Source: a virus
Strand: one strand, 5' to 3'
Length of the DNA: 41,747 nt
IMG/VR virus record: IMGVR_UViG_3300022696_000071
Coordinates: 1 to 41,747 of that record
Part shown: one piece after another, positions 1 through 41,747 of the stretch
Layout: each line of letters starts with the position of its first letter
How positions within the stretch are numbered: the stretch's first letter is position 1
Notes under the pieces: model-generated
The model's input: only the letters and a program-made list of their open reading frames with translations
What the model was told of the DNA's origin: nothing
Database searches by the model: none
Position numbers and translations under genes: made by a program

Positions 1-3000
1 TGATTCAGATGTACCATAAGTTATTAACTGATCATAATCACTTAAATAAGTTGCTTTTATCCATGCATCTGATCTCACAACATTAGAGATTTTAAGTTCT
101 GCAAAAGTAGCATCACCAACTCTAAACCAACCACCAACACCAACCAACATAGATCCTATCATATAACCTAATAATGTAGATGGTGCATTATAATTAGGAG
201 TAAACGCTCCATTAGATACACCACTATAAAAAAATTCATAATTATCATTATCAAAATCAAATGTACAAGCTACATTATACCAATGGTTAGATGTTAATAA
301 TGAATTACCATCTACATTATTAAGTCTATCTGTAACAAAAAACTGGTCACCAGATGAATTAACACCTTGATAAAATCTATCATATTCACTACTTGTAGAT
401 GAATAATAGTTACAAATTATCGTATCCCATGAAGATCCAGTCTTCATTGTTGCTTGATGAGTACCAACATTTTTATTAACATTCAATGGACTAGAAATCT
501 GGATTGCACCTATTGATGAAGTATTACCCCCACCAACAAATTGAACACCTGTATCACAATATGTAGTAGAAACAGAAGTCAAAACATCACCACCAATACA
601 AGAACCATGATTAGCATTCACAGTAGAATCTTTTATTTCATCACCACCGGCCTGTGATGGATCTTGATTCATATGGTAAACTGCACCGAAATCATTTGAC
701 CATACTGTTTGTGCTGGTGTTGACCCAAGTACACCGATATATGTACTATTGTCTGATCGTGTCTTATCAAAGTATAAATATATGGTTGTATCTTGAGATG
801 AAGATATAGATGGAATCTTTGACCATAATACGCCAGTTTGAGCAGAAGAGTTGTAAGATTCTATTTCAGTATAGCACTCAGTCTCACTACTCGTACTATC
901 ATAATGTCTTACTGACATTTTTAATTTATCTGCATCGGATAATTCAGAAAAAACATCTGTCATATTACTTAGATCTATACGAATTGGAAAATCGATAAGA
1001 TCTGCATCTATATTAGATGAATCAATGGTCATCGTATAACGATTTGACCAATTACCAGATAATGGGTATTCAGAAGGAGTATCTGTTAGATCTAAGAAAT
1101 CACTTGCTCCCCCATCACCACCAGCAGAATCTGTAAATGTAATAGCAGTTTCACCTGGATTAACAATAAGATATTTACCACTCTGACCAAAATATGTACT
1201 TGGTGTATCTGTTAACTCTAAGAATTCATCGTATCCAGTAAAATCTGTTGTTGAATCATAAAATTCTAATCCAGTACCGTCATTATTAACTCGTACATTA
1301 TATCGTTCATATCCAGAATAACTTGACGGAGTATCAATTAATTCAATAAATTCATCAACACCAGATCCTCCACTCGCAGTTGAATCGTAGAATTCTAATG
1401 CTGTTCCAAATTGATTAACTCTTATAGATTTTAATTCATTACCACTATATGAAGATGGTGTATCAATAAGTTCTATGAATTCATCAACATCACTTGCTGT
1501 AGAATCATAAAATTCAAGAGCATCTTCATCAATATTTACACGTACTACCTTTAAACCATGACCAGAAAATGATGATGGCGTATCTGTTAATTCAACAAAT
1601 TCATCATAACTGCTGAAATCAGCAGTTGAATCATAAAACTCTAAAGCAGTTTCTGTTTGATTAACACGTATATTCTTACCAGCTTGTCCTGAATAACTTG
1701 ATGGAGTATCTATTAATTCAACAAATTCATCATATCCAGTAAAATCGGTTGTTGAATCATAGAATTCTAATCCATTTTCAGTTTGATTGACTCTTATTGA
1801 TTTTCCAGATTGACCGGAAAATGTAGACGGAGTATCTATCAATTCTATGAATTCATCAACACCAGATCCACCATCGGACGTAGAATCGTAAAATTCAAGA
1901 GCAGTTCCAGATTGATTAACTCTTACATTATAACCTTCTGATCCACTGTATGTACTCGGTGTATCCGTCAAATCTAAGAATTCATCAGTTACAGTTGGAG
2001 TTGTAAATTCAATTCCATCTTCTGTCGATTTAACCGATAATACTTTTCCAGATTGACCAGTATAACTATTTGGAGTATCTATAAGTTGATATAAATTTAG
2101 GAAATTATCTATTTCTTCAAATGTAACACCACTATTATTTGCAAGAACAACTTGAGGATTAAATAGAGTAACATTCTCAGCAAATGATACTAATCCATCA
2201 TTACTATTATAAGCAGATGCTTTCATCCAAGCATATGATCGTACACCATTTGATAATCTCACATCTGAAATAACAGTTGCTTCAGTGTTCCATGAACCAT
2301 AATAATTCCATGCACCAATTGAAAAAGTATCAAGTCCTCCTGCCGCTGATCGTGTACTTGAAGATGTATCAACAATAGCGCCATCTAAATAAGATACAAA
2401 TGAATTACCATCAAAATCCCATGTTGTACCAAATGTATGCCATTGACCAGCATCTGGCATAGGGTATCCCATAATTGTAACTGTAGTTACCCTATTATCC
2501 ATATCCCCATCATAAATTCTAAGATCATTTCTTGCAGACTCACTATTACCATCACTTATACACCAAAGACCATCATTCACAGCAGTAACAACGGGTTTAG
2601 CTGTTATTTCAACAGTATACTTTGTATTAGTTATACCAACACAATCACATGCTATTCTTGGTGCATCTGAACCATAATGACTATAAAATTCATAACCTTT
2701 TCCAAGTCGATCTGTATCAACAAGAGTTGGTTTATTTGAAGTTGGTGTATTGCCATCATTGTTATTTTGAGTTGAATCTTTAACACTATCCGTTACTGAT
2801 GGATCTTCAGCATTTAAATGCCATACACCTATATAATTACTATCCCATACATTTTGAGCAGCAACTGATTCGGTAACACCAACATATGTAGTATTATCCA
2901 ATTGTGTATCATCATAATATAATCTCAAAACAGTATCTTCTGTTGATGATACATTTGGAACTTTTACCCATAATATTCCAGTATTAGATGTGCTATCATA

Positions 3001-6000
3001 ATGATCAATTTCAACATAACATTCTGTCTCAGAATCAGAAGTTGAATCATATACTCTTGCAGACATCTTCAATTTATCTGAATCAGATATTATACTGAAT
3101 ATTTCTGTATGATTTGTAAGATCCAACATGATTGGAAAATCTGTTAAATCTTCATCAACAAGTAAACTATTTATAGTAATATCTATTCTTCTCGCCCATG
3201 TTCCAGCAGCTTCAGGATAAGAAGCAGGAGTATCTGTTAAATCAATAAATGTTGGATCTTTAAAATCGACAGATAATTCATTATCAGCAACATATAATAT
3301 TTTACTACCTTGTCCAATAAAAGAACTCGGTGTATCTGCTAATTCTATGAATTCATCATATCCAGTAAAATCAGTGGTTGAATCAAAGAATTCCAATGCT
3401 GTACCAGATTCATTCACCCTAACAACATATCCTTCATTTCCAGAGAATGAAACAGGTGTATCTGTTAATTCTATGAATGTATCTGCTCCAGATCCACTAC
3501 CAGCAGTTGAATCATAGAATTCTAAACCATCTTCTGTTGACTTTACTCGTATATTCTTACCAGATTGACCAGAAAATGAACTTGGAGTATCAGGAAGTTC
3601 AAGAAAATTATCTGGTTTACCATCCCATGTTGATATTTGTGAATCTGATACAAATCTATCATTTGTATCTTCAGCAATTATAGACGGTGGATGAGTGGCA
3701 GGGTGAGTATATGGATCTGTAAATTCAACTCCAGTTTCTCCAGCATTAACTCTTATTAACTTTAAAGATTGACCAGAATAGCTTGATGGTGCATCAATCA
3801 GTTCTAAAAACTCATCAACATCAGAACCACCAGCGGTAGAATCTGTAAATTCTAACGCATTACCAGCAGAATTAACTTTAACGTATCTGTTGGCAATAAA
3901 TGATCCTGGTGTATCATTCAAATCAAGAAATGTTGGTGTATTAAATTCTAAAGCATTTGCACCACTATTCACTCTAACCACTTTTAAACCATGACCAGAA
4001 AATGAACCCGGAGAATCAGTTAGACCTAAAAATGTATCAACTCCACTTGGTTCATCTACAAACTCTAATGCCGTAGCACCAGCATTAACTTTAAGATATT
4101 TATTTGCTGTAAATGATCCAGGCGTATCGGTTAATTCGATAAATTCATCAACTCCACTCCCACCACCAGCGGTAGAATCAACGAATTCTAATGCTGTCTC
4201 TCCAGCATTTACTCTAACCAATTTTTGACTATGACCACTATAATTAGCAGGAGTATCAGACAAATCAGTAAAATTTGTAGCAGATCCAGAATTCCATTGT
4301 GCAATCTGTGCATCCGTTACAAATCTATTATTTGAATCTTCTGCAATGATTGATGGTGGATGAGTGACAGGGTGAGTATAATTATTTGCACCAGAAGCTA
4401 TACCATCTAATTTAGATTTTAATGCATCTGTAAAATTATTATCTGTTTGAACATCTGCATCTAAAGTACCATCTATAGCAACCGTTAATCTATCTCCAAC
4501 TATAATACCTCCAATTGTGGAAGTTGTTGCTGGTGGTATGCTTCCTGATGCCGCAGCATTCCATGCTATTCTTTCTGCATCTGTTATAAATCGATGAGTT
4601 GTATCTTGAGTGATTATTGTAGCTGGATGGGTTGATGGATGTTCATATTTATCTGAAAATACTAAGCCATCGGCAGTTGCATTAACAGTTACTCGCTTAT
4701 TCGCATAAGTCGAATAACTACTTGGAACATCAGTTAATCCAATAAATGTTGTCGAACCAGCATCACCATCATCTCCCTTTAATCCCCTTGGACCCCGTAT
4801 ATTTCCTTGTTTAGTCCAAACACCAGTTATTTTTTTATATATATCACCAGTTCCAGTATCGAGATAATAATCACCATCTGATCCAGTATCACTGGTTTTA
4901 ACTTCTATCTCACTTATAAATGCATATATATTTGAAGATTGTACCCATCCTCCACTTGCAACATCTGTCTGATAAGAATAATCACCATTCTTAAAATAAT
5001 ATGAACAATTTCCAGTTAATGAAGATTTTGATAAATGCCCAAAATCTGCAACATACATTGCAACTATTAAATTTCGAGTTGGATCTAATGTAAATGTTTC
5101 AATATCTGTAGTTACAGTTTCACCGTTTGTAATATAAAATGATGTCTCTTCATTAACAGACATTTGAACTTGATTTCCATCGAAATCAAATGTATCTGCT
5201 CCAACTGTTTGAGATGCATGACCAACATAGCATTTATATACATATAAAGTATAACCTTCAATACTTTGAAACTTCAGTCGTATCGATGTTCCAGAAGTCG
5301 ATAACTCAGATGATGGAATTACATATCTAAATGTAGAATTCACAGAAGTTGTTGATACAACTGCATCAAACGTAACACCATGATTATGTGTATCTGACCA
5401 ATTACCGGGAGGACTATCTGCACTTGACCAATCACCATCATCAACTGAACCTGGATTATCTATAAATTCTAATCCATCTTCTCCAGAATTAACTTGTAAT
5501 ATTTTTCCAGCTTGACCAGTATAATTTGCTGGAGAATCAGTTAAATCAACAAAATCATGATAATGTGTATCTGGCGGAAAAACAGATGGTTTACTCGTTA
5601 TATTATCCCATTCAACACTTCCACCAGCAGTCCATAACGCTATCTGTGCATCTGTAACAAATCTTCTTGATGTCGATGTTGTTATCATGGATGCTGAATG
5701 GGTTGATGGGTGTACATAATAATTGGCACTATCATCAACACCATCCAATTTATTTTTTAATGCATCTGTGAAATTATTATCTGATTGAACATTTGCACTT
5801 AATGTTCCATCAACTTCAACTGATAATCTTTCACCAACAATAATTCCACCAAGATCAGCAATTGTAGCTGGAGATAAACCAGAAGGAGCCATTCCTTCTA
5901 ATTTATTTTTCAGAGCAGTTGTAAAATTCTCATCAGATTGTAAATCAGCATTTAATGTTCCATCAACTTCAACTGATAATCGATCTCCTACTTTAATAAC

Positions 6001-8145
6001 ACCAAGTGTTGTCTCTGTAGCTGGAACAAATTCACCCGAAGCAGCATTCCATGCTAATATTTGAGCATCGGTTACAAATCTATGTGTTGTATCTTCTTCG
6101 ATGATTACAGCAGGGTGAGTAGATGGATGAACATAATTATTTGCATTAGCTTGTATATTATCTAATTTATATTTATAATTATAATCAAAATTATATGATG
6201 ATTGTAAATCAGCATTTAATGTTCCATCTTGTTCAACAGTTAATCTATCACCTACTTTTATTCCACCAAGATTTGTGGCAGTAGCTGGAGCTAAATCTTC
6301 TTTCGTATCAATCCATTCAGAACCAGTATATATAAACCATGTACCATCGTCTTCACTAAATAATCTTGTTCCAATAGGAATAATATATGTTGATGTACTT
6401 GGAAATACAGATGTTGCTTCATATCTATTTCCAGATTTTACTAACCATTTATTTTCATACGTTGGTGTTTGATAACCATCTCTCGTATACCATCCAATAA
6501 ATACATACATGTTACCATCACCAGTTGGACCACTGGCAACGACAAGTGTACCAACATCTGCTGTAGCTGGAAGGTCTGCCCTGCTGTCTATAATTAACAA
6601 CTGTTGCATTACAGTAGGTTCAGCAAATTCAACACCAGACTCACTTGAATTAACTCTTAATATTTTATGGCGATCACCAGTATAATTAGAAGCATTAACA
6701 TCAGATAAATCTATAAGATTACGAATATCATCAACAAATTCAAGACCATTTTGATTATAGTTTACTCTTGGTACTTTATATCTTGATTGAGCATAACTGG
6801 TTGGAACATCAGATAATTCAATAAATTTTATACCAGAAGAAGATCGATCAACAAATTCAAGACCAGATTCATCACCAGCAACAGCTACGAGTCTATTTGC
6901 TTGACCAGCGTATGTGGAAGGAGTATCCGTAAGATCAACAAATTCGTATACGCCATTCGGGTTAAAACTTTCAAATCTTAATCCATCTTCTGTTTCATTT
7001 ACTATGAGAATTTTACCCGATTGATTGGTATAATCATTTGGTAAATCGACAAGACTCGTAAATCGATTATTATCTCTAATATTACCAAGTAACCACCATG
7101 AATCTAATGTAGTAGATCCATCTGGTACAGTATAAACTTCAGTTGGAACATCATCTATAAAATCTCTTGCAATTCCAGATGATATTCTTATTTCATCCAT
7201 CCATCCAACGAATGAATCACTTGTATTTTCATCATAAGATCCAATATATAATGGACCATAAAAATAATCAAAAGTGTCATATATTGAAGATGAAATAAGA
7301 ACACCATCAACAATTAATCTAAATACTCTATCACCACTAATTTCATCAATCTCACCAACAATTGCAATATGATACCAAGTATCAACTTCAAATATTATAC
7401 TTCCAACAATACCAATACTTCCAGTATCAACTGTATCATGTGTAAATTCTAAATGATGATTTACATTATCATATTCTAATTTCCAAAAATCAGATACATT
7501 CTCTTTCTTTCTGGAAAATAATACTTGAGTATTATTTAATTGTTCGAATCTTATTCTGAAATCTATTGAGAACTCATATTCATCAAATGAGAAATCATCA
7601 GAATGTTCAATTTTTAATCCTGATATAGCTTGATCACCATTAAATTTTATACTTGTATCACCAAATACTTTTTGATCATTACTATGTTCAACACTTCCAA
7701 AAAATGTAATATCATGATCACTTTGACTTGAATCTTCAAATTCTTGATTCCCATCAACCGAATCACTATGAATCATTAATGTGGTGAAACTATCAACTCC
7801 ACCTATTGGAATAGTTTTTTTCTTATAAACATCTTTTGTTATTGTATTTATATAATGATTACCTTCAGACCCCAATGTAGATGGCGGGACAGTTGTTCCT
7901 TCCAACCATCTATTCGGAAGACTGTATTCATTTAATTCTGATAATATTTTGTCAGAAGACCAAGTTCTATGGGCAGATATAACACCATCATCTATACTGG
8001 AAAATTTATGCATGACGCCTTGATAATCTTTTACATACCAAGACTTTGTTTCGTCATCAAACGCAGATTCTCGTTTTTTAAGATCAGTTTCAACTACTTC
8101 ACCGGAAACTTTTGTTTTTAAATATATTTTCCTAAATACAGGCAT
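1..8145 (-). CDS. Giant tail-fibre/adhesin-like structural protein, N-terminal >2700 aa; the 3' end lies beyond the window start
   Basis: ATG at 8145 (minus) preceded by AAGGG. The minus frame with codon tops at multiples of 3 is consistent at 8145, at ~4800 and at nt 1-30, and no complete minus-strand ORF is listed across 1-8145, so the frame stays open to the window edge. Translation shows tandem ~41-aa repeats with a DTPSSYSGQxGKxxRVN...LEF core, recurring HPxTHP(P/A)S motifs, a short collagen-like GPRGLKGDDGDAG segment and two paralogous beta-rich lectin/LamG-like domains (e.g. GVWHLN, GAVYHMN). Confidence 0.72.
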   Translation of the reverse strand, partial: MPVFRKIYLKTKVSGEVVETDLKKRESAFDDETKSWYVKDYQGVMHKFSSIDDGVISAHRTWSSDKILSELNEYSLPNRWLEGTTVPPSTLGSEGNHYINTITKDVYKKKTIPIGGVDSFTTLMIHSDSVDGNQEFEDSSQSDHDITFFGSVEHSNDQKVFGDTSIKFNGDQAISGLKIEHSDDFSFDEYEFSIDFRIRFEQLNNTQVLFSRKKENVSDFWKLEYDNVNHHLEFTHDTVDTGSIGIVGSIIFEVDTWYHIAIVGEIDEISGDRVFRLIVDGVLISSSIYDTFDYFYGPLYIGSYDENTSDSFVGWMDEIRISSGIARDFIDDVPTEVYTVPDGSTTLDSWWLLGNIRDNNRFTSLVDLPNDYTNQSGKILIVNETEDGLRFESFNPNGVYEFVDLTDTPSTYAGQANRLVAVAGDESGLEFVDRSSSGIKFIELSDVPTSYAQSRYKVPRVNYNQNGLEFVDDIRNLIDLSDVNASNYTGDRHKILRVNSSESGVEFAEPTVMQQLLIIDSRADLPATADVGTLVVASGPTGDGNMYVFIGWYTRDGYQTPTYENKWLVKSGNRYEATSVFPSTSTYIIPIGTRLFSEDDGTWFIYTGSEWIDTKEDLAPATATNLGGIKVGDRLTVEQDGTLNADLQSSYNFDYNYKYKLDNIQANANNYVHPSTHPAVIIEEDTTHRFVTDAQILAWNAASGEFVPATETTLGVIKVGDRLSVEVDGTLNADLQSDENFTTALKNKLEGMAPSGLSPATIADLGGIIVGERLSVEVDGTLSANVQSDNNFTDALKNKLDGVDDSANYYVHPSTHSASMITTSTSRRFVTDAQIALWTAGGSVEWDNITSKPSVFPPDTHYHDFVDLTDSPANYTGQAGKILQVNSGEDGLEFIDNPGSVDDGDWSSADSPPGNWSDTHNHGVTFDAVVSTTSVNSTFRYVIPSSELSTSGTSIRLKFQSIEGYTLYVYKCYVGHASQTVGADTFDFDGNQVQMSVNEETSFYITNGETVTTDIETFTLDPTRNLIVAMYVADFGHLSKSSLTGNCSYYFKNGDYSYQTDVASGGWVQSSNIYAFISEIEVKTSDTGSDGDYYLDTGTGDIYKKITGVWTKQGNIRGPRGLKGDDGDAGSTTFIGLTDVPSSYSTYANKRVTVNATADGLVFSDKYEHPSTHPATIITQDTTHRFITDAERIAWNAAASGSIPPATTSTIGGIIVGDRLTVAIDGTLDADVQTDNNFTDALKSKLDGIASGANNYTHPVTHPPSIIAEDSNNRFVTDAQIAQWNSGSATNFTDLSDTPANYSGHSQKLVRVNAGETALEFVDSTAGGGSGVDEFIELTDTPGSFTANKYLKVNAGATALEFVDEPSGVDTFLGLTDSPGSFSGHGLKVVRVNSGANALEFNTPTFLDLNDTPGSFIANRYVKVNSAGNALEFTDSTAGGSDVDEFLELIDAPSSYSGQSLKLIRVNAGETGVEFTDPYTHPATHPPSIIAEDTNDRFVSDSQISTWDGKPDNFLELPDTPSSFSGQSGKNIRVKSTEDGLEFYDSTAGSGSGADTFIELTDTPVSFSGNEGYVVRVNESGTALEFFDSTTDFTGYDEFIELADTPSSFIGQGSKILYVADNELSVDFKDPTFIDLTDTPASYPEAAGTWARRIDITINSLLVDEDLTDFPIMLDLTNHTEIFSIISDSDKLKMSARVYDSTSDSETECYVEIDHYDSTSNTGILWVKVPNVSSTEDTVLRLYYDDTQLDNTTYVGVTESVAAQNVWDSNYIGVWHLNAEDPSVTDSVKDSTQNNNDGNTPTSNKPTLVDTDRLGKGYEFYSHYGSDAPRIACDCVGITNTKYTVEITAKPVVTAVNDGLWCISDGNSESARNDLRIYDGDMDNRVTTVTIMGYPMPDAGQWHTFGTTWDFDGNSFVSYLDGAIVDTSSSTRSAAGGLDTFSIGAWNYYGSWNTEATVISDVRLSNGVRSYAWMKASAYNSNDGLVSFAENVTLFNPQVVLANNSGVTFEEIDNFLNLYQLIDTPNSYTGQSGKVLSVKSTEDGIEFTTPTVTDEFLDLTDTPSTYSGSEGYNVRVNQSGTALEFYDSTSDGGSGVDEFIELIDTPSTFSGQSGKSIRVNQTENGLEFYDSTTDFTGYDEFVELIDTPSSYSGQAGKNIRVNQTETALEFYDSTADFSSYDEFVELTDTPSSFSGHGLKVVRVNIDEDALEFYDSTASDVDEFIELIDTPSSYSGNELKSIRVNQFGTALEFYDSTASGGSGVDEFIELIDTPSSYSGYERYNVRVNNDGTGLEFYDSTTDFTGYDEFLELTDTPSTYFGQSGKYLIVNPGETAITFTDSAGGDGGASDFLDLTDTPSEYPLSGNWSNRYTMTIDSSNIDADLIDFPIRIDLSNMTDVFSELSDADKLKMSVRHYDSTSSETECYTEIESYNSSAQTGVLWSKIPSISSSQDTTIYLYFDKTRSDNSTYIGVLGSTPAQTVWSNDFGAVYHMNQDPSQAGGDEIKDSTVNANHGSCIGGDVLTSVSTTYCDTGVQFVGGGNTSSIGAIQISSPLNVNKNVGTHQATMKTGSSWDTIICNYYSSTSSEYDRFYQGVNSSGDQFFVTDRLNNVDGNSLLTSNHWYNVACTFDFDNDNYEFFYSGVSNGAFTPNYNAPSTLLGYMIGSMLVGVGGWFRVGDATFAELKISNVVRSDAWIKATYLSDYDQLITYGTSES
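1085..2110 (-). repeat. Tandem ~123-nt (41-aa) coding repeats inside the fibre gene, about 8 copies (DTPSSYSG..GK..RVN..E.GLEFYDST..DEFIEL unit)
   Basis: A GAATTCATC / AAATTCATC landmark recurs every ~123-126 nt (about 1222, 1348, 1476, 1598, 1722, 1848, 1975). The translated units are near-identical. Confidence 0.7.
3215..4290 (-). repeat. Second array of the same ~41-aa repeat family inside the fibre gene, interrupted by an HPxTHP motif block
   Basis: Same DTP(S/G)S(Y/F)SG...(L/V)RVN...ALEF units in translation. The DNA blocks GATGGTGGATGAGTG(G/A)CAGGGTGAGTATA at 3685-3712 and 4352-4380 encode YTHP(A/V)THPPS. Confidence 0.6.
6605..7065 (-). repeat. Third short array of the ~41-aa repeat family near the N-terminal part of the fibre gene
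   Basis: Translation gives repeated ...LIDLSDVNASNYTGDRHKILRVNSSESGVEFAEP... type units. Confidence 0.45.
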
Positions 8146-8176
8146 TATATCTACCCTTTTTTATAATAGCTTAATA

Positions 8177-8530
8177 TTATTGCAATTGATCAATTACATT
8201 TGTATTAATATCTTTACGCTTTAAAGCTTCAAGTAATTCAGATTTACTAAAATCATTTACACTGATTCCTCTATCTCTCAATGCATTAATCAATTTATCA
8301 TTTCCAACGCTGTCAAGAATACCATTGACAGAAGAAAAATCAAAATTACGTTTCTTGAGTTCAGTCAACATTGCAGCAGAATCAACATTAGTCATATCTT
8401 GACTTTGTTTTGGTCTGTTTATTGTTTGAACAAGTATAGCATGATTTTGAGATTCAAAACCTTTGATATCGACTCTGCTTAAAAATTCAAGAAGAAGTTT
8501 AATCTGTTGTTCATTAAATTCTACGATCAT
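8177..8530 (-). CDS. Hypothetical protein (117 aa)
   Basis: Listed ORF in the same orientation as its neighbours. Strong SD (GAGGGGGG) upstream of the ATG at 8530. Confidence 0.5.
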   Translation of the reverse strand: MIVEFNEQQIKLLLEFLSRVDIKGFESQNHAILVQTINRPKQSQDMTNVDSAAMLTELKKRNFDFSSVNGILDSVGNDKLINALRDRGISVNDFSKSELLEALKRKDINTNVIDQLQ

Positions 8531-8587
8531 TATAATACCCCCCTCATAATAAAAATGTTTAGAGTTTGTCCTTAAATTTCAACTAAC

Positions 8588-11500
8588 TTACTTATTTAAT
8601 CTTTGAGCAATTATATCCACATGATGTGAATATGCATGGAGAGATTTACATGAAAATGAAAGTGGTCCAGAGTTAATATCAAGTTCCCCGGCAATATATT
8701 CATTCAACAATGTAAAACCGCCCATGTTACATGGAAATCCAGAATTTCCAGTAACAGATATTTTATCATTTCTTCTCATAAAAAAATTTGTATTTCTATT
8801 TCGTATACACCATATCCTACCATCATATTTACGAATAGGCAATTTACCATCAACAAAATAAGTTCTATTAAATGATGCTTCTTTCCTATTAGATACATTA
8901 ACACATCCAGATTCATCATTTATTTTCGCTTGAAATCCCAAAGATAATGCTAATCGTTGAAACCAATCTCTTTTTTCTTTATCTTGTGAATAAAAGCAAT
9001 ATGCTGTATGTTTAAAACTACCATCACCTTTTATCATTGCAATAAATATTGACATTCTATCATCATAAGTAAGATTTAATAATTCTTCTGTTGGTCTTCT
9101 ATTTGGAATTATTTCTTTTATCCATTTAGTAGATTTAGCAGAAATATAAAAGTTATACATTTCAACAAGTAAACCATCTGGATACTCTTTATCTGCAATT
9201 TTATACATTGTCTTTGATTCAAATTTTTCAGTAAAGTTCATACCAGATTCAGTTAATAATTCTCTTATATCAACATGGTACTTCTTAGCACTTTGATAAA
9301 TATACACACCATCACATTTTTCTAAATAATGTGAATCAGTTAAAATCCAACCAATTAGAGATGCCTTTACATAACCCAATTCCCATGTTCCTTCTTTATA
9401 TGGTGCTGAAACTGGTATAAGTGATCCATCTTTTGGTATTAATTCATCTGCCTTAGTATATTGATAATCTTTAATAATTCGTTTATTTCCAGAATGTGTA
9501 ACATATTTATGTAACATTCTATGGTTTGGAGTTATTAATTGAGATATATTTGCAGTTTCTATTTCATACATATCACCACTATAATTAGATTTAATTATTT
9601 CATCAATATTACAAAATTCCATTTCCCATTTATCTATATTTAATGTAGCCGCTTTATCATCTTTAGATATAGTATCTATATTGCGCCATCCATTATCTGT
9701 TAATATTTCAGAATCATCACTCAAACAATATACATCCCAAGAATTATGGGTCATAATTGGTATATATCCACAACAAAATAAATGAGAATCAGAATCAACA
9801 GATATATCATAAACATTTCCGAAATTAAGTATATTACTAACACTTTTTATAGTTCTTAGTATATAGTCACCTTTTCTTAATTTTGGACGATTCTTACTCA
9901 TATTATATATACTAAAACACCCACTACTTTTTATGTATCTATTATCTTTTCTGAAATATACAAGTCGTTCTGGTTCTCTATAAATTGAAACATTTTTATT
10001 CACCATTTTACTTAAATATGACATATCAATTATAAGATCATTACTTGCTGAACAACAAGTATCACCAGAAATCCACCCATCTAAAAAAGAATTTATAAGT
10101 TCATTAGAAAGTGAAAATACAATATTTGGAACTTTTTTCGATTTAGCTCCATGTTTAAATCCTAAATTTTTATACATTCTTACAAGAAAACCTATTGATA
10201 TATTTAAAACTTCACATCCATCACGATGTTCAATAGATGGTGTATAATCAAATTCATTCTTAAGAAAATTTATTACCCTATTAAAAGTATCAGTCTTTTT
10301 GGAATTTATAGCTATTCTAAGACTACTTGAATTATTACCATACCAGCCATCTGCGCACCATAAACCCATAAAATACGAAAAATCATTTGAAATTTTAAAC
10401 ATTCTATTTGTTTGTATTTTAAAACAATGAATAGTTAAATTAGATTCATTATATAAATGGCTATTATATGCTTGTTTTATAGATATCATTTTTATATCTC
10501 TATTACTATCAGTATATGAAATGTTATCTTCTTTAAATCTATGAAAATCAGATAATTCTAAATTACAAACTTTAACTTTATTACTATCTTTAAAGATCTC
10601 AAATAAATCAATTACATCTACTGAATTATACTGAAAATCAATACTATATGGCTCTAATAACACATCACCATCAACCAAATCATATACATATTTTAATTCA
10701 ATATTATCATTTTTTAATATTGGAAATCTGTGATTTTCTGATGCATTTATTTTATAACCACCATATATCTCAATTTCTCTGATATCTGATCTATATGAAA
10801 CTTGTGAATCAGTAACATTAGACCATATCTGATTATAATCTTTATCAAATGATATAACTTCCACTGAATCACCACATTTTATATATTGATATATTTCTTT
10901 TATAATAGTTCTTTTTAAAACTGAATTATGTTTTATGATTATTGGTGTATCTCCATCTAAACATCGATATATTACATTAGTTGTCAAATACCCATCTATA
11001 ATTCTAAAATCTAATCCACGTAAACATGGAGAAGTTCCTCTATCCGCTTCACTTATGAATAAAGATTCTGTACCATATGCTTTACATTTATTATTTGTAC
11101 ATACGTTATTGGATGCTTTTTTCGTATGCAACTTTCCACATGTTTTACATTTAAGATATGGTCTATCATATGCACGATTTGAATCAGGATTACCTATTGT
11201 AATATAGCAATGTTCATTTCCGATACCATGTGTTTTAAAATGATTTATAACCCATTCAGTTTGATTATAGCTGCATAAATTCTCATCCCCATAAATATAA
11301 TTTGTATTATCTCCAACTATCCATGTTGCATATCTATATTCTTCATTTGGTTCAAGATTAGAATCCATTATATAATTAGCAAAATATTGATCTATTTCAT
11401 CATCAGTAGTTGGTGGCGGTAAAGATACCCCTTCAGGCATTCTTGGTGATAATGGTCTACTTTGTGGATACCTAATAAAACCAGATGCAAAATCAAAAGT

Positions 11501-11632
11501 AACTCTCTCTGATCCAGCATGTGAACCAGATGTAATTGAATATCTCCTCCCTTCTTTATATAATTGATATAATAATTGATGCCAAGCATCATCCAAATCT
11601 CGCGCATTAATAAAAACTGGTCTAAATTTCAT
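8588..11632 (-). CDS. Thymidylate synthase family enzyme (ThyA / dUMP hydroxymethylase-like) precursor interrupted by two inteins; the spliced product is ~279 aa
   Basis: Extein motifs align to E. coli ThyA: [22 protein letters not shown] ~ [31 protein letters not shown]...[11 protein letters not shown] ~ [24 protein letters not shown] (catalytic Cys); SWDVY|S|GFPCN ~ SCDVF L GLPFN (Asn177 equivalent, so uracil-specific); C-terminal SLHAYSHHV ~ GDTHLYSNHM. The start is assigned to M21 (ATG at 11632) because of a perfect AGGAGG SD 7 nt upstream. The in-frame M1 at 11692 has no SD. Confidence 0.8.
   Translation of the reverse strand: [1014 protein letters not shown]
8744..9727 (-). mobile_element. 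Intein 2 (328 aa) with LAGLIDADG-type endonuclease domain, inserted 5 codons downstream of intein 1 (between DVY and S-GFPCN)
   Basis: Block A [14 protein letters not shown], block B TPNHRML, LAGLIDADG-like [11 protein letters not shown] and [12 protein letters not shown], non-canonical C-terminal ...ISVTGN with +1 Ser. Residues 656-983. The flanking extein residues restore a continuous ThyA motif. Confidence 0.7.
9743..10963 (-). mobile_element. Intein 1 (407 aa) with LAGLIDADG homing-endonuclease domain, inserted between Arg and Ser of the conserved YxR|SxD motif
   Basis: Block A [10 protein letters not shown], block B NHRFPIL, LAGLIDADG-like [10 protein letters not shown] and [11 protein letters not shown]-terminal [24 protein letters not shown] followed by +1 Ser. 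Residues 244-650 of the M1-numbered ORF. Confidence 0.8.
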
Positions 11633-11780
11633 CAACTGTCCTCCTATTGGCTGATATCTCAATTTCTTTATATAATTTTTTAACTTGATCATTTATTTTT
11701 AACAATTCTTCATGTATTTCCCTTATATCTTTTATCAATTTTTGCAACGTAACATGACTATCAAATTGTTCATTACCCAT
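11622..11780 (-). CDS. Possible small protein (52 aa) upstream of and overlapping the ThyA-family start
   Basis: Hand translation gives MGNEQFDSHVTLQKLIKDIREIHEELLKINDQVKKLYKEIEISANRRTVDEI. GAAGGA lies 8 nt upstream. It is below the ORF-track size cutoff and its stop overlaps the ThyA ATG. Confidence 0.3.
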   Translation of the reverse strand: MGNEQFDSHVTLQKLIKDIREIHEELLKINDQVKKLYKEIEISANRRTVDEI

Positions 11781-11797
11781 TTTAATATCCTTCAAAT

Positions 11798-12223
11798 TTA
11801 TAATTTGTCATTTTCATCCAACTTCTTTTTAACAACCAATATTGCAGACCCTTTATTTTTATTATCAATATTTCTTAAATATTTATTATGATCTAATGTC
11901 ATAAATTTACTTTCTAAGAATTTAACGATATTCATAACTATTTCAGATGATTTACTACTACCAGTTACTGGTCCAGGTAACATAAGAGTAAAAATTATAA
12001 TAACTGCATCTTTACCATCAATAACTGTATTATATATACAATAGTATATATCATCATTAAATCTATTTAGCGCATTTTCTCTTTTTGCTTTAGCCAATAT
12101 TTTTAATGGGTCATCATCGTGTCTTTCTACACAAATAGATTTATTAAGTTTCGTACTTGCATAAATAGATAAAAACTTATTAGTATTTCCAATACCACCA
12201 CTCATAACTATCTCCTGTTCCAT
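11798..12223 (-). CDS. Hypothetical protein (141 aa)
   Basis: Listed ORF in the operon orientation, overlapping the upstream primase gene by 16 nt. Confidence 0.5.
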   Translation of the reverse strand: MEQEIVMSGGIGNTNKFLSIYASTKLNKSICVERHDDDPLKILAKAKRENALNRFNDDIYYCIYNTVIDGKDAVIIIFTLMLPGPVTGSSKSSEIVMNIVKFLESKFMTLDHNKYLRNIDNKNKGSAILVVKKKLDENDKL

Positions 12224-13254
12224 GCAACATTATTCTTAAATGGATTATCTATAACAGTTTTAACAGGAAAAATTGGTTTTTCACCAAAATCTTTTCTATT
12301 CTTATTCCAATAGACTTCTAAACTATTAACTGATACATTATTTCTAAACCATTTGTAATTTTTATTAGTTTTTGTTTTATCGGATAATATTATAAAGTTA
12401 GCAACCGAAAGTTTTGTATATGATAGTATAGATGGAATAACACTTTCAAAATGTTTACCAAGTATAGATGCCCATATACAAGATTTATCTAAAACTTCTT
12501 TCATGCCATAATCCTTTATAGATACCAATAAATCAAATATTCCTTCACATAAAACAATCGTATTTACATTCTTTTTTAGATTATTTGTTTTTATAGCATA
12601 AAAATCTCTGAAATAATCAGATGGATTAAGATCAAATTTAAAATATCTAAACTTGGACGTAGCATCTATATTTCTTAATAGTAATGTACTGCCCCTCGTT
12701 GATATAAATCCAATAAATGAATCTTCAAACCAATCAAGAAATCTATATTTATCTCCTAAATCAATTTTGTTACTTGTAACAAAATCTCTTATATCAAATA
12801 TAAGACCAGGTATATTTTCTATAATATAATCAAACCCCAATCTATATTTTAAGTAACTTTTCTTTAAAATATATCGATCACTATTATCTATTTTTTTAAC
12901 ATTATAATTATGTATTTTAAAAGATTTGGTGTGATAATCATATCTAAGTAATCTGCATTTAAATCTGTCTAATATATCTTTAGATACATATTGTCGTACA
13001 TCTTCACCAATAAATCTCAATAATTTCAATAATGTACCCCTACCATATCGAGAATCATCACCGCATTTAAAACATATAAACATCGGCAATTGATCTTTAT
13101 TCATTGGAACTTGTATATATAGATGTCCATGGTTTTTAATTGATTGAAGTTCGCACCAAGGACATCTACATATTAATTCTGTTCTGTTACTGTTATAATA
13201 AGATAATCCCGTTTTTGTTTTTAATGTATTCTCCAATCTTTGAAAATCAATCAT
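12208..13254 (-). CDS. DNA primase (T4 gp61-like; zinc-ribbon plus TOPRIM)
   Basis: N-terminal zinc ribbon CRCPWCE...HGHLYIQ...FICFKCGD matches the phage primase pattern (CPFC..ARGHIY..CFNCG). TOPRIM-like IVLCEGIFDLLVS with a conserved Glu. Confidence 0.72.
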   Translation of the reverse strand: MIDFQRLENTLKTKTGLSYYNSNRTELICRCPWCELQSIKNHGHLYIQVPMNKDQLPMFICFKCGDDSRYGRGTLLKLLRFIGEDVRQYVSKDILDRFKCRLLRYDYHTKSFKIHNYNVKKIDNSDRYILKKSYLKYRLGFDYIIENIPGLIFDIRDFVTSNKIDLGDKYRFLDWFEDSFIGFISTRGSTLLLRNIDATSKFRYFKFDLNPSDYFRDFYAIKTNNLKKNVNTIVLCEGIFDLLVSIKDYGMKEVLDKSCIWASILGKHFESVIPSILSYTKLSVANFIILSDKTKTNKNYKWFRNNVSVNSLEVYWNKNRKDFGEKPIFPVKTVIDNPFKNNVAWNRR

Positions 13255-13263
13255 AATAATAAA

Positions 13264-13440
13264 TTAACTCGCTTTCCTATTATGTTCTTCTTGCATTTCA
13301 TCCCAATCACATTTCAACATAATTTCATAAAAATTATTTTGATTTATTACATGCTTTTCTATAAGTACATATTTATCCAAATCTAAATTTTCATATTCAT
13401 CATCTCTTATATAAATAGATGTCACTATTTTAATATCCAT
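13264..13440 (-). CDS. Possible small protein (58 aa) filling the gap between primase and the next gene
   Basis: Hand translation gives MDIKIVTSIYIRDDEYENLDLDKYVLIEKHVINQNNFYEIMLKCDWDEMQEEHNRKAS in the operon orientation. It is below the ORF-track cutoff. Confidence 0.3.
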   Translation of the reverse strand: MDIKIVTSIYIRDDEYENLDLDKYVLIEKHVINQNNFYEIMLKCDWDEMQEEHNRKAS

Positions 13441-13451
13441 GACGATTAATC

Positions 13452-13700
13452 CTATTTAATTTTTTTAAATGGTTTTTCCTGTTCTGATTCTGCCATAAGA
13501 TCATCGAGATACATTTCACTAAATTTACTTAATACACATATAAAATTATTCATACATACTACTTTCCAACCATCTTCCCCAAGTATAGATAAAGTATTTT
13601 CAAAATTATCATCTGTTCTTACAACTTTATACTTTCGTTTATGATTAACGGGTATCGACATTTTAATCTCCCAATTAGATTCTAAAATTAAGCTTATCAA
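13452..13700 (-). CDS. Hypothetical protein (82 aa)
   Basis: Listed ORF overlapping the clamp-loader gene end (translational coupling). Confidence 0.4.
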   Translation of the reverse strand: MISLILESNWEIKMSIPVNHKRKYKVVRTDDNFENTLSILGEDGWKVVCMNNFICVLSKFSEMYLDDLMAESEQEKPFKKIK

Positions 13701-14664
13701 ATTCAGATTTTACTTTAACAATTTCATATACCATAGCCATAAAATGCATAGGTGGAATCATAGCTTGATTATGATCATTTGCATATTTATTAATAATTAT
13801 CTTCGCCCATACTGGTATATTTTCAGAATCATCTTCAAATAATTCTTCGTACAACATATTATAATCAAGTTCTTGCTCACTAACCAATTTTCTCATTTTT
13901 GTTATAGAATTACCAATTATTTGTCCATTCTTAGATTCAAGACCAGTAAATAATTCACTTATAAAAGATCTAAATTTTTTCTCATTTGATGCTATTGCAT
14001 TTATATTTGAATTTAAAACATTATTTTCATCGACAAGATTTTGAATGCTGTATATTATCTTTCTTATATCTGGATAATTTATTGATATAATTCGTTTAAT
14101 CGTATTATCATTATATGTAACATTTTCAGATTTTAATATATTAACGCAATTTTCAAATATATATTCTTTCGACATTCGAGAAAAAACATAAGATGTTCCA
14201 AAACGAGATTGTAATGGATCGATTAATTTATATTTATAATTACAAGTAAATAAAAATCTCCCATGACTTTGATATTTTTCAAATATTCCTCTTAATGCCG
14301 CCTGTGCATTTAATGATAAATAATCTGCCTCATCTATAAAAACAACTTTAACTTTCGAACCACCCAATGTAGGAGTTCTAAAAAATTCATCAACAGTTGT
14401 TCTCATGATATCTACACCAGTTGACGAACTACCATTTAATTTTAATACATCTGCTCTATCTTTTATTACTTTTGATAATAAGATAAGAGCAAGTGTTGTT
14501 TTTCCAGATCCTGGTGGCCCATAAAATAAAAGATGTGGTATTTGCTCTTCTTCTATATATCTATTAAAAGTTTTAACATAATCATCCGGTAATACCATAT
14601 CTTCTATTTCTCTTGGTCTATATTTCTCTACCCATAAATAAGTACGCTCTAATTCTCCCGCCAT
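13675..14664 (-). CDS. Clamp loader large subunit (T4 gp44 / RFC-like AAA+ ATPase)
   Basis: WVEKYRP box, Walker A GPPGSGKTT, Walker B/DEAD-like VFIDEADYL and SRF/SRC motif (LQSRFG), arranged as in T4 gp44. Confidence 0.85.
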   Translation of the reverse strand: MAGELERTYLWVEKYRPREIEDMVLPDDYVKTFNRYIEEEQIPHLLFYGPPGSGKTTLALILLSKVIKDRADVLKLNGSSSTGVDIMRTTVDEFFRTPTLGGSKVKVVFIDEADYLSLNAQAALRGIFEKYQSHGRFLFTCNYKYKLIDPLQSRFGTSYVFSRMSKEYIFENCVNILKSENVTYNDNTIKRIISINYPDIRKIIYSIQNLVDENNVLNSNINAIASNEKKFRSFISELFTGLESKNGQIIGNSITKMRKLVSEQELDYNMLYEELFEDDSENIPVWAKIIINKYANDHNQAMIPPMHFMAMVYEIVKVKSEFDKLNFRI

Positions 14665-14690
14665 TATAATTTCTCTCCTATAGAATTTTG

Positions 14691-14713
14691 AATTTGTCCG
14701 CTACACTATGTGG
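14691..14713 (-). promoter_or_regulatory. TAGCGGACAAA box (with adjacent CCACATAGTG) about 30 nt upstream of the clamp-loader gene
   Basis: Exact 11-mer shared with 18771 and 28277. Intergenic position. Confidence 0.35.
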
Positions 14714-14721
14714 ACTTATTT

Positions 14722-15927
14722 TTAAGTTCCATCTTCTTTATAATGAACTATTGATAATGTATCTCCTTCAACAAATGCATCATCTCCAATATTTATAGAA
14801 TGAATAATAAGATCTGTATTTGCACCCGTTTTAGAAACAGTCCAATAATAATCCATTACTAAAATACCATGCCTACCATATACTTTAAAATATACTGGAT
14901 CATCACCAAGATCTTCGCCCAAGTCGATAGTTAATTGAGTATCGGATTGAATATCAGTTATATCTTGAGCAGTTATACTATATGTAAGTGTTTTATTTAA
15001 AACCATATCCACATTCTGAACTGTTTCTGTCAAATTATCCCCAATAGTAGCCATAATGTTTTTTGGAACAGTTGTTACTTCGTCTATATCTCTTCTCAAG
15101 TATATTTGATCTACTTCAATTGAAAATACAATTCTATCAATTTCTGGCAAAGCTTCTGAATAAAAAATTAAATGGGTTGGTAGATTACATTCAAATGTCA
15201 TTTCTATATTTAATCTCCATTCTGCCAACCCATCACTACCTTCATACCGCTCACTACCATCATTAACATCTTCAAGTATAATTCTTGGTCGCAATACATA
15301 TGGAAAAACATTTTTATTCTTGTTTATATTTCTTATTAATAAATCTTGCTGAACATTCGTTCCTGTCCAGCTTAAATCATATGATTCCGATGTATATGGG
15401 TTTTCATAAGTATAATAATCAAAACTATCTGGAAGAATTAATTGACCATTTATATTTTTTGGCTCAATTGGTCTTCCAGTACCACCAAAGAATTGATATG
15501 CCAATATTCTATAATCAAACATTTCATATATAGAGCTACACCAAACAATCATAGATAATGATCCAACATATCTATTCAAAGCAGGTGCTATAATAATATT
15601 ACCATCATCATATATTCGTGGTTTATACTCATTTAATGCTTGTTTATGTCTAAATTGTGGATATTGATAAAAGAATCTTCCAGCTTGATCATCCGGTTTG
15701 AAATCATATCCAGGTTCAAGTGTAATAAATGGATACGATATTCTATGTTTTTCATCTGGATCTTGTAATAACTGAGTATATCGTTCTACTGATTTCTCAT
15801 AAGAAGATATGATTAATTTACTTGATCTTGGAAATAATTCTGTTTTAAAAAAATCACCAATTCCTTGTAATAAAGCTGATATGCTATTATTAATATATTG
15901 ATGATGATAAGCAGTCATGGATTTCAT
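14722..15927 (-). CDS. Hypothetical protein (401 aa)
   Basis: Listed ORF with AGGAG-like SD upstream. No motif recognised. Confidence 0.5.
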   Translation of the reverse strand: MKSMTAYHHQYINNSISALLQGIGDFFKTELFPRSSKLIISSYEKSVERYTQLLQDPDEKHRISYPFITLEPGYDFKPDDQAGRFFYQYPQFRHKQALNEYKPRIYDDGNIIIAPALNRYVGSLSMIVWCSSIYEMFDYRILAYQFFGGTGRPIEPKNINGQLILPDSFDYYTYENPYTSESYDLSWTGTNVQQDLLIRNINKNKNVFPYVLRPRIILEDVNDGSERYEGSDGLAEWRLNIEMTFECNLPTHLIFYSEALPEIDRIVFSIEVDQIYLRRDIDEVTTVPKNIMATIGDNLTETVQNVDMVLNKTLTYSITAQDITDIQSDTQLTIDLGEDLGDDPVYFKVYGRHGILVMDYYWTVSKTGANTDLIIHSINIGDDAFVEGDTLSIVHYKEDGT

Positions 15928-15953
15928 AACATTAACTCCTATTATTTATTGTA

Positions 15954-16580
15954 TTAGAATTCTACATGTTCTTTTACTTTAGCAATTATATTATTTTTCA
16001 AAAAAGTTATATTTGATAATTCTTCATATTCTTCAGTATAATTGTTATAAAGTTTATCTAATATATTATCACCAACAGAATTACTTATTTGAATACCTGA
16101 AGTACGTATAATATTGGTTTTTGTAACAGAATTATAACACTTTCTTTGAACAAAAAAGAAATTAAAATCACATTCATATCCAATGAGTTTAAATCCAATA
16201 ACAAGCAAATAATTGGAAGATTTCATTTTACAGTTCTCAATATATGTTCTTTCAACTAAAAACTTATTTAATTTGCGTTCATATGATCTATTAATACCTA
16301 AAAACTTATTAATATAGTCCACTTTTTCTTCTTTTATTGTATTCAATGTTAAGAACATTTTACAGAATTTAGATAATTCTAAATTTCTAAATAACGTTAT
16401 CGATATGTCATTTGGTTCTTTATACGTCTTAAATTGTAAAGATGTTTTTTTATTATTAAATAATATATTAAATAATATTTTTTTATTACTAACATACGTC
16501 ATATATGTATTACATCTATTAAACTTCTTTGGAAAAGATAAACTTATTTTAGTATTGTTGTTCATAATTTTATTCTCCAT
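15954..16580 (-). CDS. Hypothetical protein (208 aa)
   Basis: Listed ORF. Its start overlaps the stop of the upstream 699-aa ORF (coupled). Confidence 0.5.
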   Translation of the reverse strand: MENKIMNNNTKISLSFPKKFNRCNTYMTYVSNKKILFNILFNNKKTSLQFKTYKEPNDISITLFRNLELSKFCKMFLTLNTIKEEKVDYINKFLGINRSYERKLNKFLVERTYIENCKMKSSNYLLVIGFKLIGYECDFNFFFVQRKCYNSVTKTNIIRTSGIQISNSVGDNILDKLYNNYTEEYEELSNITFLKNNIIAKVKEHVEF

Positions 16581-18679
16581 TACATTATATTATCTATGAC
16601 TGAAGTAGGATCTACACCATCAAAATCATTATAATTATCATTGCCGTCAGATACTTCTGTAATGTTAGAATCTTCTTTTATTAATTTAGCAAATTTAAAA
16701 ACTTCAAGTTTGGTTGATAAATTATTATTCATTTCAATCGCTCTTCTTATCTTAAATACTTCTGGAGGAATATCATGATTCATAAAATCATTAACTACTT
16801 CATTAAATGTATTAAATGTTTTAAATTGATTATATAAATCACCATCATTTATATTTTCAATACATTCTAAAAATAATGTTAATTTATCATCTTTATCTGA
16901 AGTATTAATTGTTTGATTTAAATCATTTCGAGCATCAAATGGAACATCGTCATCTTCATCAATATTAGAAACTTCATCATACTTATTAATAAGATTATTA
17001 ACTATATTGCTCTTTACACTTTCAATATCTTTAATTTTTGAAAAATCTGAATATGGTATATCATAATCTGAAGCCAATCTTATTAAATCATTTTTATTTA
17101 TAGAATAACCAGTTTTAATCATATTAATCACGTTAGTTATAAATGATTTAGAATAACCATAATATAAATCTTCAGTTATATTTAAGTTTCCCCCAGTCAT
17201 GGATGAATACTTATCTTCAAATAATTTAACTATCCCATTTTTATTAAAATTCTTAAATTGGTCAAATACATTCTCCAATATTAATTTTGATTCATTTTCA
17301 TAATCGAGAGAAAAAATAAATGGACTAAATAGAATCTTTATAGCAGTATTAATTATCTTATAATTATTTTTATTTGGAACATTATTTAATGCATCAAGTC
17401 TTCTTATAAATAATGAATATAACAAAAATGTAGATGTTAACTCTATACATAAATTGTATAGATATGATTCTTTTGAATATACAATATTATCAAATCTTAT
17501 TATTGGAATACGAATATCAATTTGACCATTATGCTCTATAAATTCTTTTATTTTTGTTTTAATGAGATATGTCATTATATATTGAGAAAAATAATAAGAA
17601 TTTTTATCATCGAATGTTTTAAATATCTGAGCATTATTTGATATATCGAATATTACATCTAATGGTGAGAATGTTATAGTGTCTGAAGATTCAATAGTTG
17701 ATGTAAATGACATAACCCATGAATTAAAATTCATCAATTCACCATCAAATATTTTATATATAAATGGTATGCTACTTCTATTTTCCATATCATTATTGTG
17801 TTTACGTTCTATTTTTTCTAATTCATTTTCTCCATCCAGATTAACATTATTAAACATATTAGATGCTTGACTTATATCTGTAAATTTTTGTGTATAATCT
17901 ACACCATTATAATCATCATCATTTGATTCAACATCATCATTAAATGGACCTTCAAACACATGATTCGCATCAGTTGACTTAATTATTTCATCTGTTTTTT
18001 CATCAGACATTTTCATATTAGTAGTAACTGGTTGTGACTTTATAGAATCTATTTTAGATGACATAACTGAAGAAAATCGTGATAACAATGTTTCAATATT
18101 AAATAATCTTCCATTTATAGATCCCAATAATGATTTACTATGATATTGATTAAATAATATATTTGATATATTAGTATCTATATTACTAAAATCATCACGA
18201 GTATTTTTCAAAAATCTAACCATATTTTTAAAAGATTTACCATTCATCAATATTCTACATTGATTCATATTTGCTATCGGATCAGTAATTATTAATTCAA
18301 GAACTGGTTTATTCTCCATTAATATAAATCTGAATGTCAGATCTTTTTTATTCTTAGAATATACTCTTGAAATGTTTAATTGAGAAGATTGCATAAAAGC
18401 ATTTTTATAATTGTTACTGCTCAATTCATGTAAATCACATAATAATGAAGTTAAATGATTATATTCGAGATCAATATTTATTCTTGGATTGCCAGCAGTT
18501 CTATTATCAATAAGAGTAAATCTTAGTTTAGTTGTTGAGTAATTAAAATATTGATTCTCATCTTTCTCTGAAACATTAAGAGATGAAGCAAAACTTATAT
18601 TTAATGATATAGATTGATTTGGATCTAAGTAGGTGTATGAAGGTTTACTTAGCCAATATGTTTCTCCATTTCTATTCAT
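16580..18679 (-). CDS. Hypothetical Asn-rich protein (699 aa)
   Basis: Long ORF, first gene of the leftward block, with GGGG-containing SD upstream. Confidence 0.55.
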   Translation of the reverse strand: MNRNGETYWLSKPSYTYLDPNQSISLNISFASSLNVSEKDENQYFNYSTTKLRFTLIDNRTAGNPRINIDLEYNHLTSLLCDLHELSSNNYKNAFMQSSQLNISRVYSKNKKDLTFRFILMENKPVLELIITDPIANMNQCRILMNGKSFKNMVRFLKNTRDDFSNIDTNISNILFNQYHSKSLLGSINGRLFNIETLLSRFSSVMSSKIDSIKSQPVTTNMKMSDEKTDEIIKSTDANHVFEGPFNDDVESNDDDYNGVDYTQKFTDISQASNMFNNVNLDGENELEKIERKHNNDMENRSSIPFIYKIFDGELMNFNSWVMSFTSTIESSDTITFSPLDVIFDISNNAQIFKTFDDKNSYYFSQYIMTYLIKTKIKEFIEHNGQIDIRIPIIRFDNIVYSKESYLYNLCIELTSTFLLYSLFIRRLDALNNVPNKNNYKIINTAIKILFSPFIFSLDYENESKLILENVFDQFKNFNKNGIVKLFEDKYSSMTGGNLNITEDLYYGYSKSFITNVINMIKTGYSINKNDLIRLASDYDIPYSDFSKIKDIESVKSNIVNNLINKYDEVSNIDEDDDVPFDARNDLNQTINTSDKDDKLTLFLECIENINDGDLYNQFKTFNTFNEVVNDFMNHDIPPEVFKIRRAIEMNNNLSTKLEVFKFAKLIKEDSNITEVSDGNDNYNDFDGVDPTSVIDNIM

Positions 18680-18770
18680 ACGTATTAATCCCCTTTTTAA
18701 TAATATGTAATAATAAATAAAATAAAATCATATAAGATTTAATAAAAGAATGAAATCTTTTAATCATAAA

Positions 18771-18802
18771 TTTGTCCGCTATAAGTTTTTCAGTACCACA
18801 CT
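18771..18802 (-). promoter_or_regulatory. AGTGTGG-N14-TAGCGGACAAA composite about 90 nt upstream of the 699-aa gene
   Basis: Read on the minus strand: AGTGTGGTACTGAAAAACTTATAGCGGACAAA. Near-identical architecture to 28256-28287. Confidence 0.35.
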
Positions 18803-19968
18803 TTAAAAAATTTAATAAATTATTAAACTTTTTAGATTTTATTTCTAAACCAGTTAACATGTTTAAATTTTGTCCTCCTCCAACCCATAAACAATACATA
18901 GGTCATTATGACTACCGTTTGTCCACATAGCAGCAGCTATTCCAATTTTCAAAATATCTTCTTAAAAGTACCGACTTGACCCAAAAATTGCTCGGACATA
19001 TTCTTAGAATATGATTATGTCACATGTACAATCTACTAATTCCATGTTAACAACATATACAGTTCATTATTAATCTACTTAGATTATAGAATGAATCTAT
19101 ATAGATTAATTTAAAACATTTTAGAATCTTTCATATTAGATTTTAAAAATCTAATATTAATTCTTTCTTAGATACTAAGAAAAAAGAATCTATATTTATC
19201 TAATTAGATTCTTTTAAGATTCAAATGGAAAAACTATTTGAGGTCAAATATTATTACTCGTTTCATGAAGCCCAGGCGTAATGAAACGGACATATATTGA
19301 TATATTCATGAATTATATATGAATGATTCAAAATTCCAAAAAATAATTGATAAATGAAAAATAAATAAAGATAAAGAAATCTAAATTAATTAATTTATAT
19401 CTTATTAATAAAAGAAATTTAAATGATTAATAAAATATGAATAATTAAATTTAAAGTTGAATAAATGATTTATCAATAGATATATATTAAATTTATATAT
19501 TTGATATATTAAACATTTGAATTGATAAATAAATTAGTCAAATTAGGGTAAGTAGAGGTTAACTGCAAAGTTAAAAACCTACCAAAAAACAGAAATAATG
19601 AATCATTGTGTTTCGGATTTTTATAAATAGAGAAGTGGTAGGGAGAAATGATTAGAATCTTAAAGAACTATAAAATTTGTTATTTAACCTTATTTAAGAG
19701 ATAAATTGATCTTAATAGAAAGTTATTAAGAAATTAAGAGTTGGATGTAGATGTTGTATCAATTCACTATCAATATGAATCAACTTGATTTTATTTTAAT
19801 AATTAATCTAATAAGTTAATGTTGCATCAATGTGTATCAATTTAGATAATCATAAATAAATAATCACCAGTTTTAATCATTCATGGCTCAATTTATAGAA
19901 CATATAATCTTCTTAGATCAATTTGATTATTGATGACTCCCTATCGGTCGAGAACCGGCCCTCGAACG

Positions 19969-20006
19969 GTTTTAGAAACTGCAAAACAGACCGCAGTTTC
20001 TAAAAC
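19969..20006. other. Perfect 14-bp stem / 10-nt loop hairpin (GTTTTAGAAACTGC-AAAACAGACC-GCAGTTTCTAAAAC), no flanking U-tract
   Basis: Exact inverted repeat read directly from the sequence. Confidence 0.6.
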
Positions 20007-20146
20007 GCTTCAAGACCTATTATATGTTATAATAATTATATAGAATATACTTCGTATATTAATATGTAAAATAATAACTTAACATATGGAATCAGTACCG
20101 GTCGTGTGAATCTTCTACGGCTTAATCAAGAATCTTTTTATATAGT

Positions 20147-20194
20147 GTTTACTAAGTGATCTTAGTCCGTTCCGTCCTTGATCACTTAGTAAAC
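20147..20194. other. Perfect 15-bp stem / 18-nt loop hairpin (GTTTACTAAGTGATC...GATCACTTAGTAAAC), no U-tract on either strand
   Basis: Exact inverted repeat read directly from the sequence. It lies ~140 nt past the stop of the kinase gene on the minus strand. Confidence 0.6.
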
Positions 20195-20333
20195 AAATCC
20201 GCTCTCTCCATATATTCATAATTTTTTCTTATTAGAATCTTCTGTTAAGCGGAATAGCCCCGACGATTAAGATTCTGATGTGATTCTATTTAGATATGAT
20301 CGCTAGTGGCTAGATTAAAAGTAGATAATCTAT

Positions 20334-21251
20334 TTAGATGAAATGGTCGTGTGCGCGAGTGAAAACATCGCGTGAAACTGATGATGTTTTTGGTTGTTTG
20401 ACGACATATTGTGCACATTCATTTGCTATTCTACATGATTTTTTTATATCTATATCTTGGGATAAACATATTGCCATAACTGATATAACAGTATCCCCTG
20501 CTCCACATACATTATAAACTGGAACTTTTTCTGATGGAATTTTATCTAAAACAAATTCCCTACTATCTAATAACTCCATGCCTTTATCACCTTTTGTATT
20601 GAGAATATACTTCACTTTTGGTGTACCATGTATTGTTCTAAATTCATGAAGTTCTGCATCATTTGGGGTAATTAGAAAAACACCATTATACATATGGGAA
20701 TGAATTGGTTTTGGATCTACTAATATTTTTATATTCTTTTTTATACCTTTAATTGATTTTAATTTAATAAGATCCATTAGTGGTTTACTTATAAGCCCTT
20801 TATTATAATCACTAACAATTATGATATCATATCTATTAAAATCTAATTTTTCTATTATTGAATATTTAGTTTCATCTACTTCATCTATTATAACTTCATT
20901 GTCTACTCGCAAAAGTTGAATAAAATTATCTGAAACAAATCTTTGCTTAGTAGTAGTGATATAATTATCATATTTTAATACAATAGATTCAACATATAAG
21001 TTATTAAGTAAAGTTTTAACAACTTCACCATTATCATCTTCACCAATAGCAGTTATACATTCTACATTTGCTCCAATTTCACATAAGTTTCTTATAACAT
21101 TTCCACATCCTCCAAGAAACAATTCTTCAGATTTAGTGTTTAAAATTGGAATCGGTGCTTCTGGAGATATTCTGTCGACACTACCAATGATATAATGATC
21201 TAACATTATATCGCCAACTACCAATATATTTAAATCACTTATTTTTTTCAT
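20334..21251 (-). CDS. PfkB-family sugar kinase, HldE/RfaE domain-I type (D-glycero-beta-D-manno-heptose 7-phosphate kinase-like)
   Basis: ILVVGDIMLDHYIIGSVDRISPEAPIPI matches E. coli HldE [35 protein letters not shown] ~ GGAANVA. C-terminal VYNVCGAGDTVISVMA ~ VYDVTGAGDTVIGVLA. Confidence 0.8.
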   Translation of the reverse strand: MKKISDLNILVVGDIMLDHYIIGSVDRISPEAPIPILNTKSEELFLGGCGNVIRNLCEIGANVECITAIGEDDNGEVVKTLLNNLYVESIVLKYDNYITTTKQRFVSDNFIQLLRVDNEVIIDEVDETKYSIIEKLDFNRYDIIIVSDYNKGLISKPLMDLIKLKSIKGIKKNIKILVDPKPIHSHMYNGVFLITPNDAELHEFRTIHGTPKVKYILNTKGDKGMELLDSREFVLDKIPSEKVPVYNVCGAGDTVISVMAICLSQDIDIKKSCRIANECAQYVVKQPKTSSVSRDVFTRAHDHFI

Positions 21252-21265
21252 ATTAATATGTCTTT

Positions 21266-21586
21266 CTATCTCGGAATAATATTATAAATTTTTTGTGGAG
21301 TTTCTAAATATTCAACTCGTGTAAATGGAATACTTCTCCAATCTTGTTTATCTAAATCATAAACTCTAAGTAAACCATATTTCTTTATATCACTTAGAAT
21401 TCTTGGAACATTAACATTTTTTGGTCGTTTATCTCTTGGTATTATCTCAAAATCAAGAGTACAATTCATAATTCTCATAGTATTATCTTTTTTAACAAAT
21501 TTAACTGTAACTTTATTAGATGAATTTATTTTGTTAAAAAAATCTAATGCATCTGTTATAGTTGCTCTTTCTTCATTATCTGGCAT
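21266..21586 (-). CDS. Hypothetical protein (106 aa)
   Basis: Listed ORF with GAAGGAG SD upstream. Confidence 0.45.
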   Translation of the reverse strand: MPDNEERATITDALDFFNKINSSNKVTVKFVKKDNTMRIMNCTLDFEIIPRDKRPKNVNVPRILSDIKKYGLLRVYDLDKQDWRSIPFTRVEYLETPQKIYNIIPR

Positions 21587-21590
21587 TGTA

Positions 21591-22268
21591 TTAAATCTCC
21601 TTCTTAAACATCATGATTGAATGGGGTTCTTTAGAAGAATTAAGTCCAGATTTAGCTACCAAGCTAAATTTTACATCTGATGAATTTACAAAAAGGTCTT
21701 CGTATTGCTGTTCTGAGCGAAATGTGATATATTTTGTTGGTTTATGTTCAAGAGTATTTTCTGTAATTAATACATATCCATCATCTTTTAACTCTTCATA
21801 AAATCTGTTAATATAATATTTTAATAAATCTTCATCCATTATGTGTTGAAGAGATACGCATGTCCAAACCAAATCAAATTTATACTCTGAATCTTGTAAT
21901 TCAAAAGTTCCATCATCATTTATTTGTGTAAAAAATACATCATTATACCACGGGAGATTTGTCATGATACGATCATTATTTGGCATAATATCTACACCAT
22001 GATAATCATCAAAATAATCTGAAAGAAATGGTGCCCATCTTCCTATACCACATCCAAAATCTAAAACTTTTTTCTTCTGACGTGGTTTATCTGGTTTGAG
22101 TTGTTTAAGTTTATTAAATCGTTTTTCTAATACTTTACGAATTATATTTCCCCATCTTGTAGTTTCTCGCTTATATCTTTTTTCATCCCAATCGTATCTA
22201 CCAACTACATTTATTTCTTCCATTTCAGCATATCGTTTTTCCCAATATTCTTTATTTGTCTTAAACAT
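21591..22268 (-). CDS. Class I SAM-dependent methyltransferase
   Basis: Motif I VLDFGCGIGRW, acidic motif II (YHGVDIMP) and post-II DLVWTCVSLQHI. Confidence 0.6.
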   Translation of the reverse strand: MFKTNKEYWEKRYAEMEEINVVGRYDWDEKRYKRETTRWGNIIRKVLEKRFNKLKQLKPDKPRQKKKVLDFGCGIGRWAPFLSDYFDDYHGVDIMPNNDRIMTNLPWYNDVFFTQINDDGTFELQDSEYKFDLVWTCVSLQHIMDEDLLKYYINRFYEELKDDGYVLITENTLEHKPTKYITFRSEQQYEDLFVNSSDVKFSLVAKSGLNSSKEPHSIMMFKKEI

Positions 22269-22294
22269 AATACTCTCCTTTTATATATTTTTAT

Positions 22295-23356
22295 TTAGTT
22301 TTTTAATTCTTCTCCAAATACATAATTATGTTTACCAATTGAATTATTATCATATAATATACATTCGCCATTATCATTACATATTATATCTAATAATTCA
22401 TTAGCAACATGATGCCATGTTCTATTATTTTTTACAAACTCTCTACCCTTTTCTCCTATCGCTAATCGCTCAACATAATTATCATCATTTAAATATTTTA
22501 TTAATTTCTGTTTTAAATCAAATAATGATTCAAATACTATAAGTTGTTCTTCGTTTTCTATTCCAAGTCTTGCAGTCATATTTGGTATTGTTTTAGTAAA
22601 TACCATAGATCCACATGCCAATATATTCCATAATCTCAACGATGAATATCCCTCATAGCATCCTCTACTTAAATTTAGAACAGCTTTACTTTTTGAACAT
22701 ATTTCCCTGAATTTATCTGGATATATAAATTGAGTATAACCTGGACCAAAAAATTTAACTTTGAATCCTTCATCTTTCAAATATTTATAAATTACATCAC
22801 GCTCATTATCTCTGCCACCTATAAATGATACATCATATTCTTTTTCCATATCAACTGGTTTATAAGTGTTAATATCACTTCCATCAATTACATGATACAC
22901 ATTTAATTTTATTCTTTTTGCCCATCTTAATGCATTCCCATAACCAGTAGCTGTTCTATAATGAAAATATTTACTGAATTCAAACATACGATTACGTTTG
23001 AGTTGAGGATACCAATCAGGGAACCAATGAAGTGTTCTACAATTTCTTGATGCAAGTTGGATAGTTTGAAGTGGTATATTATTTCCTTTTTGTATAATTA
23101 ATAAATCACATATATTTGATAATCTTATAATTTTACTAACAATAGTATTATAATTTTCAGCCATTTCTTTTCGATAATCGAATTTGATAACTTCTTCAAC
23201 TATTTCATTATCTCTAAAACCTCTCTCAAAATAAATTGAACTAGAAGCTATACTATTAAATACTCCAACTATAGCAACTTTTATTTTCTTTTTACTAAGT
23301 GGTAAACTTTTTCTTGATTTGATCATATGTACATCTGGATTTATTTTTGAATACAT
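22295..23356 (-). CDS. Putative glycosyltransferase (GT-B / CgeB-like C-terminal domain)
   Basis: The C-terminal half resembles CgeB/GT1-type domains (EGYSSLRLWNILACGSMVF...). Weak, by eye only. Confidence 0.4.
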   Translation of the reverse strand: MYSKINPDVHMIKSRKSLPLSKKKIKVAIVGVFNSIASSSIYFERGFRDNEIVEEVIKFDYRKEMAENYNTIVSKIIRLSNICDLLIIQKGNNIPLQTIQLASRNCRTLHWFPDWYPQLKRNRMFEFSKYFHYRTATGYGNALRWAKRIKLNVYHVIDGSDINTYKPVDMEKEYDVSFIGGRDNERDVIYKYLKDEGFKVKFFGPGYTQFIYPDKFREICSKSKAVLNLSRGCYEGYSSLRLWNILACGSMVFTKTIPNMTARLGIENEEQLIVFESLFDLKQKLIKYLNDDNYVERLAIGEKGREFVKNNRTWHHVANELLDIICNDNGECILYDNNSIGKHNYVFGEELKN

Positions 23357-23358
23357 AA

Positions 23359-24162
23359 CTATGATGCCTTTTCCATTATTATTGGATTATAATTCATAAA
23401 TTCATATCTATAAATCGCTGGCGAATGTTTGAAACTTTGATCTATACTTGATAAATATGAAATAACTTCTTCTGTTTTTCTTACAGTAATTCCATATATT
23501 TTTTGATTATTTTTTCTATATTTTGCTTTACTCCAATCACCTTTCATATCATTATGCCTATGAAACTGATGAATTAATTTCCAGTTAAATGGTTTACTTT
23601 TTGTAAAATATTCTGCTTGACGTATTAAACAATTATCTATACCACCAAGCTCTTGTAAAAATTCATTACATCCACCAATTTTCCAATAATAATCTTTATC
23701 AAAATATACAAGTCCACCTTCACACATTCCCCTTCTTGGTGTATCTTCTCTAACAACTCTACCAAATACATCATAATACGTTATACGATCCCAACAATGA
23801 CACCATTTTAAATTATTATTCTTTATATAATTATACAATGGTTTAAAATATCTTAATGGTCTATATGGAATACAATCAGATTCACCTAATATAATATCAT
23901 TGGATTCAGAAGCTTTAACTCCAATATTGTAACACCATGATTTATTAAAAATTGGATAATTTATCTGTATAAATTTCACATTATGATCTACATTTCCTAT
24001 AGTATCTTTATAAGTTGGAAATTTATCATTAACAATTTGTTCTACTATGATTATTTTTAAAAGATCGTTTTTATACGGAGATAGTTGATTATGTATATTA
24101 TCAACTCTATCTTCAAAATCTGGTCCATTTATATTACATACAGGAATAATCAAAGTGAACAT
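23359..24162 (-). CDS. Putative GT-A fold glycosyltransferase
   Basis: N-terminal FTLIIPVCN, followed by IIVEQ and a DxD-like ESDCIPY, is typical of GT2/GT7-like enzymes. Weak. Confidence 0.4.
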   Translation of the reverse strand: MFTLIIPVCNINGPDFEDRVDNIHNQLSPYKNDLLKIIIVEQIVNDKFPTYKDTIGNVDHNVKFIQINYPIFNKSWCYNIGVKASESNDIILGESDCIPYRPLRYFKPLYNYIKNNNLKWCHCWDRITYYDVFGRVVREDTPRRGMCEGGLVYFDKDYYWKIGGCNEFLQELGGIDNCLIRQAEYFTKSKPFNWKLIHQFHRHNDMKGDWSKAKYRKNNQKIYGITVRKTEEVISYLSSIDQSFKHSPAIYRYEFMNYNPIIMEKAS

Positions 24163-24166
24163 ATTA

Positions 24167-24439
24167 TTATCTCTCCTTTACATATTTCCTTCTAAGTTCA
24201 TGAAATTTTCTAAGTGCTGCAACCATTATTTTATTATAGCACCCAATACATAAATCTTTTGATTCTTCCCTTTCAGATATTCGATGTGTATTTCCATCAC
24301 TATCGCCTTGTATATGTACTCCAATATTATCATCAAAATATGAATCAATATGACATAGATAATTGAATTTATTACTATATCTTTCATTTGTAATTTCTTT
24401 ATTACAACAATCACATTTAACAATTTTAATAATAGCCAC
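24167..24439 (-). CDS. Small Cys-rich zinc-ribbon protein (90 aa)
   Basis: CDCC...C (N-terminal) and CIGC (C-terminal) pairs. Confidence 0.4.
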   Translation of the reverse strand: MAIIKIVKCDCCNKEITNERYSNKFNYLCHIDSYFDDNIGVHIQGDSDGNTHRISEREESKDLCIGCYNKIMVAALRKFHELRRKYVKER

Positions 24440-24441
24440 GA

Positions 24442-25428
24442 TTAATTCTCCATATTCTTAAAATTAAATATTACTGATTTTTTCTTTTCTGGTTTACTTT
24501 TTGTTAATGCTAAAATCTTGTTAAATATTACCCGATAATCTGTTTTATATGACAATGTTTTTTCTTCATAAAAATCACATTGTGTTTTAAATGGATTTTC
24601 TAAAACTAAATGTCTATGTTTTTCATGACCCCACATTAATGTTGGTATTTTTAAATAATTTGATAATATTGGAATAGCTGATTGCTGGCCTATCGTTAAT
24701 TTTGAAGCTTTTATTGCTTCTATGGTAAGACCAATTAAACTAGTTTCATGTTGTGGAAATAAATAATCTTCTAATATTATAAATGATTCAAGTGATTCAT
24801 CTGGCTTTAATATTGATCCAGATAAACCAGGAATAAAACATATAAACTTTTCAGATTTCTCTATTAATTCAAACAAATCATTCCAATAATCTTCTCTCCA
24901 GTTTCTTTCTTTCCCTTTTTCTAAATCTATTCTATGTCTTGGAGATATTACAATTGGTATTTTATTTATATATTTTTTCTTATTTAATATATTATATATT
25001 ATTCCTTTATTATTTGCTCTTGGTTTAAAATTAAAATCCATTTTATCAAAATCAAATATATTTCTATTTGGAGTATTAATAGTTTTAATTATATGTATAT
25101 CATTATCAATTACATCAGTTATAATCTTAAATAAGTTTTTAAAATCAGAAGGAGAAAAATAATCCAATCTATACATATTTGGTCTATATTTATGATAATC
25201 TCCATCTATATCAAATGGTATTATATCATCTACATTATTAGAATAAAGATCTATTCTTTCAGATCTTGTAATTGCATATATTTTTTTATCATAATATGTA
25301 TTTTTTACCCACCGTACAAAACCACACCATCTATATAGTTCCCAACCAAGTTCTCCTATAAATGGTCCAAATGCTATTTTATCATTCTCAGATATTTCTT
25401 TAATAAAATTTTCTTGTATACTATTCAT
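24442..25428 (-). CDS. Hypothetical protein (328 aa), possibly glycan-processing
   Basis: Listed ORF in the glycosylation gene block. No firm motif. Confidence 0.45.
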   Translation of the reverse strand: MNSIQENFIKEISENDKIAFGPFIGELGWELYRWCGFVRWVKNTYYDKKIYAITRSERIDLYSNNVDDIIPFDIDGDYHKYRPNMYRLDYFSPSDFKNLFKIITDVIDNDIHIIKTINTPNRNIFDFDKMDFNFKPRANNKGIIYNILNKKKYINKIPIVISPRHRIDLEKGKERNWREDYWNDLFELIEKSEKFICFIPGLSGSILKPDESLESFIILEDYLFPQHETSLIGLTIEAIKASKLTIGQQSAIPILSNYLKIPTLMWGHEKHRHLVLENPFKTQCDFYEEKTLSYKTDYRVIFNKILALTKSKPEKKKSVIFNFKNMEN

Positions 25429-25439
25429 ACTTAAATCCT

Positions 25440-27266
25440 TTATATTAATTTTCCAACTATCATCTCTATATCTTCATAATCATTCAATTTAGAAAAATCT
25501 AACATTTTTATCCAGTTACTATTTGGTAAATCTTTATTATAATCAGAATGAGTATAAACTAATGAATTTTTCTTCGTTAAGTATGACAAATACATCATAT
25601 TTGACATATTTGTCGTTATAGATAAATCACTGATACATATATATCCAGCTAATTTAATAAAATCTATATTATTTATAAATCTAACGTTTCTTTTTTGTGA
25701 TATATGGGGAGGAAAATTTATTTTTTGTTCATCGATTAACGATATGATTAAAAAATTATAGAATTGATCATTTGATAATTTAGATATTGCGCCTATATAA
25801 TTCTTTAAATATAAAGCATTAGTACCTTTTATATGAGATCCAGATAAAACTATCATATTTTTAAATACAGAAGATTTTGGAATAGTATATTTACAATATG
25901 GATTTGGAACAGATTCATCTATATCATATTTTGCTATCATACTATGATTTTGTTTAACAGGATGATTATTTGAATTGCCACTTGGATAGAAACAATTATA
26001 ATCTCCAATATTTAAATTACAATTTAATGTTCTGAATATATTATCATAGCTGTTCAAATTTATTAGATTAGATTTTATATCTTTAACATCATATATATTT
26101 CTTATTCTACTATCATTTATAATATATAAACTTGGTCGCAATTTATCATCTGTTAATATATCAATTTTACCAATAGATAATCTATTTAAATCTTTTATAA
26201 ATGGTACAGTATACGCAATATCTCTTAAATTAGAATTTACTAATATTAATGAATGTTTATCTGGATTAAATTTAGTTGAAGTTACTTTTATTGGGGTTAC
26301 ATTCTTTTGAACTCTTGGTTCGTTAAATGTATCTATTAACCCTTTCTGTTTATTATATCTATCTGATAAAATTTTATTTTGATATTCACTATTTGTATAC
26401 CATGTTGGTATATTATCTGGAGTAACAATCATCTTAGATATTCTATGTGTATCTCCAAATTCATTATTAAGATTATTTGGTATAAATACGACATTCCTAT
26501 CTTTTGTTTGTATTTTATTATATAGTATTAAATCTCTTCTTTGAATATCATTTAATATTAATTGATTATCATATCTAAAGCATAAGCTTGGTGTCTGCCT
26601 TGATGATTTTTCTTTAAGTCCAAATTTTTTAAGTTGATGAATTAAATGAATTCTTGACATCTCAGTGAACATTTCTTCTTCAAGACCATTAATCATATGC
26701 ACAAGATATTTTAATTTGCATATGATTATAGGGACAAATTCTCCACTATCTTTAATTTTTTTAATAGCTCTTGCTCTTTCAATGATAGCTCTTCCTAAAT
26801 TTTCATCTACTTCATCAATATCTCTATATCTATCAAAAGAAAATCTTTTATCATCATCTTGATAATCATAATATGTTCTTATAGTGGAAAAATGAGTATT
26901 AAAATTTGTCTCATGTTGCCCTTTTCCTTTCTTATGCTCATAATACAAAGCAGCAACGTTAACAGAACAATATCCATCAATTAATACCATAAATCTATCA
27001 AATAATTTATCATTATTAAGATTAGCCAAAACTATATTGATAGCAAGTGGATAATTAAATCCAACTGAATTGGTAATATAAGAAGATGTAAATAAAGGAA
27101 TTACATCTTTTAATTCATTATTACTTAATTCTTTGGCATTTTTTCCCATAAGAGACAAATGAATATTTGTACGAGAATTAAATTTATGAATACTCTTTAA
27201 CCAATCTATATTACAATTTTCAGAATCAGCACCAATTATTATATCTGTTTCTTGCTCTTTTATCAT
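25440..27266 (-). CDS. Hypothetical large protein (608 aa). The C-terminal region is possibly GT9-like
   Basis: C-terminal MIVLSGSHIKGTNALYLKNYIGAI resembles the acceptor-side region of heptosyltransferases. Speculative. Confidence 0.4.
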   Translation of the reverse strand: MIKEQETDIIIGADSENCNIDWLKSIHKFNSRTNIHLSLMGKNAKELSNNELKDVIPLFTSSYITNSVGFNYPLAINIVLANLNNDKLFDRFMVLIDGYCSVNVAALYYEHKKGKGQHETNFNTHFSTIRTYYDYQDDDKRFSFDRYRDIDEVDENLGRAIIERARAIKKIKDSGEFVPIIICKLKYLVHMINGLEEEMFTEMSRIHLIHQLKKFGLKEKSSRQTPSLCFRYDNQLILNDIQRRDLILYNKIQTKDRNVVFIPNNLNNEFGDTHRISKMIVTPDNIPTWYTNSEYQNKILSDRYNKQKGLIDTFNEPRVQKNVTPIKVTSTKFNPDKHSLILVNSNLRDIAYTVPFIKDLNRLSIGKIDILTDDKLRPSLYIINDSRIRNIYDVKDIKSNLINLNSYDNIFRTLNCNLNIGDYNCFYPSGNSNNHPVKQNHSMIAKYDIDESVPNPYCKYTIPKSSVFKNMIVLSGSHIKGTNALYLKNYIGAISKLSNDQFYNFLIISLIDEQKINFPPHISQKRNVRFINNIDFIKLAGYICISDLSITTNMSNMMYLSYLTKKNSLVYTHSDYNKDLPNSNWIKMLDFSKLNDYEDIEMIVGKLI

Positions 27267-27281
27267 TTTATATAATATCTC

Positions 27282-28208
27282 CTACCATTCAGTTACAGCT
27301 TTAGAATTTTTAAATCTATTAAATATTTCTTTATGATTCATATCTTTTAATTCTTTTTCATAAGTATATAAACTATCACGATTTGATTCATAATAATTTT
27401 CTCCAAATTTTGGATTCATTAAAGTATTACATATTGATCCTATTCCTTTTAATCCACCAAGATGCATTACTAATGGATTATCTTCTTTATTTTTTGGCAA
27501 AACAGCCATCATATAATTATTTGGTCCAATAGTTTTTCTTATAAAACTCCATGTAGAAGTATCATGTCGTTTTCTAACATTATATGCATTATATATTATA
27601 TCTTTATTTATGGTCCAAACTTTATATATATTTTCCATTTGATGTTGACCCATAAACCAAAAACCAGATCCACCACCACCATCTGCATATATAACATCTA
27701 TAGATCCAGATTTTTTAATATGTGTCGCTGATCTTAATCTAAATGGTATACCTCCTGGATACTTAATGCAGAAATGTATGGTATTTTTTGGATTAAATGT
27801 ATTTAAATTATCTACAGCTTCTACAAACTGAGAATCCCAATCTTCTCCAACTAACATATCATTATCTATAAGAAGATAATAATTTGATACACCAACTGGT
27901 TTAATCATTTTTTTATTCAGATCATTCATTTGATTCATCATAATCAGCCATCGATAAAATACTATTGATTTACCAAAGCAATTATGTAATGATTCATTTG
28001 TATCATATGAATAATAGTGAATTTTTTTATCTCTTAATAATTTATAAAATAAATCCAACCTACTTTTATTTAATTCTGATAAATTATCAAATACATATAT
28101 GTATATATTATCAAATTTCGTAGAATTATCTAATATAGAACATATTGTATGAGTTGTTAATAAAGTTCTATCCCTTGTTGGGATCATCACGTATAAATTT
28201 CTTTTCAT
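27282..28208 (-). CDS. Putative GT2-family glycosyltransferase
   Basis: YVMIPTRDR (cf. the GT2 IPTYNR motif) and LIDNDM (DxD). Confidence 0.45.
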   Translation of the reverse strand: MKRNLYVMIPTRDRTLLTTHTICSILDNSTKFDNIYIYVFDNLSELNKSRLDLFYKLLRDKKIHYYSYDTNESLHNCFGKSIVFYRWLIMMNQMNDLNKKMIKPVGVSNYYLLIDNDMLVGEDWDSQFVEAVDNLNTFNPKNTIHFCIKYPGGIPFRLRSATHIKKSGSIDVIYADGGGGSGFWFMGQHQMENIYKVWTINKDIIYNAYNVRKRHDTSTWSFIRKTIGPNNYMMAVLPKNKEDNPLVMHLGGLKGIGSICNTLMNPKFGENYYESNRDSLYTYEKELKDMNHKEIFNRFKNSKAVTEW

Positions 28209-28241
28209 ATATTTCCCCTCTATAAATTTCTCATTTTAGTA

Positions 28242-28287
28242 TTTGTCCTTTTCAGAGTGTGGATTAATTTTACAAATAGCGGACAAA
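28242..28287. promoter_or_regulatory. Divergent promoter/operator candidate: GGACAAA box (reverse, 28242-28248), AGTGTGG (28256-28262), TAGCGGACAAA box (28277-28287)
   Basis: The exact 11-mer TAGCGGACAAA recurs at 14691-14701 (minus), 18771-18781 (minus) and 28277-28287 (plus). AGTGTGG lies 14-18 nt upstream of the box here and at 18796-18802 (reverse complement CCACACT) and 34611-34617. Confidence 0.4.
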
Positions 28288-28338
28288 CATTAAACTATTC
28301 TATTTTAATTTACATATACTAATAGAAAGGGGCAATTT

Positions 28339-29568
28339 ATGAACAAGGGTGCAATGCGTAGATTGGGTATAAGTGTAAGAGAAAATGGTCATGTCGATAC
28401 TCTGAAAGAAGTATTGGATGAACCACCGTTTATGGTATTAGCTAAAGTATTACATAATGGATATTTTAATATCCAAGATAAATCAATACAGATTAAAAAG
28501 GGATCTGTATTAGCTATGCCATTAAATTTTTATAATAATTGTCATAGAGCAAGAGAATCTGGAAGAAGAAAACTTCTTAAACCAAACAGAAGACCATTTA
28601 ATTATTATTTTAAAAGATACAGGGGAGAAGATTTAACAAATAAAAAGTTACTAATATGGCGAACTGGTGGAATAGGAGACTTACTTTTCATACAACCCAT
28701 AGTAAAATATATTAAACGAACATATGAAAATGTTCACATAACGATTGCGTCATCTCCAAGATTTACTGATATTTTAGAATGTTGGCCTGATGGATTAGTA
28801 GATGATATAAAATCTATACCATTTAGTTATAAGTTATTAATGAATCATAATTATCATATTACATTTGAAGGGGTTATTGAAAGATGTAAAGAAGCTCAAG
28901 TTAAAAATTGTTATGATCTATTTTCTGAAACTGCTGGATTAGATCTCGATCATACTTCCGATGATAATAAAATAGAACTTGTTTCAGATGATTCATTAAT
29001 ACATAATAATATATTACCAGAAAGTGACTATGTTGTTGCTCAAATGAGAGCAAGTAATCCATGTAGAATAATGTCAACAAGAAAATGGTCACAATTAATA
29101 AATGGTATAACTAATTATGGATTGAAAGTTGTAATAATCGATTCTCCAAAATTTCAACAATTTTATGATGACTTGTTTAAAAATTATACTATAAATAAAG
29201 ATGATGTATTTAATCTATCAGAACATTCTAAATCAATAAAACATGCTGTATCCGTTATAAATAGAGCAAAAGGAGTTATTGGAATAGATTCTTCATTTAT
29301 ACATATTGGAGAAGCACTAAATAAACCAGTGTATGGTTTATATGGTCCATTCACTGCTGATGTAAGAATGAGATATTATAGAAATTATGATTTCAGTGAA
29401 CCAGAAAAAGTAGTATGCAAGTATCAACCATGTTTTTTTCATCAGAATGAAACTAAAAAATGTCCATTTATAGCACAAAGAAAAAATCCTGGCTGTCTTG
29501 AAGAAATAGATATAGAAGTATCAGTAAAGAAATTTATGAATCTTCTTGGAATTACCGATGGAGAATAA
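28339..29568 (+). CDS. GT9-family glycosyltransferase (ADP-heptose heptosyltransferase-like) with an extra ~100-aa N-terminal extension
   Basis: LLIWRTGGIGDLLFIQPIVKYIKRTYENVHITIASSP matches the WaaC/WaaF N-terminal signature (R/K-x-x-x-x-GD-x-L-x-x-x-P...I-x-x-L). The C-terminal Rossmann region has G-rich IGIDSSFIHIGEALNKPV. Confidence 0.62.
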   Translation: MNKGAMRRLGISVRENGHVDTLKEVLDEPPFMVLAKVLHNGYFNIQDKSIQIKKGSVLAMPLNFYNNCHRARESGRRKLLKPNRRPFNYYFKRYRGEDLTNKKLLIWRTGGIGDLLFIQPIVKYIKRTYENVHITIASSPRFTDILECWPDGLVDDIKSIPFSYKLLMNHNYHITFEGVIERCKEAQVKNCYDLFSETAGLDLDHTSDDNKIELVSDDSLIHNNILPESDYVVAQMRASNPCRIMSTRKWSQLINGITNYGLKVVIIDSPKFQQFYDDLFKNYTINKDDVFNLSEHSKSIKHAVSVINRAKGVIGIDSSFIHIGEALNKPVYGLYGPFTADVRMRYYRNYDFSEPEKVVCKYQPCFFHQNETKKCPFIAQRKNPGCLEEIDIEVSVKKFMNLLGITDGE

Positions 29569-29570
29569 AA

Positions 29571-29815
29571 TGGAAGAAAAAGAAAGAACATATAATGAAC
29601 TGCTTGAAGATATAAAAATAGAAGCCGGTTCATTTTTTAGATTGGCTGAAGCAGGAAAAGTAACGCGATCCACTGCATTAAAAGCAAGAAAACAATCAAT
29701 TGTGTTAAGAGATATGCTAAAATTATTCAGAAAAAAATCATTAGAAAATGATAAACGAATTAAATCTATAATGGCTGAAGCAAAGCAAAAAGTGTTAGAA
29801 GAAACAATGGAGTAA
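29571..29815 (+). CDS. Small basic/coiled protein (81 aa)
   Basis: ATG at 29571 preceded by GGAGA. The listed ORF at 29546 starts inside the upstream gene, so the downstream ATG is preferred. Confidence 0.4.
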
Positions 29816-29818
29816 AAA

Positions 29819-30595
29819 ATGGAAAAAGAAACAGTTATTCAGTTATTTACTCCGGGATTAGATAGTTATCTTGGTTATCACTATTTATCAAAAAAATACA
29901 ATGTTAAAAGAATATATTTTAAATTGAAATCAAGATATACTGATAATGAGATAAAAATACTCAATAATTTTTATAATGATATTTATATATATGAAAATTT
30001 AAATTTATCTGATATAGAACATGACGATGCATATATACCAAATAGAAATTTATTAATGGCAACATTAGCATCATCATTGTATCCAAATATATCTAAAATA
30101 TTTATAAATGGTATGAAAGATGATAGAGTTAATGATAATAGAGAAGATGTATTTAATAGATTATCTATAGTAGTATCTATGAGTATGGATAAACCGATAA
30201 TGATAACTAGTGAATTCTGGAATAAAGAAAAATCTGAAATGGTATCAACATTTGTAATAAAAAATGAGCCAATAATAGAACATTTAGCAACCAGAACATA
30301 TAGTTGTTTTAGTAAGTTTTTTATATACAATAAAACAAGAATATATAATGGTAATCCAATAGATGGTAAATTTAATAAAAATGGAAGATTAAAAATTTAT
30401 GGATGTTGTTCATGTCCAGCTTGTTTTCGTAGATTTGCGGCATTATCGAATGCAAATATATTTATACCATTTAGAAATGATAATATAGTAGATGGTTATA
30501 GAGGAGATGCTATAAATAAAAATATTCATCCATTCAGATATTTTTCAACACTTGAATATATTAGATTTTTAGATTTTATGAAAGGAGTGAGATAA
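29819..30595 (+). CDS. queC: QueC-like 7-cyano-7-deazaguanine synthase homologue (PP-loop ATPase fold with a degenerate PP-loop)
   Basis: IPNRNLLMATLAS ~ QueC VPGRNLLFMSIAA. C-terminal zinc motif CCSCPACFRR ~ CGECPACQLR. The N-terminal TPGLDS replaces the canonical SGGxDS. Confidence 0.65.
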   Translation: MEKETVIQLFTPGLDSYLGYHYLSKKYNVKRIYFKLKSRYTDNEIKILNNFYNDIYIYENLNLSDIEHDDAYIPNRNLLMATLASSLYPNISKIFINGMKDDRVNDNREDVFNRLSIVVSMSMDKPIMITSEFWNKEKSEMVSTFVIKNEPIIEHLATRTYSCFSKFFIYNKTRIYNGNPIDGKFNKNGRLKIYGCCSCPACFRRFAALSNANIFIPFRNDNIVDGYRGDAINKNIHPFRYFSTLEYIRFLDFMKGVR

Positions 30596-31198
30596 ATGGA
30601 TGGAATATACTTTCCGGAATTTCCAACTAAAACAAAAAAGAAAAAAACAAAAATAAAAACAAAATCGCCTTATATGGAATTTAAAGAATGGTTATTTAAT
30701 CCATATCCAAATGCTAAATTACCAGATCATGTTTTAAAAATTGTAAACGCAAGAACTGTATTGTGTATGTTTGGTAATCTTGGAAAACTGACAATCTTTC
30801 TCAATAAATACTTTAATAAGTTTAATATAACGTATTTAAATAAAGAAGAATTCTTTATATATATTAAATATATAATACAGAAGTTTCGTATCGATAAACG
30901 TCAATTCAGTTTTTATAAAAGTGAACAACGTGATACTTCGTATGTTGATATTCATTCTAAATTTTTTCCACATTTGAAAAAATATGAGTTAAATTTACTT
31001 ATGGAACTTATAAAAACTGATGATGATTATGATAGAATTATGGAATCATTTGGATTAACTAAATATAAAGTTACAAAAAATAAATCTAAAAAATCCAAAA
31101 CTAAAAAAGAATCAAAAAATGATGATAATAATACCATAAATAATAATAACGAAGTAACAACGTTTGAAGAACTAAAATCTTTATTTTTAGTTAACTGA
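30596..31198 (+). CDS. Hypothetical Lys-rich protein (200 aa)
   Basis: Listed ORF with AAGGAG SD. Basic N- and C-termini. Confidence 0.5.
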   Translation: MDGIYFPEFPTKTKKKKTKIKTKSPYMEFKEWLFNPYPNAKLPDHVLKIVNARTVLCMFGNLGKLTIFLNKYFNKFNITYLNKEEFFIYIKYIIQKFRIDKRQFSFYKSEQRDTSYVDIHSKFFPHLKKYELNLLMELIKTDDDYDRIMESFGLTKYKVTKNKSKKSKTKKESKNDDNNTINNNNEVTTFEELKSLFLVN

Positions 31199-31222
31199 TT
31201 TAAAAAAGGGGGGTGATCTGAA

Positions 31223-31405
31223 TTGGCAAAATATGATGAAAATTTTATAAGTAATAGATCTTTATATCTTATGGAATTTATAGAGAAAAAAAATATAAAA
31301 ATTGATCAAATGAAACGATCAGATATTTTATTCGAAATGAGAAATGTATTCAAACAATGTATAGATAGACATATAAAAAGAGAAAATAGACGAAGAGAAG
31401 ATTAA
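31223..31405 (+). CDS. Small hypothetical protein (60 aa) with TTG start
   Basis: Strong SD AAGGGGGGTGA 6 nt upstream of TTG at 31223. Confidence 0.35.
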   Translation: MAKYDENFISNRSLYLMEFIEKKNIKIDQMKRSDILFEMRNVFKQCIDRHIKRENRRRED

Positions 31406-31459
31406 CATTATAATCACTATATTATAAATTTAAATAATGAAAGAGAGGACTAAACTAAA

Positions 31460-32029
31460 ATGATAGAAAATAATGGCGATAATATAAATGAAAATGAAAT
31501 ATCATTCGATGATAGAACTATGATAATAATGGTTGGTAATATCGGAACTGGTAAAACATCAAAAATAAAACAAATAATTCATAAATTTGGTAAATATATA
31601 ATTGTATGTTTGGATGATTTACTCACATGTTTTCATGGTAAATATAAATACATAAAAGATTTTTCACTAATGTACAATATTATAGAAGATAGTATTATAT
31701 ACGAAGCAATGAAAAATAATTCAATAGTTATAATAGATAGAACATGCATAAATGAACGTGTAAGAAAAAGATTCATACAAATGGCAAAAGATAATAATTA
31801 TAATGTTGCATGTTATAATTTTGGATCTGGAACTGATGTATCTCTAAAAAGACGGTTAGTAAATCCAAAAGGAAATAGTGAAGATACATGGATAACAGTA
31901 CATAATAATATGAATAAAATATACGAAGCTCCACTTCTATCTGAGGGGATAGATGAAATATTCACCGTCAATGAAGACGGTATCGTTACACGGAGAGAGA
32001 AGTTAGTCAAAAACAACAATCATAATTAA
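31460..32029 (+). CDS. P-loop NTPase / nucleotide or polynucleotide kinase-like protein
   Basis: Walker A MVGNIGTGKTS near the N terminus. The size and layout resemble dNMP/AAA_33-type kinases. Confidence 0.5.
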   Translation: MIENNGDNINENEISFDDRTMIIMVGNIGTGKTSKIKQIIHKFGKYIIVCLDDLLTCFHGKYKYIKDFSLMYNIIEDSIIYEAMKNNSIVIIDRTCINERVRKRFIQMAKDNNYNVACYNFGSGTDVSLKRRLVNPKGNSEDTWITVHNNMNKIYEAPLLSEGIDEIFTVNEDGIVTRREKLVKNNNHN

Positions 32030-32050
32030 AAAACTGAGAGGCAATTAATC

Positions 32051-32644
32051 ATGTTAGAAATTAATGGTAAAAAAGAAATTAATGGTAAAATGATTACTCC
32101 CGCCAGGGCAGTAAAATATGCTTTAACTCAACATCTTAAGAGTTTAAACAATGATGTAACGGTTATTGTTGAAACTCCCGTGGAAGAAGAAACTGTTGTT
32201 ACTGAAGAAGTCCCTGCTCCTGAACGAGTAGAAGGAGAAGTGACTGAAACTGCCGCTGAACCAGTTGCAGTTGAAGAAGAACAACCACAAGAGCAAACTG
32301 TTGGCGAAGCAATGGAAACTGTATCCGATGCAGTTAGTGAATCACTTGGGGCAGAAGAAGTTGCTGAACATGATCTTCCAGTAAATGATGAAGAAACAGT
32401 TCACGAAGAAGTTGATCAAATCGTTGAAGATGTTGAAACGGAAAAGAATGAATACGTTCCATCTGAAGACGATGGTCTATTTAATACGGTGTCGGAGTCA
32501 GTAACTGTTGAAACAACCACGATGACAGGGTATGAAAAACTCATCAAAGAAACATATCCGAAAATGACCGACAAAGAGTTCGAAAGAACGATGGAACAAC
32601 TTGGAAAGATTGTTCCTCGTGTTCTTAAGTTTCTCGAAGTATAA
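32051..32644 (+). CDS. Highly acidic Glu/Val/Thr-rich protein (197 aa), likely disordered
   Basis: Listed ORF with GAGAGG SD. Long E/D/V/T/A-rich stretch with locally elevated GC. Strong terminator follows. Confidence 0.55.
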   Translation: MLEINGKKEINGKMITPARAVKYALTQHLKSLNNDVTVIVETPVEEETVVTEEVPAPERVEGEVTETAAEPVAVEEEQPQEQTVGEAMETVSDAVSESLGAEEVAEHDLPVNDEETVHEEVDQIVEDVETEKNEYVPSEDDGLFNTVSESVTVETTTMTGYEKLIKETYPKMTDKEFERTMEQLGKIVPRVLKFLEV

Positions 32645-32671
32645 TACTTATTACACTATAAATTAATTAAG

Positions 32672-32720
32672 AATATGAGCTATGGGAATAATTTATACCC
32701 ATAGCTCATATTTTAATATA
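32672..32720 (+). terminator. Rho-independent terminator (15-bp stem AATATGAGCTATGGG / CCCATAGCTCATATT, 11-nt loop, then TTTAATAT)
   Basis: Perfect inverted repeat followed by a T-rich tract immediately after the acidic-protein gene. Confidence 0.6.
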
Positions 32721-32734
32721 ATAGGAATATAAAT

Positions 32735-33367
32735 ATGAAAACAATTGTATATGATGTAGAAATTATAAATGTTCCAGATGAAACGGAAAAGGGTTGGGAT
32801 GATCCATTTGGTCTTGGCTTTGCATCAGCAGTAATTTACTATGTAGAAGATGATCGATATGATTTTTTTCTACATGAAGAAAGTAAATCAAGATTGATAG
32901 AAACATTAAATGGAAATAGAACAATATCATTTAATGGTATTGGTTTTGATACCATGAATATTCTTGGTAATGATAGAGTTATAAAACCAACTGAATCTCC
33001 ATTATCATTTCATGTTGAAAAGGAAATAGATGATAAAATAGTATCATGGAGAGAATTTGATATATTCATGCTTGCCAAACGATCTGAATTTGGAAAAGAT
33101 GATGTGATGTCTGCATTTTTAAGTAATGAGAGAACCGAACCAGGCGTTCTAAAATTAATGACTATATCGAAGATGACACTTGGTGGTAATTATTTTAAAA
33201 CTGGAGAAAGTGCGCTGGCACCAAAGTTATATCAGAATAAAGATTATGCTAATCTGCTTCAATATAATCTTCAAGATGTAAGATTAACATATAAATTATA
33301 TGATTTTATTATGAAAAATGGATATATTATGAATGGTAGGGATGAGCAGCTATGGATTAAAAAATAA
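32735..33367 (+). CDS. DEDD-family 3'-5' exonuclease
   Basis: Exo I VYDVEI (D-x-E), Exo II FNGIGFDTMNIL, Exo III YNLQDVRLTYKLY (Y-x3-D). Confidence 0.55.
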   Translation: MKTIVYDVEIINVPDETEKGWDDPFGLGFASAVIYYVEDDRYDFFLHEESKSRLIETLNGNRTISFNGIGFDTMNILGNDRVIKPTESPLSFHVEKEIDDKIVSWREFDIFMLAKRSEFGKDDVMSAFLSNERTEPGVLKLMTISKMTLGGNYFKTGESALAPKLYQNKDYANLLQYNLQDVRLTYKLYDFIMKNGYIMNGRDEQLWIKK

Positions 33368-33379
33368 AAGGAGAAAGAT

Positions 33380-33991
33380 ATGTCTGTCATTGGGATACGA
33401 GAAGTCATAAAGATGATAAAAGATGGAGTAGATTTATCTTTAGGTACATTTAAATCAAAATCAGTTAAGAATGTTAAACCATTAATTGAAAATTTTGATA
33501 AAGACGCGATAGTTAAACCAGAAGGAACAACATTCGATGTACGATTAGATAAATTGTTTGAATTAAAAAATGTTGATAATCTCGGAAATACATATACTCC
33601 TGAATTATTAGTTTCTGGTAGAATTACAGCAAATTCTACAGAAATTAGCCCTGATGGAAAACAAATATACTCTATATATCCAAATAAACCATATCTTGTA
33701 ACAACATTAGAAAGATTAAATACTCCAAATAATATCTTTCCAATGTGTAATAGAAGAACTACTATGTTCAGAAGTGGCCTGATTATGCAAATGACAAATG
33801 TATCTCCGGGGTATAGGGGTTATCTGTCATTTATGATATATAATGTACTTAATCACATAGTTCGAATTCAACGTGGTTTTGGAATTGCTTCTATTGCATT
33901 TTTTACAATAGATGGTCGCGCTGTTCCATACGATGGTGTTTGGCAAGAAAATAAACGAATCACAACAACTGAAGAAATAAGACCAAAATGA
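33380..33991 (+). CDS. dCTP deaminase / dUTPase superfamily protein (Dcd-like)
   Basis: FDVRLD ~ Dcd [38 protein letters not shown] ~ [43 protein letters not shown] ~ GMLIGALSF. Confidence 0.65.
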   Translation: [203 protein letters not shown]

Positions 33992-34341
33992 AGAATAAAT
34001 TATATGTAGATTATGATGAATTACATAAATTATTTTCAGATAGATTCAATTCTGAAGATACTGAATATATAATAGATAAATTAAAAGATCTTCCATTAAT
34101 AATAAATCTAAATAAATTATCAATAAATATAAGTGGTGGTACTATAACCATATTAGATCCACAATCGTTTGAGTCGTCTACAACTAAGTCAAAACTAAAT
34201 TGTGGATATTTTGATGTAGATATAGATGGTCTTGATTCAGATAGAATAACATCTATATCTATTCCAAAATTGGATATAAGGAAGAATGAGGAGTTAATTA
34301 TTAATGTGTCTTACTATCCATTGAAAAGGGGAAAGAAATGA
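33988..34341 (+). CDS. Hypothetical protein (117 aa)
   Basis: Listed ORF with ATGA overlap to the upstream gene. Confidence 0.45.
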   Translation: MKNKLYVDYDELHKLFSDRFNSEDTEYIIDKLKDLPLIINLNKLSINISGGTITILDPQSFESSTTKSKLNCGYFDVDIDGLDSDRITSISIPKLDIRKNEELIINVSYYPLKRGKK

Positions 34342-34547
34342 AAAAGAGATGTTCCAAAGAGTTAGCATGTGTTGTTCTTAAGTATATTCCAGATTATGAA
34401 AACGCTTTATCATTTTTAGAAGAGTTTAAATGCGTTGAAGGAACAACTCCAAGATTCAAAACTACTTTGGAACTGACAATTGGTCGGCTTGAGCATTTGA
34501 TAAAAAAGAGAGAGAAAAAACAAGCGAGTAAAGCAGAAGCAGCATAA
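34338..34547 (+). CDS. Hypothetical protein (69 aa)
   Basis: Listed ORF with AAGGGG SD and ATGA overlap. Confidence 0.4.
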   Translation: MKKRCSKELACVVLKYIPDYENALSFLEEFKCVEGTTPRFKTTLELTIGRLEHLIKKREKKQASKAEAA

Positions 34548-34561
34548 CCAATTTCAATGAA

Positions 34562-34601
34562 AAATGGGAAACTGGACTCTATTCCAATTTCCCATTTTTT
34601 G
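34562..34601 (+). terminator. Rho-independent terminator (AAATGGGAAA...TTTCCCATTT stem followed by TTTT)
   Basis: 10-bp perfect stem with an internally paired 16-nt loop, then TTTTTTGTTG. Confidence 0.55.
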
Positions 34602-34643
34602 TTGTCAGAGAGTGTGGTCTTTTTTTCTTATTCACCGGACATA
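34601..34643 (+). promoter_or_regulatory. TTGTCAGAGAGTGTGG...CGGACATA composite upstream of the polymerase-thumb gene
   Basis: Shares the CAGAG(A)GTGTGG and (C/G)GGACA(A/T)A elements with the 28250 region. Confidence 0.3.
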
Positions 34644-34668
34644 CTAAAAATCTTATAAAAACAGTATA

Positions 34669-35496
34669 TTGGAGGTATTAGTGGATAAAAATAAGAAAGA
34701 AGTCATCATAAAAAAGATATTGGAACATTGTTCTATATTGGAAGAAGTATTAAATAACGAATTATTAATTGAATTTGGTAAATTAAGAAATATAAAAACA
34801 AAATATAATAGATTTAGTGCAAAACAAGAAGTTATAGCACAGAGAGGATTCTTTTTAGATGTAAAAAAGAAATATGCATTATGGATTATAAATAATGAAG
34901 GAGTGGATACGGAAGAGTTTGATATAAAAGGGCTAATAACAAAAAGATCTGACTATCCAACATTAACTAAAGAAAAAATAATGGATATCATAAGTTTTCT
35001 TGTAAAAGATGATGTAGTATCTTTTAAGAAAATAAAAAAACATATAGATGAACAAGATAATAATATACGATCATTATGTATAAAAGGTGATAAATCTATA
35101 GCAAGACCTGTATCATTCTCTAAACCACTCAAAGAATATAAAAGAGTACCATCTCATGTGGAGGGTATGTTACTGTGGAATAAATTAGAATATGATTATT
35201 TTGTTCCAGGTACAAAGGGATATCAATTTAAGATAATTGGAATAGATCCAGTAATATCTACTGGAAGAGTACAATCATCATTACCATATATAAATTTTAA
35301 AAAGAATAATAATGTGGTTTTACCATACGAAGCAGATCGTCTTCCTAAATATTATAATATCGATGTTGAATCAATGATTCAATTTGCATGGGTTAATAGA
35401 TATAAAGAATTATTACATCCAATATGGGATAGATTACAATCATCTGGAAAAAACAAAAGTGGTAGATCTATGGCACAATTTGCATTTCAATTTTAA
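34669..35496 (+). CDS. Family-B DNA polymerase C-terminal fragment (thumb domain with KKRY motif and C-terminal clamp-binding tail), encoded as a separate gene
   Basis: GFFLDVKKKYALWIINNEG ~ T4/RB69 gp43 GGFWTGKKRYALNVWDMEG. The terminal ...MAQFAFQF ~ RB69 ...SLFDMFDF clamp-interaction motif. The likely true start is GTG at 34681 after GGAGG; the listed TTG is at 34669. Confidence 0.68.
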   Translation: MEVLVDKNKKEVIIKKILEHCSILEEVLNNELLIEFGKLRNIKTKYNRFSAKQEVIAQRGFFLDVKKKYALWIINNEGVDTEEFDIKGLITKRSDYPTLTKEKIMDIISFLVKDDVVSFKKIKKHIDEQDNNIRSLCIKGDKSIARPVSFSKPLKEYKRVPSHVEGMLLWNKLEYDYFVPGTKGYQFKIIGIDPVISTGRVQSSLPYINFKKNNNVVLPYEADRLPKYYNIDVESMIQFAWVNRYKELLHPIWDRLQSSGKNKSGRSMAQFAFQF

Positions 35497-36173
35497 ATCT
35501 TTCTTGCTAATTTTTTCATATCATCTGATGTTAATAAGTTATCTTTTTTATATTCATATTTTGAAATCGCTTCTGAAATGTTTGATTTACATTTATCAGG
35601 ATTACTTGTTTTATCACATAATTCTTTTTGTTTCTCCAATTGAGTAATAGTATCGTGCATTACTTTTATTTTACATGTTGTTAATCTATCACCTCTTAAT
35701 TGCCAGCATTCGCCATGTAGTCGCTTTCTATAATAAGTTACAATCATTGAACCGATTGCTAAACCAAGAGCAATGCTTGCCAAAACAGATAATATTCGAG
35801 TAGCTTTCATTGATTTATTTGCATTTTTTGAAGCTTTTTCTGCCATATCTGCAACATCATTCAATCTTTTTTTAGTATCTTTATAATCTCTTTTTAATTT
35901 TCCAATTATACTTCTTGGTCTTCTTTCTGTTGATGAGCTACTACGTTCACTTCTATTTGACGAAGATCTAGAAGAAAAAGATGCTATATAACTTTTTAGT
36001 TTACTCAAACCAGACGATTCAGACGATTCAGATAATTCAATCATATTATCTATATTATTTATCATTTCTTGTCTAATATTATTATTTATATCCAAATCTT
36101 CAATAGCTAATATCATTGATTCAATGCAATTAAAACTTAATTCCTCACCAATATATTTTTCAGATATATACAT
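35493..36173 (-). CDS. Membrane protein (226 aa): N-terminal coiled/Ser-rich region, one TM helix, Cys-containing C-terminal domain
   Basis: Hydrophobic segment ILSVLASIALGLAIGSMIVTYY. AAGAGG SD. TATAAATA lies 16 nt upstream of the ATG on the minus strand. Confidence 0.55.
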   Translation of the reverse strand: MYISEKYIGEELSFNCIESMILAIEDLDINNNIRQEMINNIDNMIELSESSESSGLSKLKSYIASFSSRSSSNRSERSSSSTERRPRSIIGKLKRDYKDTKKRLNDVADMAEKASKNANKSMKATRILSVLASIALGLAIGSMIVTYYRKRLHGECWQLRGDRLTTCKIKVMHDTITQLEKQKELCDKTSNPDKCKSNISEAISKYEYKKDNLLTSDDMKKLARKI

Positions 36174-36188
36174 TATTAAATCCTCTTT

Positions 36189-36196
36189 TATTTATA
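36189..36196 (-). promoter_or_regulatory. T4-type late-promoter-like TATAAATA box for the minus-strand membrane-protein gene
   Basis: Minus strand reads TATAAATAAAAAGAGGATTTAATAATG. Confidence 0.35.
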
Positions 36197-36254
36197 CAAT
36201 TAAACATTTAGAATTTGTCCTTCTATTACATTAAAAAAAGGAGAAAGTTTATTT

Positions 36255-38840
36255 ATGAATAAGAAATTAAAAACTAAATTTGGAGATTGTCTCAAATGTG
36301 ATTTAAACACAAAAGATAATAAGACAATGACAAAACTGGTATTTGGTGAGACAAATTGTCAAAACGACTTAGATTCTATTAAATTGTTAATATTAGGAGA
36401 AGCACCAGCTTATCAAGAAACTCTTGATAATAGACCATTCGTTGGAAAAGCAGGAAGAGTATTTAGAGCAGAATTTGCAAATTCTGGACTTATTAATATT
36501 CCACATTATATAACGAATATAGTAATGTGTTCAAATCTAAGTTATAATCCTATAACAAAAAATATAAAAACAAATAATCCGTCGCAACTTGCTATAGATT
36601 GTTGTAGTAGAAATTGGAAAGAATTAATAAATATATTATGTCCAGAATATATTCTTGCACTCGGATCATCTGTTCAAAAAGCACTTGATATAAAAGGAAG
36701 TGCAAGTCAATGTAGGGGAAAATTCTATTATTATGATGATCCAACATTTACTGGCTTTGTTCCACCACAAATATTTGCAACATATCATCCATCATATATT
36801 GCACGGGGAACAACACCAAAACATGTACGTAAACAATTTATATCTGATTTTTCAACTTTAAATAAAGAAATAACTAAAGAACCAAGTTTTATGACAGGAG
36901 AAATAGAAGAAGAGAAAAAGAATGATAAAGTTCAAAAATTTGATTTAAAGCTTAATAGTCCATATTCATTTGATATTCCAGATAAATTTAAAACTCAAAA
37001 TATTGTATTAATAGATATTCAAAAAGACAATTTCAATTCACAAATAATATATGTTTTTAGAGATGCAAATAGAAATAAATTTTATCATTATGCATCTGCA
37101 AGAGATAATTATTATTATGAATCAACTAAACTTAGTGATAATTGTGATATTCTTGAAAATGTAGAAAACGTGCATATTAAATTCGGACATCCCCCGAGGT
37201 ATGGATCACGTAGGGGATTATATGAAAGTGATTTATCAATAGAATACAAACACTCTATTGATTATTATCTACATAGAAAAAAAGATGAACTTCATTATGA
37301 TTTACAAATATTCTATTATGATATCGAAGTATATAATTATGGATCAAGAGAATTTCCAGATCCAAAAATTGCAGCAAGTCCGATAAATGCTATATCATTT
37401 AAAAATCATAATGATGAAATAAATTGTTATGTAGTCAATCCAAAATTTTTCAATTTAAATACTAATATAGATATCAATATAGAAAGTAAATCAAAATTTG
37501 ATTTTAAGCTCACTATATTTGAGAGTGAAAAAGAATTATTAGAAACTTTTATGAAAAAATTAAGAGAAGACAGTCCAGATATAATGATAGGATGGGCTAA
37601 TCATAATTTTGATATAATATATATATTTAACAGAATAAGAAAAAATAATTTAAAAGCAAGTGATTTATCTCCGATAGGAAGATGTAATATAAATCCAAAA
37701 AAATACGGAGATATATTTATAGGCGGCATATCATCTGTAGATATGCTTGAATTATATAAGAAATTTACATTTTCAGTAGAAGAATCTTATAAACTCGAAG
37801 CAGTTGCTCAAAAACAACTTGGTGAAGGAAAAATTAATTATTCTGGACCACTCGATGAAGTATACCAAAATGATTTTATAACTTTTGTTAATTATAGTGT
37901 TCAAGATTCAAGATTATTATATGAATTAAATGATAAACTTGGACATATAAAACTTGCTAATGAACTACGCAAGATTTGTAGTAGTACATGGAAAGGAGTA
38001 GAATCTACAATTGGCCTTATAGATCCATTATGTATATCATACGCAAAAAAGATGAATATTGTATGTAAAGATTCAGATATGGGTATAAATGAAAAATTTA
38101 AAGGAGCATATGTAAGAGATCCAGTACCAGGTCTTCATAGTTGGGTAGTTGATATGGATTTTGCATCAATGTATCCAAATATAATTATATCATGCAATAT
38201 TGGTCCAGACACATACATTGCAAAAATAGATGAGCAAATTGCTTATGATTATGTCTATAAAAAAGATAATGTTCCAAAATCATTTACAATAACATATAAC
38301 CCAATAACTAATTTCGACTCTACAACAATATCTTTAAATGATTTTGATAAATTTATGAGTAAAAATGAAGCGATTATTACAAGTGCTGGAACTATATTTA
38401 TTGGTCATGATAAAAAGCTATCATTTTTCAATAAGTTACTTACAATGCTTCTTGATTCACGAGTTAATTATAAAAACTTAATGAAAGATGCTAAACGAGA
38501 AGATAGAGAAGAAGACAGAGCAAGATTCTTTAATATTCAGATGGCGTATAAAATTCTTGCTAATTCAATTTATGGCGCTCTTGGCGCGTCTGTATTTAGA
38601 TTATATCGATTAGATCTTGCTAAATCGGTAACTTTAACGGGAAGAGAACTTACTCAATTTGCTGGTTATCATATGTCAAAATTTATGACTACTGATAATA
38701 AAGAAATAGATCCAGATTTTAAAGTTAAATCAAAAGAACATCAAAAGTATTGGATATATGCTGATACAGATAGCATATTTTTAGAAATTGGAGATTATAT
38801 GATAGATAAAGGTATTGCTGTAAGAGAGGAATTATCATGA
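36255..38840 (+). CDS. Family-B DNA polymerase N-terminal fragment: family-4 UDG-like domain + 3'-5' exonuclease + palm (motifs A, B, C), ending 25 aa after motif C. The thumb is absent
   Basis: UDG4-like GEAPAYQETLDNRPFVGKAGRVF and HPSYIARG, with CxxC (FGDCLKCD). Exo I YYDIEVY, Exo II WANHNFDIIYIFNR, Exo III YSVQDSRLLYEL. Pol motif A DMDFASMYPNII, motif B KILANSIYGALG, motif C YADTDSIF. The stop overlaps the queE start (ATGA). Confidence 0.85.
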   Translation: MNKKLKTKFGDCLKCDLNTKDNKTMTKLVFGETNCQNDLDSIKLLILGEAPAYQETLDNRPFVGKAGRVFRAEFANSGLINIPHYITNIVMCSNLSYNPITKNIKTNNPSQLAIDCCSRNWKELINILCPEYILALGSSVQKALDIKGSASQCRGKFYYYDDPTFTGFVPPQIFATYHPSYIARGTTPKHVRKQFISDFSTLNKEITKEPSFMTGEIEEEKKNDKVQKFDLKLNSPYSFDIPDKFKTQNIVLIDIQKDNFNSQIIYVFRDANRNKFYHYASARDNYYYESTKLSDNCDILENVENVHIKFGHPPRYGSRRGLYESDLSIEYKHSIDYYLHRKKDELHYDLQIFYYDIEVYNYGSREFPDPKIAASPINAISFKNHNDEINCYVVNPKFFNLNTNIDINIESKSKFDFKLTIFESEKELLETFMKKLREDSPDIMIGWANHNFDIIYIFNRIRKNNLKASDLSPIGRCNINPKKYGDIFIGGISSVDMLELYKKFTFSVEESYKLEAVAQKQLGEGKINYSGPLDEVYQNDFITFVNYSVQDSRLLYELNDKLGHIKLANELRKICSSTWKGVESTIGLIDPLCISYAKKMNIVCKDSDMGINEKFKGAYVRDPVPGLHSWVVDMDFASMYPNIIISCNIGPDTYIAKIDEQIAYDYVYKKDNVPKSFTITYNPITNFDSTTISLNDFDKFMSKNEAIITSAGTIFIGHDKKLSFFNKLLTMLLDSRVNYKNLMKDAKREDREEDRARFFNIQMAYKILANSIYGALGASVFRLYRLDLAKSVTLTGRELTQFAGYHMSKFMTTDNKEIDPDFKVKSKEHQKYWIYADTDSIFLEIGDYMIDKGIAVREELS

Positions 38841-39610
38841 CAATTTATTTAGCAGAAGAACCATTTTATAGTATACAGGGTGAAGGTCCAATTGTAGGAA
38901 AACCATGTATATTTTTTAGATTCACTGGATGCGTATTATCTTGTGATTTTTGTGATACAAAATATGCATGGTGGAATAAACATAAATATAAACTTGAAGA
39001 TTATAGTAGAGATAATCATAAAATACATAGATTATCTGATAGATATATAATAACTGGTGGTGAACCATTAATGCATGTTCATACAATAGAATTTAAAGAG
39101 TTTATAAAATCATTATTATCCATTGGAAGAGTATCTTTTGAAACAGTAATGCTGCCATCTACAGGAGATATAAAATCTCAATTATCTATGGGAGTAATTC
39201 ATTATATGAATAAAGTAGATGAAATATTTGATACTCATCCAGAAGATAGAAGATATATCATATCTCCAAAATTAGATTTATCATGCTATGATCGAAGTTA
39301 TCAATATTTCAATAATATAGATGAAGTAATAAACTATTACTCATTTGAAGAACATCAAACATGGTATAATACAATGTTCTTTTATAAATTAGTGTACAAA
39401 AAAGAATACGAAGAAAACATTCTTAAATTATTTAGAAGTACGAATATGGATTTTGACAGATTTTATATTATGCCATTCACACAATTACCATTTGATAGAA
39501 AAGAGTATATAAAATCTTGCAAAGAAACAATTGAATTTTGTAAAAAGCATGGGTTTATTTATTCACCACGATTACAATTTGATGTTTATGGAGATAAGAA
39601 AGGAGTATAA
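38837..39610 (+). CDS. queE: 7-carboxy-7-deazaguanine synthase (QueE, radical SAM)
   Basis: EPFYSIQGEGPIVGKPCIFFRFTGCVLSCDFCDTKYAW matches the QueE N-terminal signature including the CxxxCxxC cluster. ITGGEPLMH follows. Confidence 0.85.
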   Translation: MTIYLAEEPFYSIQGEGPIVGKPCIFFRFTGCVLSCDFCDTKYAWWNKHKYKLEDYSRDNHKIHRLSDRYIITGGEPLMHVHTIEFKEFIKSLLSIGRVSFETVMLPSTGDIKSQLSMGVIHYMNKVDEIFDTHPEDRRYIISPKLDLSCYDRSYQYFNNIDEVINYYSFEEHQTWYNTMFFYKLVYKKEYEENILKLFRSTNMDFDRFYIMPFTQLPFDRKEYIKSCKETIEFCKKHGFIYSPRLQFDVYGDKKGV

Positions 39611-39613
39611 AAA

Positions 39614-40267
39614 ATGTCAATATCTTTTATTGAATATACAGACCAAATAATAGGTGAATTTTCAGATGGAACTAATAGAATATTAGTAATTGGTCCTGGA
39701 TACACATGTACTGACTCATCATTAAATCATAATATTGTATGGGAATCAGTAGATGATAAATATATAGACCCAAAACCAATGATTGATATACCAAGAGATA
39801 CAATGATAATACAAAATAATTTAAATATGGATATAATTGAATGGTTTGAAGCATACAAGCATTCATATGAACGAAAGTTTAACTTATTTGATGTAGTAAT
39901 AATGTGTAGGGTATTTGAACATATAGAAATGAGAAGAGTTGATTATTTCTTATATAGTTTATACTCAATGTTATCTGTTAATAGTACTGTGATATGTACT
40001 GTTCCAGATATGGTAAATTCTGCATTACAGCTTGAAGAAGAATATAGAAAAGATAAACCAGATGCATTTAAAATACAACGATTAACATTTGAATTGTTTA
40101 ATGAAGGTCCAAGTGTGAGAGACAGACATGCGTTATGGTCAAGTAAATCATCTATAAAATATTTATTTGAAAGAGAGAATTTATTTAAATTTAATTCTGT
40201 TAATAAAATTGAACTTGATACTAATCTTGTACCAAATCAATTGGAATTCAGATTTTTTAGAAATTAA
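39614..40267 (+). CDS. Putative SAM-dependent methyltransferase-like protein (217 aa) between queE and the DpdA-like gene
   Basis: RILVIGPGYTCTD (motif I-like G-x-G) and DVVIMCRVFEHIE (motif II/III-like). AGGAG SD. Assignment by eye, weak. Confidence 0.4.
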   Translation: MSISFIEYTDQIIGEFSDGTNRILVIGPGYTCTDSSLNHNIVWESVDDKYIDPKPMIDIPRDTMIIQNNLNMDIIEWFEAYKHSYERKFNLFDVVIMCRVFEHIEMRRVDYFLYSLYSMLSVNSTVICTVPDMVNSALQLEEEYRKDKPDAFKIQRLTFELFNEGPSVRDRHALWSSKSSIKYLFERENLFKFNSVNKIELDTNLVPNQLEFRFFRN

Positions 40268-40279
40268 GAGAGTAATGAA

Positions 40280-41653
40280 ATGAATAAATTTATATGTGCG
40301 GCTATACCTTCTATTAGAAGACACTGTAATGTTGTATTTAAACATTATGATGAATATGCAGATAGAGAGGGATTAAATAAATTTTTATTGGATAATTGTA
40401 ATAAATTTTTATCTTCTGTGGGAATATCTTTAGATATTAAAAGATATGGTGGTGTAGATAATAATCTATTCAAACGATATAATACTATATTCAGAAATAT
40501 AAAAAATGAAGAATATATGAAAAATATAGAATTGGTATTAGATAGTGCTGGATACCAATTCCAATGTGGTTTATTTTCTAAATCACAAATACCAAAATTC
40601 ATTAAAATGTACCATAACTTTTTAATAAAAAATTATACTGAATATAATAATGCTTTCTTATTTGATCCTCTTCTTGGTGATATAGATGGTTATGATGAAA
40701 TGAAAAAATATAATATATACTCGTATGCAAAAGCTTCACAACTTCCAGTATATGTAAGAGATAAATTAATGTTTATATATCACTTTAGAACTCCACTTAT
40801 CAATAGATTATATAAGGAATTATTATTTGATTATAAACTTGGTGATCATTTTAATAATTTTGCAACTGGTGGATTGGTAGCATTTAATAGAACATCACGA
40901 AAAGGAATACCATGTATACTTTATACAATACCATTAATTTATATATTGAATCATGCAAAGCGTGTTGGATTAAGAAAATTTAGATTCCATATATTAGGAA
41001 ATGCAGAGTTTAAAGATATAATATTCCATAGATTAATCGAAAAACACGTAAAAGAAATTCATAATATTGATTTAGATATAACTTATGATAGTTCAACTAT
41101 ATTTAAATCATTTATGATGGGTAGATATTTCATATATAGTGATGACTCTGATCAATCATTATATAAATTATTTATTCGATCAGATACACTACATAAGAGA
41201 TTTAAAAATCACGGAACAAATGAAGATTGTTTCTATAAACTAATAAATGAAATTTCGAATACATACGGCTTCAAAGCAATAACAAAATCAGACGTTCCAG
41301 TGTACAATGAGCATAATCGAATCTCTCCACTATTGGCGTTTTATGGAATTCTTTTAATTTTGAGATTGTATGAAATATGTGACAAGTGGGCTATGGGTTC
41401 CATAGATCATCTGTACAGGCTTTACACACGCGGACATAATATTGAATTTAATAATAAACTAATAAATACTTTAACGAATTTAAATAATGGGGTTTTGTCA
41501 CGAACTATAAGATATAGATCAAATGCATTTATAAATAGTATGAATGCAATTGAAGAATTAGATATAGAATATAGTGATTATATTATAAAAACTTATTTAT
41601 CATTCGATGAAGATAAAAATCTGGCAAGAAATAGAGAATATATAATGAGGTAA
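40280..41653 (+). CDS. dpdA: DpdA-like tRNA-guanine transglycosylase family protein (candidate DNA 7-deazaguanine transglycosylase)
   Basis: LDSAGYQFQ ~ Tgt LTDSGGFQV. AFLFDPLLGD ~ VMAFDECTPY (catalytic Asp). FATGGLVAFN ~ YAVGGLAVGE. FHILGNAEFKDI ~ HYLMGVGKPDDI. DITYDSS ~ DMFDCVL (second catalytic Asp). Confidence 0.68.
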   Translation: MNKFICAAIPSIRRHCNVVFKHYDEYADREGLNKFLLDNCNKFLSSVGISLDIKRYGGVDNNLFKRYNTIFRNIKNEEYMKNIELVLDSAGYQFQCGLFSKSQIPKFIKMYHNFLIKNYTEYNNAFLFDPLLGDIDGYDEMKKYNIYSYAKASQLPVYVRDKLMFIYHFRTPLINRLYKELLFDYKLGDHFNNFATGGLVAFNRTSRKGIPCILYTIPLIYILNHAKRVGLRKFRFHILGNAEFKDIIFHRLIEKHVKEIHNIDLDITYDSSTIFKSFMMGRYFIYSDDSDQSLYKLFIRSDTLHKRFKNHGTNEDCFYKLINEISNTYGFKAITKSDVPVYNEHNRISPLLAFYGILLILRLYEICDKWAMGSIDHLYRLYTRGHNIEFNNKLINTLTNLNNGVLSRTIRYRSNAFINSMNAIEELDIEYSDYIIKTYLSFDEDKNLARNREYIMR

Positions 41654-41657
41654 TTAT

Positions 41658-41747
41658 ATGAAAAAGAGAAAAAAAAGAGAATTAATTCTATCGTTAACAA
41701 AAAAAGACTTTGTTATACAAGCATACAAAGGAAGTGGACCAGGAGGG
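41658..41747 (+). CDS. Partial (N-terminal 30 aa) GGQ-motif peptidyl-tRNA hydrolase / ArfB-like release-factor domain protein
   Basis: MKKRKKRELILSLTKKDFVIQAYKGSGPGG... matches the ArfB/RF pattern L..S......F...RGSGPGGQ. Truncated by the window end. Confidence 0.4.
   Translation, partial: MKKRKKRELILSLTKKDFVIQAYKGSGPGG

Follow-up and report, generated by a model that had tools for sequence, protein, structure and literature searches.

The window analysed here, a stretch of 41,747 nucleotides of viral DNA, contains a gene-free stretch of 1.4-1.65 kb that is real. It probably serves as boundary and control region for two co-directional operons in an uncultivated large phage, which is divergent, of low GC content and equipped with T4-like replication genes. 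The anatomy of this gap, the statistical excess of its elements, the conservation of its position among relatives and the association of a promoter-like motif with gene starts are established, and the gap may also serve as a T4-style replication origin.

Extent, neighbours and relatives of the gap

The claim of the earlier note that positions 18900-20333 hold no gene was borne out: 18903-20336 is the sole stretch of the window longer than 400 nt that no stop-free frame of 70 aa or more covers, the second-largest intergenic gap measures 130 nt and the remaining genome is tightly packed. Reading TGA or TAG as sense gave no frame of at least 65 aa within the gap, and hidden coding through stop-codon recoding was rejected. 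The true gap probably extends to 18680, which gives a length of 1654 nt, and the 75-aa ORF found there, which has no family match and no tblastn homologue among the ORFs of relatives, is probably not a gene. Searches of the gap for tRNA, tmRNA and known non-coding RNAs (ARAGORN, and Rfam to E 10) returned only noise at E >2, so that these were rejected as its content, and neither a CRISPR repeat array nor pseudogene remnants of the relatives' small genes were found in it. The interval and its neighbours are as follows.

18680 to 20333, no strand: whole gene-free interval, of which 18900-20333 is the part flagged earlier
18672 to 18899, minus strand: 75-aa ORF, overlapping promoter-like motif copies (three counted)
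20334 to 21251, minus strand: PfkB-family sugar kinase (Pfam PF00294, E 7e-23), at the end of the upstream operon (28208 to 20334)
16580 to 18679, minus strand: 699-aa protein, encoded directly downstream of the gap; Whirly/PUR (PC4-like type I) fold at the N-terminus, helical C-terminal region

The 699-aa protein belongs to a conserved orphan family of about 50 clusters, always next after the gap region, to which a Whirly/PUR-like fold is now assigned; by this fold only, the protein is a putative single-stranded nucleic-acid binder. Profile searches of the PDB found nothing credible for the 699-, 208- and 401-aa families (E ≥0.1 throughout) and a BFVD search returned uncharacterised proteins only; the single-sequence AF2 model (pLDDT 32) was not usable, and the word-indexed protein search is insensitive to the 699-aa family.

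Relatives were recovered through clamp loaders about 50% identical to that of the window, while searches based on PfkB gave non-syntenic relatives only, at no more than 46% identity. Nine of the ten clade loci holding this position have a gap of 0.49-1.65 kb before the 699-aa homologue or before one or two small genes that precede it. Positionally homologous gaps of 487-1495 nt were seen in L091, L092, L093, L095, L097, L099, L100 and L103, the last of them distant and without the motif described below, and L102 has no gap. No DNA homologue of the window gap was found in phage records or in the fetched loci and the gaps are not alignable, yet they share a layout: a sugar-modification operon upstream, strong hairpins without U-tracts (in L093, L095 and L097 they are stacked directly after that operon, and so they are in the window), an AT-rich centre, an opposite-strand GGACATAT followed by the AT-richest tract, and two or three sense GGACAAA. 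The collinear relatives have gaps of 650, 702 and 487 nt, and that of the window is two to three times as long. The gap of L091, L099 and L100 lies at a point of divergent transcription, whereas the genes flanking that of the window are co-directional. L099 and L100 have two non-coding blocks in common, with conservation equal to that of coding DNA.

Genes left of the gap differ between relatives, which marks a synteny breakpoint, and this, together with a gap length ranging from 0 to 1.65 kb and an unconserved central sequence, would suit a mostly non-functional spacer, in which the extra ~1 kb would have decayed or been inserted where modules meet at a site prone to recombination. We consider this very unlikely: there is no protein remnant, the genome is otherwise tightly packed, and the palindromes, repeats and hairpins described below, which decay would erase, are far above chance.

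Promoter-like motifs, hairpins and a probable operon boundary

The left end of the gap carries three sense and two opposite-strand copies of a motif found at gene starts across the clade.

19288 to 19301, plus strand: promoter-like motif GGACATATATTGAT, rightward into the AT tract and opposite to the flanking genes (rank 13 of ~83,000 positions)
18994 to 19007, plus strand: promoter-like motif GGACATATTCTTAG, rightward, back-to-back with the leftward 18924 motif (motif scan)
18911 to 18924, minus strand: sense promoter-like motif GGACAAACGGTAGT, distal (motif scan)
18862 to 18875, minus strand: sense promoter-like motif GGACAAAATTTAAA, middle (best non-training PWM score, 13.6)
18764 to 18777, minus strand: sense promoter-like motif GCGGACAAATTTATGA, proximal, 98 nt upstream of the 699-aa start codon (motif scan)

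Across the clade, 68 of 105 copies of GGACA[AT]A lie outside ORFs of at least 80 aa, that is, in 18% of the DNA. The consensus GGACAAAtTAaaAA is read as a putative promoter motif because its 43 sense, gene-proximal copies lie at a median of 47 nt upstream of start codons; CCACAC often stands 8-9 nt upstream of GGACAAA, with a sigma-70-like spacing of 16-17 nt between CCACAC and TAAAAA. GGACAAA as a -35 element was rejected, since the ribosome-binding site is too close to the motif. GGACAAAT is present in eight of eight gaps, and CGGACAAA occurs 15 times in the gaps vs 0.4 expected. Each motif-bearing gap has three to six copies in both orientations and in the same order of elements, with two or three sense copies at the equivalent place in every such gap of a relative; an opposite-strand GGACATAT back-to-back with a sense GGACAAA, 55-145 nt apart, recurs in L093, L095, L097, L099 and L104. 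The suggestion that the region is a promoter and operator cluster for the leftward operon is thus backed by comparison, through extragenic enrichment, sense orientation, short distance to start codons and a layout kept across relatives. An operon boundary at the gap is further supported by the absence of any sense motif inside the upstream operon (20334-28208), the gene block having its sole minus-strand GGACAAA copy at 28248.

Four perfect stems of at least 10 bp occur in the region (0.34 expected), the longest of 16 bp where none of 200 resamples went beyond 13, and the strong hairpins are the following.

20234 to 20276, no strand: inverted repeat AGAATCTT-N27-AAGATTCT (fold 20227-20283, dG -16.1)
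20146 to 20195, no strand: perfect hairpin (16-bp stem, 18-nt loop), both strands lacking a U-tract (dG -22.4)
19961 to 20014, no strand: hairpin with a perfect 14-bp core at 19969-20006, no U-tract (dG -28.4)
19259 to 19288, no strand: hairpin CGTTTCAT-N14-ATGAAACG, abutting the 19288 motif (fold 19220-19288, dG -19.6)

The GC-rich islands of the earlier note are present (48-58% GC), and it is the stems and loops of these hairpins that account for them. For the 20146-20195 hairpin the fold z lies between -5 and -7 whichever strand is folded, and the hairpin at 19961-20014 is longer in its minus-strand form owing to G-U pairs. Mixed sequence follows the stems of 19969-20006 and 20146-20195 on both strands; no hairpin of the gap has the G+C-rich stem and following U-tract of an intrinsic (Rho-independent) terminator and no terminator-like site was found in 18000-21000, unlike elsewhere in the window, where canonical terminators with T-runs stand at 32672-32712 and 34560-34599. 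Neither of the two long hairpins was found in viral contigs, nor the first in genome contigs; a CRISPR-repeat-like or host-derived origin of the GTTTTAGAAACTGC...GCAGTTTCTAAAAC hairpin was rejected on its absence from viral and genome contigs and the lack of a match to CRISPR-DR models. We infer that the hairpins act on RNA 3' ends.

A second kind of palindrome lies between the hairpins and the sense motifs.

19062 to 19225, no strand: AATCTA/TAGATT palindrome array (sequence, repeat statistics)
19072 and 19094, no strand: palindrome AATCTAnnTAGATT, array member, centres 22 bp apart
19135, no strand: palindrome ATTAGATTTT-A-AAAATCTAAT, array member
19182 to 19215, no strand: inverted repeat AAAAGAATCTA-N12-TAGATTCTTTT, array member

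AATCT/AGATT reaches 11 copies per 200 nt at 19028, vs a window mean of 1.3 and a runner-up of 5. The earlier note had quoted two perfect palindromes, of which ATTAGATTTTAAAAATCTAAT stands at 19135 while the 16-mer TAATCTATATAGATTA is absent, the actual sequence being the 14-mer AATCTATATAGATT at 19094; its three copies of TTGATAAAT were all counted again. Two palindromes of the array have 2-nt spacers, too short for an RNA hairpin loop, and since such a spacer cannot close a loop they are more likely duplex DNA sites, candidates for binding by a dimeric protein. The fold z of the array is symmetric between strands. No equivalent cluster occurs in the relatives' gaps, so that the dense array is particular to the window phage.

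Fold z values of -5 to -9 at 19910-20270 and 19040-19340 also bear on whether the gap is a functional non-coding RNA locus, giving small RNAs from its hairpins or a long antisense RNA from 18994 or 19288. The conserved opposite-strand motifs, the reversed skew of the central gap and the common blocks of L099 and L100 would agree with this, whereas perfect Watson-Crick palindromes, with equal scores for the two strands, account for all of the structure, and Rfam gave no match even at E 10. The ~600-nt centre of the gap is unstructured, with z near 0, and a large structured RNA across it was rejected; the window gap has no alignable homologue, hence no covariation test is possible. We regard such a locus as quite unlikely, and the idea that the region may encode small RNAs drew no support from Rfam or fold statistics, although the opposite-strand motifs do predict non-coding transcripts.

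For the control region that we favour, the elements suggest the following course of transcription. A nine-gene sugar-modification operon, started at the 28248 motif, would close with the PfkB gene, and its RNA would reach the stack of long hairpins (20276-19961), where it would be ended, processed or stabilised without a canonical U-tract. Next would come a spacer of ~700 nt, AT-rich, unstructured and untranslated, and then the palindrome array (19225-19062), which would offer duplex binding sites to a phage-specific dimeric regulator. Three tandem copies of GGACAAAtTAaaAA (18924, 18875 and 18777) would start transcription of a trio of genes for proteins of 699, 208 and 401 aa, a conserved trio that precedes the clamp-loader and primase genes. 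The opposite-strand GGACATAT at 18994 and 19288 would fire back into the gap, and the resulting non-coding transcripts would cross the palindromes and the AT tract. Several points stand against this reading: the hairpins have no U-tracts, unlike the window's own T-run terminators, and may have another role; L102 is gapless and L103 motif-less; the opposite-strand copies fit the downstream TAAAAA portion of the consensus poorly; and a simple model of terminator and promoters leaves ~1 kb extra (palindrome array, AT tract, ATCAA repeats) unexplained. If a control region were the whole truth, this would be an ordinary phage intergenic region, though an unusually large one. The analysis offers the first map of putative transcription signals for an uncultivated clade of large low-GC phages with T4-like replication genes, consisting of a clade-wide promoter motif, operon boundaries and a divergent promoter pair.

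The AT tract, the repeats and replication

Two further features, and the counts of short repeats, bear on replication.

19300 to 19540, no strand: AT tract, 89-91% AT, most easily unwound DNA of the window (composition, stability)
19757 to 19841, plus strand: direct repeats of ATCAA(T), five in all, spaced by 10-11 bp and divided into two groups (19758, 19769, 19779; 19826, 19836; read from the sequence)

The tract of ~230 nt and ~90% AT reported earlier at 19300-19530 proved to be 89.2% AT, and no 200 bp of the window are less stable than 19338-19537, with 91% AT (z 3.4). The tract has no structure as RNA, and the plus strand of 19300-19760 is rich in purines (A 47%, G 13%, C 5%). In five of eight loci the gap contains the AT-richest 150 bp of the locus. 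GAATCT/AGATTC, the perfect hairpins and the 91% AT tract are all above chance. GAATCT/AGATTC occurs 10 times in the region vs 1.5 expected (z 7.3) and AAGATTC seven times vs 0.5 (z 9.5); the enrichment of AGAATCT/AGATTCT claimed before stands, with seven copies (five on the plus strand, two on the minus) vs 0.6 expected rather than about eight. GANTC is 3-fold enriched, which is below the longer GAATCT, and is not enriched in relatives, so that clustering of CcrM-type sites was rejected.

The earlier note took iterons plus an unwinding element to signify an origin, in which a phage or host initiator on the AGAATCT/TAGATT or ATCAAT repeats would melt the adjoining AT tract. The repeats are in excess, the AT-rich unwinding element lies beside them (19338-19537), the five ATCAA repeats are at helical spacing, and AGAA[AT]?TCT is also enriched in three other long gaps (3 vs 0.8 expected in L091, 6 vs 0.6 in L099, 3 vs 0.8 in L100). 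T4 oriE likewise has iterons, of unproven role (PMC3016281). Against this, the cores are merely 6-7 nt, in both orientations and at irregular spacings of 21-475 nt; direct repeats of ~12-22 bp in regular helical phase, at least three in number, are absent, the nearest being the five ATCAA pentamers at 10-11 bp. ATCAAT/ATTGAT (11 vs 3.5 expected) is not significant once corrected for multiple testing, and relatives show no enrichment of it. AGAA[AT]?TCT is absent from the short gaps, and the dense AATCTA/TAGATT array is absent from relatives. By our own estimate from base composition a 12-mer common to the window and L091 is at chance level, as is, for the window, the word AGAATCTTTCA[GT]AT common to it, L091, L099 and L100, which was rejected as a conserved element. 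No initiator of the Rep, O or RepA-like families was detected among the neighbouring proteins, and a cluster of DnaA boxes at the gap was rejected (22 vs 19.5 expected, one in the region). The iteron argument is thus unsupported as it was put, the skew making no turn either, and we hold an origin of this type to be highly improbable.

An origin of the T4 oriF/oriG type, acting besides the control role, is a tentative possibility. A transcript from the GGACATAT at 19288 would form a persistent R-loop in the 91% AT tract and, once processed, would prime the leading strand, and the adjoining Whirly/PUR-like protein could hold the displaced strand. The anatomy is compatible with such an origin: the promoter-like motif directly adjoins the DNA of lowest stability in the window, and an interval of 13-71 nt separates the opposite-strand GGACATAT from the start of the AT-richest 150 bp downstream of it in the window, L093, L095, L097 and L099, which are all five loci with such a motif in a complete gap. 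The strand corresponding to the RNA would be 60% purine, the GC skew of the central gap is reversed with respect to coding DNA in every locus tested, and transcription diverges at the gap in L091, L099 and L100. The phage carries T4-like polymerase, clamp loader and primase genes, and the neighbouring gene product has a single-stranded nucleic-acid-binding fold, of a family with duplex-destabilising members (PMC7549692). On the other side, adjacency of motif and AT tract is almost unavoidable in short gaps, AT-rich DNA is commonly found upstream of promoters, L102 is gapless and the opposite-strand motif is the weaker match to the promoter consensus. The flanks in the window are co-directional, and the cumulative GC skew has its minimum at ~28 kb with no turn at the gap; T4-type origins tend to sit at a shift of transcription direction or skew, with no requirement to do so.

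A more specific form of this idea, in which the gap would be the early origin of an undescribed large-phage clade, with an R-loop from GGACATAT in the AT tract and the clade-only Whirly/PUR-like protein opening the origin or stabilising the R-loop, appears unlikely. To our knowledge, a promoter-primed origin with a dedicated PC4-fold partner is undescribed for phages. The gap is the one place in these genomes where a T4-type origin, made of promoter plus unwinding tract, could be tested for.

Comparison with known systems

Promoter-stem-loop cassettes (PeSL) were reportedly described by Arbiol et al. in 2010 for the hyperplastic regions of T4-type phages. The gap resembles them in placing promoters and stem-loops at boundaries of gene content that varies between related phages, but PeSL are repeated cassettes around small ORFs, whereas here there is a single large ORF-free region whose hairpins are not mutual repeats. 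With iteron origins (lambda ori, P1 oriR, R6K gamma and the T4 oriE repeats) it shares short repeats beside an AT-rich tract, and it differs from them in having no phased direct repeats of 12-22 bp, recognisable initiator or DnaA-box cluster. In sequence the 699-aa protein resembles neither PC4-like type I domains (Whirly, MRP1/2, Pur-alpha) nor the PC4 homologue of phage T5, and it departs from these proteins by an extra helical extension of 440 residues.

The T4 origins oriF and oriG are each ~100 bp long and combine a promoter dependent on a phage factor with an A+T-rich unwinding element, without a common sequence motif; T4 origins also lie near operon boundaries (PMC3016281). Likeness to ori(uvsY)/oriF and ori(34)/oriG lies in a putative promoter with a phage-specific box directly upstream of an A+T-rich element, in the T4-like replication genes and in the operon boundary. 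Here the candidate element spans ~250 bp inside a gap of 1.65 kb, the box is GGACATAT instead of the MotA box, and the flanking genes of the window are co-directional; oriF and oriG were proven by plasmid replication and R-loop mapping. Finally, the putative promoters resemble T4 middle promoters (MotA box and sigma-70 -10) in joining a clade-specific box to an A/T-rich -10-like element, in sense orientation upstream of many genes and kept in relatives; the box of T4 stands at -30, while GGACAAA, at about -21 to -15, adjoins the -10-like TAAAAA and a -35-like CCACAC is often kept.

Anatomy of the gene-free interval

The interval 18903-20336, which probably begins already at 18680, separates the minus-strand operon 28208 to 20334, ending with a PfkB-family sugar kinase gene, from the gene of a 699-aa protein (16580..18679, minus strand). 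Its best-supported reading, and a probable one on sequence grounds, is that of an inter-operon control region: hairpins stacked at a 3' end, then a spacer, operators and a cluster of divergent promoters. In gene direction, along the minus strand from the PfkB stop codon, the following elements were found:

20276-20234: inverted repeat/hairpin, first after the PfkB stop
20195-20146: inverted repeat/hairpin, second after the PfkB stop
20014-19961: inverted repeat/hairpin, third after the PfkB stop
19900 to 19280: unstructured centre (fold z near 0) with ATCAA repeats and the AT tract
19288-19259: hairpin between the centre and the palindrome array
19225-19062: AATCTA/TAGATT palindrome array
18994 and 19288: promoter-like motif, opposite-strand copies directed into the gap
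18924, 18875 and 18777: promoter-like motif, sense copies, the last 98 nt from the 699-aa start

The absence of genes, proposed in the earlier note, was confirmed: no other stretch of the window longer than 400 nt lacks stop-free frames of 70 aa or more, the other intergenic gaps are all 130 nt or shorter, and with TGA or TAG taken as sense no frame in the gap exceeded 61 codons. A 75-aa ORF (18672-18899) was discounted, as it overlaps promoter-like motifs and has no homologue.

The three hairpins following PfkB have a dG of -16 to -28 kcal/mol and a z of -5 to -9, but none carries a U-tract and a terminator scan of 18000-21000 gave no match. Equivalent stacks stand straight after the upstream operons in three loci of related phages (L093, with a perfect 17-bp stem, L095 and L097). 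In contrast to the gap, elsewhere this phage appears to use ordinary intrinsic terminators:

32672-32712: canonical hairpin and T-run terminator
34560-34599: canonical bidirectional terminator (A-run before, T-run after)

The GC-rich islands described previously exist, but they are hairpin stems and loops; two of the stems are perfect, of 14 and 16 bp, a length reached in no Markov resample. Likewise, AGAATCT/AGATTCT repeats are present in seven copies rather than about eight, the three copies of TTGATAAAT were all recovered, and of the perfect palindromes the 21-nt one at 19135 stood while that at 19094 measures 14 nt, not 16 nt. GAATCT/AGATTC occurs 10 times in the gap for 1.5 expected and AAGATTC 7 times for 0.5, and the density of AATCT/AGATT peaks at 19028 with 11 copies per 200 nt (window mean 1.3, next-best 5). 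Two palindromes of the array have 2-nt spacers, with which they cannot make RNA hairpins, and their centres lie 22 bp apart, an arrangement that would suit a dimeric DNA-binding protein. The array has no counterpart among the relatives' gaps. The looser AGAA[AT]?TCT is enriched in four long gaps only (window 8 versus 1.1 expected, L091 3 versus 0.8, L099 6 versus 0.6, L100 3 versus 0.8) and not in short ones, and may therefore be an optional module of long gaps, though its spacing is irregular. The easily unwound tract of about 90% AT was also verified: 19338-19537 is 91% AT, and no other 200 bp in the window are as unstable. The iteron-type origin built on these elements nonetheless fails the tests that define one, on the length and phasing of its repeats, on the presence of an initiator and on DnaA boxes.

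Conservation of the position among relatives

PfkB-based searches returned non-syntenic relatives only. The clamp loader gave relatives 48-53% identical, on contigs of up to 335 kb, from which look-ups and two profile scans yielded ten further loci (L091, L092, L093/L094, L095, L097, L099, L100, L102, L103 and L104) that hold, in full or in part, the position preceding the 699-aa homologue. The 699-aa protein and its L091 homologue are 26% identical over their full length (E 1e-44), and the order 699-like, 208-like, 401-like, clamp loader is kept across relatives. A gene-free gap of 0.49-1.65 kb precedes the 699-like gene, either directly or with one or two small genes in between, in nine of the ten loci reaching the position, the sole exception being L102. 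What lies on its left differs between loci: the window, L093, L095 and L097 have a co-directional glycosyltransferase/methyltransferase/WYL_2 module there, L091, L099 and L100 a divergent operon, so that the gap doubles as a synteny breakpoint. In two relatives (L104 1-155; L098 start) the contig stops at the region or shortly after entering it, which may reflect assembly breaks at an AT-rich, repeat-rich gap.

Comparative evidence now anchors the feature, which is real and has solid statistics behind it. The gaps are not alignable among loci, with the exception of two blocks shared by L099 and L100. A non-functional spacer is an improbable reading, well behind a control region. The two non-coding blocks (L099 3745-4101 / L100 2909-3260, 72%; L099 4384-4547 / L100 3649-3806, 79%) are conserved on par with the coding DNA around them. 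Of these, the first is a leader of about 320 nt that lies between a GGACAAA motif and the gene opening the leftward operon; it may be a structured leader or an ncRNA. ARAGORN and Rfam found nothing in the whole window at gathering thresholds, nor in the region at E up to 10; the gap had no DNA match in phage records, and a search for exact copies of its hairpins gave nothing in viral contigs nor, for the first hairpin, in genome contigs. A functional ncRNA made from the gap is improbable, and less likely than a control region.

A promoter-like motif shared by the clade

A single word, (C)GGACAAA(T), is enriched strongly and universally across gaps: they contain 15 copies of CGGACAAA where coding DNA would predict 0.4, and GGACAAAT is found in 8 of 8 gaps. 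Over ten loci, 68 of 105 copies of GGACA[AT]A fall in the 18% of the DNA that is not covered by ORFs of 80 aa or more. The 43 sense copies located upstream of a ribosome-binding site and start codon (median 47 nt, range 24-98) have the consensus GGACAAAtTAaaAA. Many GGACAAA copies have CCACAC 8-9 nt upstream (CCACAC-N8-GGACAAAtTAaaAA), and this -35-like element is separated by 16-17 nt from a -10-like TAAAAA, with the GGACAAA box in between. The motif stands ahead of genes throughout L090-L100 and in the window; the operon 28208-20334 has none inside it, and the distant relative L103 lacks it. We infer that it is a promoter with a clade-specific box.

8571 (-), 14699 (-), 28248 (-), 28281 (+), 34637 (+), 36220 (-): motif ahead of genes in the window

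Opposite-strand copies in gaps are mostly of the variant GGACATAT. In the window, L093, L095, L097, L099 and L104 they pair back-to-back with the first sense copy at a distance of 55-145 nt. The AT-richest 150 bp begins 13-71 nt downstream of the opposite-strand copy, in its own direction, in all five loci with such a copy in a complete gap, and that of the whole locus falls in the gap in 5 of 8 loci. The GC skew of the central gap is reversed in every locus (-0.10 to -0.24 versus +0.23 in coding DNA), individually significantly so in the window only.

Genomic setting and comparison with T4

The phage genome is low in GC (about 25-28%). The window encodes a primase, a gp44-like clamp loader and a family-B DNA polymerase that is only about 29% identical to those of T4-like cyanophages. 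It also has 7-deazaguanine genes and codes for several enzymes that modify sugars and for a dCTP-deaminase-like protein. All genes from 8177 to 28208 are on the minus strand and, from 28339 on, mostly on the plus strand; because the strand switches there, the low point of the cumulative GC skew, at about 28 kb, tracks gene orientation.

1-8160 (-): giant stop-free frame, >2719 codons, running off the window start, one DUF2341 match
8588-11692 (-): thymidylate synthase with intein, 1034 aa (Intein_splicing E 6e-13, LAGLIDADG domain)
20334-23356 (-); 28339-29568, 29819-30595, 33380-33991, 38837-39610 (+): sugar kinase, WYL_2, methyltransferase, glycosyltransferase, GT9 heptosyltransferase, QueC-like, QueE-like and dCTP-deaminase-like genes

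Taken as a group, the genes of the last entry suggest hypermodified DNA. Relatives also have large DUF2341/Laminin_G_3 proteins nearby, and their thymidylate synthases are plain (270-284 aa). Some of their contigs (P0006, P0007; L095 = GCA_023136675.1 JAGLQU010000449.1) were deposited within MAGs named Candidatus Peribacteraceae (CPR), which is either mis-binning or a host hint.

The 699-aa family counts ~50 cluster representatives in 1.84 billion and had no match in Pfam or PDB sequences, even with a 38-sequence profile. The AlphaFold2 model from the 38-sequence alignment (mean pLDDT 78.7) predicts a PC4-like type I fold, whose members bind single-stranded DNA or RNA, several destabilising duplexes (PMC7549692). 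Because the 208- and 401-aa families have no assignment, we call the trio only conserved genes preceding clamp loader and primase, not a replication operon.

Origins of the T4 oriF/oriG type are ~100 bp long, share no motif and act through R-loops (PMC3016281). Such an origin, which would add to the control role rather than replace it, is a tentative proposal and somewhat unlikely: the anatomy fits, a promoter then an unwinding element, and the conserved order of motif and AT tract and the neighbour's predicted single-strand-binding fold are compatible with it, but this adjacency is nearly forced where gaps are short and one relative lacks the gap. The gap is most likely a regulatory intergenic region of a kind ordinary for phages, in a clade that is unstudied, and a testable origin hypothesis is attached to it. 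Its GGACAAA motif, read as a promoter, would follow a logic comparable to that of T4 middle promoters.

Follow-up and report, generated by a model that had tools for sequence, protein, structure and literature searches.

A glycosylation locus of a T4-like phage anchored by a GT9 enzyme with the domain plan of autotransporter heptosyltransferases

Bacterial autotransporter heptosyltransferases (BAHTs) are exemplified by TibC, which consists of a beta-barrel (residues 1-97), a four-stranded N-lobe (98-195) and a C-lobe (218-406), and their iron finger has been described as unique to BAHTs (PMC4358343). In phages, heptose has been reported on DNA: dedicated clusters make mono- and di-heptosyl-5hmC, and the DNA heptosyltransferase is a T4-beta-GT-like GT-B enzyme accompanied by a HAD/APH kinase and a cytidylyltransferase (bioRxiv 10.1101/2023.12.21.572611). 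The HldE-type kinase (rfaE) and glycosyltransferase (GT) genes of cyanomyophages and pelagimyophages have been interpreted as envelope remodelling, and in a huge phage a 'heptosyltransferase I' was assigned the role of an LPS AMG; published phage genes already include rfaE-type kinases and annotated 'heptosyltransferases'.

We analysed a stretch of 41,747 nucleotides of viral DNA (IMG/VR record IMGVR_UViG_3300022696_000071; hereafter the window), in which the ORF map shows a nine-gene minus-strand operon (20334-28208) and a divergent GT9 gene on the plus strand (28339-29568; Table 1). The limits of the locus in the original prediction coincide exactly with ORF boundaries, and its attribution to a phage is borne out by T4-like replication genes in the source, a large (jumbo) uncultured phage, and a T4-type portal in its syntenic relatives. 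Since gaps of 2-26 nt separate the nine minus-strand ORFs, they are assigned to one operon; promoters for both directions presumably lie in the 130 bp between p308 and GT9, where consensus scans were uninformative because the DNA is AT-rich. Six sugar transferases, a SAM-dependent methyltransferase and an HldA/HldE-domain-I-type heptose-phosphate kinase make the locus a dense glycosylation module; the kinase, methyltransferase, CgeB-like GT and GT9 assignments were upheld by profile and structure searches. It is surrounded by replication and nucleotide-metabolism genes, outside the structural module. No membrane segments were predicted in the 12 proteins checked at the locus, and no flippase, polymerase, ligase or lipid-carrier priming transferase was found among its genes. 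We tentatively propose that the locus encodes a soluble cytoplasmic glycan-assembly pathway that glycosylates a phage protein, with heptose as the first sugar.

Table 1. Coordinates of the glycosylation locus and of neighbouring features in the window. p267, p308, p328 and p608 are named by their length in aa.
Feature	Coordinates	Strand	Evidence or remark
Giant tail-fibre-like ORF, >2720 aa	1..8160	-	Runs off the window; PHROG tail protein E 1e-151; DUF2341
ThyA-family gene	8588-11692		Spliced motif keeps Asn (dUMP type)
HldA/HldE-domain-I-type kinase	20334..21251	-	Last operon gene; accessory
WYL_2 / Sm-like SH3 beta-barrel protein, 106 aa	21266..21586	-	PF10902, 30.8 bits (cut-off 26.7)
Class-I SAM-dependent methyltransferase, 225 aa	21591..22268	-	Methyltransf_23, _12, _25 and _11 above threshold
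CgeB-like GT-B, 353 aa	22295..23356	-	PF13524 Glyco_trans_1_2, E 4e-17, 62.9 bits (cut-off 25)
p267, GT-A-like, beta4GalT/GT2_2-like	23359..24162	-	Glyco_tranf_2_2 E 0.007, sub-threshold
p90, four-Cys, zinc-ribbon-like, 90 aa	24167..24439	-	CxxC...CxxC; DUF7685 sub-threshold
p328, second GT9-like GT-B	24442..25428	-	AlphaFold model and hhalign; trio member
p608, two-part	25440..27266	-	C-terminal half (~335-590) GT9-like
p308, GT-A/GT2-like	27282..28208	-	First gene of minus-strand operon; trio member
Divergent intergenic region, 130 bp	28209..28338	.	Between p308 and GT9 (ORF map)
GT9-family glycosyltransferase, 409 aa	28339..29568	+	Anchor of trio; TibC/BAHT-like architecture
p89, small basic protein, pI 9.2	29546..29815	+	Overlaps GT9 stop codon
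P-loop kinase	31460-32029		
DCD-like gene	33380-33991		

A protein acceptor is favoured because the GT9 enzyme shares its architecture with the BAHTs. Its AF2 model comprises a beta-rich domain (residues 1-100), in agreement with the extra N-terminal domain originally predicted, then an N-lobe reduced to four strands, the C-lobe and a metal finger of Cys4(+His) type. The enzyme shares with TibC the ~100-aa N-terminal domain, the position of the catalytic Asp (D114, aligned with TibC D110) and the four iron-finger cysteines, TibC Cys 339, 342, 358 and 370 pairing one-to-one with C360, C365, C375 and C386; the sugar-binding T226 and K230 of TibC align with S239 and R243. Conservation of these residues extends to all 37 trio-clade GT9 homologues. 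The G-G-I-G-D114 motif also aligns with the catalytic motif of WaaF, but in WaaF (348 aa) this motif lies within the first 15 residues, the protein ends soon after its YGP motif, and both the N-terminal domain and the Cys4 finger are missing. The donor motif differs in the opposite sense, D317-S-S-x-x-H322 aligning with D-S-G-L-M-H of WaaF and thus being WaaC/WaaF-like, whereas TibC has P...W. This motif may count against a protein acceptor, as may the statistically weak hhalign match to the single TibC sequence (32% probability) and the score of 15 bits against TIGR04414 (Aah/TibC; cut-off 200).

The same D317...H322 motif favours an alternative that we consider unlikely, namely that the locus acts in an AMG-like manner on the host envelope, altering the LPS core, O-chain or another glycan and thereby blocking superinfection or the re-adsorption of progeny to lysed cells. 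BAHTs aside, the GT9 enzymes with experimental structures among the matches here all belong to the LPS core heptosyltransferases, and the published interpretations of the cyanomyophage, pelagimyophage and huge-phage genes point the same way. Since the transferases of the LPS core are likewise soluble or peripheral proteins, the missing membrane segments are compatible with this alternative as well. It is opposed by the score of the GT9 enzyme, 46 bits, which falls far under the WaaC, WaaF and WaaQ equivalog cut-offs (134-185), by the N-terminal domain and BAHT-type finger that WaaF lacks, and by the want at the locus of the lipid-carrier and polymer-handling enzymes listed above.

Comparison with related phages identified GT9, p308 and p328 as a conserved trio in ~35 large uncultured T4-like phage contigs, which probably represent the "moraphage" lineage, where four core GT families had already been noted without explanation. 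p308 adjoins GT9 in 35 loci, p328 and GT9 co-occur in 31-35, and in one locus (L033) p308 and p328 are fused. The trio occupies a fixed genomic position, yet GT9 identity between phages is only 32-49%; this is unlike the hypervariable host-recognition island of pelagimyophages and argues further against envelope remodelling. The distal end of the operon differs between phages: in the window it holds the kinase and methyltransferase genes, in L006 genes of sulfotransferase, rhamnosyltransferase-like, SDR and radical-SAM type. Surface glycan loci typically combine a constant core with a changeable arm in this way, and these features, together with the lack of membrane segments, argue for an acceptor intrinsic to the phage. 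The original prediction had the locus built around the kinase together with the GT9 gene; kinase and methyltransferase are instead accessory, since L004 and L006, the nearest relatives by synteny, lack both, and the core is the trio. The conserved trio, the accessory status of these two genes and the likeness of GT9 to TibC are new here.

Two large proteins had been left unassigned, one with a possibly GT9-like C terminus. The first, p328, is a GT9-like GT-B protein: it has no Pfam, PHROG or NCBIfam match, but the top Foldseek matches of its AF2 model (pLDDT 92.3) are the GT9 structures 3tov, WaaC and WaaF (E 4e-8 to 1e-7), and hhalign against the GT9 family gave 96.4% probability (E 1e-9). 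Its catalytic and donor motifs are altered (E26/E30 and G-Q-Q-S). In the second, p608, the GT9-like C terminus was recovered (hhalign with the GT9 family, alignment A7; 90.7% probability, E 1.2e-6, 244 columns), its N-terminal half matches neither p308 nor p267, and a PDB sequence search returned no match. p608 is restricted to the subclade of the window, with only 40 representatives among 1.84 billion proteins. The earlier GT2-like and GT-A-like calls fared differently. p308 itself has no Pfam match, but PF00535 is weakly matched by a third of its family (10/30, best E 1.6e-4) and DxD (D115, D117) and R12/R14 are invariant in the 30-sequence alignment. p267 is probably a GT-A fold glycosyltransferase, a weak assignment from its sequence: the profile search of the PDB gave ppGalNAcT alone (E 0.75), and the motifs FNKxWxxNxG, ExD and GGxxxF...GGxNE...ELGGxDN are invariant in a four-sequence alignment (A5), presumably resembling GT7/GT2_2 motifs. 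The CgeB-like GT has homologues (44-50% identity) at the equivalent place in L004, L006 and L008. The methyltransferase is likely a sugar O-methyltransferase of the pathway; in P0142 a homologous methyltransferase domain is naturally joined to a homologue of p328, and in L008 a methyltransferase homologue adjoins GT9. The tight operon and the p308-p328 and p328-methyltransferase fusions argue for a single pathway.

The kinase matches PfkB (E 7e-23) and scores 250 bits against TIGR02198 rfaE_dom_I, below the equivalog cut-off of 345 bits and ~200 bits above the next sugar-kinase family (46 bits). Its sole PDB match is the heptose-7-P kinase HldA of B. cenocepacia (4e84, E 1e-33), with which the HldA-specific motifs RISPEAP and GAGDT align. 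Besides L004 and L006, ~30 other trio loci lack the kinase; in its stead, a complete bifunctional HldE (PfkB and CTP_transf_like) lies beside GT9 in L008, a syntenic relative, and in L044 a PfkB-kinase-like fragment adjoins GT9. The kinase and these two cases argue for a link to heptose. Profile searches of the window recovered none of adenylyltransferase, GmhA and GmhB; its genes by themselves are therefore insufficient for ADP-heptose synthesis. The sub-cut-off score, the loss of the kinase from most relatives and the missing adenylyltransferase count against our proposal, and they favour another explanation, in which the sugar is not heptose: the GT9-fold enzymes of this phage family would use other nucleotide sugars, and the kinase would be unrelated or differently specific, a chance neighbour at the operon end. 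In both p328 and p608 the GT9 D...H donor motif is replaced, which would fit. The lineage to which the phage probably belongs is predicted to infect Bacteroidota (PMC12619734), which may not supply heptose; this, too, may count against our proposal. We nevertheless regard this explanation as quite improbable, given the HldA-type motifs, the HldE of L008 and the retention of D114, S239, R243, D317 and H322, which align with heptose and ADP contacts of WaaF or TibC, in 37/37 GT9 homologues.

The analysis itself shows gene content, folds, conserved catalytic and metal-binding residues, the conservation of the trio, the gene fusions and a lack of membrane proteins; for the pathway favoured here we infer an ADP-heptose donor, a protein acceptor and the following order of steps. 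The kinase would raise flux through the host ADP-heptose pathway, with adenylyltransferase, GmhA and GmhB supplied by the host or encoded elsewhere in the ~201-kb genome. GT9, sharing the domain plan of TibC/AAH, would use ADP-heptose to place heptose on Ser/Thr residues in a protein of the phage, most plausibly a virion surface protein such as the Ser/Thr-rich repeat fibre. The remaining transferases may then extend the heptose into a hetero-oligosaccharide, which the methyltransferase would cap; the conserved trio would thus be extended here by p608, p267, the CgeB-like GT, the methyltransferase and the kinase.

The acceptor is more likely a phage protein than DNA or the host envelope, both of which are serious alternatives. 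A speculative candidate is the giant tail-fibre-like ORF, in which a Ser/Thr-rich unit of 40 aa (F.EL.DTPSSYSGQ.GK..RVN....ALEF.DST; S+T 21%) is repeated ~20 times. It was described as lying next door, and the ThyA-family and DCD-like genes as adjacent, which is loose for distances of 12 kb, 9 kb and 4 kb, respectively. The remoteness of the fibre ORF, its lack of linkage to GT9 in relatives (across 80 loci, no copy of the repeat was detected in the 10 kb around GT9) and the replication-gene setting speak against a protein acceptor. UDG-PolB, clamp loader and primase genes adjoin the locus, a setting that would suit DNA hypermodification, in which the GTs place heptose-containing sugars on hydroxymethyl-pyrimidine or another modified base and shield the genome from host nucleases. 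Precedents exist in T4 alpha/beta-GT and in the heptosyl-5hmC clusters, every GT is soluble and basic (pI 8.4-9.1), and the ThyA-family, DCD-like and P-loop kinase genes correspond to the three types of enzyme in the hmC pathway of T4. In addition, p89, a small basic protein with a weak match to the histone-like Hc1 (E 0.003), is co-transcribed with GT9, and its homologues (36-62% identity) directly follow GT9 in L004-L008 and L026. DNA as the acceptor nonetheless seems doubtful. The published DNA heptosyltransferase is not a GT9 enzyme, and no T4 alpha- or beta-glucosyltransferase chain features in the PDB listings of the two models, each of which gives the 50-60 best matches. The spliced ThyA-family motif retains the Asn of the dUMP type, the enzyme being either a synthase or a hydroxymethylase, and the QueC-like and QueE-like genes detected suggest a different, 7-deazaguanine DNA modification. 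Six transferases, with methyl, sulfo and other modifiers among relatives, are more than is called for by a tri-saccharide, the largest sugar known on DNA; to our knowledge, at least six GTs plus modification enzymes are far beyond the needs of any DNA sugar modification. Heptose had been called undescribed on both virion proteins and DNA, and because it has been published on phage DNA, this holds for virion proteins only.

Two small ORFs of the operon, encoding p90 and the WYL_2 protein, had escaped the original prediction. The WYL_2 protein also matches phrog_1086 (E 1e-14) and probably travels with the operon as a passenger.

ORF mapping placed nine minus-strand ORFs, separated by spacers of 2-26 nt, in one operon running from 28208 to 20334, and the boundaries of the original prediction coincided with ORF ends. 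A 130-bp divergent spacer separates the operon from the plus-strand ORF encoding the anchor enzyme of the locus, GT9. Scans for sigma-70 promoters and terminators gave no signal above shuffled sequences, and counts of T4 late-promoter motifs were uninformative in this DNA of 25% GC.

Features of the locus and its surroundings in the window
Feature	Coordinates	Strand	Assignment
Fibre	1-8160	-	giant tail-fibre-like ORF
ThyA-family gene	8588-11692	-	thymidylate synthase (PHROG)
401-aa ORF	14722-15927	-	no family match
208-aa ORF	15954-16580	-	no family match
ORF-free stretch	18900-20334		
Kinase	20334-21251	-	PfkB fold, HldA-like
MT	21591-22268	-	class-I SAM methyltransferase
CgeB-like GT	22295-23356	-	Glyco_trans_1_2
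p267	23359-24162	-	sub-threshold GT2_2 match and motif resemblance
p328	24442-25428	-	GT9-like by structure prediction and hhalign
p608	25440-27266	-	residues 335-590 GT9-like by hhalign
p308	27282-28208	-	DxD motif, weak PF00535 in part of family
Small operon ORFs			WYL_2 protein; 90-aa four-Cys protein
GT9 (409 aa)	28339-29568	+	anchor glycosyltransferase
p89	29546-29815	+	small basic protein
QueC-like gene	29819-30595	+	PP-loop
PolB, first piece (275 aa)	34669-35496	+	C-terminal palm/thumb part
ORF between PolB pieces	35493-36173	-	
PolB, second piece (861 aa)	36255-38840	+	UDG, exonuclease and polymerase N-terminal part
QueE-like gene	38837-39610	+	radical SAM

The locus had originally been described as built around the kinase and GT9. 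Comparison with related IMG/VR loci identified the trio of GT9, p308 and p328, without the kinase, as the conserved core; the related locus L004 has no kinase. GT9 followed by p308 and p328 homologues occurs in about 35 loci. Loci of the main clade usually have, ahead of the trio, homologues of the 401-aa and 208-aa ORFs together with genes of the NUDIX and actin-like 'Volactin' families; genes for a GT4-type and a GT-D-like transferase come after it. In the window subclade (L004, L006 and L008) the layout is that of the window, with GT9 divergent from p308-p608-p328-p267-CgeB, and the distal end of the operon varies. This end carries MT-WYL_2-kinase in the window, none of these three in L004, and SDR, radical-SAM/SPASM, Methyltransf_21, TOD1_MUCI70, sulfotransferase and rhamnosyltransferase-like genes in L006; in L008, an MT and a bifunctional HldE (PfkB plus cytidylyltransferase-like) lie on the opposite side of GT9. 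A PfkB-kinase-like fragment adjoins GT9 in the more distant L044. Two natural fusions were also found: L033:11202-12968 joins a p308-like region (1-271) to a p328-like region (293-584), and P0142 joins a p328-like region (4-300) to a SAM methyltransferase (316-461) homologous to the window MT. Judged by their sequences, these fusions tie parts of the predicted pathway together. Full-length metagenomic homologues of GT9 number in the hundreds (34-49% identity), and the 73 GT9 loci in IMG/VR include many on contigs of 100-312 kb. Among 50,697 GenBank phage records, megablast found no match to the locus and tblastn none to GT9.

The Pfam profile search assigned GT9 to PF01075 with 45.7 bits, where the gathering score is 22, and all but three of the 120 GT9 homologues listed carry this domain. 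Its predicted structure adopts the GT-B fold, and the nearest solved structures are GT9 enzymes. The catalytic Asp lies in an N-terminal G-x-G-D motif, and the C-lobe donor motif D-S/T-x-x-x-H is also present. D114, D317 and H322 are invariant in the family and aligned with the WaaF and TibC motifs; D114, S239, R243, D317 and H322 are kept in 37/37 trio-clade homologues, and these five residues align with catalytic and ADP-heptose-binding positions of heptosyltransferases. With the LPS-core enzymes WaaC, WaaF and WaaQ, GT9 shares both the catalytic G-D motif and a donor motif of the form D-S/T-G-x-x-H, but it scores far below the LPS heptosyltransferase equivalog cut-offs (TIGR02195, 45.8 vs 134.6; TIGR02193, 45.6 vs 185.3; TIGR02201, 39.3 vs 170.2). 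It further differs from them in its additional N-terminal domain of 100 aa, its shorter N-lobe and its Cys4 finger, and in being encoded in a phage core module with five other GTs. In the LPS heptosyltransferases the catalytic motif stands at the very start, and WaaF, whose solved chain has 348 aa, stops shortly past the YGP motif, without the Cys cluster.

The bacterial autotransporter heptosyltransferases (BAHTs) TibC and AAH offered a closer comparison in domain plan (PDB 4rap/4rb4; eLife 2014, PMC4358343). TibC, the autotransporter O-heptosyltransferase of ETEC, comprises an N-terminal beta-barrel (1-97), a four-stranded reduced N-lobe (98-195) and a C-lobe (218-406); Asp110 is the catalytic base, and Cys339, 342, 358 and 370 hold a 1Fe-0S "iron finger" (PMC4358343). 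GT9 is close to TibC in length (409 vs 406 aa) and resembles it in its catalytic Asp (110 in TibC, 114 in GT9) within a TGxxGDLL motif and in a Cys4 metal finger inserted into the C-lobe; its predicted structure suggests, in addition, a similar N-terminal beta domain of about 100 residues and a four-stranded reduced N-lobe. TibC is soluble and cytoplasmic, as GT9 is predicted to be. To align the two, tibC of ETEC H10407 was retrieved and compared with the phage GT9 family profile by hhalign, a family against single-sequence comparison with weak statistics (32% probability). TibC C339, C342, C358 and C370 aligned one-to-one with the invariant phage C360, C365, C375 and C386, which are conserved in 37/37 trio-clade homologues. 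TibC T226 and K230 aligned with S239 and R243, and TibC 94-113 (…PTGTLGD110LLG) with GT9 99-117 (…RTGGIGD114LLF). Together with the beta-rich residues 1-100 and four N-lobe strands of the AF2 model, these alignments point to a BAHT domain plan in GT9.

Several differences set GT9 apart from the BAHTs. It scored 15.2 bits against TIGR04414, the NCBIfam model for TibC/AAH, where the cut-off is 200, and is not an orthologue; it has an additional conserved His368 and a Cys spacing unlike that of TibC, and its donor motif is the WaaC-like D317...H322 in place of P300...W305. BAHTs form a dodecameric ring with a beta-hairpin thumb and are encoded beside their autotransporter substrate, as in ETEC, where tibA directly follows tibC. 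No substrate autotransporter lies beside the phage gene, and profile searches found no autotransporter gene in the window or the GT9 loci. Giant ORFs flanking GT9 homologues as tibA flanks tibC were considered as a parallel and proved a weak one, lying within 1.5 kb in just 5/38 divergent loci and yielding no annotation. The extra N-terminal domain noted in the original prediction proved informative: it corresponds to the beta-rich first 100 residues of the model, a putative counterpart of the TibC barrel by domain plan. We accordingly limit our claim to a predicted BAHT-like architecture, as distinct from BAHT membership.

These comparisons bear on whether the enzymes remodel the host envelope, as is usually assumed where cyano- and pelagimyophages carry rfaE and GT genes. 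GT9, however, is not a WaaC/F/Q orthologue, bears BAHT-type additions and is a fixed core gene instead of lying in a hypervariable island, and we regard envelope remodelling as unlikely.

The HldE-type kinase called in the original prediction was upheld. The kinase has a PfkB fold (PF00294, 81.8 bits) and scored 250 bits against TIGR02198, the HldE heptose-7-phosphate kinase domain, versus at most 46 bits for other kinases (ribokinase, 46), which makes the heptose kinase family its best match, albeit below the equivalog cut-offs (249.9 vs 345 for TIGR02198; 203.5 vs 521 for PRK11316). Its sole PDB relative is Burkholderia HldA (4e84, E 1e-33), with RISPEAP and GAGDT, the latter including the GAGD anion-hole motif, aligned. 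GmhA, GmhB and a heptose-1-P adenylyltransferase are not encoded in the window: profile searches found no CTP_transf_like, SIS or HAD domain in any window ORF, and tblastn with the adenylyltransferase domains of L008 and L001 returned nothing below E 0.7. Cyanomyophages (P-SSM2, S-SM2 and others) and pelagimyophages carry a related system as split "carbohydrate kinase + nucleotidyltransferase" genes, and phage homologues of the kinase occur in cyanophages and in a 735-kb phage (26-34% identity). Cyanophages, L001 and L008 pair the kinase with an adenylyltransferase, whereas the window kinase stands alone; it differs further in being embedded in a multi-GT operon.

For heptose speak the HldA-like kinase, the full kinase-adenylyltransferase fusion of L008, the fragment beside GT9 in L044 and the kept GT9 residues; against it, genes for an adenylyltransferase, GmhA and GmhB are missing from the window, most relatives are without the kinase, and the kinase scores under its equivalog cut-off. 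We consider ADP-heptose/heptose the probable donor of GT9, and transfer of a sugar other than heptose quite improbable.

Among the remaining operon proteins, p328 had no family match, but its model (pLDDT 92) found GT9 enzymes as best structural neighbours and its alignment to the GT9 family profile reached 96% probability (hhalign). We predict that p328 is a second, motif-altered GT9-like transferase. A GT9-like C terminus had been guessed for one large unassigned protein, and residues 335-590 of p608 indeed aligned to the GT9 family with 91% probability (hhalign); the p608 family has just 40 representatives among 1.84 billion proteins. Both p328 and the C-terminal half of p608 were resolved only by structure prediction and hhalign, and PDB sequence-profile searches with p328, p308, p267 and p608 were all negative. 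We also considered an origin of p608 as a fusion of p308 and p328 that had diverged, and dropped it because the N-terminal half of p608 matched none of the p308, p267 and p328 profiles by hhalign. In the p308 family D115-x-D117 is invariant, and 10/30 members match PF00535 (E 1.6e-4 or weaker), window p308 itself having no Pfam match. The resemblance of p267 to GT2_2 is at motif level, and p267 and p308 were unrelated by hhalign.

The best 50-60 PDB neighbours listed for the GT9 and p328 models were GT9 enzymes and then other GT-Bs, with no T4 alpha- or beta-glucosyltransferase chain among them. This counts against decoration of phage DNA by the transferases. Such a role would suit the position of the operon among replication genes and the ThyA-family, DCD-like and P-loop kinase genes that the window also encodes, and heptosyl-5hmC has been demonstrated in phages, but there the published chemistry uses a T4-beta-GT-like enzyme (bioRxiv 10.1101/2023.12.21.572611). 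Phage DNA glycosylation systems (T4 alpha/beta-GT type; Pyle et al.) likewise place GTs beside nucleotide-sugar activation genes, near DNA metabolism genes, and heptose is found on 5hmC there. However, their GTs are T4-beta-GT-like GT-B or TarP/JGT-like GT-A enzymes, partnered either by a cytosine MT plus a TET enzyme or by a dCMP hydroxymethylase, and attach three sugars at most, whereas the present locus has at least six GTs, excessive for DNA, and a GT9/BAHT-like anchor. DNA modification seems to us an improbable role; if DNA were nevertheless the acceptor, the locus would hold a new enzyme family for DNA hypermodification.

We favour a phage protein as acceptor, given the soluble system (membrane-spanning segments were predicted in 0/12 proteins of the locus), the conservation of the trio as a core with a variable modification arm, and the many GTs with methyl- and, in L006, sulfotransferases. 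GT9 would then be the phage counterpart of the BAHTs with their iron finger, O-heptosylating a virion protein in the cytoplasm, for example the Ser/Thr-rich repeat fibre, and two to five more transferases and the methyltransferase would build a lineage-variable, decorated oligosaccharide. The fibre, with about 20 Ser/Thr-rich repeats of 40 aa each, is the obvious candidate acceptor by sequence, without linkage to GT9: its repeat was found near GT9 homologues in 0/80 loci searched. We therefore propose only tentatively that an uncultured lineage of jumbo T4-like phages has a core pathway of virion-protein O-heptosylation, initiated by GT9 and followed by glycan extension.

Virus-encoded glycosylation is known from chloroviruses, giant viruses and some mycobacteriophages and, on DNA, from T-even-like phages. 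In chlorovirus PBCV-1, the capsid glycan enzymes reportedly include A064R, a GT-GT-methyltransferase; a GT-MT fusion also occurs here, in P0142. We know of no heptose or GT9 enzyme in virion glycosylation by mycobacteriophages or PBCV-1, and to our knowledge the BAHTs are the only protein heptosyltransferases. As in PBCV-1 and in the O-glycosylation of mycobacteriophage capsids and tail tubes (Freeman et al. 2023, as cited in PMC12619734), a viral set of cytoplasmic GTs and a methyltransferase would here build a partly methylated complex glycan on a structural protein, although the enzyme families differ and the acceptor here is putative.

The window (25-33% GC) is assigned by its gene content to a distant T4-like phage. 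Its family-B DNA polymerase bears a UDG domain at the N terminus and has its best GenBank relatives in the gp43 proteins of cyanomyophages (about 29% identity). The window further contains genes for a gp44-type clamp loader and a primase-like protein, besides the giant tail-fibre-like ORF, and both DnaB and a T4-type portal are encoded in syntenic relatives. The locus proteins map to a JGI metagenome contig 201,166 bp long, and a GT9 homologue lies on one of 307,088 bp. Moraphages are likewise large aquatic phages (200-307 kb) with T4-like structural genes, predicted Bacteroidota hosts and four core GT orthogroups of unexplained role (Arch Virol 2025, PMC12619734). Given the 307,088-bp contig, the window lineage is probably the same as, or sister to, the moraphages, whose description is without GT9/BAHT features, heptose genes or the trio structure (PMC12619734).

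Earlier publications cover genes of the heptose pathway and 'heptosyltransferase' annotations in phages, the presence of heptose on phage DNA and the moraphage core GT orthogroups. What appears to be new is the trio as a module conserved across a lineage of large uncultured phages, the recognition of two 'hypothetical' neighbours of GT9, p328 and the C-terminal half of p608, as cryptic GT9-like enzymes, and the BAHT-like architecture of an anchor enzyme that combines heptosyltransferase catalytic residues with the domain plan and metal finger of protein heptosyltransferases, which by analogy points to protein heptosylation. The proposed mechanism of this virus-encoded glycosylation is directly testable. 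If a virion protein is the acceptor, protein heptosylation would extend from bacterial adhesins to phages, as its first case beyond bacterial autotransporters and the first virion glycan pathway among T4-like phages. It would also suggest that large Bacteroidota phages shield or tune their particles with variable glycans, which bear on receptor binding, environmental stability and recognition by host defences.

Several further features of the neighbourhood were recorded. The ThyA-family gene is very divergent, matching only the PHROG thymidylate synthase and nothing in Pfam or PDB, and contains two inteins, the first from CLDGDT to THN/S and the second, with a LAGLIDADG domain, from CLSDDS to TGN/S. 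Its spliced active-site motif, YR-SWDVY-SGFPCN, keeps the dUMP-type Asn and does not distinguish synthase from hydroxymethylase; the N-extein has a Cys-rich insertion. The QueC-like and QueE-like genes hint at 7-deazaguanine chemistry, possibly for DNA modification, although the window showed no DpdA/TGT-like gene; in L004, L005, L008 and L026 a QueC-like gene likewise follows shortly downstream of GT9-p89. The product of p89 (89 aa, basic, pI 9.2), which overlaps the GT9 stop codon, is the best-conserved small protein of the neighbourhood (36-62% identity, seven loci) and has a weak histone-H1-like (Hc1) match. The 1.4-kb stretch without ORFs of at least 60 aa is very rich in AT except for three short patches that are GC-rich and contain palindromes (~19920-20020, 20090-20200 and 20240-20300), and GC skew changes sign within it. 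Scans of the window and of this stretch for tRNAs and Rfam families found nothing; the stretch may serve as an origin or regulatory region or encode a novel RNA.

The family-B polymerase appears split and permuted, the piece matching the C-terminal palm/thumb part lying upstream of the larger one with a minus-strand ORF between them; the order of the two pieces compared is the same in L004 and L006. Directly upstream of the trio in 19 large-phage loci (L037 and 18 others of the main clade) lies a Volactin-like gene, in L037 encoding a 350-aa protein (L037:7916-8962; PF25216, an archaeal actin homologue family, E 2e-75); no literature linking volactin-like proteins with phages was found. The 401-aa and 208-aa ORFs are kept upstream of the trio in 26-28 loci, and in L029:1263-8903 the 401-aa homologue lies inside a 2546-aa ORF with 20% Ser+Thr. 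Distant GT9 homologues (22-26% identity) without most of the N-terminal domain occur in L055, L060, L068 and about seven related loci, on separate, smaller phage contigs (35-68 kb), 1-4 genes from a lambda-type portal gene and a 1400-1600-aa ORF, which places them inside a head and packaging module. Finally, L051, L052, L054 and L070 carry tandem GT9-family genes of ~335-390 aa and then ~507-526 aa, with a 4-nt overlap, a repeated duplication of the GT9 fold in phages.

Follow-up and report, generated by a model that had tools for sequence, protein, structure and literature searches.

Promoters of the sigma-70 type carry TTGACA-like and TATAAT-like hexamers 16-18 bp apart, with transcription starting about 7 nt past the second hexamer. 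T4-like phages use the host polymerase, and the middle promoters of T4 combine a MotA box, (a/t)(a/t)(a/t)TGCTTtA centred at -30, with a sigma-70 -10 element, an arrangement known as MotA/AsiA appropriation. The sigma promoters of the Bacillus phage SPO1 have hexamer pairs of their own (AGGAGA at -35 and TTTNTTT at -10 for gp28, CGTTAGA and GATATT for gp33-34), and the promoters of single-subunit phage RNA polymerases form a contiguous block of ~17-23 bp that ends at +1. To our knowledge, the promoters of uncultivated phages are almost never known. The late octamer of T4, TATAAATA, spans -13 to -6. T4 late promoters, which carry TATAAATA at -10 and have no -35 element, are read by gp55 together with gp33 and the gp45 clamp (PMC2988020). 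Here we describe a recurrent intergenic box in a 41.7-kb stretch of viral DNA (record IMGVR_UViG_3300022696_000071; hereafter the window), which is quite probably the core promoter of a phage lineage and is likely read by a phage-specified specificity factor on RNA polymerase.

The window is AT-rich (GC 22-35%) and densely coding, with a noncoding share of ~6%, and its two gene blocks diverge from 28209-28338. Its genes encode a gp44-type clamp loader, a primase-like protein, an intein-containing protein of the thymidylate-synthase family (ThyA-like), QueC-like and QueE-like enzymes, a dCTP deaminase, several glycosyltransferases and a UDG-fused family-B DNA polymerase with ~29% identity to gp43 of T4-like cyanophages; a structural-type ORF of >2720 aa runs off the left end. 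We found no DNA-level similarity of the window to GenBank phages, and tRNA and Rfam scans of it were negative. A polymerase identical to that of the window is encoded by a 201-kb JGI contig, and the next relatives are at most 47% identical. Relatives fetched around the polymerase gene are syntenic and carry a T4-type portal, prohead protease and DnaB, with T4-type baseplate proteins elsewhere in the genome. This synteny and the T4-type portal, protease and baseplate genes indicate that the source is an uncultivated, AT-rich jumbo phage of distant T4 kinship, and strong Shine-Dalgarno (SD) sequences point to a bacterial, non-Bacteroidota host.

The first-pass annotation of this DNA had drawn attention to an 11-mer, TAGCGGACAAA, occurring three times between genes, and these three exact copies compare with 0.01 expected. 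Two of the copies lie where it had placed them (18771-18781 and 28277-28287), and the third is at 14693-14703 rather than 14691-14701, a difference of 2 nt. Among four further, shorter boxes, the positions 8565-8571, 28242-28248 and 36214-36220 are right, and the one given as 34638-34644 is at 34637-34643. The bare count of GGACAWA, 16 in the window versus 10 expected, is not significant. GGACAAA is the most noncoding-enriched 7-mer of the window, with eight of its ten copies inside the small noncoding share. An extended form not recognized earlier, GGACAAANNNTAAA, has five copies versus 0.06 expected, all of them intergenic, and the full consensus, (A/C)GGACAAA-N3-TAAA, belongs to a conserved block of ~15-17 bp. 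The TAGC extension of the 11-mer is specific to the window genome, relatives showing (t)a(t)C there. When a position weight matrix (PWM) trained solely on 50 sites from relatives was run on the window, the top nine scores were all intergenic (8565, 28281, 14693, 18869, 28242, 34637, 18771, 36214 and 18918), and two of these boxes, 18869 and 18918, are additions to the earlier set. Every box faces a gene start on its own strand, about 18-90 nt downstream.

The divergent region at 28209-28338 holds two boxes in inverted orientation around a single AGTGTGG, just as had been described. Its predicted rightward promoter is TAGCGGACAAAcatTAAA (28277-28294, plus strand; PWM score 21.0, rank 2), where the 11-mer ends 51 nt before the ATG of a GT9-like gene (28339-29568) in a GT9/QueC/nucleotide-metabolism operon, and orthologues of this box are present in seven relatives (loci L007, L009, L011, L013, L014, L015 and L095). 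The predicted leftward promoter, GGACAAAtacTAAA (28235-28248, minus strand; score 17.6), lies 33 nt before the ATG of the gene at 27282-28208, whose operon encodes glycosyltransferases, a methyltransferase and a PfkB kinase, and relatives have orthologous leftward boxes. The AGTGTGG element between them (28256-28262), to which we assign no strand, has its TGTGG ending 18 nt upstream of the rightward box; on the other strand it reads TCCACAC, and the distance from this TCC down to the leftward box at 28242 is exactly 12 nt.

Most of the other boxes in the window are on the minus strand. The clamp-loader gene (13675-14664) has its ATG 28 nt past the box TAGCGGACAAAttcAAAA (14686-14703; score 19.2); the SD sequence AGGAGAG begins 14 nt past this box, and an inverted partner, GTCCACA (14709-14715, minus strand), places TCC 12 nt upstream of it. 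The 11-mer copy at 18771-18781 (score 15.0) ends 91 nt before the ATG of a 699-aa gene (16580-18679), and the TGTGG of its AGTGTGG partner (18796-18802, minus strand) ends 18 nt upstream of it. A putative box, GGACAAAattTAAA (18862-18875; score 18.1), is at the edge of a 1.65-kb ORF-free region, with an ATG 8 nt past its 7-nt core, and a weaker copy, tgtGGACAAAc (18918-18924; score 12.9), lies within that region. The highest-ranked box, GGACAAActcTAAA (8558-8571; score 21.3), is 34 nt before the ATG of the gene at 8177-8530, which is followed by the >2720-aa structural-type ORF, and GGACAAAttcTAAA (36207-36220; score 14.9) is 40 nt before the ATG of a minus-strand 226-aa ORF (35493-36173) that sits between the two polymerase pieces. 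Also on this strand, a possible weak variant, TGACAAAttaTAAA (11797-11810; score 10.3), located at the stop codon of a 141-aa gene and ~110 nt before the intein-containing ThyA-like gene, has the best score beyond the exact boxes for a site facing an intergenic region. On the plus strand, the variant box GGACATActaAAAA (34637-34650; score 15.6) lies upstream of the C-terminal DNA-polymerase piece, with the SD sequence GGAGG at 34671-34675 and a probable GTG start at 34681, and has orthologues in L007, L009, L011, L013 and L095. The TGTGG of its AGTGTGG partner (34611-34617, plus strand) ends 19 nt upstream, and directly before partner and box an intrinsic-terminator-like hairpin with a U run (34555-34604, plus strand; -24.4 kcal/mol, z = -5.2) closes the upstream operon.

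Relatives with a DNA polymerase just 44-47% identical to that of the window keep the GGACAAA box. In seven loci of this clade (178.7 kb, with a noncoding share of 4.9% by the gene calls of the database), GGACAAA has 66 copies, 40 of them between genes (p about 2e-35), and it is again the top noncoding 7-mer when the relatives are taken alone (32 of 56 copies). The expectation of the first-pass annotation that boxes are enriched upstream of genes was confirmed in 21 clade loci. There, an SD sequence, a start codon and an ORF no shorter than 50 aa come within 75 nt downstream on the strand of the box for 68 of 130 copies, in comparison with 12 of 130 in the opposite orientation and 8.5% for composition-matched permuted 7-mers (p about 6e-38). 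Its general proposal of a phage-specific regulatory or promoter signal is supported by this gene orientation and by conservation at such low polymerase identity.

Eight relatives (L007, L009, L011, L013, L014, L015, L017 and L095) share the divergent region that separates the 300-aa gene from the GT9-like gene, and in all of them the same boxes point outward to both genes and the surrounding sequence has diverged. Boxes at further syntenic positions precede the C-terminal polymerase piece or follow dnaB or the portal gene; the portal-gene box has the form GGACAAACT(T/A)TAAA(T/C)C with divergent flanks in L007, L009, L011, L013 and L095. Back-to-back pairs, TTTGTCC-N12-GGACAAA, are found in L009, L011, L013, L015 and L017, and no box is found at the convergent junctions of L014. 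The order of terminator and then box seen in the window at 34555-34650 is also found at L276 2691. The 17-mer AGGACAAACTATAAACA has 26 match stretches in all of IMG/VR, with five of them in a 223-kb relative, IMGVR_UViG_3300033141_006329; a search of IMG/VR with the degenerate pattern GGACAAAYTAAAAACA gave mostly chance matches among the matches listed. In pieces of the 223-kb relative 70-90 kb from the polymerase, box copies stand before T4-type baseplate genes (gp25-like, T4_baseplate). Boxes of this relative are also found before replication genes and before a one-strand array of ~25 small ORFs, and copies of the 17-mer or close variants before other genes. Therefore, the box is not tied to one functional class, and its use spans several.

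Relatives whose polymerase is 33-40% identical, or whose GT9 protein is 33-37% identical, show no GGACAAA enrichment. In 16 long loci of the GT9 sister group, the top word of an unbiased k-mer test on upstream sequence was GAACAAA (31 of 132, p 3e-10), in the layout GAACAAA-N3-(T/A)AAA at 25-50 nt before the ATG. We found no relevant report of GGACAAA or GAACAAA as a phage promoter in the literature. Judged from these motifs, the signal is a family trait in which the second position (G or A) varies with phage lineage. Such a switch would fit a phage-encoded reader more easily than a host factor, and offers a handle for tracing the cognate factor by co-variation.

Upstream of the box, the first-pass annotation had also placed AGTGTGG as the other half of what looked like a bipartite site. 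As a count, AGTGTGG is not significant (three in the window versus 1.5 expected). Each copy lies in the orientation of a GGACAWA core and ends 18-19 nt upstream of it, with 14 nt to the TAGC extension at the two TAGC sites, and the combined pattern TGTGG-N17-19-GGACAWA occurs three times in the window versus 0.03 expected. TGTGG(A/T) ends 17-19 nt upstream of the boxes at 28281, 18771 and 34637. The TGTGG partner is also found at the GT9-proximal box of L009, L011, L013 and L015, where the spacer has diverged and TGTGGA is kept, and at L009 17289; with a TGTGG background of 4.6e-4 per strand position, ~0.08 such cases are expected over 55 sites. Counted as hexamers, TGTGGA-17 bp-GGACAA has the classic spacing of the sigma-70 family. 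The inverted partner, CCACAC, lies 8-9 nt upstream of the box, and (T/C)CCACAC with TCC exactly 12 nt upstream is found at window 14693, L095 2209 and 12549, and L277 3132; back-to-back boxes share the N12 spacing with this inverted partner. The partner element is real at a subset of boxes, but it is absent from most of them and takes two arrangements where present, and a fixed bipartite half does not describe it. Partner-bearing boxes mostly precede replication or DNA-modification operons, and the boxes of structural genes are usually without a partner and have the clearest TAAA. At some promoters, chiefly those of replication and modification operons, the GTGTGG/CCACAC partner may serve as an upstream auxiliary element, either as a -35-like contact (TGTGGA-17 bp-GGACAA) or as the site of an accessory factor. 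Because of the two arrangements and the absence from most boxes, an accessory protein site fits as well as a -35 element.

The position of the box relative to the SD sequence and start codon limits where transcription could begin. At many sites the SD sequence begins 9-14 nt past the box and the start codon follows 18-34 nt past it, 18 nt being the minimum box-to-ATG distance in the 21 clade loci. Tight examples are window 14693 (GGACAAAttcaaaattctatAGGAGAGaaattataATG), L277 1816 (GGACAAActataaacAGAGGAGaatATG) and L244 12574 (GGACAAActataaacaGAGGAattatatATG), and some box-bearing intergenic regions are just 34-37 nt long (L009 20947-20981 and L013 21234-21267), with little in them beyond box and SD sequence. 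If the SD sequence is part of the mRNA, the start site should be within about 8-13 nt of the box, which would put GGACAAA at roughly -16 to -6 and TAAA at or next to +1. This argues for a box in the -10 or start-site-proximal region rather than at -35 or -30, because a start ~30 nt downstream would leave the ribosome-binding site untranscribed. The likely geometry is one with GGACAA as the -10 equivalent and initiation in TAAA. Conservation stops at TAAA, as expected of a DNA signal that ends at the start site. The geometry of T4 late promoters, with a start 6 nt past a TATAAA-like octamer, would exclude the SD sequence at the shortest sites; either the geometry differs here, or the first genes at those sites are translated from read-through RNA.

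As in T4 late promoters, the box is a compact -10-region element without an obligatory upstream partner, in a T4-related phage, and serves both strands; for most boxes no upstream partner is conserved, in line with the late-promoter trait of requiring no -35 element. The second half of the clade motif (cTaTAAAc, TTTAAAT, CTCTAAAC) resembles TATAAATA, and most A-type sites have a degenerate T(A/C/T)TAAA past the box. The exact octamer TATAAATA shows no enrichment (27 versus 20 expected, just three of them noncoding). In contrast to T4 late promoters, the clade box adds an invariant, G/C-containing GGACAAA directly upstream and is not limited to late genes, being found before the clamp loader, the polymerase piece, the GT9/QueC operon, small-ORF arrays, baseplate genes and portal-adjacent genes. 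A single core stands before early-looking genes, replication genes and late structural genes alike, whereas T4 divides its promoters into three classes. With T4 middle promoters the box shares the character of a phage-specific element upstream of replication genes, with a second element at a subset of sites, but its sequence is unrelated to the MotA box, it is too near the SD sequence and ATG for -30, and it has no accompanying sigma-70 -10 element. In comparison with SPO1-type phage sigma factors, it likewise uses non-canonical hexamers in place of the host consensus, and the TGTGGA-17 bp-GGACAA subset has two-hexamer spacing, yet most clade boxes are without a -35-like partner and the partner also occurs inverted 8-9 nt upstream. 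The promoters of T7-like or jumbo-phage non-virion RNA polymerases are similar in forming one block (here ~15 bp) whose upstream part gives specificity and whose start-proximal part is A/T-rich, and in being reused genome-wide for many gene classes, but the clade phage is otherwise T4-like.

Further candidates were considered. An archaeal BRE/TATA promoter is rejected, since it would start ~25 nt past TAAA, inside ORFs, and the genes are of bacterial type (DnaB, NAD-dependent ligase, strong SD sequences). A Bacteroidetes-like TAnnTTTG on the reverse strand was ruled out by spacing, orientation and the strong SD sequences, and a sigma-H-like -35 (RnAGGAwww) and an ECF-like GGAAC by the position of the box relative to SD sequence and start codon. 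An N4-like DNA hairpin at TCC-N12-GGA would have stems of just 3-5 bp and loops of 8-12 nt.

We searched for the factor that reads the box in the ~42-kb window (~20% of a roughly 200-kb genome) and in ~65 kb of the 223-kb relative, covering ~20-30% of these genomes. No Pfam or PHROGs match to a sigma factor, MotA, AsiA, gp55, gp33 or a polymerase was found among ~50 window and relative proteins, and no match to T4 gp55, gp45, gp62 or RpbA by phmmer. With the T4 gp55 sequence and an 8-sequence gp55 HMM (hmmsearch), the family sequences gave no match except at one canonical T4-like locus, and hhalign of 22 window protein profiles against a gp55 profile gave probabilities of at most 1.2% throughout. 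A DxDGD motif scan matched a 328-aa protein at 24442-25428 as its sole match, and neither the window nor the ~65 kb of the relative yielded a phage RNA polymerase gene. T4-related phages have gp55 and gp33 among their core genes (PMC2988020). Because of this and of the resemblance of one motif half to TATAAATA, we favour a divergent gp55-like or other sigma-like factor on the host core polymerase over a phage polymerase.

In the mechanism we propose, (A/C)GGACAAA-N3-TAAA (~15 bp) would act as a core promoter in the -10 or start-site-proximal region, and transcription would probably begin about 5-15 nt from the 3' end of GGACAAA, at or just past TAAA. The box would open essentially every transcription unit seen, including those for replication, DNA modification and structural proteins. 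The invariant GGACAAA would be an added upstream specificity block before the TATAAATA-like half (cTaTAAAc), and its reader would be a sigma-like protein, of the gp55 type or another, that works with the host core enzyme or, less likely, a phage-encoded polymerase.

An unlikely alternative is a global regulator of the phage, repressor or activator, that binds DNA at the box; the box would then be its operator, overlapping promoters with a consensus too faint to recognize, and the inverted GTCC...GGAC arrangements would be its dimer sites. The back-to-back TTTGTCC-N12-GGACAAA pairs, the TCC exactly 12 nt upstream of several single boxes and the partial box-like copies (TGTGGAC) upstream of some boxes are consistent with such a regulator. 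However, most boxes are single, asymmetric and strictly gene-oriented; dyad symmetry is absent at single boxes and appears at divergent box pairs or, at a few sites, as the 3-nt TCC at N12. With N12 the centres of the two half-sites would be 16-19 bp apart and would face different sides of the helix. The intergenic regions also hold no other conserved promoter-like element that an operator could overlap, and some have just the 34-37 nt noted above. A repressor had been among the readings offered in the first-pass annotation, and a pure operator is unlikely since single boxes are asymmetric and gene-oriented and these regions have no other promoter-like consensus.

It is improbable that the box acts in RNA instead, as a 5'-UTR endoribonuclease site or a translational-regulator site in the manner of T4 RegB or RegA. 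Its orientation always matches the downstream gene and it lies 10-15 nt upstream of the SD sequence, both of which suit an RNA signal no less than a promoter. This reading would need promoters further upstream, but divergent boxes stand back to back 12 nt apart with no room or conserved sequence for them, and other boxes come directly after terminators. The box also has no accompanying conserved RNA structure, and its conservation stops at TAAA.

We consider it very improbable that the box is a -35-like element or a MotA-like -30 element working with a host sigma-70 -10 further downstream. cGGACAaa does match TTGACA at four of six positions, and an A/T-rich hexamer follows 17-18 nt downstream at a few sites. 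At 8565, 14693, 28242, 36214 and many sites of relatives, however, the start would then fall inside or beyond the SD sequence or at the ATG, and the 18-nt minimum from box to ATG is too short. Sigma-70-type pairs between 26000 and 37000 are not enriched (87 versus 90.2 in shuffles), none is systematically tied to intergenic regions, and the window showed no homologue of MotA or AsiA. The earlier statement that the box is not a sigma-70 -35 element is borne out by these pair counts and by a start that would fall in or after the SD sequence; the suggestion of MotA/AsiA-like logic acting from -35 or -30 is not supported, with the SD sequence at 9-14 nt and the start codon at 18-34 nt past the box. 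Chance, a short dispersed repeat or a mobile-element remnant, which had been raised early on and would make the three identical 11-mers copies of one sequence, can for practical purposes be dismissed: the flanks of the three copies share nothing besides box and TGTGG partner, and the noncoding enrichment, the PWM and orientation statistics and the box at syntenic positions at 44-47% polymerase identity all stand against it.

A core promoter of this kind would be a new promoter consensus for a large uncultivated branch of T4-related jumbo phages. As a 15-bp signal readable from metagenomic sequence, it delimits transcription units in mostly unannotated genomes of 200-300 kb, and the motif could serve as a ready-made part in expression studies after a host has been identified. 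On this evidence, one of the deep branches of the T4 superfamily does without the otherwise highly conserved TATAAATA late promoter as such. The box is the sole G/C-rich stretch of these intergenic regions and the phage encodes 7-deazaguanine and sugar-modification enzymes, so that promoter recognition of modified DNA becomes a testable question. More tentatively, and as a possibility we would still doubt, this may be a broad, uncultivated T4-related jumbo-phage family from sediments that runs nearly its whole gene programme, from small-ORF arrays, replication and DNA modification to structural genes, on one promoter type, G(G/A)ACAAA-N3-TAAA, with a hitherto unrecognized phage-specified factor or polymerase as reader, its DNA specificity co-evolving with the lineage (GGACAAA or GAACAAA), and with a GTGTGG/CCACAC accessory factor timing the replication and modification operons. 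If true, this would be a transcription strategy unlike the early, middle and late sigma appropriation of T4.

The family-B DNA polymerase of this phage is encoded as two pieces in permuted order, with the C-terminal piece (34669-35496, plus strand; PHROG 262 positions 597-766) located upstream of the N-terminal piece (36255-38840, plus strand; PHROG 262 positions 18-589), which contains the UDG, exonuclease and palm domains. The permuted order is kept in the related loci L007, L009, L011 and L013, where the two genes are adjacent, with the pieces found at 9202-9987 and 10001-12574 in L007 and at 9203-9991 and 10001-12532 in L009. Between the two pieces in the window lies an antisense ORF of 226 aa (35493-36173, minus strand) that has no detectable homologues and is unique to this genome; the relatives have 9-13 nt between their polymerase pieces. 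This ORF, which has its own GGACAAA-type box (GGACAAAttcTAAA, 36207-36220), looks like an inserted selfish gene.

A further copy of the box is intragenic. Every relative has a conserved GGACAAA within a gene of 457-468 aa, about 215-230 nt ahead of the start of dnaB (14615 in L007, 15524 in L009, 15854 in L011, 18319 in L012, 15787 in L013 and 14759 in L095), with GGACATA instead of GGACAAA in the window (41432-41438). Either this copy serves dnaB as an internal promoter or it simply reflects a conserved G-Q codon pair.

At the left end, a minus-strand ORF of more than 2720 aa (1-8160) extends beyond the window edge, includes the Pfam domain DUF2341 and has a repetitive N-terminal sequence that is LamG-like in appearance. 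Its product is probably a giant surface protein or fibre, and the ORF would be transcribed from the box at 8565, its candidate promoter. The thymidylate-synthase-family gene at 8588-11692 (minus strand, 1034 aa) is interrupted by an intein carrying a LAGLIDADG endonuclease domain.

The window also includes 1.65 kb without ORFs (18680-20333), a very AT-rich region with many short repeats of the TAGATTCT, AGAATCT and GATTAAT types, a 22-bp hairpin (19961-20014), a perfect 16-bp hairpin (20146-20195), two extra boxes and, on the opposite strand, two copies of GGACATA. The region may serve as a replication origin or contain ncRNA genes; Rfam and tRNA scans were negative. In the related locus L014, a 1.2-kb insert without ORFs (15040-16233), flanked by one gene on the minus strand and one on the plus strand, by eye appears markedly more GC-rich than its AT-rich phage surroundings and has no Rfam match at E <= 0.01.

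Two observations concern other relatives. In the sister lineages (L020-L094), a very uniform, ribosome-binding-site-like motif, (T/C)GAAAGGA(A/G), directly precedes start codons, with 8-12 nt between it and the ATG in the GT9-like gene as well as in others. Positions 1-9500 of L244 (about 185-194.5 kb of IMGVR_UViG_3300033141_006329) hold an unbroken array of about 25 ORFs, each of 95-150 aa and all on one strand; its transcription is apparently driven by a single box at L244 9775 (minus strand).

A 328-aa protein (24442-25428, minus strand) is kept across the whole phage family, and its PFDIDGDYH is the sole DxDGD-type motif in the clade sequence examined; no family assignment was found for it. 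The two operons that diverge from the putative promoter region (20334-31198), each with a candidate promoter box, encode a PfkB sugar kinase, a methyltransferase, GT1/GT2/GT9-type glycosyltransferases and QueC-like enzymes, while QueE-like and dCTP-deaminase genes are located beyond them. The presence of these genes suggests that the phage DNA is hypermodified with 7-deazaguanine and/or sugars, and such modification might extend to the box itself, at its two G residues.

What the first reader, a model, noticed from the sequence alone, without database searches (positions are those of the whole stretch)
29819..41653. Dispersed 7-deazaguanine DNA-modification genes (QueC-like, QueE, DpdA-like) interleaved with replication genes
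QueE at 38837, a QueC homologue at 29819 and a TGT/DpdA-family transglycosylase at 40280 are the core of phage dPreQ0/dADG-type guanine replacement systems. Here they are scattered among DNA polymerase, exonuclease and dCTP-deaminase genes. The queE start overlaps the polymerase stop, which suggests co-expression with replication. FolE and QueD are not in the window. The QueC homologue has TPGLDS in place of the canonical SGG.DS PP-loop, and an uncharacterised methyltransferase-like ORF sits between queE and dpdA. Together these raise the possibility of a non-standard 7-deazaguanine derivative, for example a methylated or otherwise tailored form. No additional amidotransferase, QueF or ArcS-like domain was recognised here.
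Basis: partly seen in the sequence, partly recalled or inferred. Interest (0 to 1): 0.75.

Follow-up and report, generated by a model that had tools for sequence, protein, structure and literature searches.

The report
Phage 7-deazaguanine DNA-modification gene set
An uncultured T4-like giant phage carries QueE, a divergent QueC and a previously unclassified relative of the DNA-guanine transglycosylase DpdA, which most likely replace guanine in its DNA with a 7-deazaguanine base to evade host nucleases; standard annotation does not recognise the transglycosylase family.

Summary

The best reading is DNA guanine exchange by a new DpdA-like subfamily. The base is probably made from host CPH4 by QueE and, in this subclade, amidated by the QueC-like enzyme.

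The "non-standard derivative" idea is only weakly supported. TPGLDS still fits the SxGxDS PP-loop. The methyltransferase-like ORF occurs in this genome only, and its relatives sit in bacterial mobile elements.

FolE and QueD are absent from the window and from all 50 loci. The inserted base (dCDG, dADG or dPreQ0) cannot be decided in silico.

The parts
29819..30595 (+). QueC-like ATP-dependent 7-carboxy-7-deazaguanine (CDG) amidating enzyme, divergent subfamily
   Evidence: Pfam QueC 36.3 bits (cut-off 22) and phrog_1550. Family alignment has invariant G13 L14 D15 S16 (PP-loop (T/S)xGLDS), P74 R76 N77, D106, K138 and four Cys (163, 196, 199, 202). AF2 model pLDDT 92. A homologue sits next to DpdA-like and QueE-like genes in Bacteroides phage BS162P1.
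38837..39610 (+). QueE-type radical-SAM enzyme (CDG synthase); its start overlaps the polB stop (ATGA)
   Evidence: phrog_2076 E 4e-30; five NCBIfam QueE models are the top hits, all below equivalog cut-offs; PDB hits 6nhl, 5tgs, 4njg. At least 90% conserved in 44 homologues: E8, QGEG 14-17, R28, C32x3C36x2C39-DT, TGGEP 73-77. ATGA overlap.
39614..40267 (+). Class I SAM-methyltransferase-like ORF; accessory insertion, role in the module unproven
   Evidence: Methyltransf_12 E 0.009, below threshold. Ten homologues at 38-42% identity (nine full-length, 191-195 aa), some with PF13489, located in integrase/D5-primase elements. Absent from the 49 other loci. GxG and (D)xVIMxRVxEH motifs.
40280..41653 (+). 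TGT-fold, DpdA-like putative DNA-guanine transglycosylase (new subfamily)
36255..38840 (+). Context: UDG-domain + family B (T4 gp43-like) DNA polymerase, main fragment, translationally coupled to queE
   Evidence: Pfam UDG, DNA_pol_B_exo1, DNA_pol_B; phrog_262 positions 18-589. Found in 46 of 50 loci that carry the TGT-like gene.
34669..35496 (+). Context: polymerase thumb fragment encoded upstream of the main fragment
   Evidence: phrog_262 positions 597-766. Same split in L001; intact 1075-aa gene in L003.

Best explanation
This is a phage DNA-modification module that replaces guanine in phage DNA with a 7-deazaguanine base. QueE (38837-39610) converts the pterin intermediate CPH4 into 7-carboxy-7-deazaguanine (CDG). 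CPH4 would come from host FolE and QueD, or from genes outside the window. In this subclade the QueC-like enzyme (29819-30595) activates the CDG carboxylate with ATP and amidates it, giving 7-amido-7-deazaguanine and possibly preQ0. The 457-aa TGT-fold protein (40280-41653) then exchanges guanine in DNA for that base by the TGT/DpdA double-displacement mechanism, with D270 as nucleophile, D88 as general acid/base, and D129 and H168 reading the base edge. Expression is coupled to the replisome genes: queE overlaps the polB stop and DnaB follows in relatives. The modified DNA would resist restriction and other nucleic-acid-targeting defences. Shown here: gene identities, fold, conserved catalytic residues and conserved neighbourhood. 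Inferred: DNA as the substrate, the identity of the inserted base and the protective role.
Against: There is no chemical or experimental evidence. The TGT-like family matches no curated TGT/DpdA sequence model, and profile comparisons are weak (hhalign probability 31-38%, E 3-5e-4). Homology therefore rests mainly on a predicted structure. FolE and QueD were found neither in the 41.7-kb window nor within 10 kb in any of 50 loci, so the source of the QueE substrate is assumed. DNA rather than tRNA, protein or nucleotide as the substrate is inferred only from context and from DpdA being the top structural hit. Family pI is unremarkable (median 7.7). The bacterial DpdA needs an ATPase partner, DpdB, and I did not look for one.
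Confidence: 0.65

Rival explanations
1. Nucleotide-level, pre-replicative route. The TGT-like enzyme exchanges the base on dGMP or dGTP, or on a nucleoside, and the phage polymerase then incorporates the deaza-nucleotide. This would explain the tight coupling of queE to polB.
For: queE and polB are translationally coupled, and a kinase-like gene (31460-32029) and a DCD-like nucleotide-metabolism gene (33380-33991) lie nearby. ADG nucleoside was reported in cells infected by Campylobacter phage CP220, as cited in PMC10516641.
Against: All characterised TGT/DpdA enzymes act on polynucleotides. Cui et al. 2023 conclude that every known DNA 7-deazaguanine is post-replicative because a DpdA is always present. 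The large helical region after the nucleophile Asp (residues ~300-457) parallels the large Ins8 insertion of DpdA.
Confidence: 0.1
2. Protein or other non-DNA target. The QueC-like and TGT-like pair would work like CBASS type IV Cap9 and Cap10, conjugating CDG to a protein N-terminus, for example as a counter-defence or regulatory mark.
Against: Across the clade the conserved partner is QueE, not a QueC-like enzyme (48 versus 7 of 50 loci), and protein conjugation requires the QueC-type ligase. No CD-NTase or OGG-like partner was found in the window. DpdA and TGT score higher than Cap10. The full catalytic Asp set for glycosidic exchange is invariant.
Confidence: 0.08
3. tRNA-directed. The phage remodels queuosine- or archaeosine-type tRNA modification to tune translation.
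Against: There is no zinc site and no PUA domain. The window has no tRNA genes. DpdA is the best structural match. The gene sits constantly between the polymerase and DnaB. A tRNA role would not need a phage QueE in a host that makes Q.
Confidence: 0.07
4. Unrelated functions. The TIM-barrel protein is a glycosidase or other enzyme, and the radical-SAM protein is an NrdG-like activase, so the grouping is coincidental.
Confidence: 0.05

Closest known systems
Bacterial DpdA (Salmonella Montevideo, PDB 7UI4), the DNA preQ0 insertase of the Dpd system
   Different: About 11% identity. No hit to Pfam TGT or to PADLOC Dpd models. No DpdB or DpdC partner was identified. It is encoded in a phage replication module, not a restriction-modification island.
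Phage DpdA3 (Cellulophaga phage phiST CGPG_00065; also Campylobacter and Flavobacterium phages)
   Same: A phage transglycosylase that escaped standard annotation. It occurs in phages whose encoded pathway can stop at CDG and lies near polymerase genes. The motif logic is similar: LDNGAG, HxLG, (S/T)DSC. It is a weak structural hit in BFVD (rank 21, E 6e-3).
   Different: 259 aa against 457 aa. Profile-profile comparison is not significant (hhalign probability 4%, E 0.009). DpdA3 phages encode FolE and QueD next to QueE, and these loci do not.
Long TGT-like proteins of jumbo phages, e.g. 'tRNA guanine transglycosylase' of Achromobacter phage Motura (A0A514CSI4, 473 aa)
   Same: Among the best viral structural matches (Foldseek E 2.7e-6, TM 0.49). 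Similar length. Motura is described as carrying a deazaguanine synthesis and DNA-incorporation system (PMC7824862).
   Different: No detectable sequence similarity: tblastn against 50,697 phage records gave nothing at E<=10. I did not examine Motura's gene context.
QueC, and its repurposed relatives Cap9, QatC and DpdC
   Same: Pfam QueC passes the threshold. The PP-loop in its SxGxDS form, four Zn cysteines, and PNRN and Lys motifs are conserved.
   Different: Pro replaces the second Gly of SGGxDS in most members. A ~30-residue beta-hairpin is inserted between the first Zn Cys and CxxCxxC. It scores far below the NCBIfam QueC equivalog cut-off (29 versus 150 bits). The product (amide, nitrile or another amide) is unknown.
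DpdM, the dPreQ1 methyltransferase of phiSM and VH7D
   Same: Only the idea of a methyltransferase encoded inside a deazaguanine cluster.
   Different: DpdM has a CxxxCxxCC metal motif and a unique fold. ORF 39614-40267 is a Rossmann class I methyltransferase-like protein without that motif. No QueF is present to make preQ1.

Membership tests
TGT/DpdA superfamily | (beta/alpha)8 TGT-type barrel | tested here: met
TGT/DpdA superfamily | Three active-site Asp residues: general acid/base in DSGG, base-binding Asp, and nucleophile Asp | tested here: met
   D88 and D270 are invariant and D129 is >=90% conserved in 111 sequences. They align to the TDSGGFQ, MIFDEC and DMFDCV motifs of TGT. The roles are as described for DpdA Asp95, Asp130 and Asp256.
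TGT/DpdA superfamily | Significant match to the curated sequence model (Pfam PF01702) | tested here: not met
   No TGT hit for the window protein or for any of 41 family members at E<=1. PDB profile hits to TGT are sub-threshold, E 0.3-0.9.
tRNA-guanine transglycosylase (bacterial TGT / ArcTGT) | Structural Zn site (CxCxxC...H); PUA domain in ArcTGT | tested here: not met
   No alignment column has Cys at a frequency of 35% or more (highest 33%), and only H168 and H237 are conserved His. There is no PUA hit. The TGT Zn segment aligns to a Cys-free region.
DpdA3 | Sequence/profile similarity to phiST CGPG_00065 and its relatives; ~260-aa minimal barrel | tested here: not met
   hhalign of the 111-sequence profile against a 12-sequence DpdA3 profile gives probability 4.4%, E 0.009, over 34 columns only. 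Length is 457 versus 259 aa.
DpdA4 | Match to DUF6610 (PF20314) | tested here: not met
   No such Pfam hit in 41 members at E<=1.
bDpdA (Dpd system) | DpdB ATPase and DpdC partners in a dpd island | tested here: not met
   No PADLOC Dpd hits for the four ORFs tested. The surroundings are phage replication and structural genes. DpdB itself was not searched for.
DNA 7-deazaguanine modification system (functional class) | Modified deoxynucleoside present in the DNA | not testable with these tools
   This requires LC-MS/MS of phage or plasmid DNA.
QueE (CDG synthase) | Radical-SAM CxxxCxxC cluster plus QueE-specific QGEG, R and TGGEP motifs | tested here: met
   All are >=90% conserved in 44 homologues. 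phrog_2076 E 4e-30. PDB QueE hits. The protein falls below the NCBIfam equivalog cut-offs (60 versus 300 bits).
QueC | PP-loop, Zn-binding Cys4, Pfam PF06508 | tested here: met
   Pfam 36.3 bits versus 22. (T/S)xGLDS with invariant G, D and S, and four invariant Cys. The strict SGGxDS form is not met, and the NCBIfam equivalog cut-off is not met.
DpdM (dPreQ1 methyltransferase) | CxxxCxxCC metal motif; co-occurrence with QueF | tested here: not met
   The motif is absent from ORF 39614-40267. No QueF was found in the window or in any of the 50 loci.
CBASS type IV Cap9/Cap10 | CD-NTase partner whose N-terminus is deazaguanylated | tested here: not met
   No CD-NTase-like Pfam hit among the window ORFs. 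PADLOC hits are weak and only for the QueC-like protein.

The most novel reading that the evidence does not exclude
The clade-wide conserved pair is QueE plus the new TGT-like enzyme, with no QueC, FolE or QueD nearby in most genomes. The native substrate of this transglycosylase subfamily may therefore be CDG itself. That would give DNA in which 7-carboxy-7-deazaguanine, so far seen only at trace level in one archaeal virus, is the main modification. In the window's subclade, the Pro-containing QueC-like ligase (with or without the inserted methyltransferase) would convert CDG into an amide or ester derivative not yet described in DNA.
Probability: 0.2. Interest if true: 0.8.

Novelty: new variant of a known kind. 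Interest (0 to 1): 0.6.

Why it matters
Cui et al. 2023 treat DpdA as the signature protein of 7-deazaguanine DNA modification and list five subfamilies. This locus indicates a sixth, larger and sequence-invisible subfamily, with at least 380 clusters at 50% identity. It is confined to a widespread lineage of uncultured T4-like large phages and is embedded in their replication module. If confirmed, the known reach of guanine replacement among environmental phages would widen. Annotators would gain a marker for these genomes. It would also provide a natural test of what a DpdA-type enzyme inserts when only QueE is supplied. Modified G also affects sequencing, restriction cloning and CRISPR targeting of these phages.

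Tried and rejected
1. Sequence-family searches of the 457-aa protein (Pfam, PHROGs, NCBIfam, PADLOC, PDB phmmer/hmmsearch) and tblastn against GenBank phages at E<=10 gave no significant hit.
2. Membership of DpdA3 was rejected after building a DpdA3 profile from phiST and IMG/VR relatives.
3. Exact-protein look-ups of the window's own proteins returned 'not on record', so the rest of the 201-kb contig could not be read.
4. Pattern scans of IMG/VR with FolE and QueD alignments returned no contig that also carries the TGT-like gene. The patterns were narrow, so this is inconclusive.
5. A scan with phiSM DpdA found nothing.
6. The Rfam scan (gathering thresholds, all families) returned nothing, so no preQ1-type riboswitch was detected; the tRNA scan of the window was also negative.
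7. The idea that the methyltransferase-like ORF is a conserved tailoring enzyme was rejected on distribution: 0 of 49 other loci, with homologues in bacterial mobile elements. It is also not a paralogue of the window's other methyltransferase.
8. Family pI as a hint of DNA binding was uninformative.
9. No fold search was left for the QueC-like model, so only its confidence and secondary structure were used.
Full report
**Setting.** The window is AT-rich (22-35% GC). Genes from 28339 onward lie on the + strand, and a block on the - strand covers 1-28208. The exact proteins come from a 201-kb JGI metagenome contig. Relatives of the locus lie on viral contigs of up to 312 kb that carry T4-type portal, prohead protease and gp23 genes. 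The polymerase is gp43-like, about 29% identical to cyanomyovirus polymerases. This is an uncultured, distant T4-like large phage.

**Observation check.** Every factual element of the finding was reproduced.
- ORF 38837-39610 hits the PHROG family 'QueE-like radical SAM' at E 4e-30 and Pfam Radical_SAM and Fer4_12 above threshold. Its only significant PDB sequence hits are three QueE structures.
- In 44 non-identical homologues from related loci, the QueE hallmarks are at least 90% conserved. These are E8, QGEG 14-17, R28, CxxxCxxC-DT and TGGEP 73-77.
- ORF 29819-30595 passes the Pfam QueC threshold, 36.3 bits against 22.
- The queE ATG overlaps the polB TGA as ATGA.
- Pfam scans of essentially all ORFs in the window found no FolE, QueD, QueF, ArcS or amidotransferase.

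**The DpdA-like protein.** ORF 40280-41653 (457 aa) is invisible to Pfam, PHROGs, NCBIfam, PADLOC and PDB sequence search. It has no tblastn hit in 50,697 GenBank phage records even at E<=10.
- It has 43 close homologues, none with a Pfam domain. An exhaustive profile search found 380 representatives at 50% identity with E<=1e-3.
- An AlphaFold model built on the alignment is confident (pLDDT 91.8, pTM 0.91).
- The best Foldseek hit in the PDB is ArcTGT.
- In BFVD the model matches long uncharacterised phage proteins, the annotated transglycosylase of Achromobacter phage Motura, mycobacteriophage DpdAs and, weakly, phiST DpdA3.

**Active-site residues.** In an alignment of 111 family members down to about 20% identity, the only invariant residues are D88, H237 and D270. 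Conserved at 90% or more are S89, G91, Q93, F126, D129, N145, H168, G197, G198, L239 and G240.
- A profile search of the PDB gives only sub-threshold hits. Almost all of them are Z. mobilis TGT, aligned exactly at DSGGYQ (Asp102) and VGGL (Gly229-Gly230-Leu231).
- hhalign against 80 bacterial TGTs gives E 5e-4, probability 31%, over 327 columns. It places D88 on TDSGGFQ, D129 on MIFDEC, GGL on VGGL, HILG on LMGVG and D270 on DMFDCV.
- These are the general acid/base, the base-binding Asp and the nucleophile of TGT, from established knowledge. They correspond to DpdA Asp95, Asp130 and Asp256. Alanine substitution of the general acid/base and nucleophile Asp residues abolishes DpdA guanine exchange (PMC10164549).
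- The family has no conserved Cys cluster, so it lacks the TGT zinc site.

**Relation to named DpdA subfamilies.** A DpdA3 profile built from phiST CGPG_00065 and 11 IMG/VR relatives is not significantly similar (hhalign probability 4%). No member hits PF01702 or the DpdA4 domain DUF6610. No paper in the held library names a further subfamily. I therefore treat this as an unclassified DpdA-like subfamily.

**Neighbourhood.** I compared 50 loci: the window, two metagenome contigs and 47 IMG/VR contigs, 32 of them with the full 10 kb on both sides.
- A QueE-like gene accompanies the TGT-like gene in 48 loci, the UDG-PolB gene in 46 and a DnaB-type helicase in 45.
- A QueC-like gene is present only in the window and five of its nearer relatives, always next to the homologue of ORF 30596. 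One further locus has a more canonical QueC.
- FolE, QueD, QueF and DpdL homologues were found in none.
- The conserved core is therefore polymerase, QueE, TGT-like and DnaB. QueC is a subclade addition.

**The QueC-like enzyme.** The family keeps (T/S)xGLDS with invariant G, L, D and S. It also keeps PNRN, D106, K138 and four Cys that align with the Zn ligands of QueC.
- The Cap9 study defines the pyrophosphate-binding motif of QueC-family enzymes as SxGxDS. TPGLDS fits this with a conservative Ser-to-Thr change. Some family members read SPGLDS, SCGLDS or SGGLDS.
- ATP-dependent activation of the CDG carboxylate is thus the expected chemistry.
- The same subfamily (HMM E 2e-25) lies directly upstream of a DpdA-like gene, with a QueE gene about 1.7 kb further downstream, in the cultured Bacteroides phage BS162P1, where all three are annotated as hypothetical. 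This independently ties the subfamily to DNA-type deazaguanine modules.

**The methyltransferase-like ORF.** ORF 39614-40267 has class I motifs and homologues carrying PF13489. It occurs in none of the other 49 loci. Its relatives sit beside integrases and D5-type primases in bacterial elements without que genes. It lacks the DpdM metal motif. It is best seen as a recent insertion. A tailoring role cannot be excluded but has no comparative support.

**Mechanism.** The most likely scheme has three steps.
1. QueE makes CDG from CPH4, supplied by the host or by genes outside the window.
2. The QueC-like enzyme amidates CDG to ADG and perhaps onward to preQ0.
3. The TGT-like enzyme swaps guanine in phage DNA for the product by double displacement through D270. 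This happens during or just after replication, since the genes are co-expressed with the replisome.

I put 0.65 on this class of explanation. The identity of the base is open. My rough split is dADG or dPreQ0 most likely here, dCDG plausible for the many relatives with QueE only, and a new derivative at about 0.2.

**Rivals.**
- Base exchange at the nucleotide level: 0.10.
- A Cap9/Cap10-like protein conjugation: 0.08. It is disfavoured because QueE, not the ligase, is the conserved partner.
- A tRNA target: 0.07. There is no Zn site, no PUA domain and no tRNA gene.
- Coincidence of unrelated enzymes: 0.05.

**Verdict.** The finding is real and its core interpretation is reasonable. The genuinely new element is the transglycosylase subfamily and its QueE-only pairing. 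The system is a new variant of a known kind. Chemistry, substrate and the source of CPH4 remain untested.

Noticed in passing
window 34669-35496 (+), 35493-36173 (-), 36255-38840 (+): The family B polymerase is split and the pieces are in permuted order. The thumb fragment (KKKY motif, phrog_262 positions 597-766) is encoded upstream of the UDG-exo-palm fragment, which ends just after YADTDS. A 226-aa opposite-strand ORF lies between them. The same split occurs in L001. The gene is intact (1075 aa) in L003.
   Followed up: partly
window 8588-11692 (-): A 1034-aa ORF carries intein splicing domains and a LAGLIDADG domain. Its C-terminal part weakly matches thymidylate synthase / dNMP hydroxymethylase (PF00303, E 0.002), and it clusters with ThyA-sized ORFs of related loci. 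It is probably an intein-interrupted ThyA-family gene.
   Followed up: partly
L015 1382-3103: The QueE homologue of this related phage has an insertion of about 340 aa inside the CxxxCxxC radical-SAM motif, probably an intein.
   Followed up: no
window 20334-29568: A sugar-related block: PfkB-family kinase (20334-21251), WYL_2 protein, class I methyltransferase (21591-22268), GT1-like (22295-23356), GT2-like (23359-24162) and a GT9 heptosyltransferase-like gene (28339-29568) just upstream of the QueC-like gene. It could glycosylate virion proteins, host LPS or DNA. The GT9 neighbour is shared only with L001.
   Followed up: partly
window 1-8160 (-): An open frame of at least 2720 aa runs off the window start. 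The only Pfam hit is DUF2341.
   Followed up: partly
window 18930-20290: A 1.4-kb stretch (GC about 22-24% in the overlapping 2-kb windows) has no ORF of 40 aa or more. It is rich in short AATCTA/TAGATT palindromic units and inverted repeats. It may be an origin or a regulatory region. No Rfam or tRNA hit.
   Followed up: partly
window 41658-41747 (+): A truncated ORF begins MKKRKKRELILSLTKKDFVIQAYKGSGPGG. From memory this resembles the GGQ-motif region of ArfB/ICT1-type peptidyl-tRNA hydrolases. It is too short for a Pfam hit. Relatives have DnaB at this position.
   Followed up: no
L076 (Bacteroides phage BS162P1, OP172706.1 60181-64195): A cultured Bacteroides phage carries unannotated QueC-like (60181-60909), DpdA-like (60980-61807) and QueE-like (63476-64195) genes, all labelled hypothetical. 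This predicts 7-deazaguanine DNA in that phage.
   Followed up: partly
window 33380-33991 (+): A dCTP-deaminase-like (DCD) gene lies in the replication module. Together with the ThyA-family gene and the glycosyltransferases it could point to a second, pyrimidine-based DNA modification.
   Followed up: no

Follow-up and report, generated by a model that had tools for sequence, protein, structure and literature searches.

The stretch of viral DNA analyzed here (the window, 41.7 kb of IMGVR_UViG_3300022696_000071, lying within a 201-kb contig) contains two open reading frames (ORFs) that resemble different parts of a family B DNA polymerase (PolB) and lie in inverted order, which raises the questions of (i) whether their products make up a single replicative enzyme; (ii) how the gene order came to be reversed; and (iii) what a uracil-DNA-glycosylase (UDG)-like domain does at the N-terminus of the larger product. 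At a GC content of 27%, the lengths of the two ORFs and the E-values of their matches are far beyond chance, and the source is an uncultivated, low-GC, large T4-like phage. Taken as a whole, the locus very probably encodes a two-polypeptide, non-covalent replicative PolB of the T4/RB69 type that is fused to a UDG-like module and whose genes were, on the simplest reading, reordered after the split. The preliminary description, made from the sequence alone, had proposed that the PolB is in two halves, that these lie in inverted order and that the N-terminal fragment bears a UDG-like domain of family 4 with cysteines for a possible Fe-S cluster, and this core holds.

The large subunit is laid out as follows:

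36255..38840, plus strand: large polymerase subunit gene, 861 aa, with AAGGAG upstream of the ATG
36276..36875, plus strand: family-4-like UDG domain, residues 8-207 (PF03167, E 1e-19)
36882..36944, plus strand: disordered linker from the UDG module to the polymerase, residues 210-230 (pLDDT 27-33)
36945..38042, plus strand: PolB N-terminal and 3'-5' exonuclease domains, residues 231-596 (PF03104, RB69 alignment)
38043..38774, plus strand: palm and fingers, residues 597-840 (PF00136; invariant columns)
38775..38840, plus strand: last 21 residues (IFLEIGDYMIDKGIAVREELS) and stop codon, the family-wide break site, after ...GDY(L/M)xDK

Pfam assigns to this product a UDG domain (PF03167, residues 41-192, E 1e-19), a PolB exonuclease domain (PF03104, residues 331-517) and a PolB polymerase domain (PF00136, residues 597-859), the last covering only profile positions 23-250 of 453. 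Similarly, positions 18-589 of PHROG 262, a full-length T4-type polymerase of 856 positions, are covered. The protein was aligned to RB69 over 338-669, and RB69/T4 gp43 are the best fold matches of its structural model (pLDDT 83.9, E 3e-27). The catalytic motifs are invariant in the family alignments of both subunits (20 large and 25 small members); in the large one these comprise Exo I (D356/E358), Exo II (F452/D453), Exo III (Y547/D551), motif A (D633/D635...Y640-P641), motif B (K766...N770-S771...G774) and motif C (D837-T838-D839-S840, nucleotides 38763-38774). The product ends 21 residues after DTDS, rather than the 25 past YADTDS counted previously. When the large subunit was modeled alone, the strands of motifs A (627-639) and C (836-839) had low confidence and were among the few disordered internal segments, as might be expected of a palm sheet that needs a partner.

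This partner would be the product of the upstream gene:

34681..35496, plus strand: gene for the small polymerase subunit (271 aa; start codon GTG 34681, with GGAGG at 34671-34675)
34681..34935, plus strand: C-terminal part of the palm, residues 1-85 (long helix and three-stranded sheet)
34936..35448, plus strand: thumb domain, residues 86-256 (model and Foldseek)
35449..35493, plus strand: disordered C-terminal tail, residues 257-271 (ending in SGRSMAQFAFQF; pLDDT below 50)
13675..14664, minus strand, elsewhere in the window: gp44-type clamp-loader subunit (PHROG 168, E 7.5e-68)

The ORF had been placed at 34669..35496, and its strand and upstream position stand; however, while TTG 34669 would give 275 aa, translation probably starts at GTG 34681, since this codon sits 5 nt past GGAGG and yields a product equal in length to the database copy P0001 (271 aa). 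As had been predicted, the product aligns to the PolB C-terminus: it matches PHROG 262 positions 597-766 (E 2e-16) and, below cut-off, Pfam PolB positions 276-353 (E 0.002), and RB69 gp43 is the best Foldseek match of its AlphaFold model (pLDDT 85.6, E 2e-7). The thumb is modeled with a pLDDT of 89-98 over residues 90-250, and the Foldseek alignment extends to RB69/T4 gp43 and archaeal PolBs over ~195-290 columns. Although a thumb is present, the protein is more than the thumb it was taken for, as its first ~85 residues finish the palm (H3-36, E52-58, E65-70 and E76-83 in the model) and, given their alignment to unsplit homologs and the domain limits of RB69, appear to correspond to the end of the RB69 palm. 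They include the KKRY-type motif recognized earlier, as KKKY (residues 62-65, nucleotides 34864-34875); K48, Q49, E50, K62, K63 and Y65 are invariant among 25 family members.

The C-terminal peptide of T4/RB69 gp43 binds the sliding clamp. By analogy, the tail of the small subunit is a plausible candidate for a clamp-binding peptide, 20 of 25 aligned family members ending in [L/I/M]-x-x-(x)-[F/W]. No sliding-clamp gene was recognized within the 41.7-kb window, but the clamp-loader gene implies that there is a clamp for such a tail to bind.

In the enzyme that we propose, the two polypeptides would assemble non-covalently into an active replicative polymerase, the 861-aa subunit supplying the family-4-like UDG module on its flexible linker, the N-terminal domain, the proofreading exonuclease, the fingers and that portion of the palm which bears the catalytic aspartates (motifs A and C), and the 271-aa subunit the remaining palm strands, with the primer-contacting KKKY motif, and the thumb that would grip the duplex, while its disordered tail probably docks on the clamp. 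Split PolBs do work: 43A and 43B of T4-like phages co-purify and are active (PMC2988022), and split Pfu and Methanothermobacter PolBs provide further precedent (PMC3061061).

Joined, the large and small products give a single colinear HSP to each of seven unsplit homologs of ~1,100 aa (for example, query 6-1117 against P0076 13-1116). Their coverage of PHROG 262 is complementary and non-overlapping, and the RB69 sequence alignments and the fold matches of both models point the same way. The break lies in a surface segment ~15 residues past motif C, in line with a residue-by-residue alignment of the junction to unsplit and canonical-split relatives, and ~40 diverged homologous bodies stop 12-27 residues past DTDS. 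In all, the family comprises 45 stand-alone thumbs and ~40 truncated bodies (38-57% identity), and an exhaustive search returned 21 stand-alone thumb representatives among the best 150 clusters. The earlier statement that the residues on either side of the junction sum to a normal spacing fits, although the distance from DTDS to KKKY (21 + 61 = 82) exceeds the 70-78 of unsplit relatives, the excess being short non-homologous ends.

Two further features concern gene order and transcription:

34555..34604, plus strand: terminator-like hairpin with A-run/T-run flanks, between an upstream 69-aa ORF and the thumb gene
35493..36173, minus strand: antisense ORF of 226 aa that separates the polymerase genes and encodes a single hydrophobic helix

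The thumb gene lies upstream of the body gene, on the same strand, in 10 lineages (the window, L001/2, L003, L004/5, L008/9, L011, L093, the P0080 contig, L095 and L096). The permuted split, described as unusual compared with T4-like phages, is conserved, and it has relatives, L091 and L092, that break at the same residue in normal N-to-C order. Other relatives (P0076, P0078 and L012) are unsplit, P0076 occupying the same genomic neighborhood. Between thumb and body genes, relatives have 0, 1, 5 or 7 other genes. The window's antisense ORF, without Pfam or PHROG match and with itself as its sole database match, is lineage-specific and no part of the polymerase. It had been described as a membrane-protein gene with its own late-type promoter: the ORF and its hydrophobic helix are present, but the octamer TATAAATA upstream of it (36189-36196, minus strand) has 27 copies in the window, where 20.4 +/- 4.8 would be expected; its frequency is not above chance, and the promoter lacks statistical support. 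The hairpin before the thumb gene (-24.3 kcal/mol, z = -5.35, a stability reached by 0 of 200 shuffled sequences) suggests that the small-subunit gene begins its own transcription unit.

Could the two ORFs be independent, with the 861-aa protein working in repair or editing without a thumb, the 271-aa protein serving as a DNA- or clamp-binding factor, and another polymerase, encoded elsewhere, replicating the genome? The window is only one fifth of the contig and, with an antisense gene between the two and a terminator-like hairpin before the small one, co-transcription is not needed. Nevertheless, we consider this improbable: the small protein contributes to the palm, with the invariant KKxY motif among its palm residues, and has no fold apart from PolB by Foldseek; in the fetched loci, the body gene is always accompanied by a thumb gene on the same contig and strand, and none of these loci gave a second PolB match; in close relatives the two genes are often 8-13 nt apart, with Shine-Dalgarno sequences (L001, L008, L011), that is, with signals for coupled translation; and in unsplit relatives the gene takes up the same genomic position, next to DnaB, QueE and further genes of the replication module. 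Even less credible is covalent joining of the halves by split-intein trans-splicing, as in 'fractured' polymerase genes. Inteins do occur nearby: relatives L016 and L032 have split inteins in PolB (N-intein ...TEDHS..., C-intein ...VHN/TDS), others have inteins in the family's exonuclease domain (P0060, P0067, P0074, P0075), and another gene of the window contains one. Here, however, the large product ends 21 residues past DTDS and the small one resumes where unsplit homologs continue, leaving no room for ~100 + 35 residues, and both ORFs lack an intein Pfam match and a Cys/Ser/Thr +1 nucleophile context. A pseudogene, or an assembly or frameshift artifact of what is a single metagenomic contig, is barely conceivable, as the stop site is the same in ~40 non-identical homologs from JGI, ENA, NCBI and Logan assemblies, a frameshift cannot yield a reversed order, both genes have ribosome-binding sites and all catalytic residues are intact. 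The original reading of a functional split is strengthened by its conservation in ~40 divergent relatives and by the gene order in 10 lineages.

The UDG-like domain contains all of the motifs first reported, with motif A as GEAPA (48-52), Asn88, His178-Pro-Ser and candidate 4Fe-4S cysteines C12, C15, C92 and C117; in the alignment to the Thermus family-4 UDG (1UI0, E 1.4e-13), GEAPA, HPS, CxxC and the two later cysteines are in register. Beside the polymerase genes lies a possible source of its substrate:

33380..33991, plus strand: dCTP deaminase-like gene (Pfam DCD, E 5e-16)

This gene also matches NCBIfam dCTP_deam (E 7.5e-19) and, more weakly, dUTPase (E 6.5e-8), and as a source of dU nucleotides it could make a replicase-linked UDG useful. 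The uracil or modified-base sensing suggested at first parallels a proposal made for UDG-PolA fusions (PMC10201439). In this view, the module most likely acts at the fork by binding or excising uracil (or a related pyrimidine), which would link replication to the surveillance of bases in a phage that would make dU nucleotides via dCTP deaminase. That it is instead catalytically inert, a DNA-binding, processivity or structural part of the replicase, is a real if less probable possibility, and one that concerns the UDG part only. Motif A is (A/G)EAPA in the family, against GE(A/G)PG in family 4; the stacking Phe of PFVG is replaced by Leu in 35 of 43 relatives; and the match to NCBIfam UDG_fam4 (profile positions 1-169 of 173) scores 81 bits, below the curated cut-off of 125. 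Moreover, the domain has degenerated, with loss of the catalytic motifs, in P0068, P0080-85, P0088 and P0090, which indicates that it is dispensable for polymerization. An inert domain has also been considered for N4-like UDG-PolA enzymes (PMC10201439), and poxvirus D4 serves as a processivity factor (PMC3946371). Conversely, Glu49, Asn88, His178-Pro-Ser and the four cysteines are kept in ~80-90% of members over ~60% divergence (of 43, the cysteines in 38, Glu in 35, Asn in 34 and His-Pro-Ser in 34), residues that a pure scaffold would be unlikely to keep, and the dCTP deaminase gene adjoins.

Among deposited phage genomes there is no UDG-PolB fusion, while UDG-PolA fusions and a PolB split just past motif C (Methanothermobacter) have been described. 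In UDG-PolA enzymes (N4-like cluster, SPO1, SP-10, SP-15; PDB 9QHS), an N-terminal family-4 UDG-like domain is likewise attached to a phage polymerase, with uracil/5hmU discrimination, a second editing mode or processivity as proposed roles (PMC10201439); that polymerase, however, is of family A, whereas here a disordered linker connects the UDG to a PolB. The closer match of our domain to the free-standing Thermus UDG than to the PolA-fused 9QHS (E 5.5e-6) indicates an independent fusion. Poxvirus E9-A20-D4 also ties a family B replicase physically to a UDG (PMC3946371, PMC11142717). D4, however, belongs to UDG family 1, is a polypeptide of its own that A20 bridges to the polymerase, and takes the place of a clamp as processivity factor; the phage enzyme has its family-4-like Fe-S UDG in the polymerase chain itself, and the phage encodes a clamp loader.

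With respect to the split, gp43 of the T4-like phages 44RR, 25, 31, 65 and 133 is also a T4-type PolB made from two cistrons (43A/43B), 2 bp to 3 kb apart and sometimes with inserted ORFs (Petrov et al. 2006, 2010; PMC2988022, PMC3061061), but these are split at the fingertip and in N-to-C order; the corresponding PHROGs, 2062 and 1918, meet at ~749/750 of our large subunit, whereas the gene described here is broken past motif C, with its C-terminal part encoded first. A break just past motif C is not unprecedented: Methanothermobacter thermautotrophicus PolB1/PolB2 is split in the palm shortly past motif C, and its large exonuclease/palm/fingers subunit and small C-terminal subunit are jointly active (Kelman et al. 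1999, cited through PMC3061061). We liken the two in general position rather than residue by residue, and the splits are evolutionarily independent; the archaeal enzyme is cellular, has its genes ~85 kb apart and lacks a UDG, while the phage genes are tightly linked and inverted. The metagenomic 'fractured genes' (Dassa et al. 2009, PMC2677866), to which relatives L016, L032 and L029 belong in kind, also place phage-type polymerases in two ORFs, but these are broken no further along than motif C, contain either intein halves or a GIY-YIG gene, and keep the N-to-C order, none of which is seen here.

Given that L091 and L092 break at this very residue in normal order, and that other relatives are unsplit, the simplest reading of the reversed order is that the thumb gene was relocated after it had become separate, the order having become free after splitting. 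The gene would first have split in place, as it still is in L091 and L092, and its thumb portion would afterwards have shifted to a site immediately before the body gene; the reversed order is precisely what would result if the two-gene unit were duplicated in tandem and the outer copies then lost. The junction may then have become a slot for insertions such as the window's antisense ORFan. No remnant of a duplication was found in the fetched loci, each having one match. In a neighbor-joining tree, the split clade includes unsplit P0076 and P0078, which nest with canonical-split forms, whereas a permuted clade without UDG branches outside the split clade. This calls for re-fusions, for splits or relocations that happened more than once, or for an error in the tree, rather than a simple single origin; the thumb tree did not resolve the branching. 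As unsplit and in-order-split relatives survive, the steps of the rearrangement are visible.

The three ORFs of the polymerase locus named in the preliminary description were recovered by ORF calling where it had placed them:

34681..35496 (likely start; 34669 in the preliminary description), plus strand: small-subunit (thumb) gene, 271 aa; end of the palm with KKKY, thumb and tail
35493..36173, minus strand: antisense ORF, 226 aa, between the two polymerase genes
36255..38840, plus strand: large-subunit (body) gene, 861 aa; uracil-DNA glycosylase (UDG)-like domain, exonuclease, and palm and fingers through motif C

The two plus-strand genes encode a two-subunit T4-type family B (PolB) replicase with a cis-fused family-4-like UDG, an arrangement that is real and conserved. 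Within the 861-aa product, Pfam places the UDG domain at residues 41–192, the PolB exonuclease at 331–517 (PF03104, E 6e-21) and the PolB polymerase domain at 597–859, the last of these covering only positions 23–250 of the 453 in its profile. RB69 gp43 is alignable to the large subunit over residues 338–669 and 757–852, and positions 18–589 of PHROG 262, a full-length polymerase profile of 856 positions, are covered with E 3e-110; the stop codon follows 21 residues past DTDS. The Exo I (DxE; D356/E358), Exo II (NxxxFD; F452/D453) and Exo III (YxxxD; Y547/D551) residues are invariant among 20 body homologues, as are D633, D635, Y640, P641, K766, N770, S771, G774 and D837–S840, and the polymerase motifs A (DMDFASMYP; consensus DxxSLYPS), B (KILANSIYG; KxxxNSxYG) and C (YADTDS; YxDTDS) all lie within this ORF. 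The structure model of the large subunit has RB69/T4 gp43 among its fold neighbours. Modeled alone, the chain is mostly confident, with low confidence at the termini, in the linker (210–230), in one loop and in two strands, 627–639 and 836–839, which hold the aspartates of motifs A and C, respectively; these weakly modeled strands fit, suggestively, a palm sheet that would need a partner.

The small gene likely starts at GTG 34681, which lies 5 nt past a GGAGG and yields 271 aa, the same as the database copy (P0001). Its product matches positions 597–766 of PHROG 262, and its AlphaFold model (pLDDT 85.6) finds RB69 gp43 as the best structural neighbor; a PDB sequence search with the small ORF as query gave no match, and its identity was settled via PHROGs, unsplit homologues and the fold search. 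This ORF had been described as a separate thumb gene, and it does encode the thumb, though not the thumb alone, since its first approximately 85 residues, a long helix and a three-stranded sheet with KKKY, belong to the palm. In the model, the thumb spans residues approximately 86–256 and a predicted disordered tail residues 257–271. KKKY and the thumb are found on a separate 271-aa ORF, and not, as in gp43-type PolB, on the polypeptide with the catalytic part of the palm; KQE...KKxY and further positions are invariant among 25 small-subunit homologues. In 20 of the 25 family members the tail ends in [L/I/M]-x-x-(x)-[F/W], and given the disordered end, the shared ending and the presence of a clamp loader, clamp binding by this tail is plausible. 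No clamp gene was recognized within the window, and a search for a sliding clamp beside the clamp loader (ORFs 15954..16580 and 14722..15927) returned no PHROG, Pfam, NCBIfam or PDB match.

When the large and small products were joined in silico, a single colinear HSP crossed the junction with each of seven unsplit homologues (1,053–1,126 aa). Residue-level alignment of the junction determined that the body ends in ...GDY(L/M)xDK plus a few non-homologous residues, and that the small protein begins exactly where the unsplit proteins continue. The two products thus make up the enzyme without overlap or gap, complete only as the sum of both, in agreement with their complementary coverage of the RB69/gp43-type profile (PHROG 262, 18–589 and 597–766). 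A split-intein 'fractured' gene would have an N-intein closing its first fragment and a C-intein (...HN + Cys/Ser/Thr) opening the second, and such genes do occur among distant UDG-PolB relatives: in two IMG/VR loci (L016 and L032) a split intein breaks the polymerase within motif C (...VHN|TDS...), the two parts of the polymerase are separated by unrelated ORFs, and this 'fractured gene' arrangement keeps the canonical order. Unlike in those loci, neither ORF of the window has a Pfam intein match or extra residues at its termini, and the colinearity of the junction with unsplit homologues leaves no room for intein halves. The colinear junction, the invariant motifs and a break shared by relatives, the separate-gene state being kept in at least 12 examined lineages, bear out the claim of a clean functional split as opposed to a pseudogene. 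That the subunits associate and reconstitute activity we infer from precedent (PMC2988022, PMC3061061).

The protein database contains 45 stand-alone small subunits (217–291 aa, 41–57% identical) and approximately 40 bodies, every one of which ends 12–27 residues past DTDS. An exhaustive profile search over 1.84 billion cluster representatives gave 1,913 matches, 103 of them at E ≤ 1e-30; the best 150 include 53 unsplit proteins (at least 1,000 aa), 21 stand-alone small subunits without motif C, and 25 short C-terminal fragments that include motif C and must therefore stem from splits further upstream. The inverted gene order, noted in the preliminary description as unusual, holds throughout the clade of the window: in all 10 lineages examined, the thumb gene precedes the body gene and shares its strand; the interval between the two varies as follows, with Shine-Dalgarno sequences within the short gaps.

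Content of the interval between the thumb and body genes in the window and in related loci (L-numbers) or contigs
Window: antisense 226-aa ORF
L001/L002: 13-nt gap
L008/L009: 11-nt gap
L011: 8-nt gap
L003, L095, L096: one small ORF
L093: one ORF
P0080 contig: five ORFs
L004/L005: seven ORFs, DNA ligase among them

The ligase of L004/L005 is NAD-dependent and accompanied by six small ORFs. The body at the same locus (13177.., P0067, 1,419 aa) bears an extra YAcAr/SLOG-like domain (PF10686) N-terminal of the UDG module, and an intein in its exonuclease domain.

The antisense ORF of the window, which reaches 4 nt into the small-subunit gene at its stop, encodes one hydrophobic helix and a low-complexity stretch rich in Ser. 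Its only match among 5.8 billion protein clusters is itself, which argues for a lineage-specific insertion in a slot that has repeatedly accepted insertions. The late-type promoter (TATAAATA) that had been proposed upstream of this ORF did not hold up: the sequence occurs 27 times against 20.4 ± 4.8 expected, not above chance, and a sigma-70 scan likewise found no excess (40 matches vs 40.2 in shuffles).

Three states coexist in this polymerase family: (i) unsplit, (ii) split in place and (iii) split and permuted, the last being that of the window's clade. Unsplit UDG-PolB proteins in canonical order include P0076 (L010), P0078 and L012, as well as the more distant P0086–P0094; P0076 has the same neighborhood, with a glycosyltransferase-9 gene upstream and DnaB downstream. 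In L006, a relative with an unsplit UDG-PolB, genes for ribosomal protein S21 and for a homologue of Cpn10 (GroES) lie a few genes downstream of the polymerase (13168..13687). In P0077 (L091) and P0072 (L092), which keep the canonical order, the break falls at the very residue seen in the permuted forms; the thumb gene comes second, either 21 nt on and behind a strong Shine-Dalgarno sequence or overlapping the body gene by 17 nt. As relatives preserve these intermediate states, the swapped gene order can be explained. In the simplest path, the PolB gene would first have been split in place in canonical order, and the independent thumb gene would then have been relocated to directly upstream of the body. 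Relocation could have proceeded by tandem duplication of the pair and loss of the outer copies, which would leave the tight thumb-then-body order exactly as observed. When the loci were searched for duplication remnants, body and thumb each matched once only, and the duplication-deletion model thus has no direct trace. An ORF at 32735..33367 (plus strand, 210 aa) was considered as a leftover of a duplicated polymerase and rejected, as its weak ExoIII-region similarity (E 6e-4) does not mark a recent duplicate. It encodes a stand-alone DEDD-type exonuclease-like protein (YDVE..., NGIGFD, YNLQD), whose L001 counterpart has a weak PF10108 match.

A neighbor-joining body tree unites all split forms with P0076 and P0078 in one clade (195 of 200 bootstraps), within which the main permuted clade is recovered in 189 and the group of P0076, P0072, P0078 and P0077 in 153 of 200; a divergent permuted clade lacking the UDG (P0080–85) falls outside the others (176 of 200), possibly a long-branch effect. 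At face value, this interleaved tree would call for re-fusions of adjacent genes, or for repeated splitting and relocation; bootstraps of the thumb tree are low (6–35%). More distant relatives show canonical-order splits at other sites with mobile elements involved, as in L029, where a GIY-YIG gene has been inserted ahead of motif C; in L013, the break is located between motifs B and C.

Profile matches and cysteines aligned with those of the Thermus enzyme 1UI0 uphold the proposed fusion of a family-4 UDG-like domain to the N-terminal fragment. Residues 8–207 align end to end with family-4 UDGs; PF03167 scores 71.5 bits (cut-off 24.3 bits) and 1UI0 matches over residues 12–186 (E 1.4e-13). 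The NCBIfam family-4 profile (UDG_fam4, TIGR00758) is covered over positions 1–169 of 173 with 81.2 bits, below its curated cut-off of 125.3 bits, and we therefore refer to the domain as family-4-like. C12, C15, C92 and C117 line up with the cysteines of 1UI0, the family-4 4Fe-4S ligands, and are candidate ligands here; 38 of 43 family members have all four. The motif-A Glu is kept in 35, Asn88 in 34 and His-Pro-Ser in 34 of the 43. UDG motif A reads GEAPA in the window and AEAPA in the family consensus as opposed to the canonical GE(A/G)PG, both glycines usually being Ala; motif B reads HPS in the window, where family 4 has HP(S/A); and the Phe of PFVG, Leu in most relatives, is Phe in the window. 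The motifs have decayed in P0068, P0080–85, P0088 and P0090, which, together with their retention elsewhere, indicates that the module is selectively maintained in most lineages and is not required for polymerization. In the model it is tethered by a predicted disordered linker of approximately 20 residues (210–230).

Our preferred reading of these motifs is that the UDG module binds or excises uracil, or a related pyrimidine, at the fork, a reading based on the dCTP deaminase-like gene nearby and on the AT richness of the genome. A competing reading to be taken seriously, with a substantial minority chance of being correct, is a non-catalytic module that binds DNA or adds processivity. As the domain is closer to free-standing UDGs than to the UDG-PolA structure 9QHS (E 5.5e-6), its fusion appears to have been independent. 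We consider it unlikely, if worth stating, that the following hold jointly: that the fused Fe-S UDG serves a family B replicase as a third, functional active site, excising or sensing uracil or a modified pyrimidine in template or nascent DNA at the fork, and arose independently of UDG-PolA fusions; and that the thumb-first order was selected, possibly more than once, as setting the order of subunit assembly, and is not neutral. Were this true, the UDG module would parallel, as a fusion in cis, both poxvirus D4 and the uracil read-ahead of archaeal PolB.

Nature is known to divide PolB at three places (PMC3061061, PMC2988022): (i) at the fingertip in the T4-like phages 44RR, 25, 31, 65 and 133; (ii) between the N-terminal and palm domains in RM378; and (iii) in the palm of the Methanothermobacter enzyme, approximately 83 residues past Pfu 467/468 and just after motif C, its genes lying 85 kb apart. 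The fingertip split differs from that of the window, as the corresponding PHROGs (2062/1918) meet at approximately residue 749/750 of the large subunit. In position, the break in the window resembles that of Methanothermobacter; however, it affects a T4-type phage enzyme whose genes are tightly linked and in reversed order, and we conclude that it arose independently. Family A phage polymerases with a family-4 UDG fused at the N-terminus are well documented (N4-like, SPO1; PMC10201439), and in poxviruses a family-1 UDG is coupled to PolB through A20 (PMC3946371). Since split PolB and UDG-polymerase fusions are both known kinds, the replicase of the window is a variation on these and not a new kind of system. 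It extends replicase-UDG coupling, as in UDG-PolA fusions and poxvirus E9-A20-D4, to T4-type family B enzymes, and, in a genome with dCTP deaminase-like and putative 7-deazaguanine genes, offers a second, independently arisen fusion in which the role of a polymerase-borne UDG can be tested. In the searchable literature, which covers few subscription journals, we found no account of a UDG-PolB fusion or of a family B polymerase with a UDG domain.

The family also provides, for one essential enzyme of one phage family, a natural series of unsplit, split in place and split with swapped order: once the polymerase was divided at a tolerant site past motif C, gene order was free to change and the junction became an insertion slot. 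A two-piece Pfu polymerase has been made by accident (PMC3061061), and the division that nature has validated here, with the catalytic palm on one side and the KKRY/thumb module on the other, could aid the engineering of two-piece family B polymerases.

The architecture is abundant in metagenomes, but a search of 50,697 deposited phage genomes did not find it: no record carries the UDG part and the polymerase together at coverage of at least 80%, and every top match listed begins at approximately residue 300 of the large ORF. Megablast of the locus against deposited phages gave no match, and a genome-collection scan yielded one distant locus only. The best deposited thumb match, the 484-kb uncultured phage LR756508, was rejected as a counterpart, its polymerase being different, intein-interrupted and in canonical order.

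The window, part of a 201-kb JGI metagenome contig, is low in GC (about 22–36%) and carries a T4-like replication and nucleotide metabolism module with gp44-type clamp loader, primase, dCTP deaminase-like, QueC-like and QueE-like genes; T4-type portal and prohead protease are present in relatives. A single ORF of more than 2,720 codons (1..8160, minus strand) encodes a giant protein and runs off the left end. In the 1,034-aa ORF at 8588..11692 (minus strand), an intein that includes a LAGLIDADG domain (PF14890, PF14528) interrupts thymidylate-synthase-like pieces (PHROG 85/160), whereas L006 and L092 encode an uninterrupted ThyX of approximately 444 aa. A region of approximately 1.2 kb with 22% GC (~18930..20115) contains no ORF of at least 40 aa and no tRNA, and could be an origin or regulatory region; ATCTA...TAGAT palindromes recur in it (e.g., 19069–19110 and 19130–19160), and a perfect 16-nt inverted repeat lies at 20146–20195. 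The QueC-like and QueE-like genes (29819..30595 and 38837..39610) flank the polymerase locus, and QueE is followed by a conserved 457-aa ORF without family match (40280..41653; 468 aa in L001 and L091). Together, the Que set and this ORF, a candidate DpdA-type transglycosylase, suggest 7-deazaguanine DNA modification.
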